Source: Bacillota bacterium (GTDB lineage Bacteria > Bacillota > DTU025). Taken from it: 51,982 nt of DNA. This document shows, one piece after another, positions 1-51,982 of this stretch (within the stretch, counting starts at the first letter, position 1; every line of letters starts with the position of its first letter). The DNA is taken from assembly GCA_035351775.1 (NCBI GenBank), contig DAOPWT010000001.1, positions 1 to 51,982 on the forward strand, read 5' to 3'. The translations under genes and the position numbers were made by a program. Below the pieces are notes generated by a model, which was given only the letters and a program-made list of their open reading frames with translations, was not told the origin of the DNA and searched no databases.

Positions 1-41
1 GGCAGACCGTGGAGCTCAGTGTGACGCTGCGCGAGTTCTAG
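1..41 (+). CDS. 3' end of an unidentified CDS (partial, enters from the left edge)
   Basis: Frame 3 is open from the window edge to TAG at 39-41 (..QTVELSVTLREF*). A strong hairpin follows at 68-100. Too short to identify. Confidence 0.25.
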   Translation, partial: QTVELSVTLREF

Positions 42-67
42 GCTAATCATACCGCCAACATAGGTCA

Positions 68-100
68 TCAGACGCTGGCCTGCTTTCGGCCAGCGTCTGA
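68..100 (+). terminator. Hairpin downstream of the partial CDS (13-bp stem, 7-nt loop)
   Basis: TCAGACGCTGGCC-TGCTTTC-GGCCAGCGTCTGA is a perfect 13-bp stem. No clear T-tract follows, so an intrinsic-terminator role is only probable. Confidence 0.5.
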
Positions 101-139
101 CTGTCAATTGGGCGATTGGGCGTGTGGATTTCGGCCTGG

Positions 140-650
140 TGGCCAATGATCGGGACCATGGTTGCGGACCATGGTTGCGCCGGTATACTTCTGGAGGTAT
201 CCGAGCAGGGATATCAGCAGGTTTTGACGGTAGTTTGGGTCGATGTACTCAATTTCTGAGTACATCCAGTTGGCCGGTGAGCAGATAGGACTGCCCGGGG
301 CCTATTTGGAGGCTGATGGTATCCTATTATGTGGCGAATGACTGGTGTTGCACGCCATCATCCACGCGCAATTGCCAAGCTCCACCATATTATGGGACGT
401 ACTGGTAAGCGCTTCTCCGGCTTCGACGGTCGCGCGCGCCGTATACCCCCCAAATCGCGCGATCTACGGGTCATACGGCAGCCATCCGAAATCGATGTAC
501 TCGATTTTTGCGGCTATCTCCGAAACTGACGTCAAAAATCGAGTACATCCCAGCTCCAGCTGCTTTGACGCCTCATGCCCTTCATTAGGCCAGCTGAGCG
601 CTGTTTTCGGCGAGCATGGCCCTTTCTTGCCTCCGTCCCCTCGCGAAATA
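140..650 (+). repeat. Copy A of a hairpin-rich dispersed repeat (candidate structured RNA or MITE-like element); contains a 143-bp nested insertion
   Basis: Aligns by eye with the reverse complement of 6600-6985. Block 222-335 vs rc(6776-6889) is about 84% identical over 114 nt by hand count. Block 578-632 matches rc(6623-6676). Contains the palindrome GATGTACTCA-ATTTC-TGAGTACATC (242-266) and conserved stems with variable loops. Confidence 0.8.
435..577 (+). repeat. 143-bp insertion present only in repeat copy A; carries a perfect 17-bp inverted repeat
   Basis: Copy B runs straight from CTTCGACGACCGCG into CCCTTCATTAGG, whereas copy A has 143 extra nt between them. The insert holds GATGTACTCGATTTTTG (494-510) and CAAAAATCGAGTACATC (533-549), a perfect 17-bp stem with a 22-nt loop. 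It shares the GATGTACTC..GAGTACATC core of the host repeat. Confidence 0.75.
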
Positions 651-685
651 CCCGACCGCCGAGTCGCCCCGGCTCGCGGGACGGC

Positions 686-820
686 TTGAGTCGCCGTCCT
701 TTCTGTGCTAAGCTTTCTTCAGCCGCTGACTGTAGTCAGCTCGTGCTGTAATTCCCAGTTTATGGCCGAGAACAATAGTACCATGAAGGTACTAGTCCTC
801 CGAACGAGGACCGTATCGTC
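686..820 (+). promoter_or_regulatory. Candidate sigma-A promoter plus structured 5' leader of the ECF S-component gene (possible riboswitch or RBS-sequestering element)
   Basis: TTGAGT (686-691), 17-nt spacer, TGc-TAAGCT (706-714). Three perfect 6-bp hairpins follow: GCTGAC/GTCAGC (725-740), AGTACC/GGTACT (777-793) and GTCCTC/GAGGAC (795-811). The last hairpin contains the only SD-like GAGGA, 10 nt before ATG 821. Confidence 0.4.
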
Positions 821-1384
821 ATGGTATTTTTGTGTTTGGGGGTAAGAGAGTTGAGCGGATCTGCAACCAAGAAACTCGTGTTGGCAGCGTTGTTCCTGGC
901 CTTGGGCCTACTCATGCCATTCCTCACAGGACAGATTCCCAACCTGGGGTCGAAGCTGTTGCCGATGCACCTGCCCGTCTTGATCTGCGGTTTTGTGTGC
1001 GGTTGGCCGACAGGGCTGGTTGTTGGCCTGATCACGCCGGTCTTTCGCAGTCTCATCTTCGGCATGCCGCCGCTGTTTCCGGCAGCAGTGGTCATGTCCT
1101 TTGAGCTGGCCGCATACGGTTTCGCAACCGGCTGGTTCCGTCGGCTGTTGCCCAAGACAAGCGTTTTTGTGTATCTCACGTTGATCTTGTCCATGCTGCT
1201 GGGCAGGGTTGTCTGGGGCGTGGCCAGCATGCTGATTCTGGGCTTCGCCGGTCGCGGGTTTACCTGGAAGGCCTTCATGGCGGGCGCGTTTGTGAATGCG
1301 CTGCCCGGCATCATCTTGCAGCTCGTTCTCATCCCGGTAATAATCATCGCCCTCGATAGAGCCAGGCTGACTGATGATATCTGA
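821..1384 (+). CDS. ECF-type transporter substrate-specific (S) component, about 6 TM
   Basis: 187-aa hydrophobic ORF. The motif GQIPNLGSKLLPMHLPVLICGFVCGWPTG is typical of ECF S-components (ECF_trnsprt-like). No EcfA/T genes are adjacent. An alternative TTG start at 851 is possible. Substrate unknown. Confidence 0.75.
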   Translation: MVFLCLGVRELSGSATKKLVLAALFLALGLLMPFLTGQIPNLGSKLLPMHLPVLICGFVCGWPTGLVVGLITPVFRSLIFGMPPLFPAAVVMSFELAAYGFATGWFRRLLPKTSVFVYLTLILSMLLGRVVWGVASMLILGFAGRGFTWKAFMAGAFVNALPGIILQLVLIPVIIIALDRARLTDDI

Positions 1385-2039
1385 CGGCGACCAACTGCAA
1401 GAGGTGCTCCTATGGCACCAGCAGCGCTATCCCAGGATGCAGATTCAGGACCTGGTGAAGCTGGCCTATCAGAACGAGTTTGCCGGCGGGCACATGATCG
1501 CCGACGCAGCGATCAGCCTGCAGCGTCTGCGCGCGGAATTCCAGGCGATCGCCGGCAACTGCAGCGGTGAGAAGCCGGACGAGGTTTTCGTCGGCATCGG
1601 GAATGGTCTCTGTCGGCTGCAACTTGCAGCCATAGAGAGCACCGGCATCCATCTGACTACCGTCAACCAGTTCTTCGTCAATACTGCCCGATCGAGGCGC
1701 GGAGATCTCACCAGTTTCGAACATAAACTGGAGGTGCTCCGCGCCTGCTGTCAGGCGGGCAGCCTCCCACATTCGCCGGCTGACCTTGACGCTTTCTTGC
1801 TGGCCTACCGGGCGCAAGGCTATCCAGCGATCAGCCATAGCGCGGTCTACCGCGACCACTACAAGCCCGCATACCGGGTGGTCGACTCAGTCTGCCGAGA
1901 TCACTTCGCACTCTTCTGCCGGATTGATGCGCTACTAGAATCGCAGGACACTGTGTGCATCGCTATTGACAGCCCGAGCGGCTCTGGCAAGAGCGGACTC
2001 TCCGCTCTGCTGGGCCAGGTCTATGACTGCAATCTCTGA
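1374..2039 (+). CDS. Kinase-like protein with an N-terminal domain of unknown function plus a Walker A; apparently 3'-truncated (uridine-kinase/PRK-family P-loop cut short)
   Basis: The start overlaps the S-component stop, suggesting translational coupling. The ORF ends IAIDSPSGSGKSGLSALLGQVYDCNL*, only 10 codons after the P-loop. No continuation is seen in any frame of 2040-2229. Confidence 0.45.
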   Translation: MISDGDQLQEVLLWHQQRYPRMQIQDLVKLAYQNEFAGGHMIADAAISLQRLRAEFQAIAGNCSGEKPDEVFVGIGNGLCRLQLAAIESTGIHLTTVNQFFVNTARSRRGDLTSFEHKLEVLRACCQAGSLPHSPADLDAFLLAYRAQGYPAISHSAVYRDHYKPAYRVVDSVCRDHFALFCRIDALLESQDTVCIAIDSPSGSGKSGLSALLGQVYDCNL

Positions 2040-2229
2040 CGGCTCTGACTCAGGGCAACCCTCCGATTTCGAACCAAGGCCAAGCAGTAGTGGAATGGTT
2101 TGGCATCAAAGTACAGCGCTGCCAGGCAGGATTTATCGAAGGACCGTCAAATGGTCACGATGCGTTTCGTTGCACGCAGATTGTTCACGCCATGCGCGAG
2201 ACAGCTATACTCCTAAGGAGGGCACAATC

Positions 2230-4689
2230 TTGAGACGCACGCGTCATGCCGTTATCCTGGCACTTGCCGTATGTCTACTTGCGGCTAGCCTCTCACCCCA
2301 TGCACGTGCGCAGGCAGCAGTTGCCGGCGAGAAGACCTACATAGAGCTGATTCTGGACTCTTCGATCAGCATGAGCGCCCGAGTGGAGGGCTGGAAGTCC
2401 AGAATGGACGTGGCCAAGGCCGTCATGGAGCAGCTCATCCGCGACCTTCCGGACGACCCCAATCTCATGGTGGCGCTCAGGATCTACGGGGCCGAGCTGC
2501 GACCGAACCTGACGCCGTGCGAAGATACGGTGCTGGTTCAGCCCTTCGCTCCCGTGGCCAAGTCGCGGCAGAATATGATCGACCAAGTCAAGTCGATGAA
2601 GGCCAGGGGCATGACGCCCATCGCCCTCTCTTTGGAGCAGGCGGCCCGGGACTTCCCCGACAAGACCGCCCGCAACATAATCGTCCTGATCACCGACGGC
2701 GAGGAAAGCTGCGGCGGCGACCCGTGCGCGGTCTCCGCCCGGCTGCAAGCAGATGGATTCGTCATGAAGCCGTACGTGGTGGGGTTCGCCCTCACCGAGA
2801 AGCAGGCCGCTCTGGTGCGCTGCATTGGCGAGTACTACTCGGCTTCGGATACAGCATCGCTCAGGCAAGCTCTCTCCACGATCATGGCCCGCGCCGTCGC
2901 TCCGGCGCACATAGAGGTGCAGGCCTGGGCGGGCGCGGTCAACGTGACAGCGCAGGCGCAAATCGAGATCGTGAAGTCCACCGGCGAGGTCGTGCAGTCG
3001 ACCCGCACCGCGCAGGACCCCCCTGTCGTGCGCGCGCAGGTGGATGAGGGCCAGTACACAGTGCGCGGTCGTCTCATCGTGGGGTCGCAGGTTCTGACGG
3101 CCCAGGCCGTGGGGATTGCCGCGAAACCCGGGCAGACCAGCCTGGTGAGGCTGGACTTCGGTCCGCTGGATGGCAGGGTCCGCGTGACCGCCCGCGCGTC
3201 CGGGCAGGACGTTAGCGGCCGCGTCGACATACGCGTGCTGAAGGCGGGCGCGCCCATCGCAGCGAGCTGGGCCGGGATTCCGCCCACCACGAATCTGCCG
3301 GCGGGCGACTACACAGTCATCGTCACCCACAGGCAGTATCCCGAGCTCACCCGCACGGCGGCAGCCACAGTCCGGGCCGGCCAGGACACCTACGTCGACG
3401 TGGACCTGGGCGAGCTGCCGGCGACGCTCGAGGTGACGGTGACCTACCGCGGAGCGGTCATATCCAACCTGTGCCAGCTGAGCGTGTTCGCGCCGGGGCA
3501 GGCAACGCAGGTGATACGCAGCACAGCTGACGGACGTATGTTCCGTTGGACCTCAACTCCCGGAACCTATGACCTCAGTGTGATGTACCGCGATCTTGTC
3601 ACAGTTGAGAAGGGCGTTCCCGGCGTGCAGCTGGCAGGCGGCCGAACGACCAATATCACCGTGACCCTGGACGACCTCCTCGGCACGCTCCGAACGCACG
3701 TCGTGGCGGGCGGGCGCGATGTAACCGCCGATTCGCACGTGACGGCGGCGGGCCGCGACGGCCAGATCGAACTGCCCTACATGGCGGACGCGCGCCAGGC
3801 GCTCGTGACGCCGGGCGTCTACGCCGTGACCGCGGTCTACTGCGACTCCGAAAGCGATATGTATGAAACCTACGTCAAGCCCGGGGATATCACGGATCTG
3901 ACCCTCGAGGTCAAGTTACCCGGCTTGATCGCGATAATCCCCACAATCGAGGGCAAGCCCATGAGGACCGACAAGCTCCGTGCATGGGCGAGTCTTGACG
4001 GAGTGTCAGTCGGCACTGTCGCGATTCAGCCCGATAGAGTCGAGTTGACTGTGCCGGAAGGCGCCTACACCGTTGTGGGCGAGATATCCGATCCGTTCGC
4101 CCAGCGCAGGGAGGCACCCAAAGTACAGGTGCGGGCAGGCGAAACGGTTCAGGTCAAGATGGACTTCGATCCTGCGGGACTCCTACGCGTCAAGGTTATG
4201 TCCGATGGAAAGCCCCTCACCGAAGCCAAAGTGATGGTGTACCTAGACGGCAAGGGTGGCGGGATGTGGATGAATCAGGTAGACAAGGGCGTATGGGAGA
4301 TGAAGATCGCCGAAGGCACGCACGATATCATGGTCCTCCCGAATGCTGAGGGCTCGAAGTCGCAGCGAATCTCCGGCATAGAAGTTCTCAGCGGAAGCAC
4401 CGTGGAAAAAACCGTCACCGTGGCCGGCAAGGGACTCCTCCGCATCAAGCTCGTCTCCGATGGGAAGCCCTTCACCGAGGCCGTCGTGTTCGTACAGTTA
4501 CACGGTAAGGGTGCCTCGGTATTGATAAAGCAGGTAGGCAAGGGCGTATGGGAGATGGAGGTCGCCGAAGGCACCCACATCATCTCCATTGTTCCAAGCG
4601 CTAAGGGCATGAAGTCGCAGGGGATTCCCGGAGTAGAAGTCGCCAGCGGCGCTATCGTTGAGGTCGTCTTCGACGTCAGTTCTCCTTGA
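2230..4689 (+). CDS. Secreted von Willebrand factor A (VWA) domain protein with multiple Ig-like/carboxypeptidase-regulatory-like beta repeats
   Basis: TTG start at 2230, 7 nt after AAGGAGGG. Signal peptide RRTRHAVILALAVCLLAASLSPHARAQA. MIDAS motif DSSISMS. The rest is a long beta-rich, repeat-containing region. The last two ~85-aa units (4176-4430 and 4431-4686) form a clear tandem duplication. Confidence 0.85.
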   Translation: MRRTRHAVILALAVCLLAASLSPHARAQAAVAGEKTYIELILDSSISMSARVEGWKSRMDVAKAVMEQLIRDLPDDPNLMVALRIYGAELRPNLTPCEDTVLVQPFAPVAKSRQNMIDQVKSMKARGMTPIALSLEQAARDFPDKTARNIIVLITDGEESCGGDPCAVSARLQADGFVMKPYVVGFALTEKQAALVRCIGEYYSASDTASLRQALSTIMARAVAPAHIEVQAWAGAVNVTAQAQIEIVKSTGEVVQSTRTAQDPPVVRAQVDEGQYTVRGRLIVGSQVLTAQAVGIAAKPGQTSLVRLDFGPLDGRVRVTARASGQDVSGRVDIRVLKAGAPIAASWAGIPPTTNLPAGDYTVIVTHRQYPELTRTAAATVRAGQDTYVDVDLGELPATLEVTVTYRGAVISNLCQLSVFAPGQATQVIRSTADGRMFRWTSTPGTYDLSVMYRDLVTVEKGVPGVQLAGGRTTNITVTLDDLLGTLRTHVVAGGRDVTADSHVTAAGRDGQIELPYMADARQALVTPGVYAVTAVYCDSESDMYETYVKPGDITDLTLEVKLPGLIAIIPTIEGKPMRTDKLRAWASLDGVSVGTVAIQPDRVELTVPEGAYTVVGEISDPFAQRREAPKVQVRAGETVQVKMDFDPAGLLRVKVMSDGKPLTEAKVMVYLDGKGGGMWMNQVDKGVWEMKIAEGTHDIMVLPNAEGSKSQRISGIEVLSGSTVEKTVTVAGKGLLRIKLVSDGKPFTEAVVFVQLHGKGASVLIKQVGKGVWEMEVAEGTHIISIVPSAKGMKSQGIPGVEVASGAIVEVVFDVSSP

Positions 4690-4747
4690 CGTTAGGTTCA
4701 GCATGACAGCGCTCGAGCGCCGGATTGCTCAGCGCAGGTATACTGAG

Positions 4748-4779
4748 GGGCGAGGCTGGCAGCCTCGCCCTTCGCTTTT
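4748..4779 (+). terminator. Rho-independent terminator after the VWA gene
   Basis: GGGCGAGGC-TGGCA-GCCTCGCCC followed by TTCGCTTTT. Confidence 0.8.
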
Positions 4780-4862
4780 CACGGTCTGTCTTGGGGCATA
4801 CTCATATGGATGCTCGCCGCTCAGCGGACGATCAGTCATCACACGCGGAGAAGGAGGCACCA

Positions 4863-6557
4863 GTGCACGTGGACATTCAGGATAGTCACGGCGCTTCGGA
4901 TGGGCAGCAGATAGCATGGCGAGGTTGGGGCAGCCAGCCGTTCGACGAAGCACGCGCCGCGGAGAAGCCAGTGCTTCTGTCGATATCTGCGTCGTGGTGC
5001 CACTGGTGTCATGTCATGGACCGAACAACCTTCTCCGACCGCGATGTCGCAGCTCTCGTCAACGAAGCGTACGTCCCCGTACGCGTCGACACTGATGTGC
5101 GCCCGGACGTGAACTCCCGCTACAACATGGGCGGATGGCCGACGGTGGCCATTCTCGATCATGACGGACACACACTGGCAGGCGCGACGTACGTGCCTCC
5201 CGACCGGATGCTGGAGTGGCTAGGCCGGGTATCGCGAGCCTACCCTACACTGACGCGCTCCGGCATGGGCGGAGATCATGAGATGGTCAAGGATCGCCAG
5301 CACGAACTAGACTACGACGGCGAATACGATGACGTCGGCACTTCCGACCGCGAACCCGACCTGGACCCCTATTACGATGTGCTGGGCGATTTGATGGCTT
5401 CCTACGATCCTGTGTATGGCGGGTTCGGAGACGCCCCCAAGTTCCCCATGTTCGAAGCGATCAACCTCGCGATTCTCGCGTACCGTGTCAGCGGCGATGG
5501 CTCGTACAGACAGGTCTTCGAGCATACGCTGCGTGCCATGACCTCGGGCGGAACCTACGACAAAGTAGAAGGCGGTCTCTTCCGATATTCCACAGTCCGC
5601 GACTGGAGCGTACCTCATTTCGAGAAGATGCTGCTCGACAATGCGCTTCTCCTCCATACTCTGGCAAACGCATATCAGGCGACACAGAATTCGGAGTTCG
5701 CCGCCGCTGCGCACAGCACTGTCAGCTACATGAACTCCGTCCTGTTCCAGCCGAACATCCCGGCATGGTCAGGCTCGCAGGACGCTGACGAGGAATACTA
5801 CGTTCTGGCCGCCGCCGAAGAGCGCGCTCGCCGCACCCCGCCGCGAGTCGATACCCGCATATACGTTGACTGGAACGGTCGCGCATCCGCAGCCATGATC
5901 ACCGCCGGGCGCGTGTTCGGCGAACCCGAATGGACCTCGCGCGGGGTGCACGTCCTCCGCGCCATCGTCGACAGATGCCTCGACCCGCAGCGCGGCCTGG
6001 CACATCTGTACGATGGCGAACCTCGCCTGTTTGGGCTAGCCCACGACACGATTTCCGTAGGCGCTGCCTGCCTAGATGCGTTCGAGGCGACGGGCGACCA
6101 GAGTTGGCTTGAGCTGCCGTCTACGCTAGCCCAGTCGCTCATCGCAAGCCACGCCGCGGCGCGGTACATTCGAGGAGCAGCAGGGCTGGTTTCGAGGATT
6201 CCCAACCCCGATGACCCGCCGGCCTTCAAAGAGCCGGCACGCGACTACCAGGAAAACGCTTATGCTGCTATCTGGTTCGTACGGCTGTCCCGCGCACTGC
6301 GCCGCGTCCTGAACGCCGACGATGATCGCGCCGCAGACAACGGCTCGCAAGGTGTGTGCACCGCCCCCGGAGTCTGCAGCATGCCCAGCGCGCCTAATGC
6401 ATCAGGCGAAACCGCCGAGATCGAGATTCTGAGCGCTGCGAACTCATGCCTTGCCTGCTGCCGAGCGAACTATGGAGATCATGGCCTTATGGCTTCAGGC
6501 TACGCCCTCGCACTTGGCCATCTCGCGCTGTCGCCCAACCGCAGCCTGTGCCCGTGA
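4863..6557 (+). CDS. Thioredoxin-domain protein of the DUF255/YyaL family (thioredoxin fold plus alpha/alpha-toroid-like C-terminal region)
   Basis: KPVLLSISASWCHWCHVMDRTTF..GGWPTVAILD is the DUF255 thioredoxin-like signature. GTG 4863 (or 4869) follows a strong AAGGAGG at 4851-4857. The upstream part of the ORF overlaps the terminator. ATG 4806 is an alternative start. Confidence 0.8.
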   Translation: MHVDIQDSHGASDGQQIAWRGWGSQPFDEARAAEKPVLLSISASWCHWCHVMDRTTFSDRDVAALVNEAYVPVRVDTDVRPDVNSRYNMGGWPTVAILDHDGHTLAGATYVPPDRMLEWLGRVSRAYPTLTRSGMGGDHEMVKDRQHELDYDGEYDDVGTSDREPDLDPYYDVLGDLMASYDPVYGGFGDAPKFPMFEAINLAILAYRVSGDGSYRQVFEHTLRAMTSGGTYDKVEGGLFRYSTVRDWSVPHFEKMLLDNALLLHTLANAYQATQNSEFAAAAHSTVSYMNSVLFQPNIPAWSGSQDADEEYYVLAAAEERARRTPPRVDTRIYVDWNGRASAAMITAGRVFGEPEWTSRGVHVLRAIVDRCLDPQRGLAHLYDGEPRLFGLAHDTISVGAACLDAFEATGDQSWLELPSTLAQSLIASHAAARYIRGAAGLVSRIPNPDDPPAFKEPARDYQENAYAAIWFVRLSRALRRVLNADDDRAADNGSQGVCTAPGVCSMPSAPNASGETAEIEILSAANSCLACCRANYGDHGLMASGYALALGHLALSPNRSLCP

Positions 6558-6599
6558 GTGCATGTGGCCTCTGCCGGCTCCGGTGATGGGAGTATCAGT

Positions 6600-6985
6600 C
6601 AGGTATGCCCACAGTGGATGTAGGCACGAAGGCGCCATGCTCGCCGAAAGTCCCGCCCAGCTGGCCTAATGAAGGGCGCGGTCGTCGAAGCCCGCAAAGC
6701 CATTACCAAGGTGCCCCATAATATGGGTATATATGCCAACGACCCACAGCCGATGGTGCTTACTGCCCGCTACTTGCCACATAATGGGGCATCATCGGCC
6801 CCCGAATACGCCCCTGGCAGTCGTGTCTGCTCACCGGCCACCCGGATGTACTCAAAAGTTGAGTACAGCGACCCGAACTATCGTCAAAATTTGAGGGTAT
6901 CGCCTGCGGGATACCCCCGGGGGTATATCGGCGCAACCACGGGTGCGACGACGGACTGTACCGGTCGAGTCGGCCATCACCTCAA
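6600..6985 (-). repeat. Copy B of the hairpin-rich repeat (inverted relative to copy A, lacks the 143-bp insertion)
   Basis: Its reverse complement aligns with 140-434 plus 578-632. Contains the palindrome TGTACTCAA-AAG-TTGAGTACA (6847-6867) and the stem GGGTATC/GATACCC. Confidence 0.8.
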
Positions 6986-7312
6986 GCGAGGCAAACACAT
7001 GCTCAGCAGATGCCGATACCGCTTGGATCGAAGCAGCGTTCTCCTCATCCAGAGACGCCACTGTGCTCACATCCTGCGCACCTGGCCGGCCTCTGCCAGC
7101 ACACTGGCGAACTCCGCACTCGCCTACCTGAGTTTCTCCGCGCCGCACGGATCGTCCGGTTGCAGCAACACCGCCTTCATGGCATCCGACACCGAAAGAT
7201 CGACGAACTGTACCTCCTCTGCCAGCTCCAGGCGGTGATACGCACGAGACGCGAGCCTCGCGGTGGTCTTGCCGAAATAGACATCTCCCGGTAGCCAAGT
7301 AGCGAGGCACAC
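6960..7312 (-). pseudogene. Frameshifted gene remnants, including a methyl-accepting-chemotaxis-protein-like C-terminal fragment
   Basis: Minus-strand frames give ..STVASLDEENAASIQAVSASAEHVFASLEVMADS. This resembles the MCP signalling-domain C-terminus pattern VA..EE..AS.EE.SAS.EEL. Short stop-interrupted pieces precede it (..SAEFASVLAEAGQVRRM*, ..GDVYFGKTTARLAS..EKLR*). There is no room for a full gene before the divergent ABC gene at 7456. Confidence 0.4.
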
Positions 7313-7376
7313 CCAGACTGCCCCAGACCGCCCCAGACTGCCTATGTACTGGAGAGTGCTGGCGAATGCTGGTGAA
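7311..7376. repeat. Two sets of tandem 10-bp direct repeats upstream of the ABC exporter operon
   Basis: ACCCAGACTG CCCCAGACCG CCCCAGACTG (7311-7340), then TGCTGGCGAA TGCTGGTGAA (7357-7376). A TATAAT lies about 30 nt downstream. Confidence 0.7.
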
Positions 7377-7455
7377 CGCGTCTTTCATCTGGATGCATTG
7401 TGGGCTATAATAATGTGGTGTCGCGTGCGATAGCCGCAGAATCGAGGAGTGGCCG

Positions 7456-9207
7456 TTGAAACGCTTCGAGCATATACGGGAATTTCTGTCCAGGCACAAG
7501 TGGGAGTACGTTGCAGGAATCGCCTGCCTTATCCTCGTCGACGCGCTGCAGCTGGTTATCCCGCGTCTACTCGGAAAGCTCACCGACAGTCTCCGCGCAG
7601 GCACCCTCACCAGCGATGGGCTGCGTAACTTCGTTATCGTAATCATGGGCATAGCCGGCGCCATAGCGGCAGGTCGGTTCCTATGGCGCATTTTCATCAA
7701 CGGCACGGCCCGGTTGCTGGATCTCTACCTGAGGAACAAGCTCTTTGCCCATCTGGAACGGCTTCCGGCTCGCTACTACAACGAGCACAAGACGGGGGAT
7801 TTGATGGCCCACGCCACCAACGATATCCCGGCAATCAGGCAGACGTTCGGGCAGGGATTCATCCTGTTGACTGACGCCATTTTCATGACAGGCGCCACAC
7901 TAATCATACTGTTCAGAACTACGCCACTGCAACTGGCTCTGCTGAGCTTGCTCCCCTTCCCCTTCCTAGCCCTGGGGACTACGCTTTTCAGCAAGTTGGT
8001 CGGCCCTCGTTTCCGAGCCGTGCACGAGGCATTCTCCAGTCTCACCGAACGAGCACAGGAGAGCATCGCGGGCATACGAGTAGTGAAGGCTTTCGTGCAG
8101 GAGAAGCCGGAAACGGGCAGATTCATGGATGTCGCCCAGCGAAACGTGGACGAGAACATGCGACTGATCCGCATATGGGGACTGATGTTCCCCATGAGCG
8201 GCCTTGCGTCGACTCTGGCCTTCGTATTCGTACTCAAGTACGGATCGGCCATGATAATCAGGCAGGAGATATCGCTGGGGGATTTTGTGGCCCTCACCAG
8301 CTACCTGGCAATGCTAGTGTGGCCGATGATCGCAGTCGGCTGGGTGATAAACGTGGTTCAGCGTGGCTACACCGCGCTAGACAGGATCAACAAGATCCTG
8401 AATGAGGCGCCCGAAGTCGCCGATGAACTGCAGGCAGTTGAGCTCCCCTCGGTTGCCGGCACAATCGAATTCCGAAATGTAACGTTCTCTTACTCCCCAG
8501 AACTGCCTCCCGCACTGAGCGATGTGTCATTCACGATTGAGGCAGGCAAGACGCTGGCCGTTGTGGGCAGGACCGGCAGCGGAAAGAGCACGATAGTCAG
8601 TCTTCTGACCCGTCTGTACAATCCCCCGCCAGGAAGCGTGTTCATCGACGGACACGACATAAGGCACGTCACCCTTGAATCCCTCCGCAGCCAGCTGGGA
8701 GTGGTTTTGCAGGAGTCATTCCTGTTCTCGACGACCATCGGCGAGAACATAGCGTTCGCCTCTGATGAGTACCCCCAGGAGAGAATCGAGCATTTCGCCG
8801 ACGTAGCGCAGGTGGGCAAGGACATTTCCGGATTCCCGGATGGATTCGACACAATGGTAGGAGAACGCGGCGTGACACTGTCGGGCGGTCAGAAGCAGCG
8901 AATATGCATCGCGCGTGCTCTGATCAAGGAGCCGAAAGTGCTCGTGCTCGATGACTGCCTGTCGGCTGTAGACACGCAGACGGAAGAGAGTATTCTTCAT
9001 GGATTGCGCGAGTACATGCGCGGTCGTACCAGCATCATAATCTCGCACCGCATTTCTACAGTGAAGGACGCAGACGAGATCATAGTCCTAGACGACGGCA
9101 TCGTTCGGGAACGAGGCACCCATGATTCGCTCGTGGCCGCTGGCGGGCTCTACCACGAGCTACACGAGAAACAGCTCCTCGAAGAGGAGTTGGCCAGCAA
9201 GAGCTAG
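7456..9207 (+). CDS. ABC exporter, fused permease/ATPase half-transporter (subunit 1 of a heterodimer pair)
   Basis: 583 aa with a 6-TM N-terminal domain. Walker A GRTGSGKST, signature LSGGQKQR, Walker B VLVLDD. TTG start. Confidence 0.9.
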   Translation: MKRFEHIREFLSRHKWEYVAGIACLILVDALQLVIPRLLGKLTDSLRAGTLTSDGLRNFVIVIMGIAGAIAAGRFLWRIFINGTARLLDLYLRNKLFAHLERLPARYYNEHKTGDLMAHATNDIPAIRQTFGQGFILLTDAIFMTGATLIILFRTTPLQLALLSLLPFPFLALGTTLFSKLVGPRFRAVHEAFSSLTERAQESIAGIRVVKAFVQEKPETGRFMDVAQRNVDENMRLIRIWGLMFPMSGLASTLAFVFVLKYGSAMIIRQEISLGDFVALTSYLAMLVWPMIAVGWVINVVQRGYTALDRINKILNEAPEVADELQAVELPSVAGTIEFRNVTFSYSPELPPALSDVSFTIEAGKTLAVVGRTGSGKSTIVSLLTRLYNPPPGSVFIDGHDIRHVTLESLRSQLGVVLQESFLFSTTIGENIAFASDEYPQERIEHFADVAQVGKDISGFPDGFDTMVGERGVTLSGGQKQRICIARALIKEPKVLVLDDCLSAVDTQTEESILHGLREYMRGRTSIIISHRISTVKDADEIIVLDDGIVRERGTHDSLVAAGGLYHELHEKQLLEEELASKS

Positions 9208-9246
9208 CTAGCTAGCTAGCTAGCTGGCTAGCCGGCAGGCTGGCTG
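9203..9246. repeat. Degenerate tetranucleotide microsatellite (GCTA)5-GCTG-GCTA-GCCG-GCAG-GCTG-GCTG
   Basis: AGCTAGCTAGCTAGCTAGCTAGCTGGCTAGCCGGCAGGCTGGCTG spans the stop codon of the first ABC gene (TAG 9205-9207) and the spacer up to the SD of the second gene. Confidence 0.9.
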
Positions 9247-9262
9247 AAGAGGTGGATCTACA

Positions 9263-11410
9263 GTGAACGGCTACGGTAAAGACGAAGACATACTCGGAAA
9301 GGCGTACGACTCCAGGCTCATGCGCCGCCTGCTCAAATACGCCAAGCCATACTGGGCCATCTTCGCCGCAGCGCTCGCGGTCCTGATGGTGATTGCTGCC
9401 GCAGACCTTGTGAGGCCGTATGTTATCAAGATCGCCATCGATGAACACGTGACCGGTTACGAGCACCCCATGGCCCGCTTTGAGCCGGGCCAGGCGCCTG
9501 CCGGCGTGCGTGAAGAGCACAAAATGCGCTACGCTGGGTCCGTGTTCGTAAGGTCCGAGCATCTCCCTGTTGAGACGCGCCATGAAGCTCACTACCAGAT
9601 GCTGGCCGTGTCGGGCAAGTATGTGATAATCGACACGGTCCTGCCTCGAGAGCACGGTCGCGCCGAGCTGCTTGCGACTGCAGATGGGGCAGTACTCCGC
9701 GTAGATTCGCTGGACTACGCTGCCGAGATAGTTGATAGTGCCGATGCCGTTCGCGTGTTCCGTGAGCGCGACATCGAGGCCATCGGAAGGCTTGCCCTAT
9801 TGCTGCTGGCTGTGGGAATGGGCGCCTTTGCGCTCAACTACGCTCAAACCGTTACGCTGCACTATGTTGGCCAGCGCATAGTCTACAACATAAGGCAAGA
9901 AGTGTTCACTCACATAACCCATATGGACCTGGCTTTCTTCGATCATAGCCCCGTAGGGCGTCTTGTAACGCGGGTTACCAATGACACTGAGACGCTCAGT
10001 GAGATGTACACCAGCGTCCTGGTGAATCTATTCAAAGATGTGTTCATGCTCATAGGCATCATCGTAGTCATGTTCCGCCTCAACACCCAGCTCGCTCTGA
10101 TATCCATGGCCACATTACCGCTGATCGCAGTGGTGACTGTCGTGTTCAGAGTCAAGGCGCGCGACGCCTACAGGCGACTCAGGGCAGCGCTTGCGAAGAT
10201 CAACGCATTCATGGCCGAGAGCATCTCGGGCATGCGCGTAGTGCAGATCTACAACCGCGAGAAGAAGAAGCTGGACGAGTTTGCCGAAGTCAACCGCGAT
10301 TACTACAGGGCGGGCATTGGGGAAATGATGGTATACGCCATATTCAGGCCAATAGTTGAGCTCATTGGCACTGTGGCTCTGTCGCTCCTCGTATGGTACG
10401 GCGGCAGACGCGTGATCACGGGACTAATGCCGTTCGGGCTGGTATATGCGTTCATCAACTACATCGGGATGTTCTTTGGCCCCATCAATGACCTGACTGA
10501 GAAGTACAATATCCTGCAGGCAGCCATGGCTTCATCCGAGCGAATGTTCCAGCTGCTTGACACGCCTATCACTGTTTGCGATCCTGCCGATCCGGTCGAG
10601 CTCAGTCAGGTACGGGGCGAGATCGAGTTCAGGAACGTATGGTTCGCCTACAACAGCGAGGACTGGGTGCTCCGCGATGTCAGTTTCACAATAAAGCCTG
10701 GCGAGATGGTTGCCTTCGTGGGGGCCACCGGGGCGGGCAAGACCTCAATCATCAGCCTCATGAATAGGTTCTACGACATTCAGAAGGGCGCGATACTGAT
10801 TGACGGGATCGACATCCGGCGGTACCGAGTGAGCGACCTCCGTAGGAACATCGCCACCGTACTGCAGGAGGTATTCCTCTTCACAGGCGACATAAAGGGC
10901 AACATCCGTCTGAACAACACCGACATATCGGATGAGAAGATCCGGGAGGTAGCTCACTATGTGAACGCCGACCATTTCATATCTCGACTGCCGCATGGTT
11001 ACGATGAAGCCGTAACTGAGCGCGGTTCCACGCTTTCGGCCGGCCAGCGCCAGTTGCTTGCGTTCGCGCGAGCCCTGGCTTTCGATCCGGCGATACTAGT
11101 GCTCGACGAAGCCACGGCCAATATCGATACTGAGACGGAACTGCTTATACAGGATGCGCTGCCGAAGCTGATCGAGGGGCGCACGACCATTGTAGTGGCT
11201 CACCGATTGTCCACAATCCAGCATGCCGACAAGATAATCGTGCTTCACAAAGGGCGTATCCGAGAGATGGGCACGCACCAGGAGCTATTGGCGCACAAAG
11301 GGATCTACTACGACCTATACAGGCTACAGTACAAAGACGATTCTGTGCTGCCCGCATCGTCAACCAGTGTGGACGCCTACTTCCCGGATGAGGCGGACCA
11401 GATGGCATAG
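9263..11410 (+). CDS. ABC exporter, fused permease/ATPase half-transporter (subunit 2) with an unusually large first extracytoplasmic loop
   Basis: 715 aa. Walker A GATGAGKTS, signature LSAGQRQL, Walker B ILVLDEAT. About 125 non-hydrophobic residues lie between TM1 (..IAAADLVRPYVIKIAI) and TM2 (..LALLLLAVGMGAF). GTG start after GAAGAGGTGG. Confidence 0.9.
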   Translation: MNGYGKDEDILGKAYDSRLMRRLLKYAKPYWAIFAAALAVLMVIAAADLVRPYVIKIAIDEHVTGYEHPMARFEPGQAPAGVREEHKMRYAGSVFVRSEHLPVETRHEAHYQMLAVSGKYVIIDTVLPREHGRAELLATADGAVLRVDSLDYAAEIVDSADAVRVFRERDIEAIGRLALLLLAVGMGAFALNYAQTVTLHYVGQRIVYNIRQEVFTHITHMDLAFFDHSPVGRLVTRVTNDTETLSEMYTSVLVNLFKDVFMLIGIIVVMFRLNTQLALISMATLPLIAVVTVVFRVKARDAYRRLRAALAKINAFMAESISGMRVVQIYNREKKKLDEFAEVNRDYYRAGIGEMMVYAIFRPIVELIGTVALSLLVWYGGRRVITGLMPFGLVYAFINYIGMFFGPINDLTEKYNILQAAMASSERMFQLLDTPITVCDPADPVELSQVRGEIEFRNVWFAYNSEDWVLRDVSFTIKPGEMVAFVGATGAGKTSIISLMNRFYDIQKGAILIDGIDIRRYRVSDLRRNIATVLQEVFLFTGDIKGNIRLNNTDISDEKIREVAHYVNADHFISRLPHGYDEAVTERGSTLSAGQRQLLAFARALAFDPAILVLDEATANIDTETELLIQDALPKLIEGRTTIVVAHRLSTIQHADKIIVLHKGRIREMGTHQELLAHKGIYYDLYRLQYKDDSVLPASSTSVDAYFPDEADQMA

Positions 11411-12049
11411 GTCCGGGATGCACTCTACATGCGGAGCAGCCTGCAAAGCTCGCGCCGCACACGCAGGCCTGGGAGCTACCAGGAAGGCATGGCCCGCTTC
11501 CTGCAGCATGTCTATGTCGCCCCAGTTATCACCGACAGCCCAGGTCTCGGCCAAGTCGGCTCCAAATACGCGCCTCAGTTGCCCAAGTATTGCGCCCTTG
11601 GTCCTGGCAGGATCGTCTATCGAGACGTTGATGACGACCTCTCCCGTCATTAGTTCGTCGCACATCGATAGCTCGTTGGCGAACACATGGCTAATACCCA
11701 GGTCACGTGCGACTCGAGAGGCCAGGAACGACAGCCCGGAGGAGATGAGCGCAACGGCAGCGCCTGCCTCGCGCGCCGCCGACACCGCCTCCCGCGCGCA
11801 GGGCGCATAGCCTATCTCGTCGAGCACAGCATCGAGCTGGCGCCGGGGTTTCCCCTTCCACTCCAGTGCGTCGAGCCTCGAGAACTCCGCATAGGTGATC
11901 TCGCCGGCCAGGAAACGCTTCATATAAGCATCGGCATGCGCGTCCCATAAGCCGAATCTTCGGTGAATGTGCTCCCACGAACTCGGGTTGTCGGTCAACG
12001 TACCATCCATATCAAAGGCTATCAGTCGCACCTGCAATCCGTCGTACAC
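11360..12049 (-). CDS. HAD-IB family hydrolase (phosphoserine-phosphatase-like)
   Basis: Motif I IAFDMDGTL, motif IV GDNWGDIDML, 229 aa. The 3' end overlaps the convergent ABC gene by 51 nt. Confidence 0.8.
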   Translation of the reverse strand: MYDGLQVRLIAFDMDGTLTDNPSSWEHIHRRFGLWDAHADAYMKRFLAGEITYAEFSRLDALEWKGKPRRQLDAVLDEIGYAPCAREAVSAAREAGAAVALISSGLSFLASRVARDLGISHVFANELSMCDELMTGEVVINVSIDDPARTKGAILGQLRRVFGADLAETWAVGDNWGDIDMLQEAGHAFLVAPRPACAARALQAAPHVECIPDLCHLVRLIREVGVHTG

Positions 12050-12133
12050 CCTCCCCTCAAGCCCTAAAGCGCCATGCCACTACCACACAAGTATTGTTTC
12101 TGCACAGAAGCGGCCTTCCCTTGCATAGAGTGA

Positions 12134-12156
12134 ACGGCCGGTGAAACTCCGGCCGT
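12134..12156 (-). terminator. Hairpin downstream of the spore-coat gene pair
   Basis: ACGGCCGG-N7-CCGGCCGT, about 20 nt past the CotF-like stop on the minus strand. The T-tract is weak. Confidence 0.4.
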
Positions 12157-12176
12157 GCTCGCAAGGTATGATCGCT

Positions 12177-12446
12177 CTACATTCTTCCCTGGGGTGAATG
12201 GTATCCCGGCTGCTGGCCCTGCGCCTGACCCATGATCTGATACCATCCCTTAGAGTACATGGTCTCCCACAGTTCGCGCTGTTCCTTCATGTAGTCGTCA
12301 TGGCTATTCATAAAGGTGTTTCGCACGTTGGGGCTCGCCGACTCGACCGTGGCCATGTGATAGCCAAGGAGCATCTCCTTGAGGTCACTCAGAAGGTCGG
12401 AAGCGATGTCCTTGTCAGTGAACTTGCCCTGAAGATCCACATGCAT
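12177..12446 (-). CDS. Spore coat protein, CotF-like (Coat_F domain)
   Basis: 89 aa. The pattern DKDIASDLLSDLKE..GYHMATVESASPNVRNTF matches the Coat F family. SD GAGGGGG lies upstream of the ATG. Confidence 0.7.
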   Translation of the reverse strand: MHVDLQGKFTDKDIASDLLSDLKEMLLGYHMATVESASPNVRNTFMNSHDDYMKEQRELWETMYSKGWYQIMGQAQGQQPGYHSPQGRM

Positions 12447-12472
12447 TCCCCCTCTCAGCCCATATCAGGCCG

Positions 12473-12679
12473 TCACATCTTGGTCTGCCCTGTCTGCCCC
12501 ACTATGCCTTGGAGGGCGTTGACATGCCGCTGGCATGAGTCCATAAGCCGCTGCACGCTCCCCTTAAGCTGCGGATCCTGGATCTGGTTTGAGTAGATGC
12601 CGCACTTTTTCAGGCATAGCTGCTCCTTGCTGAGCTGCTCGTGAGCGAACCAGCTCTCGGTCGGAGTGATTCCCTGCAT
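12473..12679 (-). CDS. Small spore-coat-associated protein (partner of the CotF-like gene)
   Basis: 68-aa ORF from ATG 12679, preceded by AGGGAGG. It is helical and Q-rich and sits 26 nt upstream of the CotF-like gene. The family assignment is tentative. Confidence 0.5.
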   Translation of the reverse strand: MQGITPTESWFAHEQLSKEQLCLKKCGIYSNQIQDPQLKGSVQRLMDSCQRHVNALQGIVGQTGQTKM

Positions 12680-12819
12680 CTGAACCAATCGCGAACCTCC
12701 CTTCGCATCGCGTCGTGATGCCCGCGCACACGCGCCAGCCATCAAGGGTAATATCTCTCGACACGTGCGCCGCTATTCGCGACGGGGGGACGCAGACGAC
12801 TCGGCCAGCACCACGCCGG

Positions 12820-13908
12820 CTACCGTGGAGGACTGAAGCGGAAATTCACAATGTCTCCGTCGACCATCGTATACTCTCGGCCCTCGAGTCGGAAAACCCC
12901 AGCCGCCCGGGCCGCCGCGTATGAGCCCAGCCTTATCAGATCGTCGTAAGCCACGATCTCTGCTCGGATGAAGCCATGCTCTATGTCGGAGTGTATTTTG
13001 CCCGCCGCGCGCTTTGCATTTGTGCCCGCGGCAATGGGCCATGCCCGCACCTCATCCTCGCCCACGGTGAAGAACGACACTAGTCCCAAGCGTTCATACA
13101 CGGCGCGCGATACGCGCTCTACGCCTGTAGACACGATGCCATAGGCGTCCATGAAAGCAGAACGCTCCTCTGCGGGAAGCTCCGCTATGTCGGCCTCGAT
13201 GCTCGCACACAGTCTGACGTAAGGGGTGTGGCGCTCATCGCAGCGGCCCTGCAGCTGTGCCTCTTCCTCGAAGCCGCCCGCCTGGAACTGCTCTTCCGAC
13301 ATGTTGGCCACTACTATCATGGGCTTCACAGAGAGGAGCCCATAACCGCGCAGGCTGTCCTGGTTGTATTTGTCAAGCTCAATTTCCCTTACTCCCTTGC
13401 CCTCGCCGAACTCGGCGGCGAGCAACTCCATGAGCTCTAGTTCTCGGTCTTCGTCGGCGGTTCGCCTGCGCGAGGATCGAAGGCGCTCGACCCTTGCCTC
13501 TGCTATCGCCATATCGGCCAGTATGAGCTCGTCATTGAGCGACATCGCATCGGAAACCGGGTTTGCAGGCTCGCCCTCGGCTGCCTGGAAAGTGCGCACT
13601 ACATGGATGAGAGCATCCACGGTGCGCATATGGTTGATGAGCAATGATATGCCGCGCTCCCTCGCCCGTCCGCTTTGGTCAGCCCCGCTTCGGGCCACCC
13701 CCCCGCTCCCCGTGAGGTCCACTACCTCGATCTGGGCGTACGTAGTCTTGCGCGGCCTGAACATCCCGCTCAGAACGTCAATGCGAGCATCGGGCACCTT
13801 CGCCATCCCGATGCTCGCATCTTGCCTGGCCGAGGGGTTGCCGCCTGTCAGGAGACGGAAGACCGCGGTCTTGCCCGCCCCTGGCATGCCTACTATTCCT
13901 ACTTTCAT
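12820..13908 (-). CDS. ychF: Ribosome-binding ATPase YchF (Obg-like, with a TGS-like C-terminal domain)
   Basis: MKVGIVGMPGAGKTAVF P-loop at the N-terminus. The C-terminus FIRAEIVAYDDL..EGREYTMVDGDIVNFRF is typical of YchF. 362 aa from ATG 13908. The longer ORF extension lacks an RBS. Confidence 0.9.
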   Translation of the reverse strand: MKVGIVGMPGAGKTAVFRLLTGGNPSARQDASIGMAKVPDARIDVLSGMFRPRKTTYAQIEVVDLTGSGGVARSGADQSGRARERGISLLINHMRTVDALIHVVRTFQAAEGEPANPVSDAMSLNDELILADMAIAEARVERLRSSRRRTADEDRELELMELLAAEFGEGKGVREIELDKYNQDSLRGYGLLSVKPMIVVANMSEEQFQAGGFEEEAQLQGRCDERHTPYVRLCASIEADIAELPAEERSAFMDAYGIVSTGVERVSRAVYERLGLVSFFTVGEDEVRAWPIAAGTNAKRAAGKIHSDIEHGFIRAEIVAYDDLIRLGSYAAARAAGVFRLEGREYTMVDGDIVNFRFSPPR

Positions 13909-13982
13909 ACCTGCACCTTCCATCGATCCGTGTACAGCTTCAAAGGCTGCCCCGTGTCCGGCGTGCGCTGCGCCTTCGCCGT

Positions 13983-14459
13983 CTATTGCATGGTGTTCGC
14001 AGCGAGACGAGACGGATCCCACGGATACACTATCCACCCGTCCACCTCGGCCGCATAGTAGTCGGGGCGCAAATCGGGAAAGGCAGAGTGTGTGGGCTTG
14101 TAGTGAAGCACAGCTGTGCGCGGTTCTCCGCCCACTCGCTCGATACGCTCCTTCACTGCGACAATCGTCCGCCCCGAGTCCCATACATCATCTACAACAA
14201 GTATGCGCTTGCCTGCAAGGTGCGGATCGCCCGGGAACTGCAGGAAGACCGGTTTGTCGAGCGTACGCCCTTCGCCCGTGTAGAACATGACTGCGGCTGC
14301 CAGTATGTTCCGGATCTCCATGCGCTCCGAAAGCAGGCAGGCCGGGACCATCCCTCCGCGCGTAATACAGAGCAGGGCGTCGAATTCCCCCTCCACATTG
14401 TGCATCAATACGTCTACTAGCTGCTCAATTTCCTGCCACGACAGATACGTCTTCTTCAA
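13983..14459 (-). CDS. Phosphoribosyltransferase (xanthine/guanine PRTase-like)
   Basis: PRPP-binding motif RILVVDDVWDSGRT. 158 aa. Confidence 0.8.
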   Translation of the reverse strand: MKKTYLSWQEIEQLVDVLMHNVEGEFDALLCITRGGMVPACLLSERMEIRNILAAAVMFYTGEGRTLDKPVFLQFPGDPHLAGKRILVVDDVWDSGRTIVAVKERIERVGGEPRTAVLHYKPTHSAFPDLRPDYYAAEVDGWIVYPWDPSRLAANTMQ

Positions 14460-14489
14460 CCCAATGCCCCCCCCATGTCCGCTGTATCT

Positions 14490-16154
14490 CTAGGAGTCCT
14501 CGTTTCGCCAGAAACATGAACCCCCGATGAACTCCCTCATGATTGAATTAGGAGGAATGCCCGCCGCCTTCACCGGCAGGATGTACTTCAGGAACTTCCT
14601 CAGGCGTTTGGCCTCGATAGACTCAGGCTCATCCGGACGTATCGCGTCCAGCAACTCCTCAGCGTACGGCTTCAGCACCGCCAGCTCATAGGCGAGCGCC
14701 GTATTGAACATCACGTCGGCCGTCTCCTGAAACAGGAAGATGTTCCGCTCCTCGCCCGCTCTCACCTTGGGCCACATCCTGATTGTCTGCTGTGCGCTGT
14801 GGCCACGGAATAACCTATCCCGCACCAGTCGCCTGAGGATCCGCACATCGGTAGTGGGAATCCTGTTGTGGTCATCGATGTTCAGGTGCGTCAAGGCTGA
14901 TGCATATATCTTGAACTTGCGCCCCATAGGTATGGAGCGAGTGAGCGCATCGTTCAGCCCGTGGATCCCTTCGATGATCAGCAGCTGGTCGCGTTCCAGC
15001 TTGATAGGACGGCTCTTGGCTGCCCGTCTGCCCGCGCGGAAGTCGAAAACAGGCGTCTCTACCTCTTCTCCCTGGATCATGCGGGTCATATGCTCGTTGA
15101 GCAGACGTATGTCGATGGCGTCAATGGACTCAAAATCGTGTTCTCCGTCTGCATCGCGCGGCGTGCTATCCCGGTCGACGAAGTAGTCATCCAGCGATAT
15201 GGGTACTGGATTGAGCCCGTTCACTCTGAGTTGCACCGACAGGCGTTGCGCAAACGTCGTCTTCCCTGAAGACGAAGGGCCGGCGATGAGCACAACTGCT
15301 ATTCTATCACGATTCGATGCGATGACGTCAGCGATCTGCGCGACCTTCTTCTCGTGAAGCGCTTCTACAGTCTGAATCAGTGCATTGACGTCGCCGGCTC
15401 GTATTACGTCGTTGAGCGACGCAACGTCGGTCACACCGATCACCTTGCCCCATTTCTCCGCTTCGAAGTACACGGTGGCAAGCTTGCCCTGCTCCACGTA
15501 GTCGGGCAGTTCCAAAGGGTTGGCCCGCCTGGGGAACTCCAAGATGAAGCCGGGCAGGTAGTGCCGAAGCCGGAAAGACTTCAGATAGCCGGTGCTCGGC
15601 GCCATGTACCCGTACAGGTAGTCGCTGAGCCACCCACACTGGTATATGTTCACAGTATCGGACGTACGGTACTTCAGCAGACGGACCTTGTCCATCTGGC
15701 CATCGCTCCGGAACAGCTCGATTGCGTCAGACACCGCGATGCGATTGCGCTCGATGGGCATATCGCTCGCGACTATCTCGTGCATCCGCGCCTCAATCGC
15801 GCCGACGTGCGCCTCTGTGAGCGGTCGCCTCCACCTTATCTCCCCATAGAGCCCGTTCGACAACGAATGCTGAATCATGACACGACAGCCCTGCAGAACC
15901 TCCCGGGCCGCCATCACCAAGGTGAGAATGCCTGTGCGCCTGTATATCCTCATGCCGTCCTCGGCGCCTATGTCTACGAAATCTACCCTGGCGTCACGAT
16001 TCGGCCTATAGGTCAACTCCCTCAGGTCGTGATCCACTCTGGCTGCTATCACAGGCCACCGGCGCCCGTGCGGCACTGCCCGAGCCAAGCATTCGAGAGT
16101 GATTCCCGGCTCCGCCTGGTGCTGTGAGCCGTCAGGAAGGGTAATCGTGATCAT
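14490..16154 (-). CDS. Uridine-kinase-family nucleoside kinase with an N-terminal TGS/ThrRS-like domain
   Basis: Starts MITITLPDGS (TGS-like). P-loop VVLIAGPSSSGKTTFAQRL lies in the C-terminal half. 554 aa from ATG 16154. Confidence 0.85.
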   Translation of the reverse strand: MITITLPDGSQHQAEPGITLECLARAVPHGRRWPVIAARVDHDLRELTYRPNRDARVDFVDIGAEDGMRIYRRTGILTLVMAAREVLQGCRVMIQHSLSNGLYGEIRWRRPLTEAHVGAIEARMHEIVASDMPIERNRIAVSDAIELFRSDGQMDKVRLLKYRTSDTVNIYQCGWLSDYLYGYMAPSTGYLKSFRLRHYLPGFILEFPRRANPLELPDYVEQGKLATVYFEAEKWGKVIGVTDVASLNDVIRAGDVNALIQTVEALHEKKVAQIADVIASNRDRIAVVLIAGPSSSGKTTFAQRLSVQLRVNGLNPVPISLDDYFVDRDSTPRDADGEHDFESIDAIDIRLLNEHMTRMIQGEEVETPVFDFRAGRRAAKSRPIKLERDQLLIIEGIHGLNDALTRSIPMGRKFKIYASALTHLNIDDHNRIPTTDVRILRRLVRDRLFRGHSAQQTIRMWPKVRAGEERNIFLFQETADVMFNTALAYELAVLKPYAEELLDAIRPDEPESIEAKRLRKFLKYILPVKAAGIPPNSIMREFIGGSCFWRNEDS

Positions 16155-16248
16155 GTCGTCCTCTCCCGAACCGTAGTAGCGCGAAGTGATGCTCAGAGAA
16201 CATGATACATCGGTACGCGCCGGGGGTAAAGCCGCGTCGATGGTGTGA

Positions 16249-17076
16249 TTAGGCCCTGGAAAGCGAACCCCTCCGCAGCGAAGTGCGAAACGCAGCGTTG
16301 AACGACAGAAGCCCCGCGAAAAAGTAGACAAGTGTCATGATGGATGCCAGCGCCACGCAGGGCCAGGCGACTCCTCGGGCGAGAAGCCCCGCCGTTTCGC
16401 TGCCTCCGAACGTGAGATCTGCCGCGAGCCCGTACCACCAGCGATATGGGAACACGATGCCTAGCGCCCCAAGCCCGATGTCCAACTGCCTGATGGGCGC
16501 CAGCGCCAGAGCGAAAACGGCCATCGACACCAGATTCACCAGGCCTCCGACCCGCTTGACCAGAAGTGCAACTGCTCCAAGAGCATACCCGATGCCCAGC
16601 ATGGCCAGGCGCATCATGGCCATGGGGGCCAAGGCGACGGCCGCCGGCCAGGGAAACCGGACCCCTGTGGTCAGCGATACTGCCCCCATGATCAGTGCCA
16701 TACTCGGGATGAAGCTCACGAAGGACGCAATATCGCGCAGCAGCCCGATCACCCAGAGCGGAACAGCTGACATCGCCAGCTGATCCAGAGTGGCCGTGCC
16801 GGGTTCCTCAGTTGCGAGCAGCGAAGCCCCCTGAACCGCCCCCAGGCAGCAGAAGATGCACGCAAAGGCGAACATCGCCTCGCTCGCGGCCCGGCCCTGA
16901 AGGCCGCCGGATGCCATCGTCGCCATGGCTGACGGCACGGGCACACGGCCGGACGCAGCAAACACGGCGACTACTAGGAATATGTATACCGCCAGCGACT
17001 CGGTGACAAACTCCATCGGACTGCGCGCTCGGCGCAACAGCCCTCGCTTCACCTCATACCAGAGAATAACGTGCAT
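16249..17076 (-). CDS. ABC-2 type exporter permease
   Basis: 275-aa polytopic membrane ORF. It overlaps the stop of the upstream ATPase gene by 23 nt. Confidence 0.75.
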   Translation of the reverse strand: MHVILWYEVKRGLLRRARSPMEFVTESLAVYIFLVVAVFAASGRVPVPSAMATMASGGLQGRAASEAMFAFACIFCCLGAVQGASLLATEEPGTATLDQLAMSAVPLWVIGLLRDIASFVSFIPSMALIMGAVSLTTGVRFPWPAAVALAPMAMMRLAMLGIGYALGAVALLVKRVGGLVNLVSMAVFALALAPIRQLDIGLGALGIVFPYRWWYGLAADLTFGGSETAGLLARGVAWPCVALASIMTLVYFFAGLLSFNAAFRTSLRRGSLSRA

Positions 17077-18073
17077 CGGCCCTCTGCCCCTTTCCGGTTC
17101 CGGTGATCTCGAGAAAAGCGCTTGCGAGGCATGGCTCTCGCCTGACTACTGACTCTACCTCAGTTCCGGCCATCCGAATCGCTTCCAGAACCCTCGGCAA
17201 CCCTGCATCATCATCTAGGTCGACGTCGACAACGAATCCGCCGCCCGCATCTGCCTCCGAAGGCATGGGCATGCCAGGTCGCGCCCCTGAGTGCACGATC
17301 GCCGCCTCCACCGCACAGGTAACCTGCGTACGCAATGCAATTCTGTAGGACCTGCGGCCAAACAGCTGGAGCAAGGCATTCACCGTGTCGATGGCCAGCG
17401 CTCTACCATCGCTCATTATGCATACTCTGTCGCACACACGCTCCGCCACATCCATTTGGTGCGTCGCGATCACCACAGCGCAGCCGCGCTCCCGCGCCAT
17501 GCGCTTGATCGACTGCTGCAAGTCGAGGGATGACGCGACATCCAGGCCGAGAGTTGGCTCGTCCATCAGGACTACACCCGGATCAGCAGCAAGCGCCGCC
17601 GCCAGCGACACCTTCTGCCGTGTGCCCATGGATAGATTGTTCACAGGCACCTCAGCGAACTTGCCGATGTCCAGCAGCTCTATCCAGTGCGCAGCTCTTC
17701 GCGCAACACTCCTCATGCTGCCGCCGCCGCGGAGAGCGGTAAAGTACTCGATGTTCTCGCGCGCGGTCATCCTAGGGTACAGAGCGCGCGCTCTATCAAA
17801 CACTACGCCCACTCGACCTGCGATCTGTCGTCGCGACCGAACAGTGTCGATGCCGCCGATCAGCACGCGGCCGGAGCTTGGGGTAACGAGGCAGCTCATC
17901 ATGGCGATGACCGTGCTCTTCCCTGCCCCGTTTGGGCCTAGGAGCCCCATGACTTCGCTGGGAGCCACGCGCATCGACAACCCCTCCACAGCTGTTACGC
18001 GTCGTCGGCGTCGCCCGACTCCAGTGGTGAATACACGGGCGGCACGGTCGAGCTCAATCGCGGGGAGGCTCAT
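17054..18073 (-). CDS. ABC transporter ATP-binding protein
   Basis: Walker A GPNGAGKST, signature LSMGTRQKV, Walker B VLMDEPTLGLD. ATG 18073 is preceded by GGAGGA at an 8-nt spacing. Confidence 0.9.
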   Translation of the reverse strand: MSLPAIELDRAARVFTTGVGRRRRRVTAVEGLSMRVAPSEVMGLLGPNGAGKSTVIAMMSCLVTPSSGRVLIGGIDTVRSRRQIAGRVGVVFDRARALYPRMTARENIEYFTALRGGGSMRSVARRAAHWIELLDIGKFAEVPVNNLSMGTRQKVSLAAALAADPGVVLMDEPTLGLDVASSLDLQQSIKRMARERGCAVVIATHQMDVAERVCDRVCIMSDGRALAIDTVNALLQLFGRRSYRIALRTQVTCAVEAAIVHSGARPGMPMPSEADAGGGFVVDVDLDDDAGLPRVLEAIRMAGTEVESVVRREPCLASAFLEITGTGKGQRADARYSLV

Positions 18074-18683
18074 CGCACCGTTCCTCCCCATCACCCGCAT
18101 TATCCTCTTCGCCTGCGTGCCGCGTGAGCCGGGGCGCGCACGGGTACAAGGCAAGTGCAAGCGAGTATGCCTCACGCGCGCTCGGTTCGTCTGCGACCCT
18201 GAACTCTGCCGCGAGCTCGTGAAGACGGACCGCGAATCGCGCTGCCTCGTCACGGCTGAGGTTGACGTTGACTAGCTGAACGTTGATGAATGGATCCGCT
18301 TCGTCGATCTGCTGCAAGTGATTTACGGCTGACCGCATGTCGCGGATGAGAGCGTCCAGCGCCAGGCCGGGCGCCTCCGGCGTACTGCCCAGCGATGGAT
18401 CTACCTGAAACTCCCGTGCGATGGAGCGATAGTATTTCTCCAGTATTCCGGACTTTTCCTTGACCTCAACCAGCGCGACAAGCCCGGAGCGCTCCAACAC
18501 CTTCACGTGGTAGTGGACGCTTGCGGGCACCAGGCCCATCCTGTCGGCAAGCTGCTTCACGGTGAGCGACTCCTCGGCCAGCATGCGAAGGATGACAACT
18601 CGCTTGCTATCGAGCAGGGCCCTGAGCTCATCGATGTCGCTCACCACATAAGTTCCGGCAGGTTCGCGAGAACGCGACTCCAT
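18054..18683 (-). CDS. ArsR-family winged-helix transcriptional regulator with a C-terminal extension
   Basis: RVVILRMLAEESLTVKQLADRMGLVPASVHYHVKVLERSGLV is an ArsR-type HTH. It is the first gene of the ArsR / ABC ATPase / ABC-2 permease module. Confidence 0.85.
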   Translation of the reverse strand: MESRSREPAGTYVVSDIDELRALLDSKRVVILRMLAEESLTVKQLADRMGLVPASVHYHVKVLERSGLVALVEVKEKSGILEKYYRSIAREFQVDPSLGSTPEAPGLALDALIRDMRSAVNHLQQIDEADPFINVQLVNVNLSRDEAARFAVRLHELAAEFRVADEPSAREAYSLALALYPCAPRLTRHAGEEDNAGDGEERCDEPPRD

Positions 18684-18880
18684 TACACTTTCACCTCTCG
18701 ATAAACATTTCTTTAATGATAACCGTAATTCGAACAGGTGTCAACTGGCTGATTCCCAGTGATCTTGCATTTTAAGCCTTTGGGTGGTAATCTGTTGTTG
18801 GCTGTTGTTCAAGCGCGCGCATCCGAGGAGTATGCCGACTTGACCAAGAGCTCAAACCCAAGCAAAGGAGCGCGATCAGG

Positions 18881-19165
18881 TTGGCGTACGAGGACAAGAC
18901 GCTGGTCTGCAAAGAGTGCGGCCAGGAGTTCGTGTTCACCGCTGGCGAGCAGCAGTTTTACGTTGACCACGGCTTCCAGAACGAGCCCTCCAGGTGCCCT
19001 GAGTGCAGGCGCGCCCGCAGAGCAAGCGGCGGGAGCCGCACGATGCACGAGGTAGTCTGCTCGGCCTGCGGAGAGACGGCCATGGTCCCGTTTGTTCCCA
19101 GCGGCGACAGGCCAGTCTACTGCAGCGAGTGTTTTGCGGCGCAGAAGGCTTCCGATCGCAGGTAG
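18881..19165 (+). CDS. Zinc-ribbon domain protein (two CxxC..CxxC knuckle pairs)
   Basis: 94 aa. CKECGQEFVFTAGEQQFY..CPECR and CSACGE..YCSECF. TTG start 10 nt after AAAGGAG. A TTGCAT-17-TAATCT promoter lies upstream. Confidence 0.75.
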   Translation: MAYEDKTLVCKECGQEFVFTAGEQQFYVDHGFQNEPSRCPECRRARRASGGSRTMHEVVCSACGETAMVPFVPSGDRPVYCSECFAAQKASDRR

Positions 19166-19216
19166 AATCGGAAAACGCATACATAGTGCCTGCATCACAG
19201 TAGCCGATAATAATGA

Positions 19217-19240
19217 GCCCCGGGCATAGCCCGGGGCTTT
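19217..19240. terminator. Bidirectional terminator hairpin between convergent genes
   Basis: GCCCCGGG-CATAG-CCCGGGGC followed by TTT on the plus strand. A/T-rich sequence sits on the other side. Confidence 0.75.
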
Positions 19241-19264
19241 CCTATTGTGCGACTGTTGTGCTCC

Positions 19265-20515
19265 TCATGCATGTTCCTGCTCCGCCCAGAGCCGTACCAA
19301 GTTGACCACAACTTTCACGGCATCGTCCATCCACTGAACACATGCCCATTCCCCGCGGCTGTGCACATCGCCAGCTCCGGTGAATAGGTTGGGGGTCAGA
19401 ACGCCTTCGTACGTCATCCTCGCTCCGTCAGTCCCGCCCCTGATAGGCTCAACAACCGGAGTCAGCCCAGCCAACTGTATTGCCTTAATCGCCAGGCCGG
19501 TGGCCCGAGGGTCCGTGTCAAGCCGTTCTTTCATGTTACGGTACCCGCCTCGAGGAGTGAACCTGACTTTCGACCCGGGGTGGCTCGCCTCAAGCAGCTC
19601 AAGCATCTTCATGAAGGCAGCCTTACGCGTCTCGAGCATCTGGCTGTCGAAATCGCGTATCAGGATCTTGATGGACACCTTCTCCACATTGCCTTGTATC
19701 TCATTGGGGTGTATGAAGCCCTCGCGGCCCAAAGTCGTCTCCGGCCGCGAAGATGCCGGAATCCACGAGATGAGCTGGGCAGCCAAGTGAAGAGCGTTCA
19801 CCATCTTGCCGCGGGCAGTGCCTGTATGCGCCGACACGCCCTCTATTGTCACTACACCGTTTAGGGCGTTGAACGTCTCCTCCGACAACTCCGCCAGGAC
19901 TCCTCCGTCCAGAGTGTACGCAAGCTTGGCACCGAACTTATCATACGGGAATCGCTCTACGCCTCGGCCCGTCTCCTCGTCAGGAGTGAACGCCACCCAC
20001 ACGTCAGGCCTGCGGATATCAGGGTCTCGGATCAGCTCCACTAAGGCCTGCATGATCTCGGCCACACCCGCTTTGTCGTCGGCGCCGAGCAACGTAGAAC
20101 CGTCTGAGGTGATGATGTCGCAGCCTACCGCGCGTGCAAGATTGACCGATGTTTTGGGGCTCAGGACCACTCCATGGCCGACGGAGATATCGCCGCCCTG
20201 GTAATTATGGTGAACCCTGGGGACCACGCCCCGACCGGGTATTCCCGGAACCGTGTCCATGTGGGCCACAAAACCCACAGCCGGCGTAGGCCGGTCCATG
20301 TTCGACGGCAGACGCCCAATCACGAAGCAATGCTCGTCCACCTGGACGTCGATCAGTCCAAGCTGCTTCAGTTCATCTGCCAGCATGCGGGCTAGCTCCC
20401 ACTGCCCTGGCGTGCTGGGCACCTCCGCTGAGTCCTCCGCGCTGGTCGTATCAACCTGAACATACCGCATGAACCGGGCCGCGACACCTTCGCTTAGCAA
20501 CATTTCAGCACTCAT
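19265..20515 (-). CDS. pepT: Peptidase T (tripeptide aminopeptidase, M20B)
   Basis: 416 aa. The N-terminus RFMRYVQVDTTS..STPGQ and HMDTV.., GADDKAG motifs are typical of PepT. Confidence 0.85.
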   Translation of the reverse strand: MSAEMLLSEGVAARFMRYVQVDTTSAEDSAEVPSTPGQWELARMLADELKQLGLIDVQVDEHCFVIGRLPSNMDRPTPAVGFVAHMDTVPGIPGRGVVPRVHHNYQGGDISVGHGVVLSPKTSVNLARAVGCDIITSDGSTLLGADDKAGVAEIMQALVELIRDPDIRRPDVWVAFTPDEETGRGVERFPYDKFGAKLAYTLDGGVLAELSEETFNALNGVVTIEGVSAHTGTARGKMVNALHLAAQLISWIPASSRPETTLGREGFIHPNEIQGNVEKVSIKILIRDFDSQMLETRKAAFMKMLELLEASHPGSKVRFTPRGGYRNMKERLDTDPRATGLAIKAIQLAGLTPVVEPIRGGTDGARMTYEGVLTPNLFTGAGDVHSRGEWACVQWMDDAVKVVVNLVRLWAEQEHA

Positions 20516-20527
20516 ACGATGCGCCTC

Positions 20528-21031
20528 CTACCATACCCAGGGCCGCAGGAGTTGTTCCGCGATATTCCTGGCCCGCGCGCCAAGCTGATCTGGGTTCGTG
20601 ACAACTCCCGTGCGGACGGCGTCCTCGTACACTATCAGGCCGCCCGCCTTCTCCACGCGCGTCTTTATCGATCTCATCTGGCCTTCAGCGTTTCCACTGC
20701 CCATCGTGGCAAATACGCCGAAACGACGGCCGATCCCGTCCGGCATGTTGTTGAGAAAGGCGTTCAGTTCAGCCGATGTCTTCCCGGCTTGCACAGGACC
20801 AGCCACGATAACCAGCTCGTAACTGCGAAGCGTCTTGGGAAGACCCGTCTTAAGCTGAGCCTCGCGCCCCCTTAGCGCCGCCCAAGCTGCCGCCATATAC
20901 CCAAGAGGCCTGCTCGGCTCCAGCTTGTGATACTCCACCCTGTGGCCGCTGTGCTCGAGTTCCTCGCCGATGGCGCGCATCAACTTCTCAGTTACGCCGG
21001 TTCGAGAATGGTAAACAATCAGAGCTCTCAC
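20528..21031 (-). CDS. Flavodoxin-family protein
   Basis: MRALIVYHSRTGVTEK N-terminal flavodoxin signature. 167 aa. Confidence 0.75.
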   Translation of the reverse strand: MRALIVYHSRTGVTEKLMRAIGEELEHSGHRVEYHKLEPSRPLGYMAAAWAALRGREAQLKTGLPKTLRSYELVIVAGPVQAGKTSAELNAFLNNMPDGIGRRFGVFATMGSGNAEGQMRSIKTRVEKAGGLIVYEDAVRTGVVTNPDQLGARARNIAEQLLRPWVW

Positions 21032-21063
21032 CGCGCATCGTCCTCCTCCCTAGACGCGACAAG

Positions 21064-22008
21064 TCATGTCCTAAACTCCACGATATCTCCATCAGAGAGC
21101 ACGTACTCCCTGGGAACAGGCTGGCCGTCAAAGCGAGCAGACCCCCATACCCTGGCGCTCTTCATGGTGCGCGGAAGATCCCTGTGGATGGCCATGGCAA
21201 GGTCTGTCACCGTTCCTGGGCGTTTCAGCACGAACGGCGCAGCGCGGTCTACATCCTGCCCAGGCGGCTTTGAGTATAGCCTGATGACGTCGAGCATGTT
21301 GAAGACGGCCCGGGGCAGCCCCTCCAGACCCTCTGCTGATTCAGACGATACCCTGACGAAACTGATGTCGGGGTAAGCCTCCACGAGGATATCGGCGTTG
21401 TCAGCAGCTCCCGCCAGATCGATCTTCGACAGCGTCACCATGTGCGGTTTCCCCTGGTTGACGACCTTTCGCTCATCCAACAGCTCCAGCAGGCTCTGGA
21501 TATCGTCAAGACATGAGTCGCTCGAGACATCCACAACCATGATCACCGCATCTCCGGAGCGGATGGAAGCCATGAGAGTGGGCGGGCAATTGTCGATCGA
21601 TATAGGCGGAGTGTCCACCAGCTGTATAAGGATGTCTTCATACTTCATCATGCCCGGAACAGGCTGAGTAGTCGCGAAAGCGTAAGGCGCCACGACCACC
21701 TTCGCGCTGGTAAGCTTCCCTACCAGGGCAGACTTGCCCGAGTTGGGCGGGCCGATTACGAATACTTGCCCCGCACCCTCCCTTTCGACACGATAGGGAT
21801 CCTGTTTGCCCTTCTTCCGAGCCGCCTCGCCGGCTTCCTTGATCCGGGCAATACGGCGCTTGATATCAGCCTGCATCTTGTCCGTCCCCTTGTGCTTGGG
21901 GATGGTCCGAAGCATCTCTTCAAGCGCGGCGAGCTTCTCTTCAGGAGTTATTGCGCGCTTGTACGCCTCCTCTGCCTCCATGTACTGCGGGGTGAGGTTG
22001 GCGGGCAT
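21064..22008 (-). CDS. DRG/Obg-like GTPase with a C-terminal TGS domain
   Basis: G1 GPPNSGKSAL, G3 DTPP, G4-like SKID. The C-terminus GDIVEF is TGS-like. The N-terminal helix MPANLTPQYMEAEEAYK resembles DRG-type proteins. Confidence 0.75.
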   Translation of the reverse strand: MPANLTPQYMEAEEAYKRAITPEEKLAALEEMLRTIPKHKGTDKMQADIKRRIARIKEAGEAARKKGKQDPYRVEREGAGQVFVIGPPNSGKSALVGKLTSAKVVVAPYAFATTQPVPGMMKYEDILIQLVDTPPISIDNCPPTLMASIRSGDAVIMVVDVSSDSCLDDIQSLLELLDERKVVNQGKPHMVTLSKIDLAGAADNADILVEAYPDISFVRVSSESAEGLEGLPRAVFNMLDVIRLYSKPPGQDVDRAAPFVLKRPGTVTDLAMAIHRDLPRTMKSARVWGSARFDGQPVPREYVLSDGDIVEFRT

Positions 22009-22041
22009 GCGTGCTTCCCTCCTTTACGCTAAGCCTTCCGG

Positions 22042-23982
22042 TCAGCTGTAGAGCACCATTGCGCTGATAGCAGGCACGCGAACTCGAACATCATCGCCTT
22101 CTTCGTCCTTCACCATGTATGCCGAATCATCCAGCGGCCTAGTCCCGGCCTGCCGCCGGGCCACCACAATGCTCCATTCTCCATGCGTCGGCAGAGCTAT
22201 CTCGACTTCGTGCCTGTTGGCATTGTATATGACGGCTATGAAGTCCCACTCGTCGCCGCACACGCTGCCGTCTAGCTCGAAGAGGACGGTGCCGGGCGGG
22301 CCGGGGATGAATCGCACGGCCGCGCGCACCTGCGCTGCAGTGGTCATCCGGAATGCCGGATGCGCGCGCCGCACCTCAATGAGGCCGCGATAGTAGTCGA
22401 ATACCTCGCGAAATTCGTGCTTGCGCCACCATTCGAACTGATTGACTTCATCGCCGGCCCGGTAGCTGTTGTGGTGGCCCCGCTTGGTGCGGAGCAGCTC
22501 GGCCCCGCCCTCCAGGAACGGTATTCCCTGCGAAGTCAGGACTATCGCCTGCGCCAGGAGATCCATGCTTATCCGGTCGCCTTTTGAATCGAACGCGTTG
22601 GACCGCGCGATCTTGTCCCATAAAGTCAGGTTGTCGTGGCATGACACGTAGTTAACACACTCTCCGGGCTCTTGCGCAAAGCCCGACAGCCCGTCGGAAT
22701 AGCGGATCGACGCTACTACTCCTTTCGCGATCTCGCGTTCACATCCTGCAGCGCCCGTAGCGTATCCGGGTCGGCCTCCATCATTGTCGCCCTTTATGGC
22801 ATTCCTGAAAGCATCATTGAACATGCCGATGCCGGTGGAACGCTGCCTGCCTGCGGTGAACATCCTGGTGTGGCAGAGCCCCGAAGGCCCTCCCGTCCAC
22901 GGCTCACCGTAGAGCAGAAGCGACGGCTCGATCGCACGCAGTTCGCATGCGATCTCCTGCATCGTATCGCAGTCTATCAGGGCCATTAGGTCAAACCTAA
23001 ATCCGTCTACATGGTATTCCCGGACCCAGTACTTGAGCGAATCGACAATCAGCTTTCGGACCATCGGCCGTTCAGTGGCCAGCTCATTGCCGCAACCCGA
23101 TCCGTTGGTGAACACTCCGGCGGCATCGGTACGGTGGTAGTAGCCAGGCACAATCGTCTGAAGGGGCGAATCATCCGTGCTGTAGGTGTGGTTGTACACG
23201 ACGTCCAGCACTACCCTAAGGCCTGCCCTGTGCAGTGCCTGTACCATCCGCTTCACTTCAGTGACACGTGATGCAGCGCACTCGGGCCTGCAAGAGTATG
23301 ATCCTTCCGGAACAAAGAAATGGAACGGGTCGTACCCCCAGTTGTACCCGTCGGGCGAGAGCTCGTCGACTGAGGCGAAATCCTGTATCGGGAGCAGGTG
23401 CACGTGAGTGATTCCCAACTCAACTAGGTGGTCTACTCCAGTGCTCACACCGCCCGGACCCCGAGTCCCGTGCTCGCTCATGCCCAGGTACCGACCGCGG
23501 TGCTGAGTTCCTGAATCTGGCGATATGGAGAAATCCCTCACGTGCACCTCGTACACGACGGCATCCGTTGCCGCAGCCAGAGGAGGACGCACGTCGCCTG
23601 CCCACCCTTCAGGGTCAGTCGATGCCGGGTCGATTACAACGCCGCGACCTCCATTAACCGTAAGGGCCCGCGCGTAAGGGTCCACTGCTTCCTTCACACA
23701 CCCGCCGTGGAACACTCTGTATGTGTAGCATATGCCGGCGAGATCCCCGAAAACGACGGCAAGCCACGTCCCATCACAGTCCGGGCTCATCGGGACTTCC
23801 CATCCCGCTGCCGACTGCCTCGACGAGTACAGCATCACTGACACGCCCAGAGCGGTGGGCGCAAACACGCGAAACGCCGTGGAATCCGGCGAATAAACTG
23901 CGCCGAGATCGTCGCCGGGATAGTACAGCTCAAATATCTCCTGACCACCCACTGCAACGACCGGGCACACCTCAAGGCCCAT
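22042..23982 (-). CDS. Type I pullulanase (GH13)
   Basis: YNWGYDP, GFRFDLM, YGEPW and VSCHDN conserved GH13/pullulanase regions. The start is placed at ATG 23982 (GGTG 6 nt upstream) rather than 24012. Confidence 0.85.
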   Translation of the reverse strand: MGLEVCPVVAVGGQEIFELYYPGDDLGAVYSPDSTAFRVFAPTALGVSVMLYSSRQSAAGWEVPMSPDCDGTWLAVVFGDLAGICYTYRVFHGGCVKEAVDPYARALTVNGGRGVVIDPASTDPEGWAGDVRPPLAAATDAVVYEVHVRDFSISPDSGTQHRGRYLGMSEHGTRGPGGVSTGVDHLVELGITHVHLLPIQDFASVDELSPDGYNWGYDPFHFFVPEGSYSCRPECAASRVTEVKRMVQALHRAGLRVVLDVVYNHTYSTDDSPLQTIVPGYYHRTDAAGVFTNGSGCGNELATERPMVRKLIVDSLKYWVREYHVDGFRFDLMALIDCDTMQEIACELRAIEPSLLLYGEPWTGGPSGLCHTRMFTAGRQRSTGIGMFNDAFRNAIKGDNDGGRPGYATGAAGCEREIAKGVVASIRYSDGLSGFAQEPGECVNYVSCHDNLTLWDKIARSNAFDSKGDRISMDLLAQAIVLTSQGIPFLEGGAELLRTKRGHHNSYRAGDEVNQFEWWRKHEFREVFDYYRGLIEVRRAHPAFRMTTAAQVRAAVRFIPGPPGTVLFELDGSVCGDEWDFIAVIYNANRHEVEIALPTHGEWSIVVARRQAGTRPLDDSAYMVKDEEGDDVRVRVPAISAMVLYS

Positions 23983-24081
23983 CTGTCGCACCAACCTTCC
24001 ACCAAACCGCATTGTAGCTGCACATTATCATGATACAGCAAATGGCGGGCTGGTGTCCAACGCGCGATCGTCTTCGAACTC

Positions 24082-25902
24082 CTACTTCCCCTCGAAGAAC
24101 ACTTCCATCTCATCCAACGTCTTCTCAAATACCCCCAGCGCGGCGAGCACCGGCTCAGGAGATGTCATGTCCACCCCCGCACTCTTCAGCAGATCAATGG
24201 GGTACCTGGCGCTCCCGCCGCTTAGGAACTCGAGATAGCGATCCTGTGCAGGCTTTCCCTGGTCGAGTATGCTGTTTGCAAGCGCAACCGCAGCCGAGAA
24301 GCCTGTGGAGTACTGATACACATAGTAGGCTCTGTAGAAGTGGGGGATCCTGGCCCACTCGTAAGCTATCGCATCGTCTAGGACCATGTCGGGGCCGAAG
24401 TAATCGCGGTTAAGCTGCATGTAGACCTGGTTTAGGCCATCAGGAGTCAGCGCTTGCCCCGATTCGTGCATCTCATGGGTGATCTTCTCGAACTCGGCGA
24501 ACATTGTCTGACGGAACACCGTTCCCCTAAACTCCTCCATAAAGTGGTTCAGCAGGTACATCCTGCGCGCAGGATCATCCGTCCTGTCCAGCAAGTATCG
24601 GGTAAGCAGCACTTCGTTTACGGTAGAAGCCACCTCAGCCACGAATATCAGGTATTCCGAGTACACGTATGGCTGTTTCTCCCATGTGTAATAGGAATGC
24701 ATGGAGTGCCCCATCTCGTGTGCCAGGGTGAACGCGTTGCTCAGGTTGTCCTGCCAGTTCAGCAAGACATAAGGATGCACTCCGTACACTCCCCACGAAT
24801 AGGCGCCGCTTGTTTTGCCCCGGTTCTCCATCACATCGATCCAGCCGGACTCCATCCCGGCCGAGAGAGCCTTCGTATACGCCTCGCCCAGAGGCGACAG
24901 GCCATCGCGTACCATGGCTTTGGCCTCACCGTAAGCGACGGGCCATTCTACATCCGCGACCATCGGCGCATACACGTCATACATGTGGATCTCCGGTAGA
25001 TCGAGCACCTTTTTTCGGAGACGCACGTATCTGTGCATCAGATCGAGCCGGCTCCTCACGGCCGATACCAGATTATCGTACACGTCTACGGGTATATTGT
25101 TCTCATCCAGCGCTGCTTCGCGAGCGCTGCTGTATCCTCGTACACGCGCATTGAAGCTATCTGCCTTGACCGATGCAGAATAGGTTGCGGCTATGGTGTT
25201 CTTCAGGGCACGATAGGACGAGTACAAGGCGTCAAACGCGTCCTTTCGCACCCGCCGATCACGGCTCTGCATGAACCGGATGTATCTGCCGTGGGTGACC
25301 TCCACTGTGTTTCCGTCCGCGTCCACGATTGATGGGAACTTGAGATCCGCGTTGTTGAGCATCGTGAAGATGGCAGGTACAGCATGCCCGATCTCACCCG
25401 CCATGGCCATGATGCGCTCTTCAGATGCGGATAGAGTGTGGTCGCGCATGCGCCTGATGTTGTCCAGGAAAATCCTGTACAGCTCCAGCCCAGGTTCCTC
25501 CGACATGAACCGTTCCAGTTCGTCGTCGCAAATGGCAAGAATCTCGGGCCTCAGGAAGGACGTCGCCGACGCAACCTCCACTGCCAGGCTAGCTGCCCTA
25601 TCGTGCATGCTCTGGTAATCAGCATTCGCGTTGTCTTCATCCTTGCGCATGCGGCTGTAGGTGTAGGCCTTCATGACTAGGTAGTCGATTTCGTCCCTGA
25701 GCTTCAGGCATTCCAGAAGCGCTTTGGCGCCTGCGCCGAGCCTGCCGGCGTAGGACGCCAAGTCGGGGACCCTGCTCCGCACCGCGGACATGTCAGCCTC
25801 GCACAGCTGATCCGATGGGTAGATGTCTTCCACCTTCCACCTTAGGTCTTCGGGGATATCCTTTCTTTCGGGAATCGCTTCGACCGTCTCAGCCAACTGC
25901 AA
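24082..25902 (-). CDS. pepF: Oligoendopeptidase F (M3B)
   Basis: 606 aa. Zinc motif HEMGH within LAHEMGHSMHSY. Length and architecture are typical of PepF. Confidence 0.9.
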   Translation of the reverse strand: MQLAETVEAIPERKDIPEDLRWKVEDIYPSDQLCEADMSAVRSRVPDLASYAGRLGAGAKALLECLKLRDEIDYLVMKAYTYSRMRKDEDNANADYQSMHDRAASLAVEVASATSFLRPEILAICDDELERFMSEEPGLELYRIFLDNIRRMRDHTLSASEERIMAMAGEIGHAVPAIFTMLNNADLKFPSIVDADGNTVEVTHGRYIRFMQSRDRRVRKDAFDALYSSYRALKNTIAATYSASVKADSFNARVRGYSSAREAALDENNIPVDVYDNLVSAVRSRLDLMHRYVRLRKKVLDLPEIHMYDVYAPMVADVEWPVAYGEAKAMVRDGLSPLGEAYTKALSAGMESGWIDVMENRGKTSGAYSWGVYGVHPYVLLNWQDNLSNAFTLAHEMGHSMHSYYTWEKQPYVYSEYLIFVAEVASTVNEVLLTRYLLDRTDDPARRMYLLNHFMEEFRGTVFRQTMFAEFEKITHEMHESGQALTPDGLNQVYMQLNRDYFGPDMVLDDAIAYEWARIPHFYRAYYVYQYSTGFSAAVALANSILDQGKPAQDRYLEFLSGGSARYPIDLLKSAGVDMTSPEPVLAALGVFEKTLDEMEVFFEGK

Positions 25903-25920
25903 TCGGCCTCCTTCTGGTTT

Positions 25921-27336
25921 CTACTGAACATCATCTGTAGTCACGAGATCCGCCGCTGAGCCGACAGCGGGCCGCCGTGACACAATGGCCTTCTGCTTCC
26001 ATCGACCCCTCCGATAGTAAGCGTAGCTTAGAAGCAGGCCCACGAACGGGCCGCTGGCCATGGCCATCCATACGCCCTCTACCCCCAGCGAAGTGCGAGC
26101 CAGCACCCGCACGAGGGGAACTCGAACAAGCCACAGAGAACCGAGAGTGATGAAGAACGTGGGCAGCGTGTCGCCTGCCCCTCTAAGCACACCCGTAAGT
26201 GCGAACATCGCGGCGAATGGGACAAAGCCAAGGCTGATCCAGCGCAGGTAGACAGTGCCCGCCGCAAGCACTTCGGGATCCTTTGTGAACAAAGACAGTA
26301 CGGCCGTCGGGAATGCCTGAACGGCCAGGGTAAGTGCCCCTGTTATCGAACACGTCAGAAACATCCCCCACTTGACCACGTCCGACACGCGCTCCTCCTG
26401 CCCGGCCCCCAAGTTCTGCCCAACCAGGGCGGTGACAGCCAGCCCAACGCTGAAGGCCGGTAAATGAGCGAACTGCTCAAGCCGCGATCCGACGCCTGAA
26501 CCCGCTACCACCACACTGCCGAACTGGTTCACTGTGGACATGATAACCATCATGCCCAAAGAGACCAGAGTCTGCTGAGCTCCGGCAGGCAGCCCGATCT
26601 TCACTGTAAGCTTGGTTAGGTTCCAGTCCAGGCTTGCCAGGTCCCGAAGGCGAGTGCCGATCTTGAGCCGCCCAACCATGTACGCAAGCGCCAGGGCGGC
26701 CGCAAAGACCTGGGAGAGCACAGTAGCCCAGGCGGCGCCGGCCACCTCCATCCTGGGAATGGGCCCGAGGCCGAAGATCATGATGGGATCAAGGACGATG
26801 TTCATGACCGTCGCATACGTGAGGAATCGCAGCGGCGACCGCGAGTCGCCAAGGCCACGGAGGATCGAGCTGGCCACGTTGTAGATGAAGCTCGGCGCGA
26901 ATCCCAGTGTGTACACGCCAAGGTAGCTGGCGGCGGCCCCGATTATGTCCTCAGGCGCCCGCAACAGGCGCAAGAGCGGCCAGCGCAGCAGGTAACCGAT
27001 GGCCGCCATTACCACGCCCATAATGGTCAGAAGAGTGAGGCCATTGGATATGGCCGCAGACACCATGTCATGCCGTTTCGCTCCATAGTACTGCGATACC
27101 AAAGTGGTAGTCGCCATGGTCAGCCCTGTAACCAGGGCAATGAGGCCAAATATGATCGGAAAGCCCACTGAGACAGATGCCAACGCCTGTGGGCCCAGAA
27201 ATCTCCCCACCCATATGCTATCGACAGTGTTGTATGCAGCTTGCAGCAGGTTTCCGATGAACATCGGAGTGGCGAAAGCAATTAGGTGCTTTGGTATGCT
27301 TCCTGTCGTGAAATCAGTAGTACGTACGTGCTCCAT
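25921..27336 (-). CDS. MATE family efflux transporter
   Basis: 471 aa, about 12 TM. The N-terminus IPKHLIAFATPMFIGNLLQAAYNTVDSIWVGRFLG is typical of MATE. Confidence 0.85.
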   Translation of the reverse strand: MEHVRTTDFTTGSIPKHLIAFATPMFIGNLLQAAYNTVDSIWVGRFLGPQALASVSVGFPIIFGLIALVTGLTMATTTLVSQYYGAKRHDMVSAAISNGLTLLTIMGVVMAAIGYLLRWPLLRLLRAPEDIIGAAASYLGVYTLGFAPSFIYNVASSILRGLGDSRSPLRFLTYATVMNIVLDPIMIFGLGPIPRMEVAGAAWATVLSQVFAAALALAYMVGRLKIGTRLRDLASLDWNLTKLTVKIGLPAGAQQTLVSLGMMVIMSTVNQFGSVVVAGSGVGSRLEQFAHLPAFSVGLAVTALVGQNLGAGQEERVSDVVKWGMFLTCSITGALTLAVQAFPTAVLSLFTKDPEVLAAGTVYLRWISLGFVPFAAMFALTGVLRGAGDTLPTFFITLGSLWLVRVPLVRVLARTSLGVEGVWMAMASGPFVGLLLSYAYYRRGRWKQKAIVSRRPAVGSAADLVTTDDVQ

Positions 27337-27340
27337 AGTC

Positions 27341-29017
27341 CTATACGCCAGCCTCCCGTCTGTCTCGCGCCTTGTCCCCTACTCTGGGGCTCTTCTTCCC
27401 CATTACCGCGTCAGCCAGGTTCACAGCCAGGTCGCCTACGCGTTCCAAGCTGTTCATCGCCTCCACGAATATCACGCCCGCCGGCGGCATACACGTCCCC
27501 TCATTCAGCCGTGAGATGTGATTGGCTCGAAGCGTATCGGTGGCTTCATCAAGGCGGCTGTGAATAGCATACACTTGCCCGGCGGCTCTTGCGCTCCCGT
27601 CGCGCAGGGCCTCTATTCCGTACTGCAAGATCGAGTCGGCCAGGTCGAACACTTCGTGCAGTTCCTGAATGGCGGTGTCCGAGAAGATCACTCTCGTATC
27701 GGATTTTTCGTGCGCGTAGTTCATCAGCTGCTCTGCTACGTCTCCAATCCTCTCCACGTCGCCCACAGCGTGCATCAGCCCAGCCAGTCGCACCGACTGC
27801 GTTTCATTCACGGACGTCTTCGCCACCATGTCCGACAGGTACAGAACCACCTGGCGGTTCAAGCTGTCAATCAGCTCTTCTCTGGAGGTGAGTTCCGCGC
27901 CGATCTGCGGCGTGAACCCTTCGGTCAGCGACTTGCGTGATCGAGCCAGCATGCCCTGGACAATGTTGGCCATGCGTACCGTCTCCTGATTGGCAAGGTC
28001 CAGCGCGATGCCGGGAGTACCGAGCATACGGCGATCAAGGTACTTAGGCCCTGCCTCCTCCACAATGTCTTCGCCGGGAACCAGCCTGGTGGCAACCTTC
28101 TCGAGAAACCCCGTCCCGGGCAGCCACACTACGGTGTTAAGCACATTGAACATGGTGTGCGCATTGGCTATCTGCCGGGCGATGCCGCCCACAGGCGACA
28201 CGGCGGTGACAAGCCACGCAAAAGGAATACGCAAGATCATGAAGATCACAGCGCCGAAAAGATTGAACAGCAAGTGCACCATGGCCGTCCGTCTCGCAGT
28301 GTGATTCGTGCCTATGCTCGCCAAGAGGGCCGTGATACATGTTCCGATGTTGTCACCCAGCAATATCGGTATGGCGACCTCGATGGTGATCAGATCAGGC
28401 GACGCAATAGCTACGGCCAGAAGCATGCCTATGGTCGCCGCGCTGCTCTGGATGACCAGAGTCATCACAAGCCCTGTGAGCAGGGCCAAAACCGGATTGG
28501 CCCCAAGGGTGCGCATGGCCCTTGCAAAGACGGCGCTTCCCCTTAAGGGAGCCACAGCACCAGACATCGTCGTGAGCCCGAGGAACAGAATCCCGAATCC
28601 CAAAATGACCTGGCCCACACTTCTCCATACTTTCCTGCGGGCTAGCATGGTCATCCCAAACCCGATGCCTATTGCAGGATATGCGTAGTCGGCCAGGTTG
28701 AACGCGATCAGCTGAGCCGTGACCGTAGTTCCGATGTTGGCCCCCATAATGACACCGATAGTCTGCCTCAGTGTCATCAGTCCCGCGTTGACAAAGCTGA
28801 CAAGCATGACCGTGGTGGCGCTGCTGCTCTGCATCACGGCCGTCACTATAGCGCCCACGATTACGCCTTTCAGCGGCGTAGACGTAAGCACCTCCAGCAC
28901 TTGCTTCATCTTCTCGCCCGCGGCGCGTCGCAGTCCGTCGCCGGTCAAAGTCATGCCATACAGAAACAGGCCCAATCCGCCGATCATGCCAAAAGCCATA
29001 GCAGTAGTACTGCTCAT
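27341..29017 (-). CDS. Na/Pi cotransporter family protein with a PhoU-like C-terminal domain
   Basis: Repeated GANIGTTVTA and GDNIGTCITA motifs in the membrane domain. The C-terminal half is soluble and helical. Confidence 0.85.
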   Translation of the reverse strand: MSSTTAMAFGMIGGLGLFLYGMTLTGDGLRRAAGEKMKQVLEVLTSTPLKGVIVGAIVTAVMQSSSATTVMLVSFVNAGLMTLRQTIGVIMGANIGTTVTAQLIAFNLADYAYPAIGIGFGMTMLARRKVWRSVGQVILGFGILFLGLTTMSGAVAPLRGSAVFARAMRTLGANPVLALLTGLVMTLVIQSSAATIGMLLAVAIASPDLITIEVAIPILLGDNIGTCITALLASIGTNHTARRTAMVHLLFNLFGAVIFMILRIPFAWLVTAVSPVGGIARQIANAHTMFNVLNTVVWLPGTGFLEKVATRLVPGEDIVEEAGPKYLDRRMLGTPGIALDLANQETVRMANIVQGMLARSRKSLTEGFTPQIGAELTSREELIDSLNRQVVLYLSDMVAKTSVNETQSVRLAGLMHAVGDVERIGDVAEQLMNYAHEKSDTRVIFSDTAIQELHEVFDLADSILQYGIEALRDGSARAAGQVYAIHSRLDEATDTLRANHISRLNEGTCMPPAGVIFVEAMNSLERVGDLAVNLADAVMGKKSPRVGDKARDRREAGV

Positions 29018-29026
29018 GCTGTCAGA

Positions 29027-30301
29027 TCACTCCTGGACTTTGCTCACAAACAACTGCACCAATTTGGGGTCGAACTGTGTCCCGGCATTCCGCTTCAGTT
29101 CCTCGCGGGCGGCTTCGCTCGTCATCGCGGCTCTGTACACTCTCTCGCTGGTCATGGCGTCGTATGCATCGCACACAGCAAGAATGCGCCCCCAGAGCGA
29201 TATATCGTCGCCCTTCCTGCCACACGGGTATCCAGTTCCATCATACCTCTCGTGGTGATCGAGTATAGCCCGGTAGTCACGGTCATTGTATATCTTGTCC
29301 ATGCCACGAATGAGTTCCGCGCCCCACCCCGGATGTTTTTTCACCTCGGCGAATTCGCTCTGGGTCAGCTCTCCGGGCTTGGTTAGGATCTCCTGAGGTA
29401 TGTTGACCTTACCCAGATCGTGCAGCCTCGCGATGTATGCTATCCTCTCAACATCGTTCCTCGACAGGTTACACGCCTCTGCAAGCCGGCTGGCCAGCTG
29501 TGAGACGCGTTCGGAGTGTCCGGCGGTATAGTGGTCCTTAGAGTCAATGATCTGCGCCAGCGCGCAGTTGATCTGCTCCGCATTCTCCTTCTGGATCAGC
29601 GCGCGCTGGGTGTAGTTCTTGTTCGAGATGAAAAACACCTCGGCAAGGGCGAACGCCACCAGGCCTCCATACTCGTACACGGCCGCGGCCATGAGGCCCA
29701 TCATCACTGATGGCAACGTCGAACTGATCGAACCCAGCACAATCGATGGGTCGATTCTGAGCCGCAGCACTGGCTTTGAGAGGAGTATCTGGAAGTTCAC
29801 GATGAGCCCCGAGACTATCACCCACACCAGGCCCAGCACAACCGCTGCAACAGCGAATCGCGGATCGCCGAGCGCCAAACTCCGCCCTGGCCATATGGCG
29901 TGGAAGGCGAACCAGGCGGATATTGCGCACAGCCCCGTGATCGCCCTGTTCAGCGCCAGCTTGAGCGCTGTCAGATATGGAGGGTTATTCTCGCGGATTA
30001 TCCTGAACTCCTGAACGCTGAGGCTGCCCAGCATCGCGAGGATCGCCGAAGTGCCTGCATCGTACTTGATGATGCATACCATCATCACGGGAAGCATCAT
30101 CACAACTACGGTCGTGCGCAAAACGATGACCGACAGCGACGATGCCCAAAGTAGCGAGACGAACATGATGGCCGACGCGAGCGGGACCTCCCAGCGAACC
30201 GTATGCGCGACGGCCAGAGCGGCAGCCAGGATCACGGCCAAAGCGTATGCATCGTGTAGTGCGTGTCGATCGCGTGGCACAAGTTCTACCCCCATTCCCA
30301 T
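29027..30301 (-). CDS. Membrane-anchored HD-GYP domain phosphodiesterase (c-di-GMP signalling)
   Basis: The N-terminal ~220 aa are polytopic (about 7 TM). The C-terminus carries HYTAGHSERV, LHDLGK and HHERYDGTGYP (HD..GYP). Confidence 0.85.
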   Translation of the reverse strand: MGMGVELVPRDRHALHDAYALAVILAAALAVAHTVRWEVPLASAIMFVSLLWASSLSVIVLRTTVVVMMLPVMMVCIIKYDAGTSAILAMLGSLSVQEFRIIRENNPPYLTALKLALNRAITGLCAISAWFAFHAIWPGRSLALGDPRFAVAAVVLGLVWVIVSGLIVNFQILLSKPVLRLRIDPSIVLGSISSTLPSVMMGLMAAAVYEYGGLVAFALAEVFFISNKNYTQRALIQKENAEQINCALAQIIDSKDHYTAGHSERVSQLASRLAEACNLSRNDVERIAYIARLHDLGKVNIPQEILTKPGELTQSEFAEVKKHPGWGAELIRGMDKIYNDRDYRAILDHHERYDGTGYPCGRKGDDISLWGRILAVCDAYDAMTSERVYRAAMTSEAAREELKRNAGTQFDPKLVQLFVSKVQE

Positions 30302-30391
30302 ACGGGCCGCAAGGCCTGTATGCGGCGCCCAAAGAAAGGCCCGTCGCAGCGGGTTAGCATCGCTTGCGGAATGCGCGCGGGCTGCCCGCGA

Positions 30392-30484
30392 CTACCTGAC
30401 CAAGAACGTGTCGGCGAAAGCCACGACCGACATCAGCAGGGTCATTATGGCCGCTACAAACCCGGCCAAAGCGAATTTCTTCAC
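30392..30484 (-). CDS. Unannotated 30-codon ORF encoding a signal-peptide/TM-like peptide (VKKFALAGFVAAIMTLLMSVVAFADTFLVR)
   Basis: GTG start 8 nt after GGAGG (GGGGAGGTGAAGCGT-GTG). KK N-terminus, hydrophobic core and an AFA-D cleavage-like site. It lies in the 313-bp gap between the 216-aa unknown gene and the HD-GYP gene. It falls below the ORF-track length cutoff. Confidence 0.35.
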   Translation of the reverse strand: MKKFALAGFVAAIMTLLMSVVAFADTFLVR

Positions 30485-30614
30485 ACGCTTCACCTCCCCA
30501 TGTAATTGCGCTGCTTGGGAGGCTCAGCTCATCTTCCGCTCTCATCTCGTTCGCTGCGACGGGAATAATCACACCGTGAGGCCCTAAGCTATGCTCCGCT
30601 ATCCTGGCGCGCTG

Positions 30615-31265
30615 TCACTGGGTCGCCAGGCGTTGCAGTTGGCGGTTGAGGGCCTGCAAGACTGAGCGTGCCACGGATGTTGGCACATCGTCTTTCCTGT
30701 AGGCCGCCCCTATGTACCTAGTTCGTTGGCCTGTGGATACATCAGTGACGGTGATCTCAGAGACCACTCGATCGCCTGACAGCTCGCAACTGGCCTGAAG
30801 ACGATACCCATTGCCCATCATGGACTCCAGCGCATTCACTGTGGCGATCTTGACTATGTCGTGTATGCAGTCACCATCGGAGCATCCCGAAGCCTTGCCC
30901 ACATGCGACTGCCCCATATAGTCAAGATGGATCTCGGCGGTAACAGTGCGCGATGGGCCGTATTCCAGAGAAATTCGGCTGAGCACAGGTCGCGACCCGG
31001 AGCATTGCCCAACGCCCTCCTCGGCCATGCTCACCTGCGCTATGCTCACTTTGCGGTAGTCGACGCGCTCCCCCACATCCAGCAGGTAGATGGTCTCGAT
31101 ATCCTTCTTCATCCGCTTGATCTCGTCTTGATCAAGGTGGCCGGAGACCATCACGTGGATCTCATCGTCATCGGCTCCCTGTACGATTCTGGCCCGGACC
31201 ACCCCGGGCAGCTGGCACAAGTGCTCCTCGGCTCGAGAGAGCTTGGCTCCCCGTTCACCGCCCAT
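30615..31265 (-). CDS. Hypothetical protein, possibly with two dsRBD-like alpha/beta modules
   Basis: ATG 31265 lies 7 nt after GGAGGTGGG, so the longer TTG-31346 version is less likely. Two segments (..TAEIHLDYMGQSHVGKASGCS..IVKIATVNALESM and ..EITVTDVSTGQRTRYIGAAYRKDDVPTSVARSVLQALNRQL) show the beta-beta-G.G-helix A..AL pattern. No family was recognised with certainty. Confidence 0.5.
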   Translation of the reverse strand: MGGERGAKLSRAEEHLCQLPGVVRARIVQGADDDEIHVMVSGHLDQDEIKRMKKDIETIYLLDVGERVDYRKVSIAQVSMAEEGVGQCSGSRPVLSRISLEYGPSRTVTAEIHLDYMGQSHVGKASGCSDGDCIHDIVKIATVNALESMMGNGYRLQASCELSGDRVVSEITVTDVSTGQRTRYIGAAYRKDDVPTSVARSVLQALNRQLQRLATQ

Positions 31266-31408
31266 CAGCCCACCTCCGATCATCCATGCCAGGCGCTGCG
31301 AAGCATTCCGAAAGACAATTCTACTCACTACCGAGAATCCCTTCAAATCTGTCAGGCCCCTAAGGTATAATTGATCTTACTTGCGCTGCGATCGGGGAGA
31401 TGCCGGAC

Positions 31409-32329
31409 ATGTCAGTGAAATCTAGCTCAAGGACCATATCGGTGGCGGCCATGGTCTTCACGACTACCATGTGGGGCCTCTCTTTCATCAGCACTAAGGT
31501 GCTCCTTCGACGCCTGGCCCCTATCCAGGTAGCGTTTCTTCGCCACGCGATCGCGTCTGTGGCCATTTGGATCGCGGCGGCAGTTGCACGGCCTGATATC
31601 AGGGTCTCGTTGCGCGACCTTCCCACCATGCTGATTGCGGCCGTAGTGGGAATACCGATCTACTACTACTTCGAAAACACAGGTTTGCTGTATTTATCGG
31701 CTGCCACGGCATCGATTATCACAGCATCCACTCCCGCCATGACCGCCGCGATAGAGAGCATATTCTACCGCAGGCGCCTTCCACTCGCCGGATGGGCAGG
31801 CATACTCGTATCGGCAGGGGGAGTGGCTCTGGTTGTCCAGTCGGGCGCCGCACAGGCCGCCGCCGCGAGCGCCGCAGGCAGAAGTGACTTCCTGCTCGGG
31901 GCGTCCATGCTTTTGACGTCGTCGTTCGCGTGGTCGCTGTACACCATTTTCAACAGGCCGAACGTTGCATCCTATGGATCCCTAACAACAAACGCGTATC
32001 AGATAACATTCGCGACTGCGGTGCTGTATGTGGCCACATTGCGGAACGGCGTTCCGTGGCGCGAGGCATTGTCCACTCCAAAGGTTCTGCTCAACCTGGG
32101 CTATCTGGGCATCTTCTGTTCGGCTATGGGATACCTGCTGTACCTGTTTGCACTGCAGTCTTTGGGGCCTACGGTGGTGTCGGCATTCATCAACCTAGTG
32201 CCTGTGTTCGGCGTGGCAGGAAGCGCGCTCATCCTTGGCGAGCAGATCACACCGGTCCAGCTCGTTGGGGGAGCAATAGTCGTACTGGGAATATTCGCAG
32301 TTGAACGAATGCAAGGAGGCACGCAATGA
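31409..32329 (+). CDS. DMT superfamily (EamA-like) transporter
   Basis: About 10 TM with a duplicated EamA-like organisation. ATG 31409 has GGGGAG 9 nt upstream (ATG 31400 is too close to it). Confidence 0.8.
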   Translation: MSVKSSSRTISVAAMVFTTTMWGLSFISTKVLLRRLAPIQVAFLRHAIASVAIWIAAAVARPDIRVSLRDLPTMLIAAVVGIPIYYYFENTGLLYLSAATASIITASTPAMTAAIESIFYRRRLPLAGWAGILVSAGGVALVVQSGAAQAAAASAAGRSDFLLGASMLLTSSFAWSLYTIFNRPNVASYGSLTTNAYQITFATAVLYVATLRNGVPWREALSTPKVLLNLGYLGIFCSAMGYLLYLFALQSLGPTVVSAFINLVPVFGVAGSALILGEQITPVQLVGGAIVVLGIFAVERMQGGTQ

Positions 32330-33219
32330 AGAGATACACGTTGCTCGCATGCGACATTGACGGCACGCTTCTGAGAAGCGACGGCACAGCAAGCCCGCGC
32401 ACTCTGCAGGCGCTTCGCCTTGCCGAGGCGCACGGCGCCATGGTGGTCATTGCGACCGGAAGAAGGATCGCGTCGACCACACCTGTCGCACACCGGCTGG
32501 GCATTCACTCCCCTTGCATCGCTCATTGCGGCGCGGCGGTCTACGATCCATCGGACGAATCCATCCTGATGTCCAAACAGATACCGAGGCAGACCGCGCT
32601 TCTGGCATGTCGCATCGCCAGCGGCGTCGGCGCCGATGTGGCAGTCCATGAGTCCGTACATTCCGGAAGATCCATATTCGTCACTACGCCCAGGGAGCTA
32701 GAAGACGCGGCGGAGCATTGGCCATTCATGATGCCCTACTACCGGCTCGCAGACGACTTCGAACAGGCGTGCAGAACCGACCCGGTGCAGCTGTGCGTCA
32801 CGGCTGATACCCAGGCCATCCGGACCCTAACACAGCAACTGGCCTGCGATCTGCCGAAGTCACTGTCAGTCGTGGATTATGGAATAGTGGAGAACGGCAA
32901 GCACATGGTGGACGTATTCGCCTGGGGCGTTGACAAGGCCCTGGGACTCGCCTTCGTTGCCGACCTGTACGGCATCGCCCAGCCAGAGACGGCGGGTTTC
33001 GGTGACTCGGTGAACGATATTGAGTTGATACGCCATGCTGGACTGGGTGTGGCCATGGGCAACGCGCCCGACGATATCCGCCGTGTGGCGGACGTAGTAG
33101 CGCCGTCAAATGATGACGACGGAGTGGCTGCCGTCATAGAAGAGCTGGCAGCCGATGGATCGCTTGGGCACGGCGTCGCTCCGGGTGGCGCAATGCGAGC
33201 TAGTTCACGACTGCGTTGA
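32326..33219 (+). CDS. Cof-type HAD-IIB hydrolase
   Basis: LLACDIDGTLL (motif I) and GDSVNDIELI (motif IV). The ATGA overlap with the DMT stop suggests coupling. Confidence 0.85.
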   Translation: MKRYTLLACDIDGTLLRSDGTASPRTLQALRLAEAHGAMVVIATGRRIASTTPVAHRLGIHSPCIAHCGAAVYDPSDESILMSKQIPRQTALLACRIASGVGADVAVHESVHSGRSIFVTTPRELEDAAEHWPFMMPYYRLADDFEQACRTDPVQLCVTADTQAIRTLTQQLACDLPKSLSVVDYGIVENGKHMVDVFAWGVDKALGLAFVADLYGIAQPETAGFGDSVNDIELIRHAGLGVAMGNAPDDIRRVADVVAPSNDDDGVAAVIEELAADGSLGHGVAPGGAMRASSRLR

Positions 33220-34033
33220 CAGGTTCGTACAGGTCTTCTGAGACCAATACGCGTTGGCGTCCCCCATCAGGCGTCTGGGTTTCCGCCCAGACCCTCACTC
33301 GGTACCCGGGCGCGCCGGCGCTGGCCACGACGATGGCCCCAGGCAACGGCGGCGACTTGGCCCTGCCGGTGGGATCGGGGGGCGCCGCAGGCCTTGGAGC
33401 AATCACTTCGACAACCTCGGTGCACAGCCGCACCTCGGGCCCAGCGCTCTGCCCTTCAAGCCAAACGGACACACTGTCCACGCCCACCCGGGACCGCACA
33501 GTCACCGGAGACGGACGCACATTCACCCAGCGAAGATCCGCCGCCCCGTAGGACACGGTGGCATCCAGCCCTGCAGGGAGGTATGGCACGGGCCGCGAGT
33601 GTGGACGCCGCTCGGTGATCTCCATACCCGCAAGCAGCGCGGCATTATAGAGAGTCGAAGACAGCTGGCATATGCCGCCCGCGATGCCGGGCTCGCTCCG
33701 GCCGTCCCGAATGACTCTGGCCGGACCATAGCCGAGCTCGCTGCTGCGCTCGCCTACGGCCTCATTGAACGAGAACTCCTGCCCCGGCCCGACCATAGTC
33801 CCATCGAGCTTCTCTGCGGCGATCGCTATGTTATCGTTACGGCTTCGCTGGTCGGGGTTGAGCTCAGTTGTGCACCTACCGATCACGCAAGTGCCGTTTC
33901 CGGCAGCCAAGTCCGCGCTCGCCCCCGACCGAAAGCGAGCAGCAGGCGCAAGCCTCAGTGCAGCCATGACGGCGACCGCCGTCACCGCCATGGCTATCGC
34001 GACTATGCAGCGCGCGCGTCGCCCACACGACAC
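33200..34033 (-). CDS. VanW-family protein with an N-terminal membrane anchor
   Basis: EFSFNEAVGERS..GYGPA..GGICQLSSTLYNAALLAGMEITERRPHS is the VanW core. The N-terminus has a hydrophobic anchor IVAIAMAVTAVAVMAAL. Confidence 0.8.
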   Translation of the reverse strand: MSCGRRARCIVAIAMAVTAVAVMAALRLAPAARFRSGASADLAAGNGTCVIGRCTTELNPDQRSRNDNIAIAAEKLDGTMVGPGQEFSFNEAVGERSSELGYGPARVIRDGRSEPGIAGGICQLSSTLYNAALLAGMEITERRPHSRPVPYLPAGLDATVSYGAADLRWVNVRPSPVTVRSRVGVDSVSVWLEGQSAGPEVRLCTEVVEVIAPRPAAPPDPTGRAKSPPLPGAIVVASAGAPGYRVRVWAETQTPDGGRQRVLVSEDLYEPVNAVVN

Positions 34034-34065
34034 CCGCTCTCACCTCCGAACACCATGACTGTCGG

Positions 34066-37000
34066 CTACTTCGAGCCTGTTACCTTTATCGCCGAGCTGT
34101 TCCCATGGGCATGTAGCCCAGGGTAGTACATGGACCATGCCTCAGTGGGCATCACTCTGTACGAACCGGGCCTTTCCGGAACCAGAACATACTCGAACGT
34201 CTGGGTCTTGCCGGCCGGAATGCGAGTCGCAAACACTACCATCTTGCTGTCGCGAGCCTCGCTTCTGTCGTACCAGTAGTACCACGAATAGGCGTCCACA
34301 GATTCCTCGCATATCTCAAACCCCGACGGAACTGGGTCCTCAAAGGCCATGTACTCCAGGTCAGTCAGGGCGTGCACGGCAACACGCACAAGCACCTCCT
34401 GGCGGACGCCGATCTCGCCGTCGATGGGGGTCACAGAGTATTTCTGTCCCTTGACGGCTGGGGCATTCCGATCAATCCGGAAGTACTCACGGCTTATGAC
34501 GGCGCAGTCACCGCCGGCTTCTATGTGGTCCTGCGGCACGTACCAAGCTGCCCGCGCCGAGTAGAGAACCGCACCGCCTTGAGTTGTCACCAAGATCTGG
34601 TTGCGACCCGGCACGATGAGGTTTGGATCGATCACAATCGAAGTCGACGCGGATGCCTCTCCCGACGCCGAACCGCCGGCGCCGCCTCCCAACGTCAGGC
34701 TGGCCGTCTCCTTGCCGTTCACGCTGACGGCCACCTTGCGCTCCGCCGAAACGTCATCACCCGACTGGATCATGTACTCTACCAGGCCCAGCACGGCAGC
34801 AGCCGACTCGCGAGTTGAGCGCCACTGCGACCCGGTTCGCGCGGCAGCTAAATGGCGGGCGGCTTCCGGCACCAGCGGGTTGGCAGGGTCCACCCTAAGC
34901 AGTGCCATCATCGCCCACGCCGTGCTCTCCGCAGTCTCATTCCGCCACCAGTGCGCGGTATCTTGGGTTCGCCAGTATGCCTGCCCAGAGCTGCGTGTGG
35001 CCATAGCGCTCAGCCGCTCGGCCCCTGCGGCAGCCATGCTATCCTGGCCCGCACACGACGCCGCCAGGGTGATGTACGCGGTGGTGAGCGGGTCGGCCAC
35101 TGAGCTTAGGACTTGCGACTGCCTGCCGAACCGGACGAATCCATCAAGGGATGCGCCCTTCAGTCGGCCGTACTCCGCCAAGACGAACGAAGAAAATGCG
35201 TATTCCCTGGCGTTGGTGGTTCTGATGCGCGCCAGCGAACCGGCGAGATAGTCGAGAGCCCTGTCGATCACCGGAGCGCTTACATCAAACCCCGCTTCCT
35301 TGGCTCTGCCCAGCCCGAAGAGGACGTACGATGTCATCCACGGATCGCTTTGGTCGAATTCCCACCATCCAAAGCCGCCGTCATCATGCTGGTACTTGTA
35401 CAGCCTGGAAAGCCCTGAATCGACCATGCGCGCAAGCTCCGTCTGGCTGCGCGGCAGAGCTACACCGAGATGCGTGAACGCCCGATGGGCCACGACGTCC
35501 GGCATGAAAGCGCTCATCGTCTGCTCCACACAGCCGTAAGGGTAGTTCACAAGGAACTCCAGAGCCTGCTTCACCACGCCGGCGTAGCCCGGCGACACGT
35601 CTAGCTGCACGCGGGTAGCGCCTCGGAGAGCGTCCTCAGGCAAGTCGAATTCTAGCAACGCGCCGGATGAGTCGGTGGGACGCGTTTCGCCCGCCCATAC
35701 CTTCTCAGCCTCCTCACCGAACGGCAACACAGGCACTGTCATCTCCACCGCGTCTTTCAGGAACCAGGACCTTGCGGCCAGTGACAGTGTCACCTTCCCC
35801 ACCATACTCGGCTCGATCTCCCACTCCACTGAAGCTTGACCATGAGCCGGGACTGTTACGTACTGCTTGGCACGCCCCAAGATATCGGCGCCATCGGCCC
35901 GGAGCGTTACCGACACGCGTCGCGCTCGGCTGGTGTCATTGTGGACTACGCCAGCCACCATCGCCTTATCGCCCAGGGTGTAGTGCCTGGGAAGCCCGAG
36001 CCTGGCCGCGAGAGGCATGGTGACGACCACCTTCTGCTGTGCCTGCCCGACCATGGTTGAGCGCGCGTGCGCCCTCACCGTAGCTCTCCACGTAGTGAGC
36101 GAGTCAGGCATAGTGACGCGCACAACTGCGTGACCGTTGGCGTCAGTCACTATGGACGGGAACCATGCGGCAGTATCGGGGAAGTACTTTCGGGCGCTCT
36201 CAGCCCCGCCGTCCTTGTCGGCGCCGCCGTAGTAGGTCACAGGAAACGAGTTCTCGGTGCTGACTGACCTCTCACGGCGTCCATGGAAGAACTTGCCGAT
36301 GTCGGGGGTGGTATCGGGCCGAACAGCGTATATAGACTCGTCTACAAGGGCAAATGATATCTCGGCCTGCACTGCGTCGCCCTGAGCGTTCTTGGTCTTC
36401 ACAAGATACGTTGCCACCTCGCCGGGGCGATATGAAGTCTTGTTAGGCTGTACCTCCACGAACAGGGCCGTCTCTGGCGACGCAACCGAGATCTCCCGCG
36501 TGGCGGTCTGCATCACACGGGACGCCACTGCGGTGGCAGTCACATACGTGTTGGGGGCGTACTCCTCCACGATAGGCAGTTCCACCGTGGCTGATCCATT
36601 CTCCAGCTGCACCACTCGCACATGCCGAATCTCGCGATCCTCCACGGTAAGCAGCACTCTGGATGCATCTGCCGGTGCAGTGATGAGTACCTTGGCGGTC
36701 TCCCCCGCCTTGTAGCTGGACTTGTCGCATACTATCGTGACGTCATTGTGCCAGGTGGCCGAAAGCCGCCCTGCACTGCCCGATACCCAGATGTGGGCCT
36801 CGGCCACTATGCTGTTACCCCGCTCGTCTACGGCCTTGGCCGTCAGCACGTAGTCTCCTGCCTCAGCTGCCTCCAGCTCCACCGCGACTTCGCCGGAAGA
36901 CGGAGTCGTTACCGCACGACTCGCCACTGGCGTATCCGTATATCCCGTCTTGTCGTAAGTCCTTTTCATCATGACGAGCTCGAGTCTGCGGGATACGGCC

Positions 37001-38535
37001 GAGCCGTCCAGCGCCGCGGTTTTGATGCGGACCTGGAAACGGTCGCCCGGCCCGACAAGATATGCGGACGTCGATACACACATGTCGAACGAACCCATCG
37101 CCACCAAGGCCGAACTCCTGCCCGATGCTTGCTTGTTGGTGGCGTCGATCACGTCCACAGCCAAGATGTACTTGTAGTTGCGCCCATCGGCGCGAGGCGC
37201 CTCAAAGGAGATGAGAGCCCGACCCTGAGCGTCCGTGCTCGCCTCGCCCGACATGACGAAATCTTCGTAATAGTCGCCATAGTCGCCGTAATCGCTGTAG
37301 CCGTATTCCCCATCTGTGCCTGACACGGCCGCGGAGAATGACCCGATGCGCTGTCGGTAGACCCGGTATTCCACTCGGGCATTCGCCACCGGAGCGCCGA
37401 AGTAGTAACTGGCTTCACACGTGGCCTGCAGCGTGTCGCCGGCGATGTACCTATCGCGGTCGAACTTGACGTCTACTGACCACTCAGGCTTGCGGTATTC
37501 CGCCACAGTGAAACTCGACCAATGCTGCTCGCCGCCGATGGTTGCGATTATGGAGTAGGCGCCGAGTGGCGGCTCGCTGCCCAATGTGAATTCGCCGCAG
37601 AAAGAGCCCCAGTCATTCGTGACGAGTTCCTGCTTTGACAGGAGGTTATCGCGAGGGTCGCGGATCTCGACCTTCACAGACTGCCCCGCAGGGATGGTGT
37701 AGCCCGGGTCGACCATAGTCCGAGCTATGCCCTTGAAGTAGACGGTATTGTCGGGCCGGTAGATTGGCCGGTCCGTATAGATGTAGACCTTACTTTGCCG
37801 CGCGTCGAACCAGAAGGATGAGTAGAGCACTGCCAACTCATCGCCTCGCCCGCCCATCACCATGGCGGACGCGGCAGGTTGCGACAGCGGAATAGAGAAA
37901 AGACCCGAATCATCGGTCATGCCGCTCGTCGTGCCGGACGCAGTGGCCGCCGAGGCAAGCTGGTCATCGCCGCCACTGCCCATCAGCGTCACTCGCACAG
38001 GCACGTCCGAGGCAGGCTCGCCGGTCTTCAGGTCGATCGCATAGACAAGCAGGCGCCCGGCAGACTGCTTGGATATGAGGCCAATCCCGCTGACAGTGAA
38101 CCACACCGTATCCTGCTGGCTAAGCTGCTTGGACCGGGTCACGGCCACATACGCCCCGGGAGGCAGTGGATCCAGCTTGACTGAGGCTTCCAGATTGCCC
38201 CCCGGATTGGGGATCCTCACCTTGACCGTGCGCACAAGCGACCTGCCGGGCAGGCGAGCCGGGTTCAGGTTCCACATGGCGTCTGGGCCGGACTCGGAAA
38301 AGTGACGCGCGCCGTCAAATTGGTATATGTCCAGATAGAGTTGGCTGACTCCCCTTCCCCGCACTCCCAGCTCAGCCTGTTCGCCAGGCAGGTAAGTGCG
38401 AGCCGTGGCAAACAGCCACGCATAGGCCTGCCGGGCGGCCATTGCAGGCGCCGCCGCAAGCAGGCATGCCGTTATCAGCATAACGCCTGCGACGCACAGA
38501 ACGAAGATTCGCGTCAGGCGGTTCGGTGTGCCCAC
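34066..38535 (-). CDS. Bacterial alpha-2-macroglobulin family protein (thioester type), probable lipoprotein or secreted
   Basis: 1489 aa. Thioester motif GCVEQ (codons at 35521-35535). N-terminal signal with a lipobox-like LITAC. Long MG-domain-like beta region. GTG start 8 nt after AGGAGG. Confidence 0.9.
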   Translation of the reverse strand: MGTPNRLTRIFVLCVAGVMLITACLLAAAPAMAARQAYAWLFATARTYLPGEQAELGVRGRGVSQLYLDIYQFDGARHFSESGPDAMWNLNPARLPGRSLVRTVKVRIPNPGGNLEASVKLDPLPPGAYVAVTRSKQLSQQDTVWFTVSGIGLISKQSAGRLLVYAIDLKTGEPASDVPVRVTLMGSGGDDQLASAATASGTTSGMTDDSGLFSIPLSQPAASAMVMGGRGDELAVLYSSFWFDARQSKVYIYTDRPIYRPDNTVYFKGIARTMVDPGYTIPAGQSVKVEIRDPRDNLLSKQELVTNDWGSFCGEFTLGSEPPLGAYSIIATIGGEQHWSSFTVAEYRKPEWSVDVKFDRDRYIAGDTLQATCEASYYFGAPVANARVEYRVYRQRIGSFSAAVSGTDGEYGYSDYGDYGDYYEDFVMSGEASTDAQGRALISFEAPRADGRNYKYILAVDVIDATNKQASGRSSALVAMGSFDMCVSTSAYLVGPGDRFQVRIKTAALDGSAVSRRLELVMMKRTYDKTGYTDTPVASRAVTTPSSGEVAVELEAAEAGDYVLTAKAVDERGNSIVAEAHIWVSGSAGRLSATWHNDVTIVCDKSSYKAGETAKVLITAPADASRVLLTVEDREIRHVRVVQLENGSATVELPIVEEYAPNTYVTATAVASRVMQTATREISVASPETALFVEVQPNKTSYRPGEVATYLVKTKNAQGDAVQAEISFALVDESIYAVRPDTTPDIGKFFHGRRERSVSTENSFPVTYYGGADKDGGAESARKYFPDTAAWFPSIVTDANGHAVVRVTMPDSLTTWRATVRAHARSTMVGQAQQKVVVTMPLAARLGLPRHYTLGDKAMVAGVVHNDTSRARRVSVTLRADGADILGRAKQYVTVPAHGQASVEWEIEPSMVGKVTLSLAARSWFLKDAVEMTVPVLPFGEEAEKVWAGETRPTDSSGALLEFDLPEDALRGATRVQLDVSPGYAGVVKQALEFLVNYPYGCVEQTMSAFMPDVVAHRAFTHLGVALPRSQTELARMVDSGLSRLYKYQHDDGGFGWWEFDQSDPWMTSYVLFGLGRAKEAGFDVSAPVIDRALDYLAGSLARIRTTNAREYAFSSFVLAEYGRLKGASLDGFVRFGRQSQVLSSVADPLTTAYITLAASCAGQDSMAAAGAERLSAMATRSSGQAYWRTQDTAHWWRNETAESTAWAMMALLRVDPANPLVPEAARHLAAARTGSQWRSTRESAAAVLGLVEYMIQSGDDVSAERKVAVSVNGKETASLTLGGGAGGSASGEASASTSIVIDPNLIVPGRNQILVTTQGGAVLYSARAAWYVPQDHIEAGGDCAVISREYFRIDRNAPAVKGQKYSVTPIDGEIGVRQEVLVRVAVHALTDLEYMAFEDPVPSGFEICEESVDAYSWYYWYDRSEARDSKMVVFATRIPAGKTQTFEYVLVPERPGSYRVMPTEAWSMYYPGLHAHGNSSAIKVTGSK

Positions 38536-38547
38536 ATCAAATACCTC

Positions 38548-39357
38548 CTAATGCCCGAGGCCGCTGCGCAAGCTGAGCGAGCCTCCGAACTTGACCGTCT
38601 GGAACCGGTACATCTCATACGGCATGCGCGCGTCTATACCTGCCTCCGAAAGCGCCCAGCTCACCTGTTTTGCATGAGTGAGCGCCTCCCCAGGAAGTAT
38701 CACGCCCGACCTTTCGCCGGCGCGCACGAACACTCCATACAACCTCGGATCCCAGGGCGTTCCCGGCGACACCCGCTCCAAACGGCCCACGATTGATACC
38801 GCGTAGCTGCATCCGGCGAGTTCCCACGCTTCTATTGGTGGCCGCCTTAAATCCCGTGCGGCGCTGGCCGCGGCAAAGTGGGATATCTCCTGAGCAAGGC
38901 TGGGAAAATGCGCCCACATGGATCCGACGCATGCGCGCACGGCATTGTTCCTGATAACCGTCACGAATACCCCGGCAGAACGCCGATACAGAATGCCGGA
39001 CACGGAGTCGGGGACACCTGATGCGCTGATGATGTCCCGGGCTGCCGGCAATGGATCACCCCTGACCGAGGCCTCAGCGAAGCGCCGCGCGAGGGTCAGG
39101 ATGAGGCGTTCCATGTGGTCAAGGTCGGCACCGTGCAGTTCATCCAGAACATCGCTGTAGACGTCTACGGCTGAGGCGTCGCCTGCAGCATCTGCGATGA
39201 GCTCACTTGACTCGCCTTGAGCCTGGCCGTGGCCTTCGTCGGCCTCGGGCGGCGGCGTGGACACGCTCACTTGCTCGCGCGCCCGAGCAATGAGCACAAT
39301 TCCCGCAGCGATCGCGATGATCAACACAATGGTCAGCGCCGGCCAGTCGTTACGCAA
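38548..39357 (-). CDS. AMMECR1-domain protein with an N-terminal TM anchor and acidic linker
   Basis: TM segment LTIVLIIAIAAGIVLIA. The AMMECR1 core includes VRACVGS, matching the family RGCIG-type motif. Its stop TAG is part of the A2M gene's TAGGAGG SD. Confidence 0.75.
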   Translation of the reverse strand: MRNDWPALTIVLIIAIAAGIVLIARAREQVSVSTPPPEADEGHGQAQGESSELIADAAGDASAVDVYSDVLDELHGADLDHMERLILTLARRFAEASVRGDPLPAARDIISASGVPDSVSGILYRRSAGVFVTVIRNNAVRACVGSMWAHFPSLAQEISHFAAASAARDLRRPPIEAWELAGCSYAVSIVGRLERVSPGTPWDPRLYGVFVRAGERSGVILPGEALTHAKQVSWALSEAGIDARMPYEMYRFQTVKFGGSLSLRSGLGH

Positions 39358-39451
39358 TGAAGATCTAACCCCCGGTTCCCGTTATCGTGTTGCTACGTTC
39401 TACAAGGCCGTCGGGGAATCCTACACAGCGAAGACGACCATATCAAGGCGT

Positions 39452-40441
39452 TCACTCCGTGCACTGGCCATTTGGACCATGCATTGACTGAGCTGTGCCC
39501 TCATTCCCATTCGGCGTGAGCTGGGGCAGCGGATGGCCCTCCGGATCATCCACATGAACACTCTCGGGGTCCACATGAACCAGCACACCGCGAACACTGG
39601 GGCATTCCAGCCTTATCATGCTCTCAACTTGCATCGCTATCTCGTGGCCCATCACTACGGAAATCGAAGGATCTACTCCTATGCGTAGATCCACGTAGGA
39701 ATCGCCTCCGTACTTGCGTATGACAACCGAGTGAACATCGCACACTCCACCGACGCCGACCGCCGCGACTCGCACGGCATTGACTGTTTCGGGGTCGGTC
39801 TGCGCGTCCATGAGTTCATCAGATGATGCGCGGATTATCTTAAGCCCCATCCAGATGATCATCATGGCCACCACAAACCCTGCGACCGGATCCAGTATGG
39901 GCAGGCCAAGCCGCCCGCCGAGTATTCCGGCAAAAGTACCCACGGAGGAAAGCGCGTCAGACCTATGGTGAAGGGCCTCAGCCATGAGAGCGCTGCTCCT
40001 GATCCGCCGGGCGGTGGTCGCTGCGATCTGGTACATGGTCTCCTTGACTATGATGGATGCGACTGCGGCCATTAGGGCGATCAGCCCGGGCCGTACGAAA
40101 TCGCGAGCGATGATTCTCCGAACGGCCTCTACGGCTATGCCCGAACCGGCAACGATCAGGATGGCGCCCACTAGTTTGGCTGCCACCGGCTCAGCCTTCC
40201 CATGGCCATATGGGTGATCCTCATCAGCCGGACGCTTCGATATCCTAAAGGCTACAATGACCCCGAAAGTGGCCAGCATATCCGACGCCGAATGAGCGGC
40301 ATCGGCCACCATCGCGGAGCTGCGGCCTATGATGCCCGCGACCAGCTTGAAGGCGACCAAGGCAAGATTGGCCGTCATGCCGCGCCACGATACTGACTCG
40401 CCCGCTTTGAACCTGTCGTCACGGGTGTCCTCGCCAGACAT
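39452..40441 (-). CDS. Cation diffusion facilitator (CDF) family metal efflux transporter
   Basis: 6 TM. Metal-site motifs HSASDML and HHRSDALSS. Cytoplasmic C-terminal domain. 329 aa. Confidence 0.85.
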   Translation of the reverse strand: MSGEDTRDDRFKAGESVSWRGMTANLALVAFKLVAGIIGRSSAMVADAAHSASDMLATFGVIVAFRISKRPADEDHPYGHGKAEPVAAKLVGAILIVAGSGIAVEAVRRIIARDFVRPGLIALMAAVASIIVKETMYQIAATTARRIRSSALMAEALHHRSDALSSVGTFAGILGGRLGLPILDPVAGFVVAMMIIWMGLKIIRASSDELMDAQTDPETVNAVRVAAVGVGGVCDVHSVVIRKYGGDSYVDLRIGVDPSISVVMGHEIAMQVESMIRLECPSVRGVLVHVDPESVHVDDPEGHPLPQLTPNGNEGTAQSMHGPNGQCTE

Positions 40442-40660
40442 GTATGCATCATCCCCCGTATCGCGTTTTCGAAATAGCGAAACGGCGCCCGCGGGACCTG
40501 TGGATGGATCGCAGTCCCGCGAGCGCCGTGTGTGTCAAGCGCCCGCTGCCCCTTTGGGCCCGATGCCCGCCGCCTGGCGAGGCGCAGGCATCTGCTCTGA
40601 GCAGATCTCATCATGCACGATGGGAGTGCTCGGTACCGGGGGTACGTTCATCATGCATGC
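40442..40660 (-). promoter_or_regulatory. Structured 5' leader of the CDF gene (candidate metal-responsive riboswitch or attenuator)
   Basis: A 14-bp GC-rich stem GGCGCCCGCGGGAC / GTCCCGCGAGCGCC (40484-40527, one mismatch) lies about 40 nt upstream of the start and is followed on the minus strand by GTTTCGCTATTTCG. Additional hairpin ATCTGCT-CTG-AGCAGAT (40590-40606). Direct repeats TCATCATGCA at 40608-40617 and 40648-40657. Confidence 0.35.
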
Positions 40661-40805
40661 TAACCTATGGTTCCTGGCGCGTCAAGAGGCGATCCGGACA
40701 TATGAGAACACTTCCAAGTGAGGCAACGACAGGTGGAGGTGGCGCTCAACATACGGAGAATATCTCAATTACTTCAGCTTGGATCTTCATCTTGGAGGTG
40801 TTCAC

Positions 40806-42464
40806 TTGAACACGACTCAAACGCGGGCTTTGGCGGTGGCTACCATGGCTGCCTTAGCCATTCTCGCACTTGCAGCTCCCGCATGCTCAATGCCTGCCAG
40901 TGCCCGTGGGTCAGACCTGCCATCAAGGCCGTATCTTGTTTTCCACCTTGACGCCATCTCGTCTGCGGCCTTCTTCGAGATGCTAGATGCAGGGCTGTTG
41001 CCCAACATATCAGCGCTGTTCTCAGACGGCGTCACCATACCATATGCCGTATCGCCGTTCTTGCCAGGAACCGAAATGGTATATCCCCGCATGAAGCGCG
41101 GAACCCCGGCGAGCTCCGACGATCCAATTGGATGGGAGACCATAAACCGTTCTACAGGCCAACGACGGACTTACACCGAAAACGTTCTGGGCCTGTGGCA
41201 GTGGTTGCCGCGATACGCTCTTGCAGAGGCGACGATCGGAGTAGTATGCAGGCCGGTAACGGCGCTGTCGATTGTGAATACTCGACGCATGCTTCGCGAT
41301 TTCGATGTCGTCGAGTTCTTCTGGTTCGCGACCGATGCCATTGGGCACACGAAGGGAATCGAGGGGCAGAAACTCAGTGTCGCTCAGTTTGACGCGATGC
41401 TCCGCCCCGTAGTGGAGTACGTCCGGAGCGCTCCCGGCAGTGTCAACCTGGTGCTCTACTGCGATCATGGCATGAGCATGATCGAGGAGTTCGTTGATAT
41501 TGACCGAGCGATGACAGACGTGGCGGGCGAGCGGGCAGTGCTCTGCTACTACCCAAACCTCTATCTGACTGACCCGATGTACGCGCCGGAAATCGCGCAG
41601 GCGCTCGCCGCCCGGCGTGAAGTTGACTTCGCATTCTGGCGCGAAGGCGATTCGCGCATGGTGGGAGCGTACCATTCCGGCACCGTAGTGCTTGACTGCG
41701 AAGAAGATCGCATCTCCTACATACACGAAGGAGAGGACCCGTTCGGCTATTACGATCTGGGATATCGAGGAGAACCGCTTACTGACTCCGAGTGGCTCAA
41801 CTTGACTTGCCGGTCGCCGTGGCCCGCGGTGCCAGTTCAGATTGTCCGATACATGCAGGCAGAACAGAGCGGCCATGTCGTGGTCATATCCAATCCGCCC
41901 AAAGGGATCCCGACTATCGGCAGATATATCGCTCTGCACAAGGGCCTAGCTGCGCTGGACTGCACCGTGCCGGTGCTGATGTCAGGCCCTGACATCCTCC
42001 TTGAGCCAGTCCCCGAGAGCATATGGCTGCACACCCTCTACAGTGAGGTCCTCGGCGTCGATCCTCTGGCTGCTCGACGCCCCTTGCGAGAACCTGATAG
42101 CCTCACGTTGTCCGCTACCCGCGCCCGTCTCACCCTCTCCCCCTCACCCAGCCTGCTCCTACACGCCGAGGCAAGCAGCGACGCCTCCGTCTTTTTGTGC
42201 GAGACCGATCTGTTCCGCTCTTTCAACACTCGCATCTGGATCGGGGCAGGCGTCGCAAGTCATGGCAGTGGCACAATGACTGCACTGCTCCCGGTCTTCT
42301 CCACCCGGCTGGAGGTCTTCGCAGATCGCCTCGTGATCGACTGGACGAGCCTGAGATCCACCGGCAAGCCACAGCGGCGTCTGTCGGCAAGATATGAGGC
42401 TGAAAGCGGGTTCACACTGCGCTGGTCATTCCCGTACGAGATCGGGCTCGGGCTGACCTGGTAG
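40806..42464 (+). CDS. Secreted alkaline-phosphatase-superfamily enzyme (type I phosphodiesterase/nucleotide pyrophosphatase-like) with a beta-rich C-terminal extension
   Basis: TTG 40806 lies 5 nt after GGAGGTG. Signal peptide ..AILALAAPACSMPASARG. Metal/nucleophile motifs VFHLDAIS, PGTEM, ATDAIGHTKG and LYCDHGM. Confidence 0.75.
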   Translation: MNTTQTRALAVATMAALAILALAAPACSMPASARGSDLPSRPYLVFHLDAISSAAFFEMLDAGLLPNISALFSDGVTIPYAVSPFLPGTEMVYPRMKRGTPASSDDPIGWETINRSTGQRRTYTENVLGLWQWLPRYALAEATIGVVCRPVTALSIVNTRRMLRDFDVVEFFWFATDAIGHTKGIEGQKLSVAQFDAMLRPVVEYVRSAPGSVNLVLYCDHGMSMIEEFVDIDRAMTDVAGERAVLCYYPNLYLTDPMYAPEIAQALAARREVDFAFWREGDSRMVGAYHSGTVVLDCEEDRISYIHEGEDPFGYYDLGYRGEPLTDSEWLNLTCRSPWPAVPVQIVRYMQAEQSGHVVVISNPPKGIPTIGRYIALHKGLAALDCTVPVLMSGPDILLEPVPESIWLHTLYSEVLGVDPLAARRPLREPDSLTLSATRARLTLSPSPSLLLHAEASSDASVFLCETDLFRSFNTRIWIGAGVASHGSGTMTALLPVFSTRLEVFADRLVIDWTSLRSTGKPQRRLSARYEAESGFTLRWSFPYEIGLGLTW

Positions 42465-42591
42465 AATAGCCCCGGCTGACTCTGCAGTTCTCTGCGAATA
42501 ACACCCCACTCAAACAGGCAGATTACTGACAGCACAGGGCGCAGGCTTGTCCCTCATATATAACTTTCTTATATCGATCCAGTCAACCCTA

Positions 42592-42621
42592 TTGACACTA
42601 ATGGGGCAGTCGACCTATACT
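42592..42621 (+). promoter_or_regulatory. Candidate sigma-A promoter of the heat-shock operon
   Basis: TTGACA (42592-42597), 18-nt spacer, TATACT (42616-42621). The inverted repeat GTCAA-N5-TTGAC (42582-42596) overlaps the -35. ATATAA-N5-TTATAT lies at 42558-42574. Confidence 0.55.
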
Positions 42622-42657
42622 AGCCATAGGAACCCATTTGACCCGAGGTGACTAGAG

Positions 42658-42999
42658 TTGAGGCTACATGGCCCCGATGAACCAGTCTACACAATAAGCG
42701 TGGCCGCTCGTCTGCTCGGAGTAAGCCCCCAAACGCTCAGAGTGATGGAACGCGAGGGGCTTCTAGAGCCCGCGCGCACCGACGCGAACATCCGTCTATA
42801 CTCTGAAAACGACCTATTGCTGCTGCAGCGCATCTGCTTTCTGGTTCGGGAAGAGGGCGTCAACCTTGCAGGGGTAAAGCTCATCCTAGAGATGGAGACG
42901 GGCGGTGGGCATACCACAGTCAGGTTTACCGAGGTAGTGCGTCGGCAGCAGGCTGGGCGGCGCCGGGGTGACCCTGACGATGACGGCGACCACTCCTGA
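42658..42999 (+). CDS. hspR: MerR-family heat-shock regulator (HspR-like)
   Basis: [43 protein letters not shown] is a MerR HTH of the HspR type. It sits immediately upstream of dnaK. TTG start 7 nt after GAGGTG. Confidence 0.8.
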
Positions 43000-43058
43000 A
43001 TCGGGTTTCCAGTTCATCCACCCAGCACAAGCTGGTCAACGGAAGGAGAGAGTTCTGT

Positions 43059-45011
43059 ATGGGCAAAGTTGTTGGCATCGACCTCGGCACTACCAACTCA
43101 GTTATCGCAGTAATGGAGGCCGGCAACCCGGAGGTCATAGTCAACGCAGAAGGTTCCAGGCTGACCCCGTCAGTCGTGGGTTTCACCAAGTCGGGCGAAC
43201 GCCTGGTCGGGCAGCTCGCGCGGCGGCAGGCCGTGCTTAACCCTGAAAACACTGTATCCTCCATCAAACGCTTCATGGGCCGACGCTATGACGAGGTCGA
43301 AGCGGAGCGCGGGCGGGCGCCATATAAGGTCAAATCCGGCGACAACTATGGCGTCAGGATGGACGTCCCGGCAACCGGACGCGATTACTCGCCGGAAGAG
43401 ATCTCGGCCATGGTCCTTCAGAAGATGAAGACGGATGCTGAGAAGTACCTGGGCGAGACTATTACAAAGGCAGTAATTACGGTGCCTGCATACTTCAACG
43501 ACTCCCAGAGGCAGGCCACAAAGGACGCAGGGCGCATCGCCGGCCTTGAAGTGCTCCGCATCATCAACGAGCCCACAGCTGCTGCCCTTGCCTACGGGCT
43601 TGACAAGAAGAGCAACGAGACGATTCTCGTGTGGGACCTCGGCGGAGGGACGTTCGACGTGTCCATCCTGGAAGTGGGCGAAGGCGTATTCGAGGTCAAA
43701 TCCACTGCAGGCGACACGCATCTGGGCGGCGACGACTACGACCAGCGGATCGTGGAGTACATCGCCGACCAGTTCAAGCGGGACCAGGGCATCGACCTGA
43801 GGCGCGACCGTCAGGCACTTCAGCGGCTGATCGAGGCTGCGGAGAAGGCAAAGATCGAGCTGTCGTCGGTGTTCGAGACCAACATCAGCCTGCCGTTTGT
43901 TACGGCGGATCAGTCCGGGCCGAAGCACCTGGAGATGAAGCTAACCCGGGCCAAGTTCGAAGAGCTGACGGACGATCTCACCCAGAGATGTACCGTCCCC
44001 TTCAAGCAGGCCGTAAACGACGCTAAGCTATCCGTAAGTCAGATAGACGAGATAATCCTGGTGGGCGGGGCCACGCGCATGCCGGTCATCCAGGAGTTGG
44101 TTAAGAGGCTCACGGGCAAGGAACCAAACCGCAGTGTGAACCCAGATGAAGTTGTCGCTGTGGGCGCGGCAATCCAGGCGGGTGTTCTGGCAGGCGAGGT
44201 CAAGGACGTAGTGCTGCTCGACGTGACACCGCTGTCACTCGGCATTGAGACTTTAGGCGGCGTGTCGACTAGGCTTATCGAGAGGAATACCACGATCCCG
44301 ACGCGCAAGAGCCAGATCTTCACCACAGCGGAAGACGGCCAGACGTCAGTGGAGATACACGTGCTCCAGGGCGAGCGCGATTTCGCGCGCGATAACAGGA
44401 CGCTCGGGCGGTTCATGCTGCAGGGCATGCCGCCGGCGCCCCGCGGAGTACCGCAGATCGAGGTGTCGTTCGACATCGACGCCAACGGCATAGTCAACGT
44501 CGCAGCCAAAGACCTCGGAACGGGCAAAGAGCAGAGGATCACGATCACTGCCTCAACCCAGCTTTCCAAGGATGAAGTCGACAAGCTCGTCCACGATGCT
44601 GAGAGATCGTCAGCTGAGGACAAGAAGCGACGCGAAGAGGTCGAGCTGAAGAACACTGCCGACTCGATGGTGTACTCCACTGAGAAGACCCTTCGCGAGA
44701 TGGGCGACAAGATACCGGCCGATACCAAGTCCAAGATCGAATCGGAACTAGAGCGGCTGAAAAAGGCCATCGCCGACAACGACATCGAATCGATCAAGCG
44801 CTTCATGGAAGACGTCAGGCAGGCATCGTACAAGATGTCGGAAGAGCTGTATAAGCAGGCTCAGGCCGCAGGCGCAGCCGGAGCTGGAGGAGCTGGAGGA
44901 GCTGGGCAGCAGCCGGGCGCGGAAGGCGGGCCGAACGCAGGCCGGGCCGGCGAGCAAGGCGCAGACGATGATGTGATCGATGCCGACTTCAGGCCGATGG
45001 ACGATAAGTAA
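43059..45011 (+). CDS. dnaK: Molecular chaperone DnaK (Hsp70)
   Basis: [15 protein letters not shown].., [10 protein letters not shown] and the full Hsp70 architecture. 650 aa. Confidence 0.98.
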
Positions 45012-45045
45012 GAAGGCAGAAAAGGCGCAAAGGAGGTGTGCACAG

Positions 45046-45492
45046 GTGACACTCATGAATTGGGATCCTTGGCGTGACATCGCCGATATGAGAACCACAT
45101 TCAACAGGCTGTTCGGTGAGACTACACCCGGAACTGCGATAGCCGGCCACACAGCATCGGGCAGCTGGATGATGCCGGTCGATATCGCCGAAGCTGCCGA
45201 CGAGTTCCTGGTCAAGGCTGAGTTGCCTGGTATGAAGCCGGAAGACATCGAGATTACCGTAGCCGATAACCAGGTGACTTTGAAGGGCAAGCGCGCTGAG
45301 GCGCACGAAGAGAAGGGCGTAAACTACATACGCTCTGAGAGGCGACTGGGCTCCTTCTATCGTAGTTTCGCCCTGTCGGCGCCGGTGGACGACGCACGCG
45401 TGACCGCCACCTACAAGGACGGAGTCCTTGAGGTACACCTGCCCAAGTCGGAGGCGGTTAAGCCCAGGCAGATCCGCATCCAATCGGAGTAA
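45046..45492 (+). CDS. Small heat-shock protein (Hsp20/alpha-crystallin family)
   Basis: ELPGMKPEDIEITV..LTLKGKR..A.YKDGVLEVHLPK is an alpha-crystallin domain. GTG 45046 lies 9 nt after AGGAGG (ATG 45055 is an alternative). Confidence 0.9.
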   Translation: MTLMNWDPWRDIADMRTTFNRLFGETTPGTAIAGHTASGSWMMPVDIAEAADEFLVKAELPGMKPEDIEITVADNQVTLKGKRAEAHEEKGVNYIRSERRLGSFYRSFALSAPVDDARVTATYKDGVLEVHLPKSEAVKPRQIRIQSE

Positions 45493-45525
45493 CGCGGGCC
45501 CTGGGATGACTTACAGCGACTGTCG

Positions 45526-45552
45526 GTCGGGAGGGCTAGTCACCTTCCCGAC
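45526..45552 (+). promoter_or_regulatory. 10-bp-stem hairpin between hsp20 and grpE (possible attenuator or processing site)
   Basis: GTCGGGAGGG-CTAGTCA-CCTTCCCGAC (one G.U pair). No T-tract follows. Confidence 0.35.
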
Positions 45553-45625
45553 CACCCCGCCGGGGGTGCCCTCAGGGGCATTCGCATTACTAGTTACTCG
45601 ACATGATCGGTGGTGCAGCTAATCT

Positions 45626-46141
45626 ATGACATCAAAATCGCATGATGAGTGCGCCGAACAACACGGTCGCGAGCAGCAGTGCTGTCGCGGCGAGGAGGCC
45701 GGCCTTGAGGAGGCTCAGGCAAAGGCCGCCGAGAACTGGGACCTCTATCTGCGCGCACGCGCAGACCTGGAGAACTACCAGCGCCGCGTGGCGCGGGACC
45801 TGGAGTACAACATCAGGTGCGGCAAACGCGATCTGATCCTGCGCATCCTGGGAATCGTCGACGACATGGAAAGAGCGCTGGCGGCCGATGCGGACTACGA
45901 CTCGCTGCACAGCGGTGTAGATATGATCATGCGCAAGCTCCTCGATGTGCTGGGTGCTGAAGGAGTCCGGCAGATCGAGGCCGTGGGCCAGCCATTCGAC
46001 CCGCGGTTCCACGACGCCGTCGCAGCCTGTGAAGATCCCACCGTAGAAACGGAAACCGTCGTGGACGACCTGAGACGCGGGTACACGTACGGGGATGATT
46101 GCTTGAGGCCCACCATGGCCCGCGTGGCGAAACCGTGCTGA
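45626..46141 (+). CDS. grpE: Nucleotide exchange factor GrpE
   Basis: ADLENYQRRVARD and the C-terminal GYTYGDDCLRPTMARV match the GrpE pattern. 171 aa. Confidence 0.9.
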   Translation: MTSKSHDECAEQHGREQQCCRGEEAGLEEAQAKAAENWDLYLRARADLENYQRRVARDLEYNIRCGKRDLILRILGIVDDMERALAADADYDSLHSGVDMIMRKLLDVLGAEGVRQIEAVGQPFDPRFHDAVAACEDPTVETETVVDDLRRGYTYGDDCLRPTMARVAKPC

Positions 46142-46187
46142 TGCAGCCGGGCGGGCAGTCTGACGGTGTGTGCCCTGGAGATAGACG

Positions 46188-47231
46188 ATGGAGTTCAGAG
46201 ATTACTACAAGACGCTTGGCGTGTCCAAGACGGCCAGCGATAAAGAGATAAAATCTGCCTACCGGAAGTTGGCGCGCAAGTACCATCCGGACGTCAACCC
46301 CGGCGACAAGTCCGCCGAATCGCGCTTCAAGGAAGTCGCCGAGGCGTATGAGGTGCTGTCTGATCCCGACAAGCGCCGAAGATACGATGAGGTTGGGGCC
46401 GATTGGGAGCACTACTCCAAGGCCGGTGCGGGTGCCGGTGCCGGATGGCCTCCGGGCGGGTTCGGGCGCACCCAACCAGGGTACAAGCGAACCACGTTCA
46501 CCTTCGGCAACCTGTCGGACGCCGACTTCAGCGATTTCTTCAAACAGTTCTTCGGAGGGTTCGATATCGACGGCGGCGTCTTTGGGCAGCGTGTTCGCGA
46601 ACCTGAGGCGGCCCAGCGGCACCCGGCGCGTCGCGATATCGAACACGAGATCGAGATCGGCCTTGAGGAAGCGTACCGTGGCGGCGAGCGTTCGTTTGAG
46701 CTGGTGGATCCGGACGGGTCAAGGAGAAGGATCGCGGTGACCATACCGGCAGGCGTCCGAAACGGAAGCAAGCTGCGCGTGGCAGGTGAAGGCACGGGCA
46801 GGGCCGGGGCGCGGGGCGATCTCTACCTGAAGGTGATCATTCGCCCTCACCCCCGTTTCGAATTGCGCGGCAACGACCTTCACACCGTGGTAGACGTTCC
46901 GGTAACCGTCGCGGCGCTGGGAGGCGAGGTCGCTTCGCCCACGTTGGGTGGCGCGAATGTGTCGCTCACGATCCCTGCTGAAACCCAGAACGGTCGCGTA
47001 TTGCGGCTTCGTGGCCTCGGCATGCCGTCCGTGCGAGGAGAAGGCCGGGGTGACCTGCTTGTGCAGGTGAGCCTGACAATGCCAAGAGGCTTGACCGATC
47101 GCGAGCGAGAGCTCTTTCGGGAGCTCGCCTCGCTGCGAGGGGATAAGGTCGGCACCGGGCCGAGCGCCGCCTCAGCCGCCGCGACAGGCGCCGCCTCAGG
47201 CGCCGGCGAAAACGCGACCAGAAGCAGATAA
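46188..47231 (+). CDS. dnaJ: J-domain co-chaperone (DnaJ/CbpA-type, lacks the Cys-rich zinc-finger domain)
   Basis: [23 protein letters not shown]-domain, a G-rich linker and C-terminal substrate-binding domains. No CxxCxGxG repeats anywhere in the 347 aa. Confidence 0.9.
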
Positions 47232-47248
47232 CAAGGAGGGTTGGCTAC

Positions 47249-49870
<2,622 letters not shown>

Positions 49871-49939
49871 GTTGTATTGCGTGTTTGGGGCCAACATGGT
49901 ATTGTTGCCTTACCAACTCGCGATCGAGGTGATCGGTGT

Positions 49940-50185
49940 ATGACCTATGCAAAGGCTAGGCTGTCCAGTAAGCGCCAAATCGCGATCCCCGCTGACATTG
50001 TCAGAGAGCTGGGCCTCAAGCAGGGTCAGGATTTCATCGTTCGCTGCGACGGCGCAAGGATCATACTCACTCCCGAGCCGGAGTCATACACGCGCAGATT
50101 CGCCGGCGCGCTGCGTGGGGTATACGGCGATGCTGCCGAAATACGCGACTATCTGAGGAAGGAGCGCGCTTCGTGGGACGAGTAG
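49940..50185 (+). CDS. vapB: AbrB/MazE/SpoVT-family antitoxin (VapB-like)
   Basis: SSKRQIAIPADIVRELGLKQGQ is a SpoVT/AbrB swapped-hairpin motif. 81 aa. ATG follows GAGGTGA. It overlaps the PIN gene start. Confidence 0.8.
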   Translation: MTYAKARLSSKRQIAIPADIVRELGLKQGQDFIVRCDGARIILTPEPESYTRRFAGALRGVYGDAAEIRDYLRKERASWDE

Positions 50186-50649
50186 ACGATGCTGATCACC
50201 TGACTAGACTCAGAGAGCTCCTGTCAGGATCCAGCCAGGTCATTCTGGACACGAATGCACTGATCTACTTCCTTCAGGGAACCGCCCCCTACTTCGATCT
50301 CGTTCAAGCACTGTTTGACGAGATCGAAGCGGGGCGCCTAAGGTGCGGCGTATCCGTCATATCCGAGCTTGAGCTGCTCGTCAAGCCAATCAGAGACTCG
50401 AAGTTTGACGCTCTGGATGAGATCTCGCTCTTCCTGTACGGATTCCCCAATCTCCAGGTATTCCCGGTCAGTCGCGAAACGGCCGCAGAGGCCGCCCGAA
50501 TTCGCGCTGTCACCGGGCTCGGAGTAGCTGACTCGATCATTGCTGCGACCGCGGTCGTCGAAGCGTTCGACTGCATAGTCGGCAACGATAGAGAATGCGC
50601 GAAACGATTTGCCGATACTCCCTATCTCCTACTCGATGACTTCGCGTAG
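50173..50649 (+). CDS. vapC: PIN-domain ribonuclease toxin (VapC-like)
   Basis: ILDTNALIYF (first acidic PIN residue) with later E/D residues (SELE, ADSIIAAT). GTG start 8 nt after AGGAAGGAG. 13-nt overlap with vapB. Confidence 0.8.
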   Translation: MGRVDDADHLTRLRELLSGSSQVILDTNALIYFLQGTAPYFDLVQALFDEIEAGRLRCGVSVISELELLVKPIRDSKFDALDEISLFLYGFPNLQVFPVSRETAAEAARIRAVTGLGVADSIIAATAVVEAFDCIVGNDRECAKRFADTPYLLLDDFA

Positions 50650-50691
50650 GAACCGGCGTGCTGTCCGTGCGGTCGTGGGCAGAGCCCATCG

Positions 50692-51777
50692 CTAGCTACT
50701 CAAAAGATGCCTGCGAATGAATGCCGCCGCTCGCTCAAGAATGCACTCTGGAGCAACCCAGAAATCCGGAAGGAACCCGATCCCGTCAATACTGGTCCCA
50801 CTCGCGTTTAGCTTTAGAAGAGTTGGCACCCATACCCCTAGTCTCGAATACGGCAACACGAACATACCGACGTTTCCCGTCTGGTAAGCCCCGCTAGTGT
50901 TGATTCCCATGAACACCACGTTATCCATGTGGCGCAGGTAGTCTATGAGACCCTCAGTCGCACTGGCGCAATACGAGTCCATCAGCACAACAAGTACCGG
51001 CTTGTTGGCCGCAAAGACCTCGCTTGACTGACCTATCACACTCCAACCGGGGTTATTCGGGTCCGGCGGGCTGCGCCGCTGACCGTCTTCGGGTCCGCTA
51101 CCCAAGCGCCTCTTCGTGTTGTCCCTGAGTATCATGGCAGTACTCGTCTTCAACTCTGCGCCTGCCCCCAGCGGTCCCGGGTTCTTCAGAGTAAGGCGTA
51201 GGCACCACTGCTTGGCGAACATCTCGTCGCCTCCCCGGTTTGACCGAAGATCCAGGATGACAACACTCTCGTACCATAGCCGCTCGGCGTCTCGTACGAA
51301 CATGTCCATCGATTCCCTGCTGTCTCCCACTGGCAAGAAGGCCCTGCACTTCGCAAGGGGTATCCCCTCCAGATCGGTCAGTTCGTAGGGCAAGCCGCGA
51401 GTTTCAGGGGTTTCGGAGCGGACTGGAGACAACTGCACAGACTGCCGACTTCCATCCCCGAATTCAAGCACTATACCGGCAGACTGGGCATCACTAGGCA
51501 CCAGCAACCCCGGAACGTAGACAATATCACCGGCTCCGCTAATAGACGCCTTCATGTAATCGGACGGGATGCAGCTGTCTACTCTAGCTAGCGTTCTGCC
51601 ATCGATTGCCACGAACTCTCCCTTGTCGTTACGCACAAACTCAATGGAGAAATCGGCGTACAGCCGAAACCTCTTGCACAGCGCTCTGCTGCCGATAGCA
51701 AAATGCCCATCCTGGACAAAACCGAGGCAATCCACCTTGAACCTCCCACGACTGAAGTCGCGGGATTCCTGCTTCAT
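50692..51777 (-). CDS. Peptidase S41 family protein without a signal peptide
   Basis: VVILDLRSNRGGD and VLMDSYCASATEG (S41 serine motif region). 361 aa with a hydrophilic N-terminus. GC content is visibly lower than in neighbouring genes. Confidence 0.7.
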   Translation of the reverse strand: MKQESRDFSRGRFKVDCLGFVQDGHFAIGSRALCKRFRLYADFSIEFVRNDKGEFVAIDGRTLARVDSCIPSDYMKASISGAGDIVYVPGLLVPSDAQSAGIVLEFGDGSRQSVQLSPVRSETPETRGLPYELTDLEGIPLAKCRAFLPVGDSRESMDMFVRDAERLWYESVVILDLRSNRGGDEMFAKQWCLRLTLKNPGPLGAGAELKTSTAMILRDNTKRRLGSGPEDGQRRSPPDPNNPGWSVIGQSSEVFAANKPVLVVLMDSYCASATEGLIDYLRHMDNVVFMGINTSGAYQTGNVGMFVLPYSRLGVWVPTLLKLNASGTSIDGIGFLPDFWVAPECILERAAAFIRRHLLSS

Positions 51778-51982
51778 CGACCATTGCCATTGCTGGTCTT
51801 ACACGGTTTCCACAGGCGTAACTTCCGGCAGTTCCTGCCGTACGGACTAATGCTAAACCGCGTTTACAATACGCAGTCCTTCTTCTAGGATGTTCCTGGC
51901 AGCGTTTACATCCCTATCATGGCGCGTGCCGCAGTTCGGGCAATCCCACTCACGAACTGCTAGGTTCTTTGTTTCGCTATTC
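51778..51982 (-). mobile_element. Right end of an IS200/IS605-type element (tnpB 3' end plus subterminal hairpin/omega-RNA region)
   Basis: Downstream of the tnpB stop is the hairpin CGGCAG-TTC-CTGCCG (51826-40 on the plus strand). The element must end within about 75 nt, before the S41 start codon at 51777. Confidence 0.6.
51853..51982 (-). CDS. tnpB: C-terminal end of an IS200/IS605-family TnpB (OrfB) RNA-guided nuclease (partial, runs off the right edge)
   Basis: The minus-strand translation ..[42 protein letters not shown] shows the zinc-ribbon CPxCG..HDRDxNAAxNI signature of TnpB/OrfB. Confidence 0.8.

Follow-up and report, generated by a model that had tools for sequence, protein, structure and literature searches.

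The palindrome-associated elements (PATEs) derived from the IS200/IS605 group carry, at both ends, sub-terminal hairpins that resemble each other and lie on one strand; they insert 3′ of a fixed tetra- or pentanucleotide and are associated with tnpA or tnpB. Within the Bacillus cereus group, bcr repeats that include non-MITE classes were reportedly described by Kristoffersen and colleagues in 2011. The repeat bcr1 has been discussed in PMC3184786, and REP families are positioned 3′ of coding regions, where the neighbouring ORFs run in one direction or converge (PMC3733652). Here, the comparison is extended to a repeat that occurs twice, as copies A and B, in a 51,982-nucleotide stretch of DNA from a Bacillota bacterium (referred to as the window).

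Two separate repeat copies and the genes between them

Copy A (approximately positions 140–682, plus strand) is homologous to the reverse complement of copy B (approximately 6558–6960) in three blocks of 81%, 76%, and 80% identity, with a best E value of 3e-39. A repeat search of the window placed the inverted arms at 169–335/6776–6942 (167 nt, 79%), 385–435/6676–6726 (76%), and 577–656/6598–6677 (79%), and self-blastn recovered 81% identity over 168 nt (E 3e-39) and 80% over 80 nt (E 3e-14), so that the inverted repeat claimed in a preliminary description of this DNA is real by both searches. The hairpins listed there are also in place, namely GGTATCC/GGATATC, which is an alternative hairpin at the ATACCCCCGGGGGTAT palindrome, GCAG-N6-CTGC at 281–294, and GATGTACTCA-loop-TGAGTACATC at 242–266. 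No third copy was found by blastn in the 52 kb. A and B are two separate members of a non-coding interspersed repeat family with a unit of approximately 540–580 bp, and both are damaged, A by a degenerate palindrome and a lost tail and B by loss of the 142-bp H2 module.

Between the arms lie the four genes of the first description, namely an ECF-S gene, a 221-aa ORF that stops shortly past a P-loop, a VWA gene, and a DUF255 gene. The idea that the copies bracket this cassette as a unit had to be abandoned, since solo copies occur in unrelated contexts and relatives possess the cassette without copies. Loci L263–L266 have the same four genes and no repeat copy, while L267 and L268 have the same cassette with degenerate remnants at the A site in the orientation opposite to that of A, the whole element and not only its centre being reversed. 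At all 10 of the 10 contig places shown, the cassette itself lies in a single orientation, and no transposase or recombinase was found in the window. The cassette is ordinary syntenic chromosome rather than a unit defined by the repeats, and A and B, as decaying family members, do not mark the termini of a mobile cassette.

Organisation and damage of the element

Read in the orientation of copy A, a full copy consists of a GG.GCCRYGG fringe, a palindrome, motif a, hairpin H1, a variable centre, hairpin H2, a 3′ block, and a tail. Copy A spans 140–682 on the plus strand, with a profile core at 165–666 (nhmmer with the family profile, hmm 6–507, E 1e-153); its family-consensus 3′ tail is missing or replaced beyond approximately 656, and at this site flank homology to relatives ends at 99 and starts again at 683. 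Upstream of A lies a paralogue (L006) of the VWA gene in the cassette. The GG.GCCRYGG short-repeat zone precedes every copy, with GGGGCCGTGG-type repeats that vary in number in a left-boundary comparison, and in A it includes a 13-nt tandem duplication (GACCATGGTTGCG twice, 153–179, plus strand). The 16-bp palindrome that follows at 185–200 (plus strand) is degenerate in A (ATACTTCTGGAGGTAT versus the family ATACCCCCGGGGGTAT), where no match to ATACCCCCGGGGGTAT within two substitutions exists and the stem survives through a T.G wobble and a double change from C-G to T-A. Every other copy matches ATACCCCCGGGGGTAT perfectly or nearly so, and in nearly all of them, the most divergent included, the palindrome is perfect even at its centre.

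Motif a (CAGGTTTTGACGGTAGTTTGGG, 218–239, plus strand) is an inverted repeat of the H2 loop and 3′ arm (AAACTGACGTCAAAAAT at 525–541), and H1 (242–266, plus strand, GATGTACTCA-ATTTC-TGAGTACATC) is a 9-7-9 palindrome, invariant in most copies, whose 5′ arm has been lost in L269 and L270. The variable centre (323–396, plus strand) is bounded by complementary AT-rich boxes, CCTATTATGTGG at 323–334 and CCATATTATGGG at 385–396, which form helix 165–176/227–238 of alignment A4, where one pair varies between AU, GC, and GU. H2 (494–549, plus strand) has a 17-bp stem (GATGTACTCGATTTTTG/CAAAAATCGAGTACATC) and a 22-nt loop (TATCTCCGAAACT) whose sequence is conserved as well, and it lies in a module (436–577, plus strand) that is present in A and all other family members and deleted from copy B. 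Its 5′ arm repeats that of H1, its loop and 3′ arm are the inverse of motif a, and both hairpins share the lower stem GATGTACTC.../...GAGTACATC on the same strand. A 3′ conserved block (GCCCTTCATTAGGCCAGCTG...TTTCGGCGAGCATGGC) occupies 577–656 on the plus strand.

Mean column conservation reaches 0.87–0.95 across 480–559, the H2 region, and the most conserved parts of the family are the palindrome ATACCCCCGGGGGTAT and the two related hairpins, conserved in both stem and loop. Conservation is thus strongly uneven and hairpin-centred. The element is not neutral spacer, as the earlier description held, and it is not a gene remnant. The accompanying statement that stems are preserved while loops differ is correct for the A/B pair only; across the family, conservation is as high in the loops of H1 and H2 as in their stems. 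The palindrome and hairpin motifs were found only inside copies, never alone, over 204 kb of lineage DNA.

Copy B (6558–6960, minus strand) is decayed and was matched by nhmmer in two parts, hmm 4–276 at 6948–6676 (E 1.6e-66) and hmm 415–508 at 6680–6587 (E 1.2e-16). Its family tail reaches the DUF255 stop codon (approximately 6558), its 5′ side takes the place of the 3′ end of a decayed chemoreceptor gene, and weak fringe similarity to A extends as far as approximately 6985. A perfect ATACCCCCGGGGGTAT palindrome is retained at 6911–6926, together with H1 at 6844–6869 (minus strand, read as GCTGTACTCAA-CTT-TTGAGTACATCC). The junction of the 142-bp internal deletion lies at 6676–6680 (minus strand) in a CGCG(C) microhomology, and L012, whose DUF255 gene is 99.3% identical, has 142 extra bases at window position 6676. 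An insertion of 436–577 in A was considered and rejected, because this segment is kept by L012 and all other family members, indicating a 142-bp deletion in B. Between strains, copy B shows 11 differences in 400 nt versus 4 in 1600 nt of the adjacent gene, an approximately 10-fold faster divergence. The L267 copy carries a deletion between the identical 5′ arms of H1 and H2, which, with the B deletion at CGCGC, suggests that parts are lost by recombination between internal repeats.

The element is non-coding. Mismatches between A and B fall at codon positions in the ratio 14/12/9, pN/pS is 0.5–1.0, stops occur in every frame, and indels break the frames; neither a conserved small ORF nor a positionally conserved hydrophobic ORF (the type I toxin-antitoxin criterion) was found in the element. 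Annotation pipelines place a 171- or 189-aa gene over B, and the ORF at 6669–7238 has only two matches, both near-identical, among 5.8 billion proteins. A protein-coding gene or pseudogene is excluded by the lack of codon-position bias, the pN/pS values, the stops, and the scarcity of homologues.

Family distribution and competing explanations

Further copies were found at no fewer than 13 other distinct loci, in both orientations, on contigs from metagenomes that represent either the same lineage or a related one. The first 13 metagenome loci represent at least seven locus classes with homology limited to window positions 166–658, and a further search added 19 "proteins" that are spurious ORFs and five new loci. 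Pairwise identity among 13 distinct loci is 53–76% (median 66%), the copies being deeply diverged and star-like, unlike a recent burst. The long loci show a tetranucleotide correlation with the window of 0.95 versus a maximum of 0.92 for 50 background loci, which supports the same lineage for both. The core spurious ORF is matched by only 26 clusters among 1.84 billion representative proteins, 108 pattern matches in contigs of GTDB species-representative genomes yielded no family copy, and none was found in viral contigs, phage records, or plasmid records. The family is confined to a narrow uncultured Bacillota lineage of approximately 60% GC, sampled in metagenomes of digesters and wastewater.

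All copies are intergenic; they usually follow a co-oriented gene or separate two convergent genes, and each has unrelated flanking (housekeeping) genes. These neighbours include RNase E/G and rplU-Prp, redoxin and PAP2, HD/CHAP, glycoside hydrolase and LacI, ABC transporters, FliS/FlgN, and OppC and DUF1848, among others. At 8 of 10 scorable loci, the copy runs in the same direction as its upstream gene (p = 0.11), a hint that it may act at the level of the transcript. Orthologous copies have fewer substitutions at family-invariant columns (11 of 404 versus 34 of 549; p = 0.013), which points to constraint in place, or gene conversion, rather than dead copies.

Local alignment of the left end of each copy with the reverse complement of its right end gave no consistent terminal inverted repeat. 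Target-site duplications at the copy flanks, which the preliminary description had proposed to look for, did not emerge, no shared or duplicated flank being found in 14 copies, a test made weak by fuzzy boundaries. Neighbour annotation of approximately 204 kb of lineage loci contained no transposase, and the loci compared included no empty or filled site with clean boundaries and no mobilising protein. For these reasons, mobility is not demonstrated. Considering all the observations, we judge it an even call whether this is a new family of REP/BIME-like extragenic palindromic repeats that once spread in trans and is now decaying. Counting against this reading, besides the undemonstrated mobility, are the deep and star-like divergence of the copies, the depletion of substitutions at invariant columns, the co-orientation with upstream genes, and a unit far larger and less numerous than REPs or REPINs. 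Such a family would most likely be a non-autonomous extragenic palindromic repeat with a logic similar to that of REP/BIME/REPIN. A protein encoded at another locus would have acted on its invariant palindrome and hairpins, which it probably recognised in folded single-stranded form, and would thereby have seeded further intergenic copies in the past. The copies would now persist vertically, losing parts when internal repeats of one copy recombine, and sequence may also pass between copies. A copy behind a co-oriented gene probably forms part of that gene's 3′ UTR; that its hairpins act there on RNA ends is speculation.

It is doubtful that the element is instead a gene family for a large (approximately 500 nt) structured non-coding RNA, independently transcribed or processed from 3′ UTRs, with the hairpins and long-range pairings as its architecture. 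The consensus fold of −77 or −92 versus −40 ± 4.5 kcal/mol for column-shuffled controls, the z of −4.1 for copy A folded alone, and the 11 double-change pairs against 6.1 expected in the 13-sequence alignment A4 (0 of 500 shuffles as high) all favour such an RNA, as do the compensated palindrome stem of A, the avoidance of invariant columns by orthologous substitutions, and the co-orientation of 8 of 10 copies. The covariation, however, is gone when divergent members are added, the 15-sequence alignment A6 giving 5 pairs versus 4.4 expected with 224 of 500 shuffles as high, so that the covariation check proposed earlier returned a non-significant result. Moreover, both strands fold equally well with contradictory G.U versus A.C asymmetry, the best-conserved helices and their loops are invariant to the same degree, H1 and H2 have each lost an arm in L269 and L270, copies such as B, L267, and L268 decay freely, and no conserved sigma-70-type promoter or intrinsic terminator is present at the element boundaries. 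In A6, the long-range helix 131–144/443–456, which involves motif a, is 95% paired with zero double changes. Rfam 15 at the gathering threshold gave no match in the window, and at E of 5–10 or less only chance-level matches, none recurring at the same place, were obtained for 1–7600 and eight other copies, in agreement with the earlier remark that no standard feature type explains the element. Given the non-significant covariation with 15 sequences and the like folding of both strands, a structured RNA is not established; of the original proposal of a structured RNA or a hairpin-recognised mobile element, the further copies and hairpin-centred conservation stand, while covariation and target-site duplications do not. 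We think it similarly improbable that the approximately 560-bp element is an undescribed functional unit kept by selection at each locus, either as a multi-copy large ncRNA or as a DNA element that depends on a dedicated trans-acting protein to read its invariant palindrome and paired hairpins, although such selection is hinted at by the depletion of orthologous substitutions at invariant columns.

A cis-acting array of double-stranded DNA sites, in which a dimeric DNA-binding protein (a regulator, a nucleoid or segregation factor, or a site-specific recombinase) reads the 16-bp palindrome and the 9-7-9 H1, appears less probable still. It would account for the perfection of ATACCCCCGGGGGTAT, centre included, in nearly all copies, the most divergent among them, and for the conservation of H1 and H2 as sequence, not merely as pairing, with both strands equivalent; the form of ATACCCCCGGGGGTAT, with A/T-rich ends and a CCCGGG centre, may also recall ParB/Noc-type sites. 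Such an array sits poorly with motifs that occur only within the 560-bp unit, decay and absence from sister lineages are not what one expects of host-essential sites, and no candidate binding protein was identified. Very unlikely is an invertible switch, whether a recombinase whose gene lies elsewhere flips the central approximately 240 bp, with the 3′ arm of H1 and the 5′ arm of H2 as inverted repeats, or A and B invert the 6-kb cassette. This is suggested by L269 and L270, where only the H1-3′/H2-5′ complementarity survives, extended to 12–16 bp, by TATAAT-like boxes in the centre of some copies, and by the opposite orientation of the A-site remnants in L267 and L268. Yet all copies, at least 20 in number, and all translated spurious ORFs are collinear, the cassette never changes orientation at the 10 contig places, no recombinase lies nearby, the promoter-like boxes are not conserved and have spacers of 19–20 nt, and L267 and L268 reverse the whole element. 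Effectively refuted is the notion that the arms terminate a composite mobile cassette or derive from a single protein-coding gene that was duplicated and then decayed. The inverted arms do flank exactly four genes, with a gene called over B and a VWA paralogue upstream of A, but at least 13 unrelated loci have solo copies, L263–L266 keep the cassette in synteny with no copy beside it, and the window holds no transposase; nor do the absent codon-position bias, a pN/pS of about 1, frame-breaking indels, and the handful of relatives of the called and core ORFs fit a gene.

Comparison with described repeat classes

The nearest described classes share some features with the element and differ in others. 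H1 and H2, similar hairpins on one strand with a common lower stem, may correspond to the sub-terminal hairpins of PATEs, but H1 lies approximately 100 nt and H2 130–190 nt from the element boundaries. As in PATEs, the element has no terminal inverted repeats, target-site duplication, or internal gene; unlike in PATEs, conservation runs approximately 70–100 nt past H1 and approximately 130 nt past H2. The family also differs in having no conserved flanking tetranucleotide, no TnpA/TnpB at any locus, and no replication-strand bias within the window, where A and B are opposite. The non-MITE bcr classes are likewise said to be intergenic repeats specific to a Firmicute lineage, to measure a few hundred bp, to have a predicted secondary structure and moderate copy number, and in some cases to keep stable positions; the present family has no sequence relationship to them, differs in host and GC content, and is set apart by its invariant 16-bp palindrome and duplicated hairpin modules.

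If this is only a repeat family, it explains assembly breaks in the intergenic DNA of the digester and wastewater Bacillota lineage, accounts for spurious "hypothetical proteins" of 45–218 aa, and offers strain-typing markers. If the in-place constraint is real, retention at 12 or more loci during divergence to approximately 66% implies a dedicated partner protein or RNA function; to our knowledge, neither has been catalogued for such an element in Gram-positive bacteria.

MITEs (PMC3184786) are also small non-autonomous intergenic repeats with fold-back potential, from which the present element differs by its lack of detectable terminal inverted repeats or target-site duplications. The differences from REP and REPIN concern size (approximately 560 bp versus 20–40 bp for REP or approximately 100 bp for REPIN), copy number (tens at most in the data, not hundreds), the 53–76% identity of copies with conserved spacer and loops, and the missing unpaired GTAG tag, to which the CGTC that heads the H2 3′ arm might correspond, CGTC being an alternative tag in REP systems. 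No RAYT gene, which encodes a Y1 transposase and in REPIN-RAYT systems is single-copy and flanked by the repeats, turned up among the neighbours annotated in approximately 204 kb of lineage loci. The likeness to REP/BIME/REPIN lies in a non-coding, strictly extragenic, lineage-specific, and vertically persistent element with no internal transposase, in palindromic units that appear in either direction inside a single element, and in a location mostly downstream of genes, between unidirectional or convergent ORFs (PMC3733652, PMC3116915, PMC3337134). H2, with two inverted 17-nt units around a spacer, has a REPIN-like layout but is embedded in a 560-bp element, and with genuine constraint in place the family would provide a Gram-positive, large-format counterpart to REPIN-RAYT for studying the long-term persistence of intragenomic replicators.

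The inverted pair and its wider family

The inverted repeat of the preliminary description was recovered by repeat search, blastn and gapped alignment alike. Copy A (~140-682, + strand) and copy B (~6558-6960, - strand) paired in the repeat search of the window as the arms 169-335/6776-6942 (167 nt, 79%), 385-435/6676-6726 (51 nt, 76%) and 577-656/6598-6677 (80 nt, 79%). Searching each arm by blastn across the full 52 kb of the window gave one match of 168 nt at 81% (E 3e-39) and one of 80 nt at 80% (E 3e-14), with no third copy for either arm. In the gapped alignment, homology in A extends from ~140-165 as far as 656, and in B it starts at ~6985-6945 and reaches 6598.

Alignments A3, A4 and A6 revealed a repeat unit of ~540-580 bp, the parts of which are given here in the orientation of A. 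It comprises a left fringe of short GG.GCCRYGG repeats in variable number, a palindrome (ATACCCCCGGGGGTAT) that all copies but A carry in perfect or near-perfect form and that is overlapped by an alternative hairpin (GGTATCC/GGATATC), motif a (ATTTTGACGNTAGTTT), hairpin H1 (GATGTACTCA-loop-TGAGTACATC), a variable centre closed by two complementary AT-rich boxes, hairpin H2, a 3' block that includes CATTAGGCCAGCT, and a tail (...CCAACTAGTAGAGCC...CAC.C). The 5' arm of H2 (GATGTACTCAATTTTTG) is a second instance of the H1 5' arm; the 22-nt loop of H2 is conserved and, taken with the 3' arm, forms the inverse of motif a. Column conservation falls from 0.9-0.95 around the palindrome, H1 and H2 to 0.66-0.7 in the centre, and across 204 kb of lineage DNA the palindrome and hairpin motifs occur only inside copies. 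At the left edge of the repeat (window 153-179; L127 ~10905-10990; L140 ~190-277), tandem units of 8-13 nt (GGGGCCGTGG and similar) vary in count and differ between orthologous copies.

In copy A, the palindrome carries four substitutions, its stem being saved by one double change, C-G to T-A, together with one wobble, and the tail, which B keeps abutting the DUF255 stop codon, is missing and has been replaced. Copy B lacks 142 bp including H2. The preliminary description had read this segment as an insertion in A; however, the contig L012, with a DUF255 gene 99.3% identical to that of the window, yet retains it (~89% identical to that of A, the junction flanked by CGCGC). The difference is thus a recent deletion in B, because a near-identical strain keeps the segment. 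Between the window and L012, B differs at 11/400 positions and the adjoining gene at 4/1600; copy B is drifting. Nearby, at 7161-7360, CCCCAGAC(C/T)G repeats form a tract that differs in length by 20 nt (indel 7311-7330) and has 25 mismatches in 200 nt between these otherwise 99% identical strains. We hold with high confidence that A and B are damaged or partly decayed, independent members of the repeat family.

A search for further copies, as proposed at the outset, revealed a dispersed family rather than a pair. Scanning metagenome contigs with the hairpin pattern yielded at least 13 loci that match A over ~450-495 nt at 71-79%, their homology with the window being limited to 166-658. All-versus-all comparison resolved these into singletons and several orthologous groups, within which identity is 92-99% with flanks included; between any two groups it is 71-80%. 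A second probe, made by translating the spurious open frame that crosses the conserved core, added 19 'proteins' leading to five further loci (L269-L273), and pairwise identity among 13 distinct loci is 53-76% (median 66%). The tetranucleotide signature of the long loci correlates with that of the window at r = 0.95, equal to proven relatives, and 50 background loci of similar GC reach at most 0.92. Locus L269 (GC 0.56, r = 0.77) probably comes from a more distant organism, lower in GC and compositionally different. In 1.84 billion representative proteins the spurious-frame profile matched no more than 26 clusters, the hairpin pattern gave 108 chance-level matches and no homologous copy in GTDB species-representative genomes, and viral contigs, phage records and plasmid records held no copies. 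The family is narrow in range and lineage-specific.

L269 (5771-6203) and L270 (1634-2139) form a divergent subfamily, in which the H1 5' arm and the H2 3' arm are destroyed while complementarity between the H1 3' arm and the H2 5' arm is kept and extended to 12-16 bp through replacement of ATTTTT by AAAAA. Orthology was also considered for L269 and L186, which each follow a GH42-like gene, and was rejected because the proteins are only 23-31% identical.

Copies are intergenic without exception; several lie between convergent genes, and at 8 of 10 scorable loci the copy lies downstream of a co-oriented gene (binomial p = 0.11). This matches the position pattern reported for REP families (PMC3733652). 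The genes beside copies have unrelated housekeeping functions: RNase E/G with the rplU-Prp-rpmA operon, redoxin with a PAP2 phosphatase, an HD/CHAP protein, glycoside hydrolase with LacI, ABC transporters, a GH35/42 galactosidase, FliS/FlgN, OppC with DUF1848, and a transglutaminase-like protein with a HAD hydrolase. Among orthologous copies, substitutions fall on 11 of 404 family-invariant columns versus 34 of 549 variable ones (p = 0.013), a depletion that speaks against copies being simply 'dead on arrival'; the same pattern would result from gene conversion between copies as from constraint. Two public ORFs from short metagenome contigs (P0126 and P0127) have a mosaic structure in which different copy classes meet at the invariant H2 core, with a 5' half like the L129 or L156 class and a 3' half and flank like the L186 locus; they may be real recombinants or gene conversion products, or short-read assembly chimeras.

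Coding, RNA and DNA readings of the repeat

The possibility, raised in the preliminary description, that both copies are remnants of one duplicated coding gene was rejected, every coding test being negative. Mismatches between A and B fall 14/12/9 by codon position in the frame of the only long ORF over B (6669-7238, + strand). Public assemblies annotate that ORF as a protein of 171 or 189 aa, for which a search of 5.8 billion proteins gave only two relatives, both near-identical. Across the family (six frames, three regions), pN/pS is 0.5-1.0 and stop codons occur in every frame of both strands, one-nt indels upstream of the core break all frames, and neither a positionally conserved small ORF nor a type I toxin was found. 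A 'MYSIF...' frame through H2 was dismissed as coding, being open only because the DNA is invariant (pN/pS ~1.0). Public pipelines call 'hypothetical proteins' of 45-218 aa over repeat copies (6669-7238; P0123-P0160); with homologues only within the repeat family and pN/pS ~1, these calls are spurious.

The first-ranked alternative is a family of RNA genes. The consensus folds at -77 kcal/mol (A strand) and -92 kcal/mol (opposite strand) versus -40 +/- 4.5 for column shuffles, and single-copy folding gives z = -4.1 for A and -1.2 for B with its deletion; the folding potential is real. The two strands are equivalent in folding, and the best helices (H1, H2 and the palindrome) are invariant, with loops as invariant as stems. 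Covariation gave 11 pairs versus 6.1 expected from shuffling in 13 partly redundant sequences, and 5 versus 4.4 in 15 sequences including divergent members, where 224 of 500 shuffles scored as high and the signal was gone. Wobble asymmetry is contradictory, GGTATCC/GGATATC favouring the A strand and an A.C mismatch in H2 the other; a strand call from G.U versus A.C counts was rejected as biased by the folding strand, the helices disagreeing. Scans found no conserved promoter or terminator at the repeat boundaries, Rfam searches of the window and eight other copies (gathering threshold and permissive E-value) returned nothing consistent, and a tRNA/tmRNA scan was empty. A sigma-54-like GG-N10-GC in the left fringe and central TTGACA/TATAAT boxes, inspected by eye, were discarded as unconserved or misspaced. 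A structured RNA is a possible reading. Invariance of palindromes at the sequence level points at least as strongly to protein recognition, and an array of protein-binding DNA sites ranks second among the alternatives.

The cassette and its flanks

The four genes between A and B encode an ECF-transporter S component, a 221-aa ORF, a VWA/CarboxypepD_reg protein and a DUF255 thioredoxin-domain protein. The preliminary description took the repeats to bracket this cassette. Relatives with a DUF255 protein 78-83% identical carry the same block from ECF-S to DUF255, but L263-L266 have no repeat element on either side of it. Degenerate copies lie at the A site of L267 and L268 on the opposite strand; in L267 the DNA between the identical H1 and H2 5' arms is deleted, and only a 3' stub remains at its B site. 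Flank homology with the window ends at 99 and restarts at 683, the conserved ECF-S promoter/leader, and A therefore lies in fast-turnover spacer. With high confidence, the position of the cassette between A and B is incidental and not defined by the repeats. An invertible switch, acting either between the H1 3' and H2 5' arms or between A and B, ranks third; the strain of the window shows one cassette orientation in all 10 contig places shown. A composite transposon, ranked last together with a pseudogene, is effectively refuted. No transposase, recombinase or reverse transcriptase lies beside any copy. Inspection for target-site duplications, as proposed, and for terminal inverted repeats uncovered neither, and the window is ordinary chromosome (dnaK-grpE-dnaJ-clpB, ychF, oligopeptidase F and others).

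Several features of these flanks were recorded in passing. The leader at 686-835 (+) precedes the ECF-S gene (821/851) and contains a promoter-like TTGAGT-17-TAAGCT, a perfect hairpin CAGCCGCTGACTGTAGTCAGCTC, and a long nested hairpin after which comes ATTTTTGTGTTT (terminator-like). It is 84-92% conserved in L265, L267 and L268, beginning exactly at the end of repeat DNA, has no Rfam match, and is a candidate orphan riboswitch or attenuator of the ECF-S operon. Beside B, ~6961-7315 (-) is a remnant of a methyl-accepting chemotaxis protein gene, its 3' end overlaid by B; its C- and N-terminal pieces, with ~1.4 kb deleted between them, are 77-82% identical to the intact 630-aa HAMP/MCPsignal chemoreceptor gene that L263 has in its place (5145-7037). 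A second, unrelated non-coding repeat family (~150-270 bp, 84-94% identity) occurs on both cassette sides in L267 (1132-1280, 1848-1983, 7126-7337), downstream of DUF255 in L263 (4092-4361), and in L268 (5826-6235); cassette-flanking spacers collect repeats in several lineages.

Within the cassette, the VWA/CarboxypepD_reg gene has an internal tandem duplication (4176-4394 and 4431-4649, +; 255-nt period, 74% identity), and a paralogue of this gene, 1074 aa long in L006, lies upstream of A. The 221-aa ORF (1374-2039, +) has no Pfam match and ends a few residues past a Walker-A/P-loop motif, SPSGSGKSG. As its relatives are likewise short (177-224 aa), the truncation is old or the protein genuinely short. 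Paralogy with the PRK-family gene at 14490-16331 was rejected, the P-loop alone matching.

Proposed propagation and comparison with known elements

Taken together, A and B belong, with high confidence, to a lineage-specific, non-coding, hairpin-rich interspersed repeat family. A protein encoded elsewhere may recognise the conserved hairpins and propagate the gene-less unit in trans into extragenic sites, after which the unit would persist vertically and erode via its own internal repeats. The H2 loop was also considered as resembling the inner part of Tn3-family inverted repeats, but this idea was dropped, as the terminal GGGG is lacking and the orientation is wrong. By analogy, the closest logic would be that of REP/BIME/REPIN or IS200/IS605-derived palindromic elements. 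However, simple membership of these classes is at odds with a 560-bp unit, low copy number and deep divergence, the absence of a diagnostic tag, flank motif or transposase, and loops that are conserved.

Follow-up and report, generated by a model that had tools for sequence, protein, structure and literature searches.

The locus described here raises the question of what a bacterial alpha-2-macroglobulin (A2M) does when its genetic partners are an AMMECR1-domain protein and a VanW-domain protein. The pairing of yfhM with pbpC was reportedly noted by Budd in 2004, and the in vivo role of bacterial A2Ms is a hypothesis that rests largely on this adjacency. The paradigm for an A2M with a peptidoglycan synthase is the 'trap and repair' scheme of ECAM and PBP1C (PMC4498604, PMC5764988). 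The window analysed was a 52-kb stretch (51,982 nucleotides) of a Bacillota MAG, for which a first-pass annotation had suggested that VanW replaces PBP1C.

Open reading frames were read from the sequence. Three genes lie on the minus strand in the order AMMECR1, A2M, VanW, with intergenic gaps of 12 and 32 nt, just as the first-pass annotation had described. At the AMMECR1/A2M junction (38536..38550, minus strand) the G that ends the AMMECR1 stop codon TAG (38550-38548) is also the first base of the Shine–Dalgarno sequence GGAGG (38548-38544), which is separated by 8 nt from the GTG start of the A2M gene (38535). At the A2M/VanW junction (34034..34068, minus strand) the A2M stop codon TAG (34068-34066) is followed by the 32-nt gap containing GGAGG (34047-34043), 9 nt from the VanW GTG (34033). 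In the orthologous loci L001 and L002 the A2M and VanW reading frames overlap by 4 nt. The locus is flanked by a CDF transporter gene upstream and by a convergent Cof-type HAD hydrolase gene downstream. A weak consensus match to a promoter (TTGATA-17-TAGGAT, 39418..39446, minus strand) lies in the 94-nt gap between the CDF transporter gene and AMMECR1; it is a candidate operon promoter, suggestive at best in a region where the scan gave four such sites against 2.5 expected by chance. A promoter and terminator scan of the locus returned counts indistinguishable from those of shuffled sequences and was uninformative on co-transcription. It is strongly supported that the trio forms one genetic unit, and the 12- and 32-nt gaps suggest that it is co-transcribed. 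Pfam searches of the window found no pbpC-like or yfaS-cluster gene near the trio, as the earlier annotation had also stated.

Gene 2 (34066..38535, minus strand, GTG start) encodes a thioester A2M-like protein of 1489 aa, assigned by Pfam and PDB sequence matches. The Pfam domains were MG2, bMG3, bMG5, A2M_BRD, A2M, TED_complement and bMG10, with the bait-region domain at residues 600-737, the A2M domain at residues 788-878 and bMG10 at residues 1351-1472. The thioester motif GCVEQ was placed in the TED by sequence and by alignment A1 at residues 1001-1005 (35521..35535, minus strand), where the first-pass annotation had it, and CxEQ did not vary across alignment A1 or in any of the 88 A2Ms surveyed. 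A full protease-trap architecture with CxEQ intact is strongly supported; capture itself is predicted. A Sec signal peptide was assigned to residues 1-33 by orthologue alignment, with probable cleavage between AMA and ARQ. The string LITAC, previously read as a lipobox, is present, and was rejected as such: its Cys is missing in every orthologue, and the orthologues have signal-peptidase-I sites. Because the lipobox is not conserved, the A2M is probably secreted by means of a cleavable signal peptide.

PDB sequence matches of the A2M were to Sa-A2M (4u48) and ECAM (5a42/4ziq) at ~1e-30. The E-values against human CD109 and A2M were about the same as those against the bacterial YfhM/Sa-A2M structures, and identity to E. 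coli YfhM was 22%; the protein is therefore not a yfhM-type A2M with a swapped partner, contrary to the earlier assignment, and is part of a separate radiation in which linkage to VanW and AMMECR1 looks ancestral. The thioester Cys was lost in two metagenomic modules (L091 and L092), both of which keep VanW and AMMECR1. The module is thus not tied to the thioester, and for the same reason a role of VanW or AMMECR1 in thioester formation or chemistry is disfavoured.

Gene 3 (33200..34033, minus strand, GTG start) encodes a short VanW-type L,D-transpeptidase-like protein of 277 aa, with a Pfam PF04294 match of 154.4 bits against a cutoff of 27 (E = 1.5e-45). A transmembrane (TM) anchor preceded by RRAR was predicted at residues 3-27, behind which the catalytic domain (residues ~48-194, nt 33452-33892, minus strand) is predicted to be extracytoplasmic. 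Cys122 (33668-33670), His145 (33599-33601) and Asp157 (33563-33565), all on the minus strand, were invariant in 25 + 6 A2M-linked VanW domains and also in alignment A3, which holds 31 sequences including canonical PG4-VanW-G5 proteins. In the AF2 model (pLDDT 91) the C-terminal ~80 aa matched the G5 domains 3eo5, 6oh1 and 4fzq (probability 1.0), which assigns a G5-like domain to residues ~200-276 (nt 33206-33436, minus strand). No PDB relative of the catalytic domain was found by sequence or by fold, in agreement with the published description of VanW as a novel fold (PMC11348318). The A2M-linked VanW domain is ~35-40% identical to those of canonical PG4-VanW-G5 proteins. No PG_binding_4 (PF12229) match was found in the protein, a short VanW-only architecture common to its A2M-linked relatives; about half of the VanW family carries PG_binding_4, Ldt4 and Ldt5 among them, and the domain is not strictly defining (PMC11348318).

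The description of VanW as a domain of unknown function in the first-pass annotation is outdated. A PNAS study of 2024 showed that VanW domains function as peptidoglycan L,D-transpeptidases (LDTs): Clostridioides difficile Ldt4 and Ldt5 depend on an essential Cys and are inhibited by meropenem (PMC11348318). In the assay of Bollinger et al. three of seven foreign VanW proteins were active and four were devoid of LDT activity (PMC11348318), so that activity of a short PG4-less VanW protein is not guaranteed. It is strongly supported that the protein encoded here carries the Cys-His-Asp triad that is invariant in the VanW family of L,D-transpeptidases, and its activity is predicted.

Gene 1 (38548..39357, minus strand, TTG start) encodes an exported or membrane-anchored AMMECR1-domain protein of 269 aa (Pfam PF01871, 82.7 bits against a cutoff of 25, E = 2.8e-23). 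It consists of an N-terminal TM helix (residues 7-29, nt 39271-39339, minus strand), a disordered acidic linker (residues ~41-63) and the AMMECR1 fold (residues 66-262, nt 38572-39162, minus strand). The best Foldseek matches of the AF2 model (pLDDT 86) were 1zq7, 1wsc and 1vaj, with E-values of 2e-13 to 8e-12 and TM-scores of up to 0.72. The invariant residues are R141, C143, G145, D169, R171 and LPGEA; the family motif (L)R-G/A-C-I/V-G appears as VRACVG, with the codon of Cys143 at 38929-38931 (minus strand). The TM helix agrees with the membrane anchor proposed in the first-pass annotation, and the anchor is not general: the orthologues have either TM anchors or cleavable signal peptides, and the protein is predicted to be soluble and periplasmic in several phyla. 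By charge the topology of the window copy is ambiguous (RAR after the TM helix), and we infer its location from the orthologues; export is unusual for the family. With the A2M signal peptide and the VanW TM anchor, export of all three predicted products is strongly supported. The protein scored 55.3 bits against TIGR04335 (cutoff 99), and no Memo-like or radical-SAM gene was found beside it, the neighbours being the A2M and CDF transporter genes.

A neighbourhood survey was performed on 80 species-representative A2M loci. VanW adjoined A2M in 18 loci and AMMECR1 in 12, against generous null expectations per locus of 0.4% and 0.13% (P ~1e-26 and ~1e-21, respectively); the loci are phylogenetically non-independent, but they vary in their flanks, in gene order and in whether A2M and VanW are fused. 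The adjacency of both families to A2M is far beyond chance, and the linkage is not peculiar to a single genome. It was found in at least six phyla (Bacillota, Armatimonadota, Sericytochromatia, Omnitrophota, Desulfuromonadaceae and Eisenbacteria). The identical trio occurs at 50-58% A2M identity in L001-L004, and the full trio was also present in Sericytochromatia, Omnitrophota, Desulfuromonadaceae, Eisenbacteria and unclassified MAGs. A second gene order, VanW-AMMECR1-A2M, was seen in L072, L079, L080 and L090-92. A2M and VanW are fused in three lineages, and in L005, L006 and L011, the genomic contexts of which are unrelated, AMMECR1 accompanies such a fusion. In Armatimonadota nine of 11 loci have A2M-VanW; the other two are on truncated contigs. 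Reciprocally, three of three distant AMMECR1 relatives and three of three short VanW-only relatives adjoin A2M. The members of the trio recur side by side in several phyla, with two gene orders and also as A2M-VanW fusions, which implies that they act jointly and probably in contact. AMMECR1 is present in about half of the modules, where it looks like an obligatory third component.

No PbpC-like reading frame was found in the window or in the relatives L001-L011, so that pbpC is not adjacent in close relatives; among the survey and reciprocal loci PbpC-like genes were confined to five Chloroflexota loci and L093, which brings a PBP1C-like gene together with an A2M and a short VanW. Acidobacteriota thioester A2Ms pair with PBP-transpeptidase/SpoIID and DUF1175 genes, and the other surveyed A2M clades likewise sit beside peptidoglycan enzymes. 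No further partner was conserved across the VanW-type loci, except that Armatimonadota share a membrane protein without annotation and two loci have SpoIID-type proteins. In the searchable literature no account of VanW or AMMECR1 with a macroglobulin was found, and NCBIfam has no model dedicated to the module, which is apparently undescribed, as the first-pass annotation had supposed.

Like yfhM–pbpC, the locus has a CxEQ A2M with MG, BRD, TED and MG10 domains beside the gene for an anchored peptidoglycan cross-linker, the pair being probably co-transcribed and both products extracytoplasmic. The partner of YfhM is a class A PBP (GT51 plus a Ser D,D-transpeptidase), whereas the partner here is of the VanW type (Cys nucleophile, 3-3 links, novel fold), with predicted activity; an exported AMMECR1 is added as a third gene, the lipoprotein signal of ECAM and Sa-A2M is not conserved, the A2M is of the separate radiation described above, and VanW and PBP1C can co-occur, as in L093. 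Because VanW domains are L,D-transpeptidases and the triad is invariant, the analogy to the A2M–PBP1C pair is much stronger than before, which makes a PBP1C-like role for VanW more plausible than the first-pass annotation supposed; 'replaces', in view of L093, is too strong a word. With Ldt4 and Ldt5 the VanW protein shares PF04294, the Cys-His-Asp triad, an N-terminal anchor and an extracellular catalytic domain followed by one that resembles G5. It differs in its length of 277 aa, in the missing PG_binding_4, in an activity that is predicted, in the dedication of short VanW proteins to A2M neighbourhoods (three of three relatives) and in their occurrence mostly in diderm phyla, from which few VanW proteins are reported.

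The magABCDEF operon of Pseudomonas aeruginosa and yfaS of E. coli offer an analogy in that a soluble A2M needs anchored operon-encoded partners for its localization; in Pseudomonas MagB holds MagD. The Mag A2Ms, in contrast, are devoid of the thioester and belong to a six-gene operon, and neither VanW nor AMMECR1 is related to the Mag partners (DUF1175, DUF2138, DUF2300 and DUF2135 types); no Mag-type DUF family was found in the window. The AMMECR1 protein shares its fold and R-x-C-x-G pocket with the AMMECR1 family and AmmeMemoRadiSam system (TIGR04335; 1vaj, 1zq7, 1wsc). It differs in being exported or anchored where that family is cytoplasmic, in scoring below the TIGR04335 cutoff and in having A2M and VanW rather than Memo and radical-SAM partners.

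The reading that we prefer, to which we give an even chance, is that the trio is a conserved extracytoplasmic three-protein envelope module that combines a protease trap with wall cross-linking. Its anchored partners would keep the secreted A2M at the interface of membrane and wall, as in MagB/MagD, and there it would trap peptidases arriving at the wall or in the periplasm. VanW, attached to it, would form local 3-3 cross-links, re-stitching or hardening the attacked peptidoglycan; E. coli L,D-transpeptidases serve peptidoglycan repair under envelope stress (PMC12729407). The scheme would be an analogue of ECAM and PBP1C with another, beta-lactam-insensitive class of cross-linker. Our best guess is that AMMECR1, with its invariant Cys/Asp/Arg/Glu pocket, is an accessory factor that binds or regulates A2M-VanW rather than simply an anchor, since it is soluble and periplasmic in several phyla.

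A tentative possibility is that VanW instead joins an amine of the A2M, or of an A2M-protease adduct, to peptidoglycan tetrapeptide stems as acyl donors, fixing the soluble trap covalently to the wall as YkuD LDTs do with Lpp. The YkuD-type LdtA/B/C link Lpp to peptidoglycan and outer-membrane proteins are tethered in Coxiella and Brucella, so that attachment of proteins by LDTs is established for that family (PMC12729407); there, as here, a Cys-based L,D-transpeptidase is coupled genetically to an envelope protein. The VanW fold differs, tethering here is a model drawn from analogy, and no VanW enzyme is known to attach proteins. An A2M with no conserved lipid or TM anchor would need retention, and fusion of VanW to the A2M C-terminus would put the enzyme beside its protein substrate, but the A2M C-terminus is then internal. 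That A2M-linked short VanW proteins are devoid of PG4, unlike about half of VanW proteins, is in favour; they do keep the G5-like domain, a presumed glycan binder, which suits a peptidoglycan-directed enzyme equally. Many A2Ms end in Lys or Arg, and the C-terminal Lys of this one ('...GSK') was considered as an Lpp-like acceptor. It was rejected as non-discriminating, because C-terminal Lys/Arg is equally common in A2Ms with no VanW neighbour and absent in several VanW-linked A2Ms; no conserved acceptor residue was found in the A2Ms. A stronger version, in which the trio is a covalent capture-and-fixation machine whose VanW, from a dedicated short subfamily with the macroglobulin as its true substrate, ligates A2M or its adducts to the stems and whose AMMECR1 is a required catalytic or chaperone cofactor, seems to us rather unlikely. 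If true, it would give the first biochemical role for the AMMECR1 fold, and a second family of enzymes, outside YkuD, that ligate proteins to the wall.

The segment equivalent to the bait bears on the target of the trap. The bait of ECAM aligns to A2M residues ~750-785, within a linker at residues ~745-785 (nt 36181-36303, minus strand). No hypervariable bait was found in the A2M alignment; the linker is among the most conserved parts of the protein across phyla. A trap that captures many kinds of foreign protease would not be expected to show this; a target to which the A2M is dedicated, possibly an endogenous one, fits better, since such conservation suggests one cleaving enzyme rather than many foreign ones. 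Rather than serve in defence against outside proteases, the A2M might accordingly regulate or inhibit a self wall peptidase, or VanW/AMMECR1, the trio being a control unit for peptidoglycan remodelling. That the thioester is dispensable in some modules, that every surveyed A2M clade adjoins peptidoglycan enzymes and that cleavage of MagD-type A2Ms likewise depends on a partner (PMC5764988) would agree with this. However, no self-protease candidate was conserved in the VanW-type neighbourhoods, VanW-type enzymes target L,D bonds of stem peptides and not protein baits, and the characterized bacterial A2Ms trap exogenous proteases in vitro (PMC4498604, PMC5764988), and we consider this homeostatic role improbable.

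Mere co-regulation by a shared envelope-stress signal or joint transfer, with no direct coupling, could explain conservation in the Bacillota lineage, where synteny extends over the whole region (HAD hydrolase, HD_5, Na/Pi cotransporter, DnaK operon) and its conservation might be passive, but is highly improbable given a linkage that outlasts new flanks and changed gene order across six or more phyla, A2M and VanW as one polypeptide in three lineages, and start/stop overlaps typical of translational coupling.

Under the preferred trap and cross-linking module, a second pairing of an A2M with a cross-linker would be independent comparative support for cooperation between the two activities, and would define a purpose for short PG4-less VanW proteins. 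The VanW L,D-transpeptidases, recently discovered, are of interest as antibiotic targets. The division of bacterial A2Ms into type I (pbpC) and type II (mag operon) is incomplete, because no fewer than three additional sets of partners exist: VanW, alone or accompanied by AMMECR1; DUF1175 with PBP-transpeptidase/SpoIID; and VanW with PBP1C. AMMECR1 is a universally conserved domain, with a fold found from archaea to humans, and in humans its gene maps to the AMME chromosomal region (Alport syndrome, intellectual disability, midface hypoplasia, elliptocytosis). AMMECR1 structures have been solved and, to our knowledge, its function is not known; the module gives it a first extracytoplasmic, tightly defined genetic context. 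No outer-membrane marker was found within the 52-kb window. A spore-coat gene (Coat_F, 12177-12446, minus strand, E = 1e-21) is present in it, as the first-pass annotation had noted. The module is no peculiarity of spore-formers, most of its carriers belonging to diderm phyla.

The AMMECR1/VanW linkage of the alpha-2-macroglobulin (A2M) gene, noticed in the window by the first-pass annotation, recurs elsewhere: the trio is a robust, multi-phylum, fusion-supported gene set, and its linkage is strongly conserved. All three genes lie on the minus strand and encode an AMMECR1-domain protein (38548-39357, 269 aa; Pfam AMMECR1, E 2.8e-23), the A2M (34066-38535, 1489 aa; Pfam MG2, bMG3, bMG5, A2M_BRD, A2M, TED_complement and bMG10) and a VanW-domain protein (33200-34033, 277 aa; Pfam VanW, E 1.5e-45). 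The junctions were read directly from the sequence. A 12-nt gap separates AMMECR1 from A2M, the AMMECR1 stop codon TAG overlapping a GGAGG located 8 nt 5' of the A2M GTG; VanW begins 32 nt after the A2M stop, with a GGAGG inside this interval 9 nt before its own GTG. The tight order and junctions first described were confirmed by ORFs, Pfam and this direct reading, which also placed the thioester motif GCVEQ at the same position (35521-35535, minus strand; A2M residues 1001-1005). The trio is flanked by a CDF cation-efflux gene upstream and a convergent Cof-type HAD hydrolase gene downstream, neither peptidoglycan-related; the 3' end of the latter overlaps VanW by 20 nt. GenBank product names for the three genes are generic only.

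For the neighbourhood survey, an A2M alignment was scanned against GTDB species representatives. ORFs were called at the best 80 of more than 596 loci and searched with HMMs built from the trio, plus E. coli PbpC and YfhM. Since these 80 are the most query-similar loci, the percentages hold for the window-type A2M radiation and not for all bacterial A2Ms. A2M relatives at 50-58% identity show the same AMMECR1-A2M-VanW order (loci L001-L004), which is weak evidence alone because synteny in this lineage extends beyond the trio. At 37% identity, the next relatives have A2M and VanW fused in one protein of ~1700 aa (1711 aa in the fusion P0028), as checked with Pfam, and an AMMECR1 gene lies directly upstream of them in another genomic context (L005, L006, L011). 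Among the best 80 of more than 596 loci, VanW was adjacent in 18, AMMECR1 in 12 and both in nine. Within the same 80, linkage was found in 4/4 Bacillota and 9/11 Armatimonadota loci (both misses being contigs that end at A2M), in one or two examples each from Sericytochromatia, Omnitrophota, Desulfuromonadaceae, Eisenbacteria and unclassified MAGs, and in 0/32 Acidobacteriota and 0/16 Chloroflexota loci. The genes are arranged either as AMMECR1-A2M-VanW or as VanW-AMMECR1-A2M. The chance of the adjacency counts is P ~1e-26 (VanW) and ~1e-21 (AMMECR1) under a generous random-neighbour null, for loci that are non-independent and differ in context. Reciprocal tests agreed. The window AMMECR1 query has 50 detectable relatives, and all three distant ones inspected (33-40% identity) lie in VanW-AMMECR1-A2M clusters (L090-L092). 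VanW relatives fall into two groups, long PG4-VanW-G5 proteins and short VanW-only proteins, and the three short ones inspected all adjoin A2M (L093-L095).

Other neighbours were observed at some of these loci. In Armatimonadota-type A2M-VanW loci, a 450-670-aa protein without a Pfam family is encoded directly upstream of A2M, where other loci have AMMECR1 (L020:3778-5280, L038:7785-9380, L043:3500-4903, L062:8313-9662, L086:8229-9632, L016:7314-9323, L071:2927-4933 and L094:765-2273); judged from the sequence of one cluster representative, it looks like a polytopic membrane protein. Among these loci, L062 and L086 come from Chthonomonas and Fimbriimonadaceae MAGs. At L007 a 201-aa protein without annotation follows VanW. 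The Bacillota A2M-VanW locus L026, without AMMECR1, carries a radical-SAM/SPASM gene (7595-8695) ~0.9 kb upstream of A2M, which is notable because AMMECR1 has an AmmeMemoRadiSam association; at least two ORFs of at least 250 aa lie between the two genes, and coincidence is possible.

The window A2M has the complete trap domain architecture, in which the CxEQ motif is intact. Its identity to E. coli YfhM (ECAM) is only 22%, and the PDB sequence E-values of the bacterial YfhM and Sa-A2M structures are no better than those of human CD109 and A2M. In a rough neighbour-joining tree without support values, VanW/AMMECR1-linked A2Ms form a basal grade, with Acidobacteriota and Chloroflexota clades nested inside and YfhM far outside. 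Because of this basal position the linkage looks ancestral to the radiation, unlike a recent partner swap. The 'lipobox-like' LITAC was rejected as a lipobox. Its Cys is absent from orthologues at 37-58% identity, whose N-termini are ordinary Sec signal peptides cleaved at an AxA-type site; aligned with that site, the window protein reads AMA|ARQ. The A2M is thus predicted, most likely, to be a soluble exported protein. ECAM and Sa-A2M, in contrast, are described as inner-membrane-anchored (PMC4498604), with PDB entries deposited as lipoproteins. In every clade, Lys or Arg is the last residue of a large share of the A2Ms (...LEVK in Acidobacteriota, ...TGSK in the window), recalling the C-terminal Lys through which L,D-transpeptidases attach Lpp; across all A2M loci this residue showed no correlation with a VanW neighbour.

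Peptidoglycan L,D-transpeptidase activity has been shown for VanW domains, which carry a Cys-His-Asp triad with an essential Cys and are inhibited by meropenem (Bollinger et al., PNAS 2024, PMC11348318). The window protein carries the triad as C122/H145/D157, and it is invariant in 31/31 A2M-linked VanW domains examined, fusions included, as well as in the alignment with canonical PG4-VanW-G5 proteins. In the AF2 model (pLDDT 91) a TM helix precedes the catalytic domain, and the C-terminus folds as a G5-like domain. The C-terminal tail matches G5 domains in the PDB; no PDB counterpart of the catalytic domain was found, in agreement with PMC11348318. The PG_binding_4 domain is absent from the window VanW.

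For AMMECR1, matches of the AF2 model (pLDDT 86) were confined to three solved AMMECR1 structures, none with an assigned function. Residues R141, C143, G145, D169 and R171 and the LPGEA motif are invariant. Every full-length orthologue begins with a positively charged N-terminus and TM helix or with a cleavable signal peptide, from which the AMMECR1 domain of the trio family is predicted to be exported; for the window copy, the charges around the TM helix are ambiguous. To our knowledge, export is unusual within the AMMECR1 family. Identity with AmmeMemoRadiSam protein A was rejected (55 versus a cut-off of 99 bits, with neither a Memo nor a radical-SAM neighbour). Since AMMECR1 is a predicted soluble periplasmic protein in several phyla, an anchor-only role would be excluded, and our best guess is that it is more than a mere anchor.

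The comparative evidence strongly supports a single functional unit of AMMECR1, A2M and VanW outside the cytoplasmic membrane, in which A2M and VanW would act in sufficient proximity for their fusion to be tolerated. On the model of MagB and MagD, the soluble A2M would be held at the membrane or wall through its anchored partners and would trap peptidases, while the VanW enzyme would make local 3-3 cross-links. Such a module would most likely be the VanW counterpart of the 'defence and repair' hypothesis for ECAM and PBP1C, a proposed A2M/peptidoglycan-synthase pairing (PMC4498604, PMC5764988). Local cross-linking would fit the documented use of L,D-transpeptidases in peptidoglycan repair under envelope stress (PMC12729407). 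A general theme of A2M with wall enzymes is supported by other clades among the best 80 of more than 596 loci, with PbpC-like genes in five Chloroflexota loci and, beside Acidobacteriota A2Ms, DUF1175 and a PBP-transpeptidase/SpoIID protein.

Ligation of A2M itself to stem peptides by VanW, as for Lpp, is a possible but unlikely alternative to trapping with cross-linking. Still less probable is that A2M regulates an endogenous wall peptidase, a role to which two features point. The linker aligned with the ECAM bait (HGRRERSVSTENSFPVTYYGGADKDGGAESARKYFPDT; residues ~745-785, window 36181-36303, minus strand), just before RKYFPDTAAW, is among the best conserved A2M stretches; no hypervariability was found in it, even across phyla, which would be odd for a broad-spectrum bait. 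Furthermore, the thioester Cys is lost in two VanW-AMMECR1-A2M modules (L091:1564-6924 and L092:8692-13956), where GTEP and HTEQ replace CxEQ. Their partners are intact (VanW C/H/D triad, AMMECR1 RACVG motif), which argues against partners serving thioester chemistry. Mere co-regulation of the three genes is very improbable given the A2M-VanW fusions, the changed gene orders and the reciprocal linkage.

The trap and cross-linking module is likened in its working to the Type I A2M-PBP1C pair by analogy, but two features of that pair are missing (lipoprotein anchor and pbpC neighbour), and the trio adds AMMECR1 to a pair that has no third gene. The proposal that VanW takes the place of PBP1C is plausible for the window trio, which has no pbpC neighbour. 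It does not hold strictly, because at L093 both accompany one A2M (7001-14969): a short VanW-only gene is convergent to the gene of a 2012-aa CTEQ A2M, after which comes a PBP1C-like gene with Transgly, Transpeptidase and BiPBP_C domains. L095 repeats the VanW/A2M arrangement with a 2050-aa A2M, and its contig ends before any third gene. The earlier interpretation is partly supported and has been sharpened, with a mechanism that we infer. Acidobacteriota thioester (GCTEQ) A2Ms have their own conserved cluster (32 loci, L019-L082, from the best 80 of more than 596), with a YfaT-like DUF1175 protein (weak NlpC/P60 match) upstream, a 256-272-aa multi-TM protein without a Pfam match immediately downstream and then a ~900-aa PBP-transpeptidase, SpoIID and Peptidase_MA_2 protein (examples at L054:8349-9404, L061:14218-14988 and L039:12076-14790). 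This places thioester A2Ms in a mag/yfaS-like setting as well, so that the line between Type I and Type II operons is less sharp.

Macroglobulin is mentioned neither in the VanW discovery paper (PMC11348318) nor in a December 2025 L,D-transpeptidase review (PMC12729407). No relevant paper combining A2M with VanW or AMMECR1 was found in the searchable literature, which covers few subscription journals, and an earlier mention is possible; the trio has no curated NCBIfam model. It joins three under-understood protein families, and the AMMECR1 connection is the most original element.

The remaining window is chromosomal housekeeping (DnaK-GrpE-DnaJ-ClpB, PepF, YchF and ABC transporters). The spore-coat background reported for the host was borne out by a Coat_F gene (12177-12446, minus strand; E 1e-21), adjoined by a 90-aa ORF without a family match (12473-12745, minus strand). 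Directly after clpB come two genes that overlap by 13 nt (49877-50649, plus strand); they encode a 102-aa antitoxin of the MazE/AbrB type and a 158-aa PIN-domain toxin. A 907-aa protein with VWA and CarboxypepD_reg domains (1966-4689, plus strand) is followed by a 610-aa DsbH/thioredoxin-like DUF255 protein (4725-6557), and the two may be another exported envelope pair.
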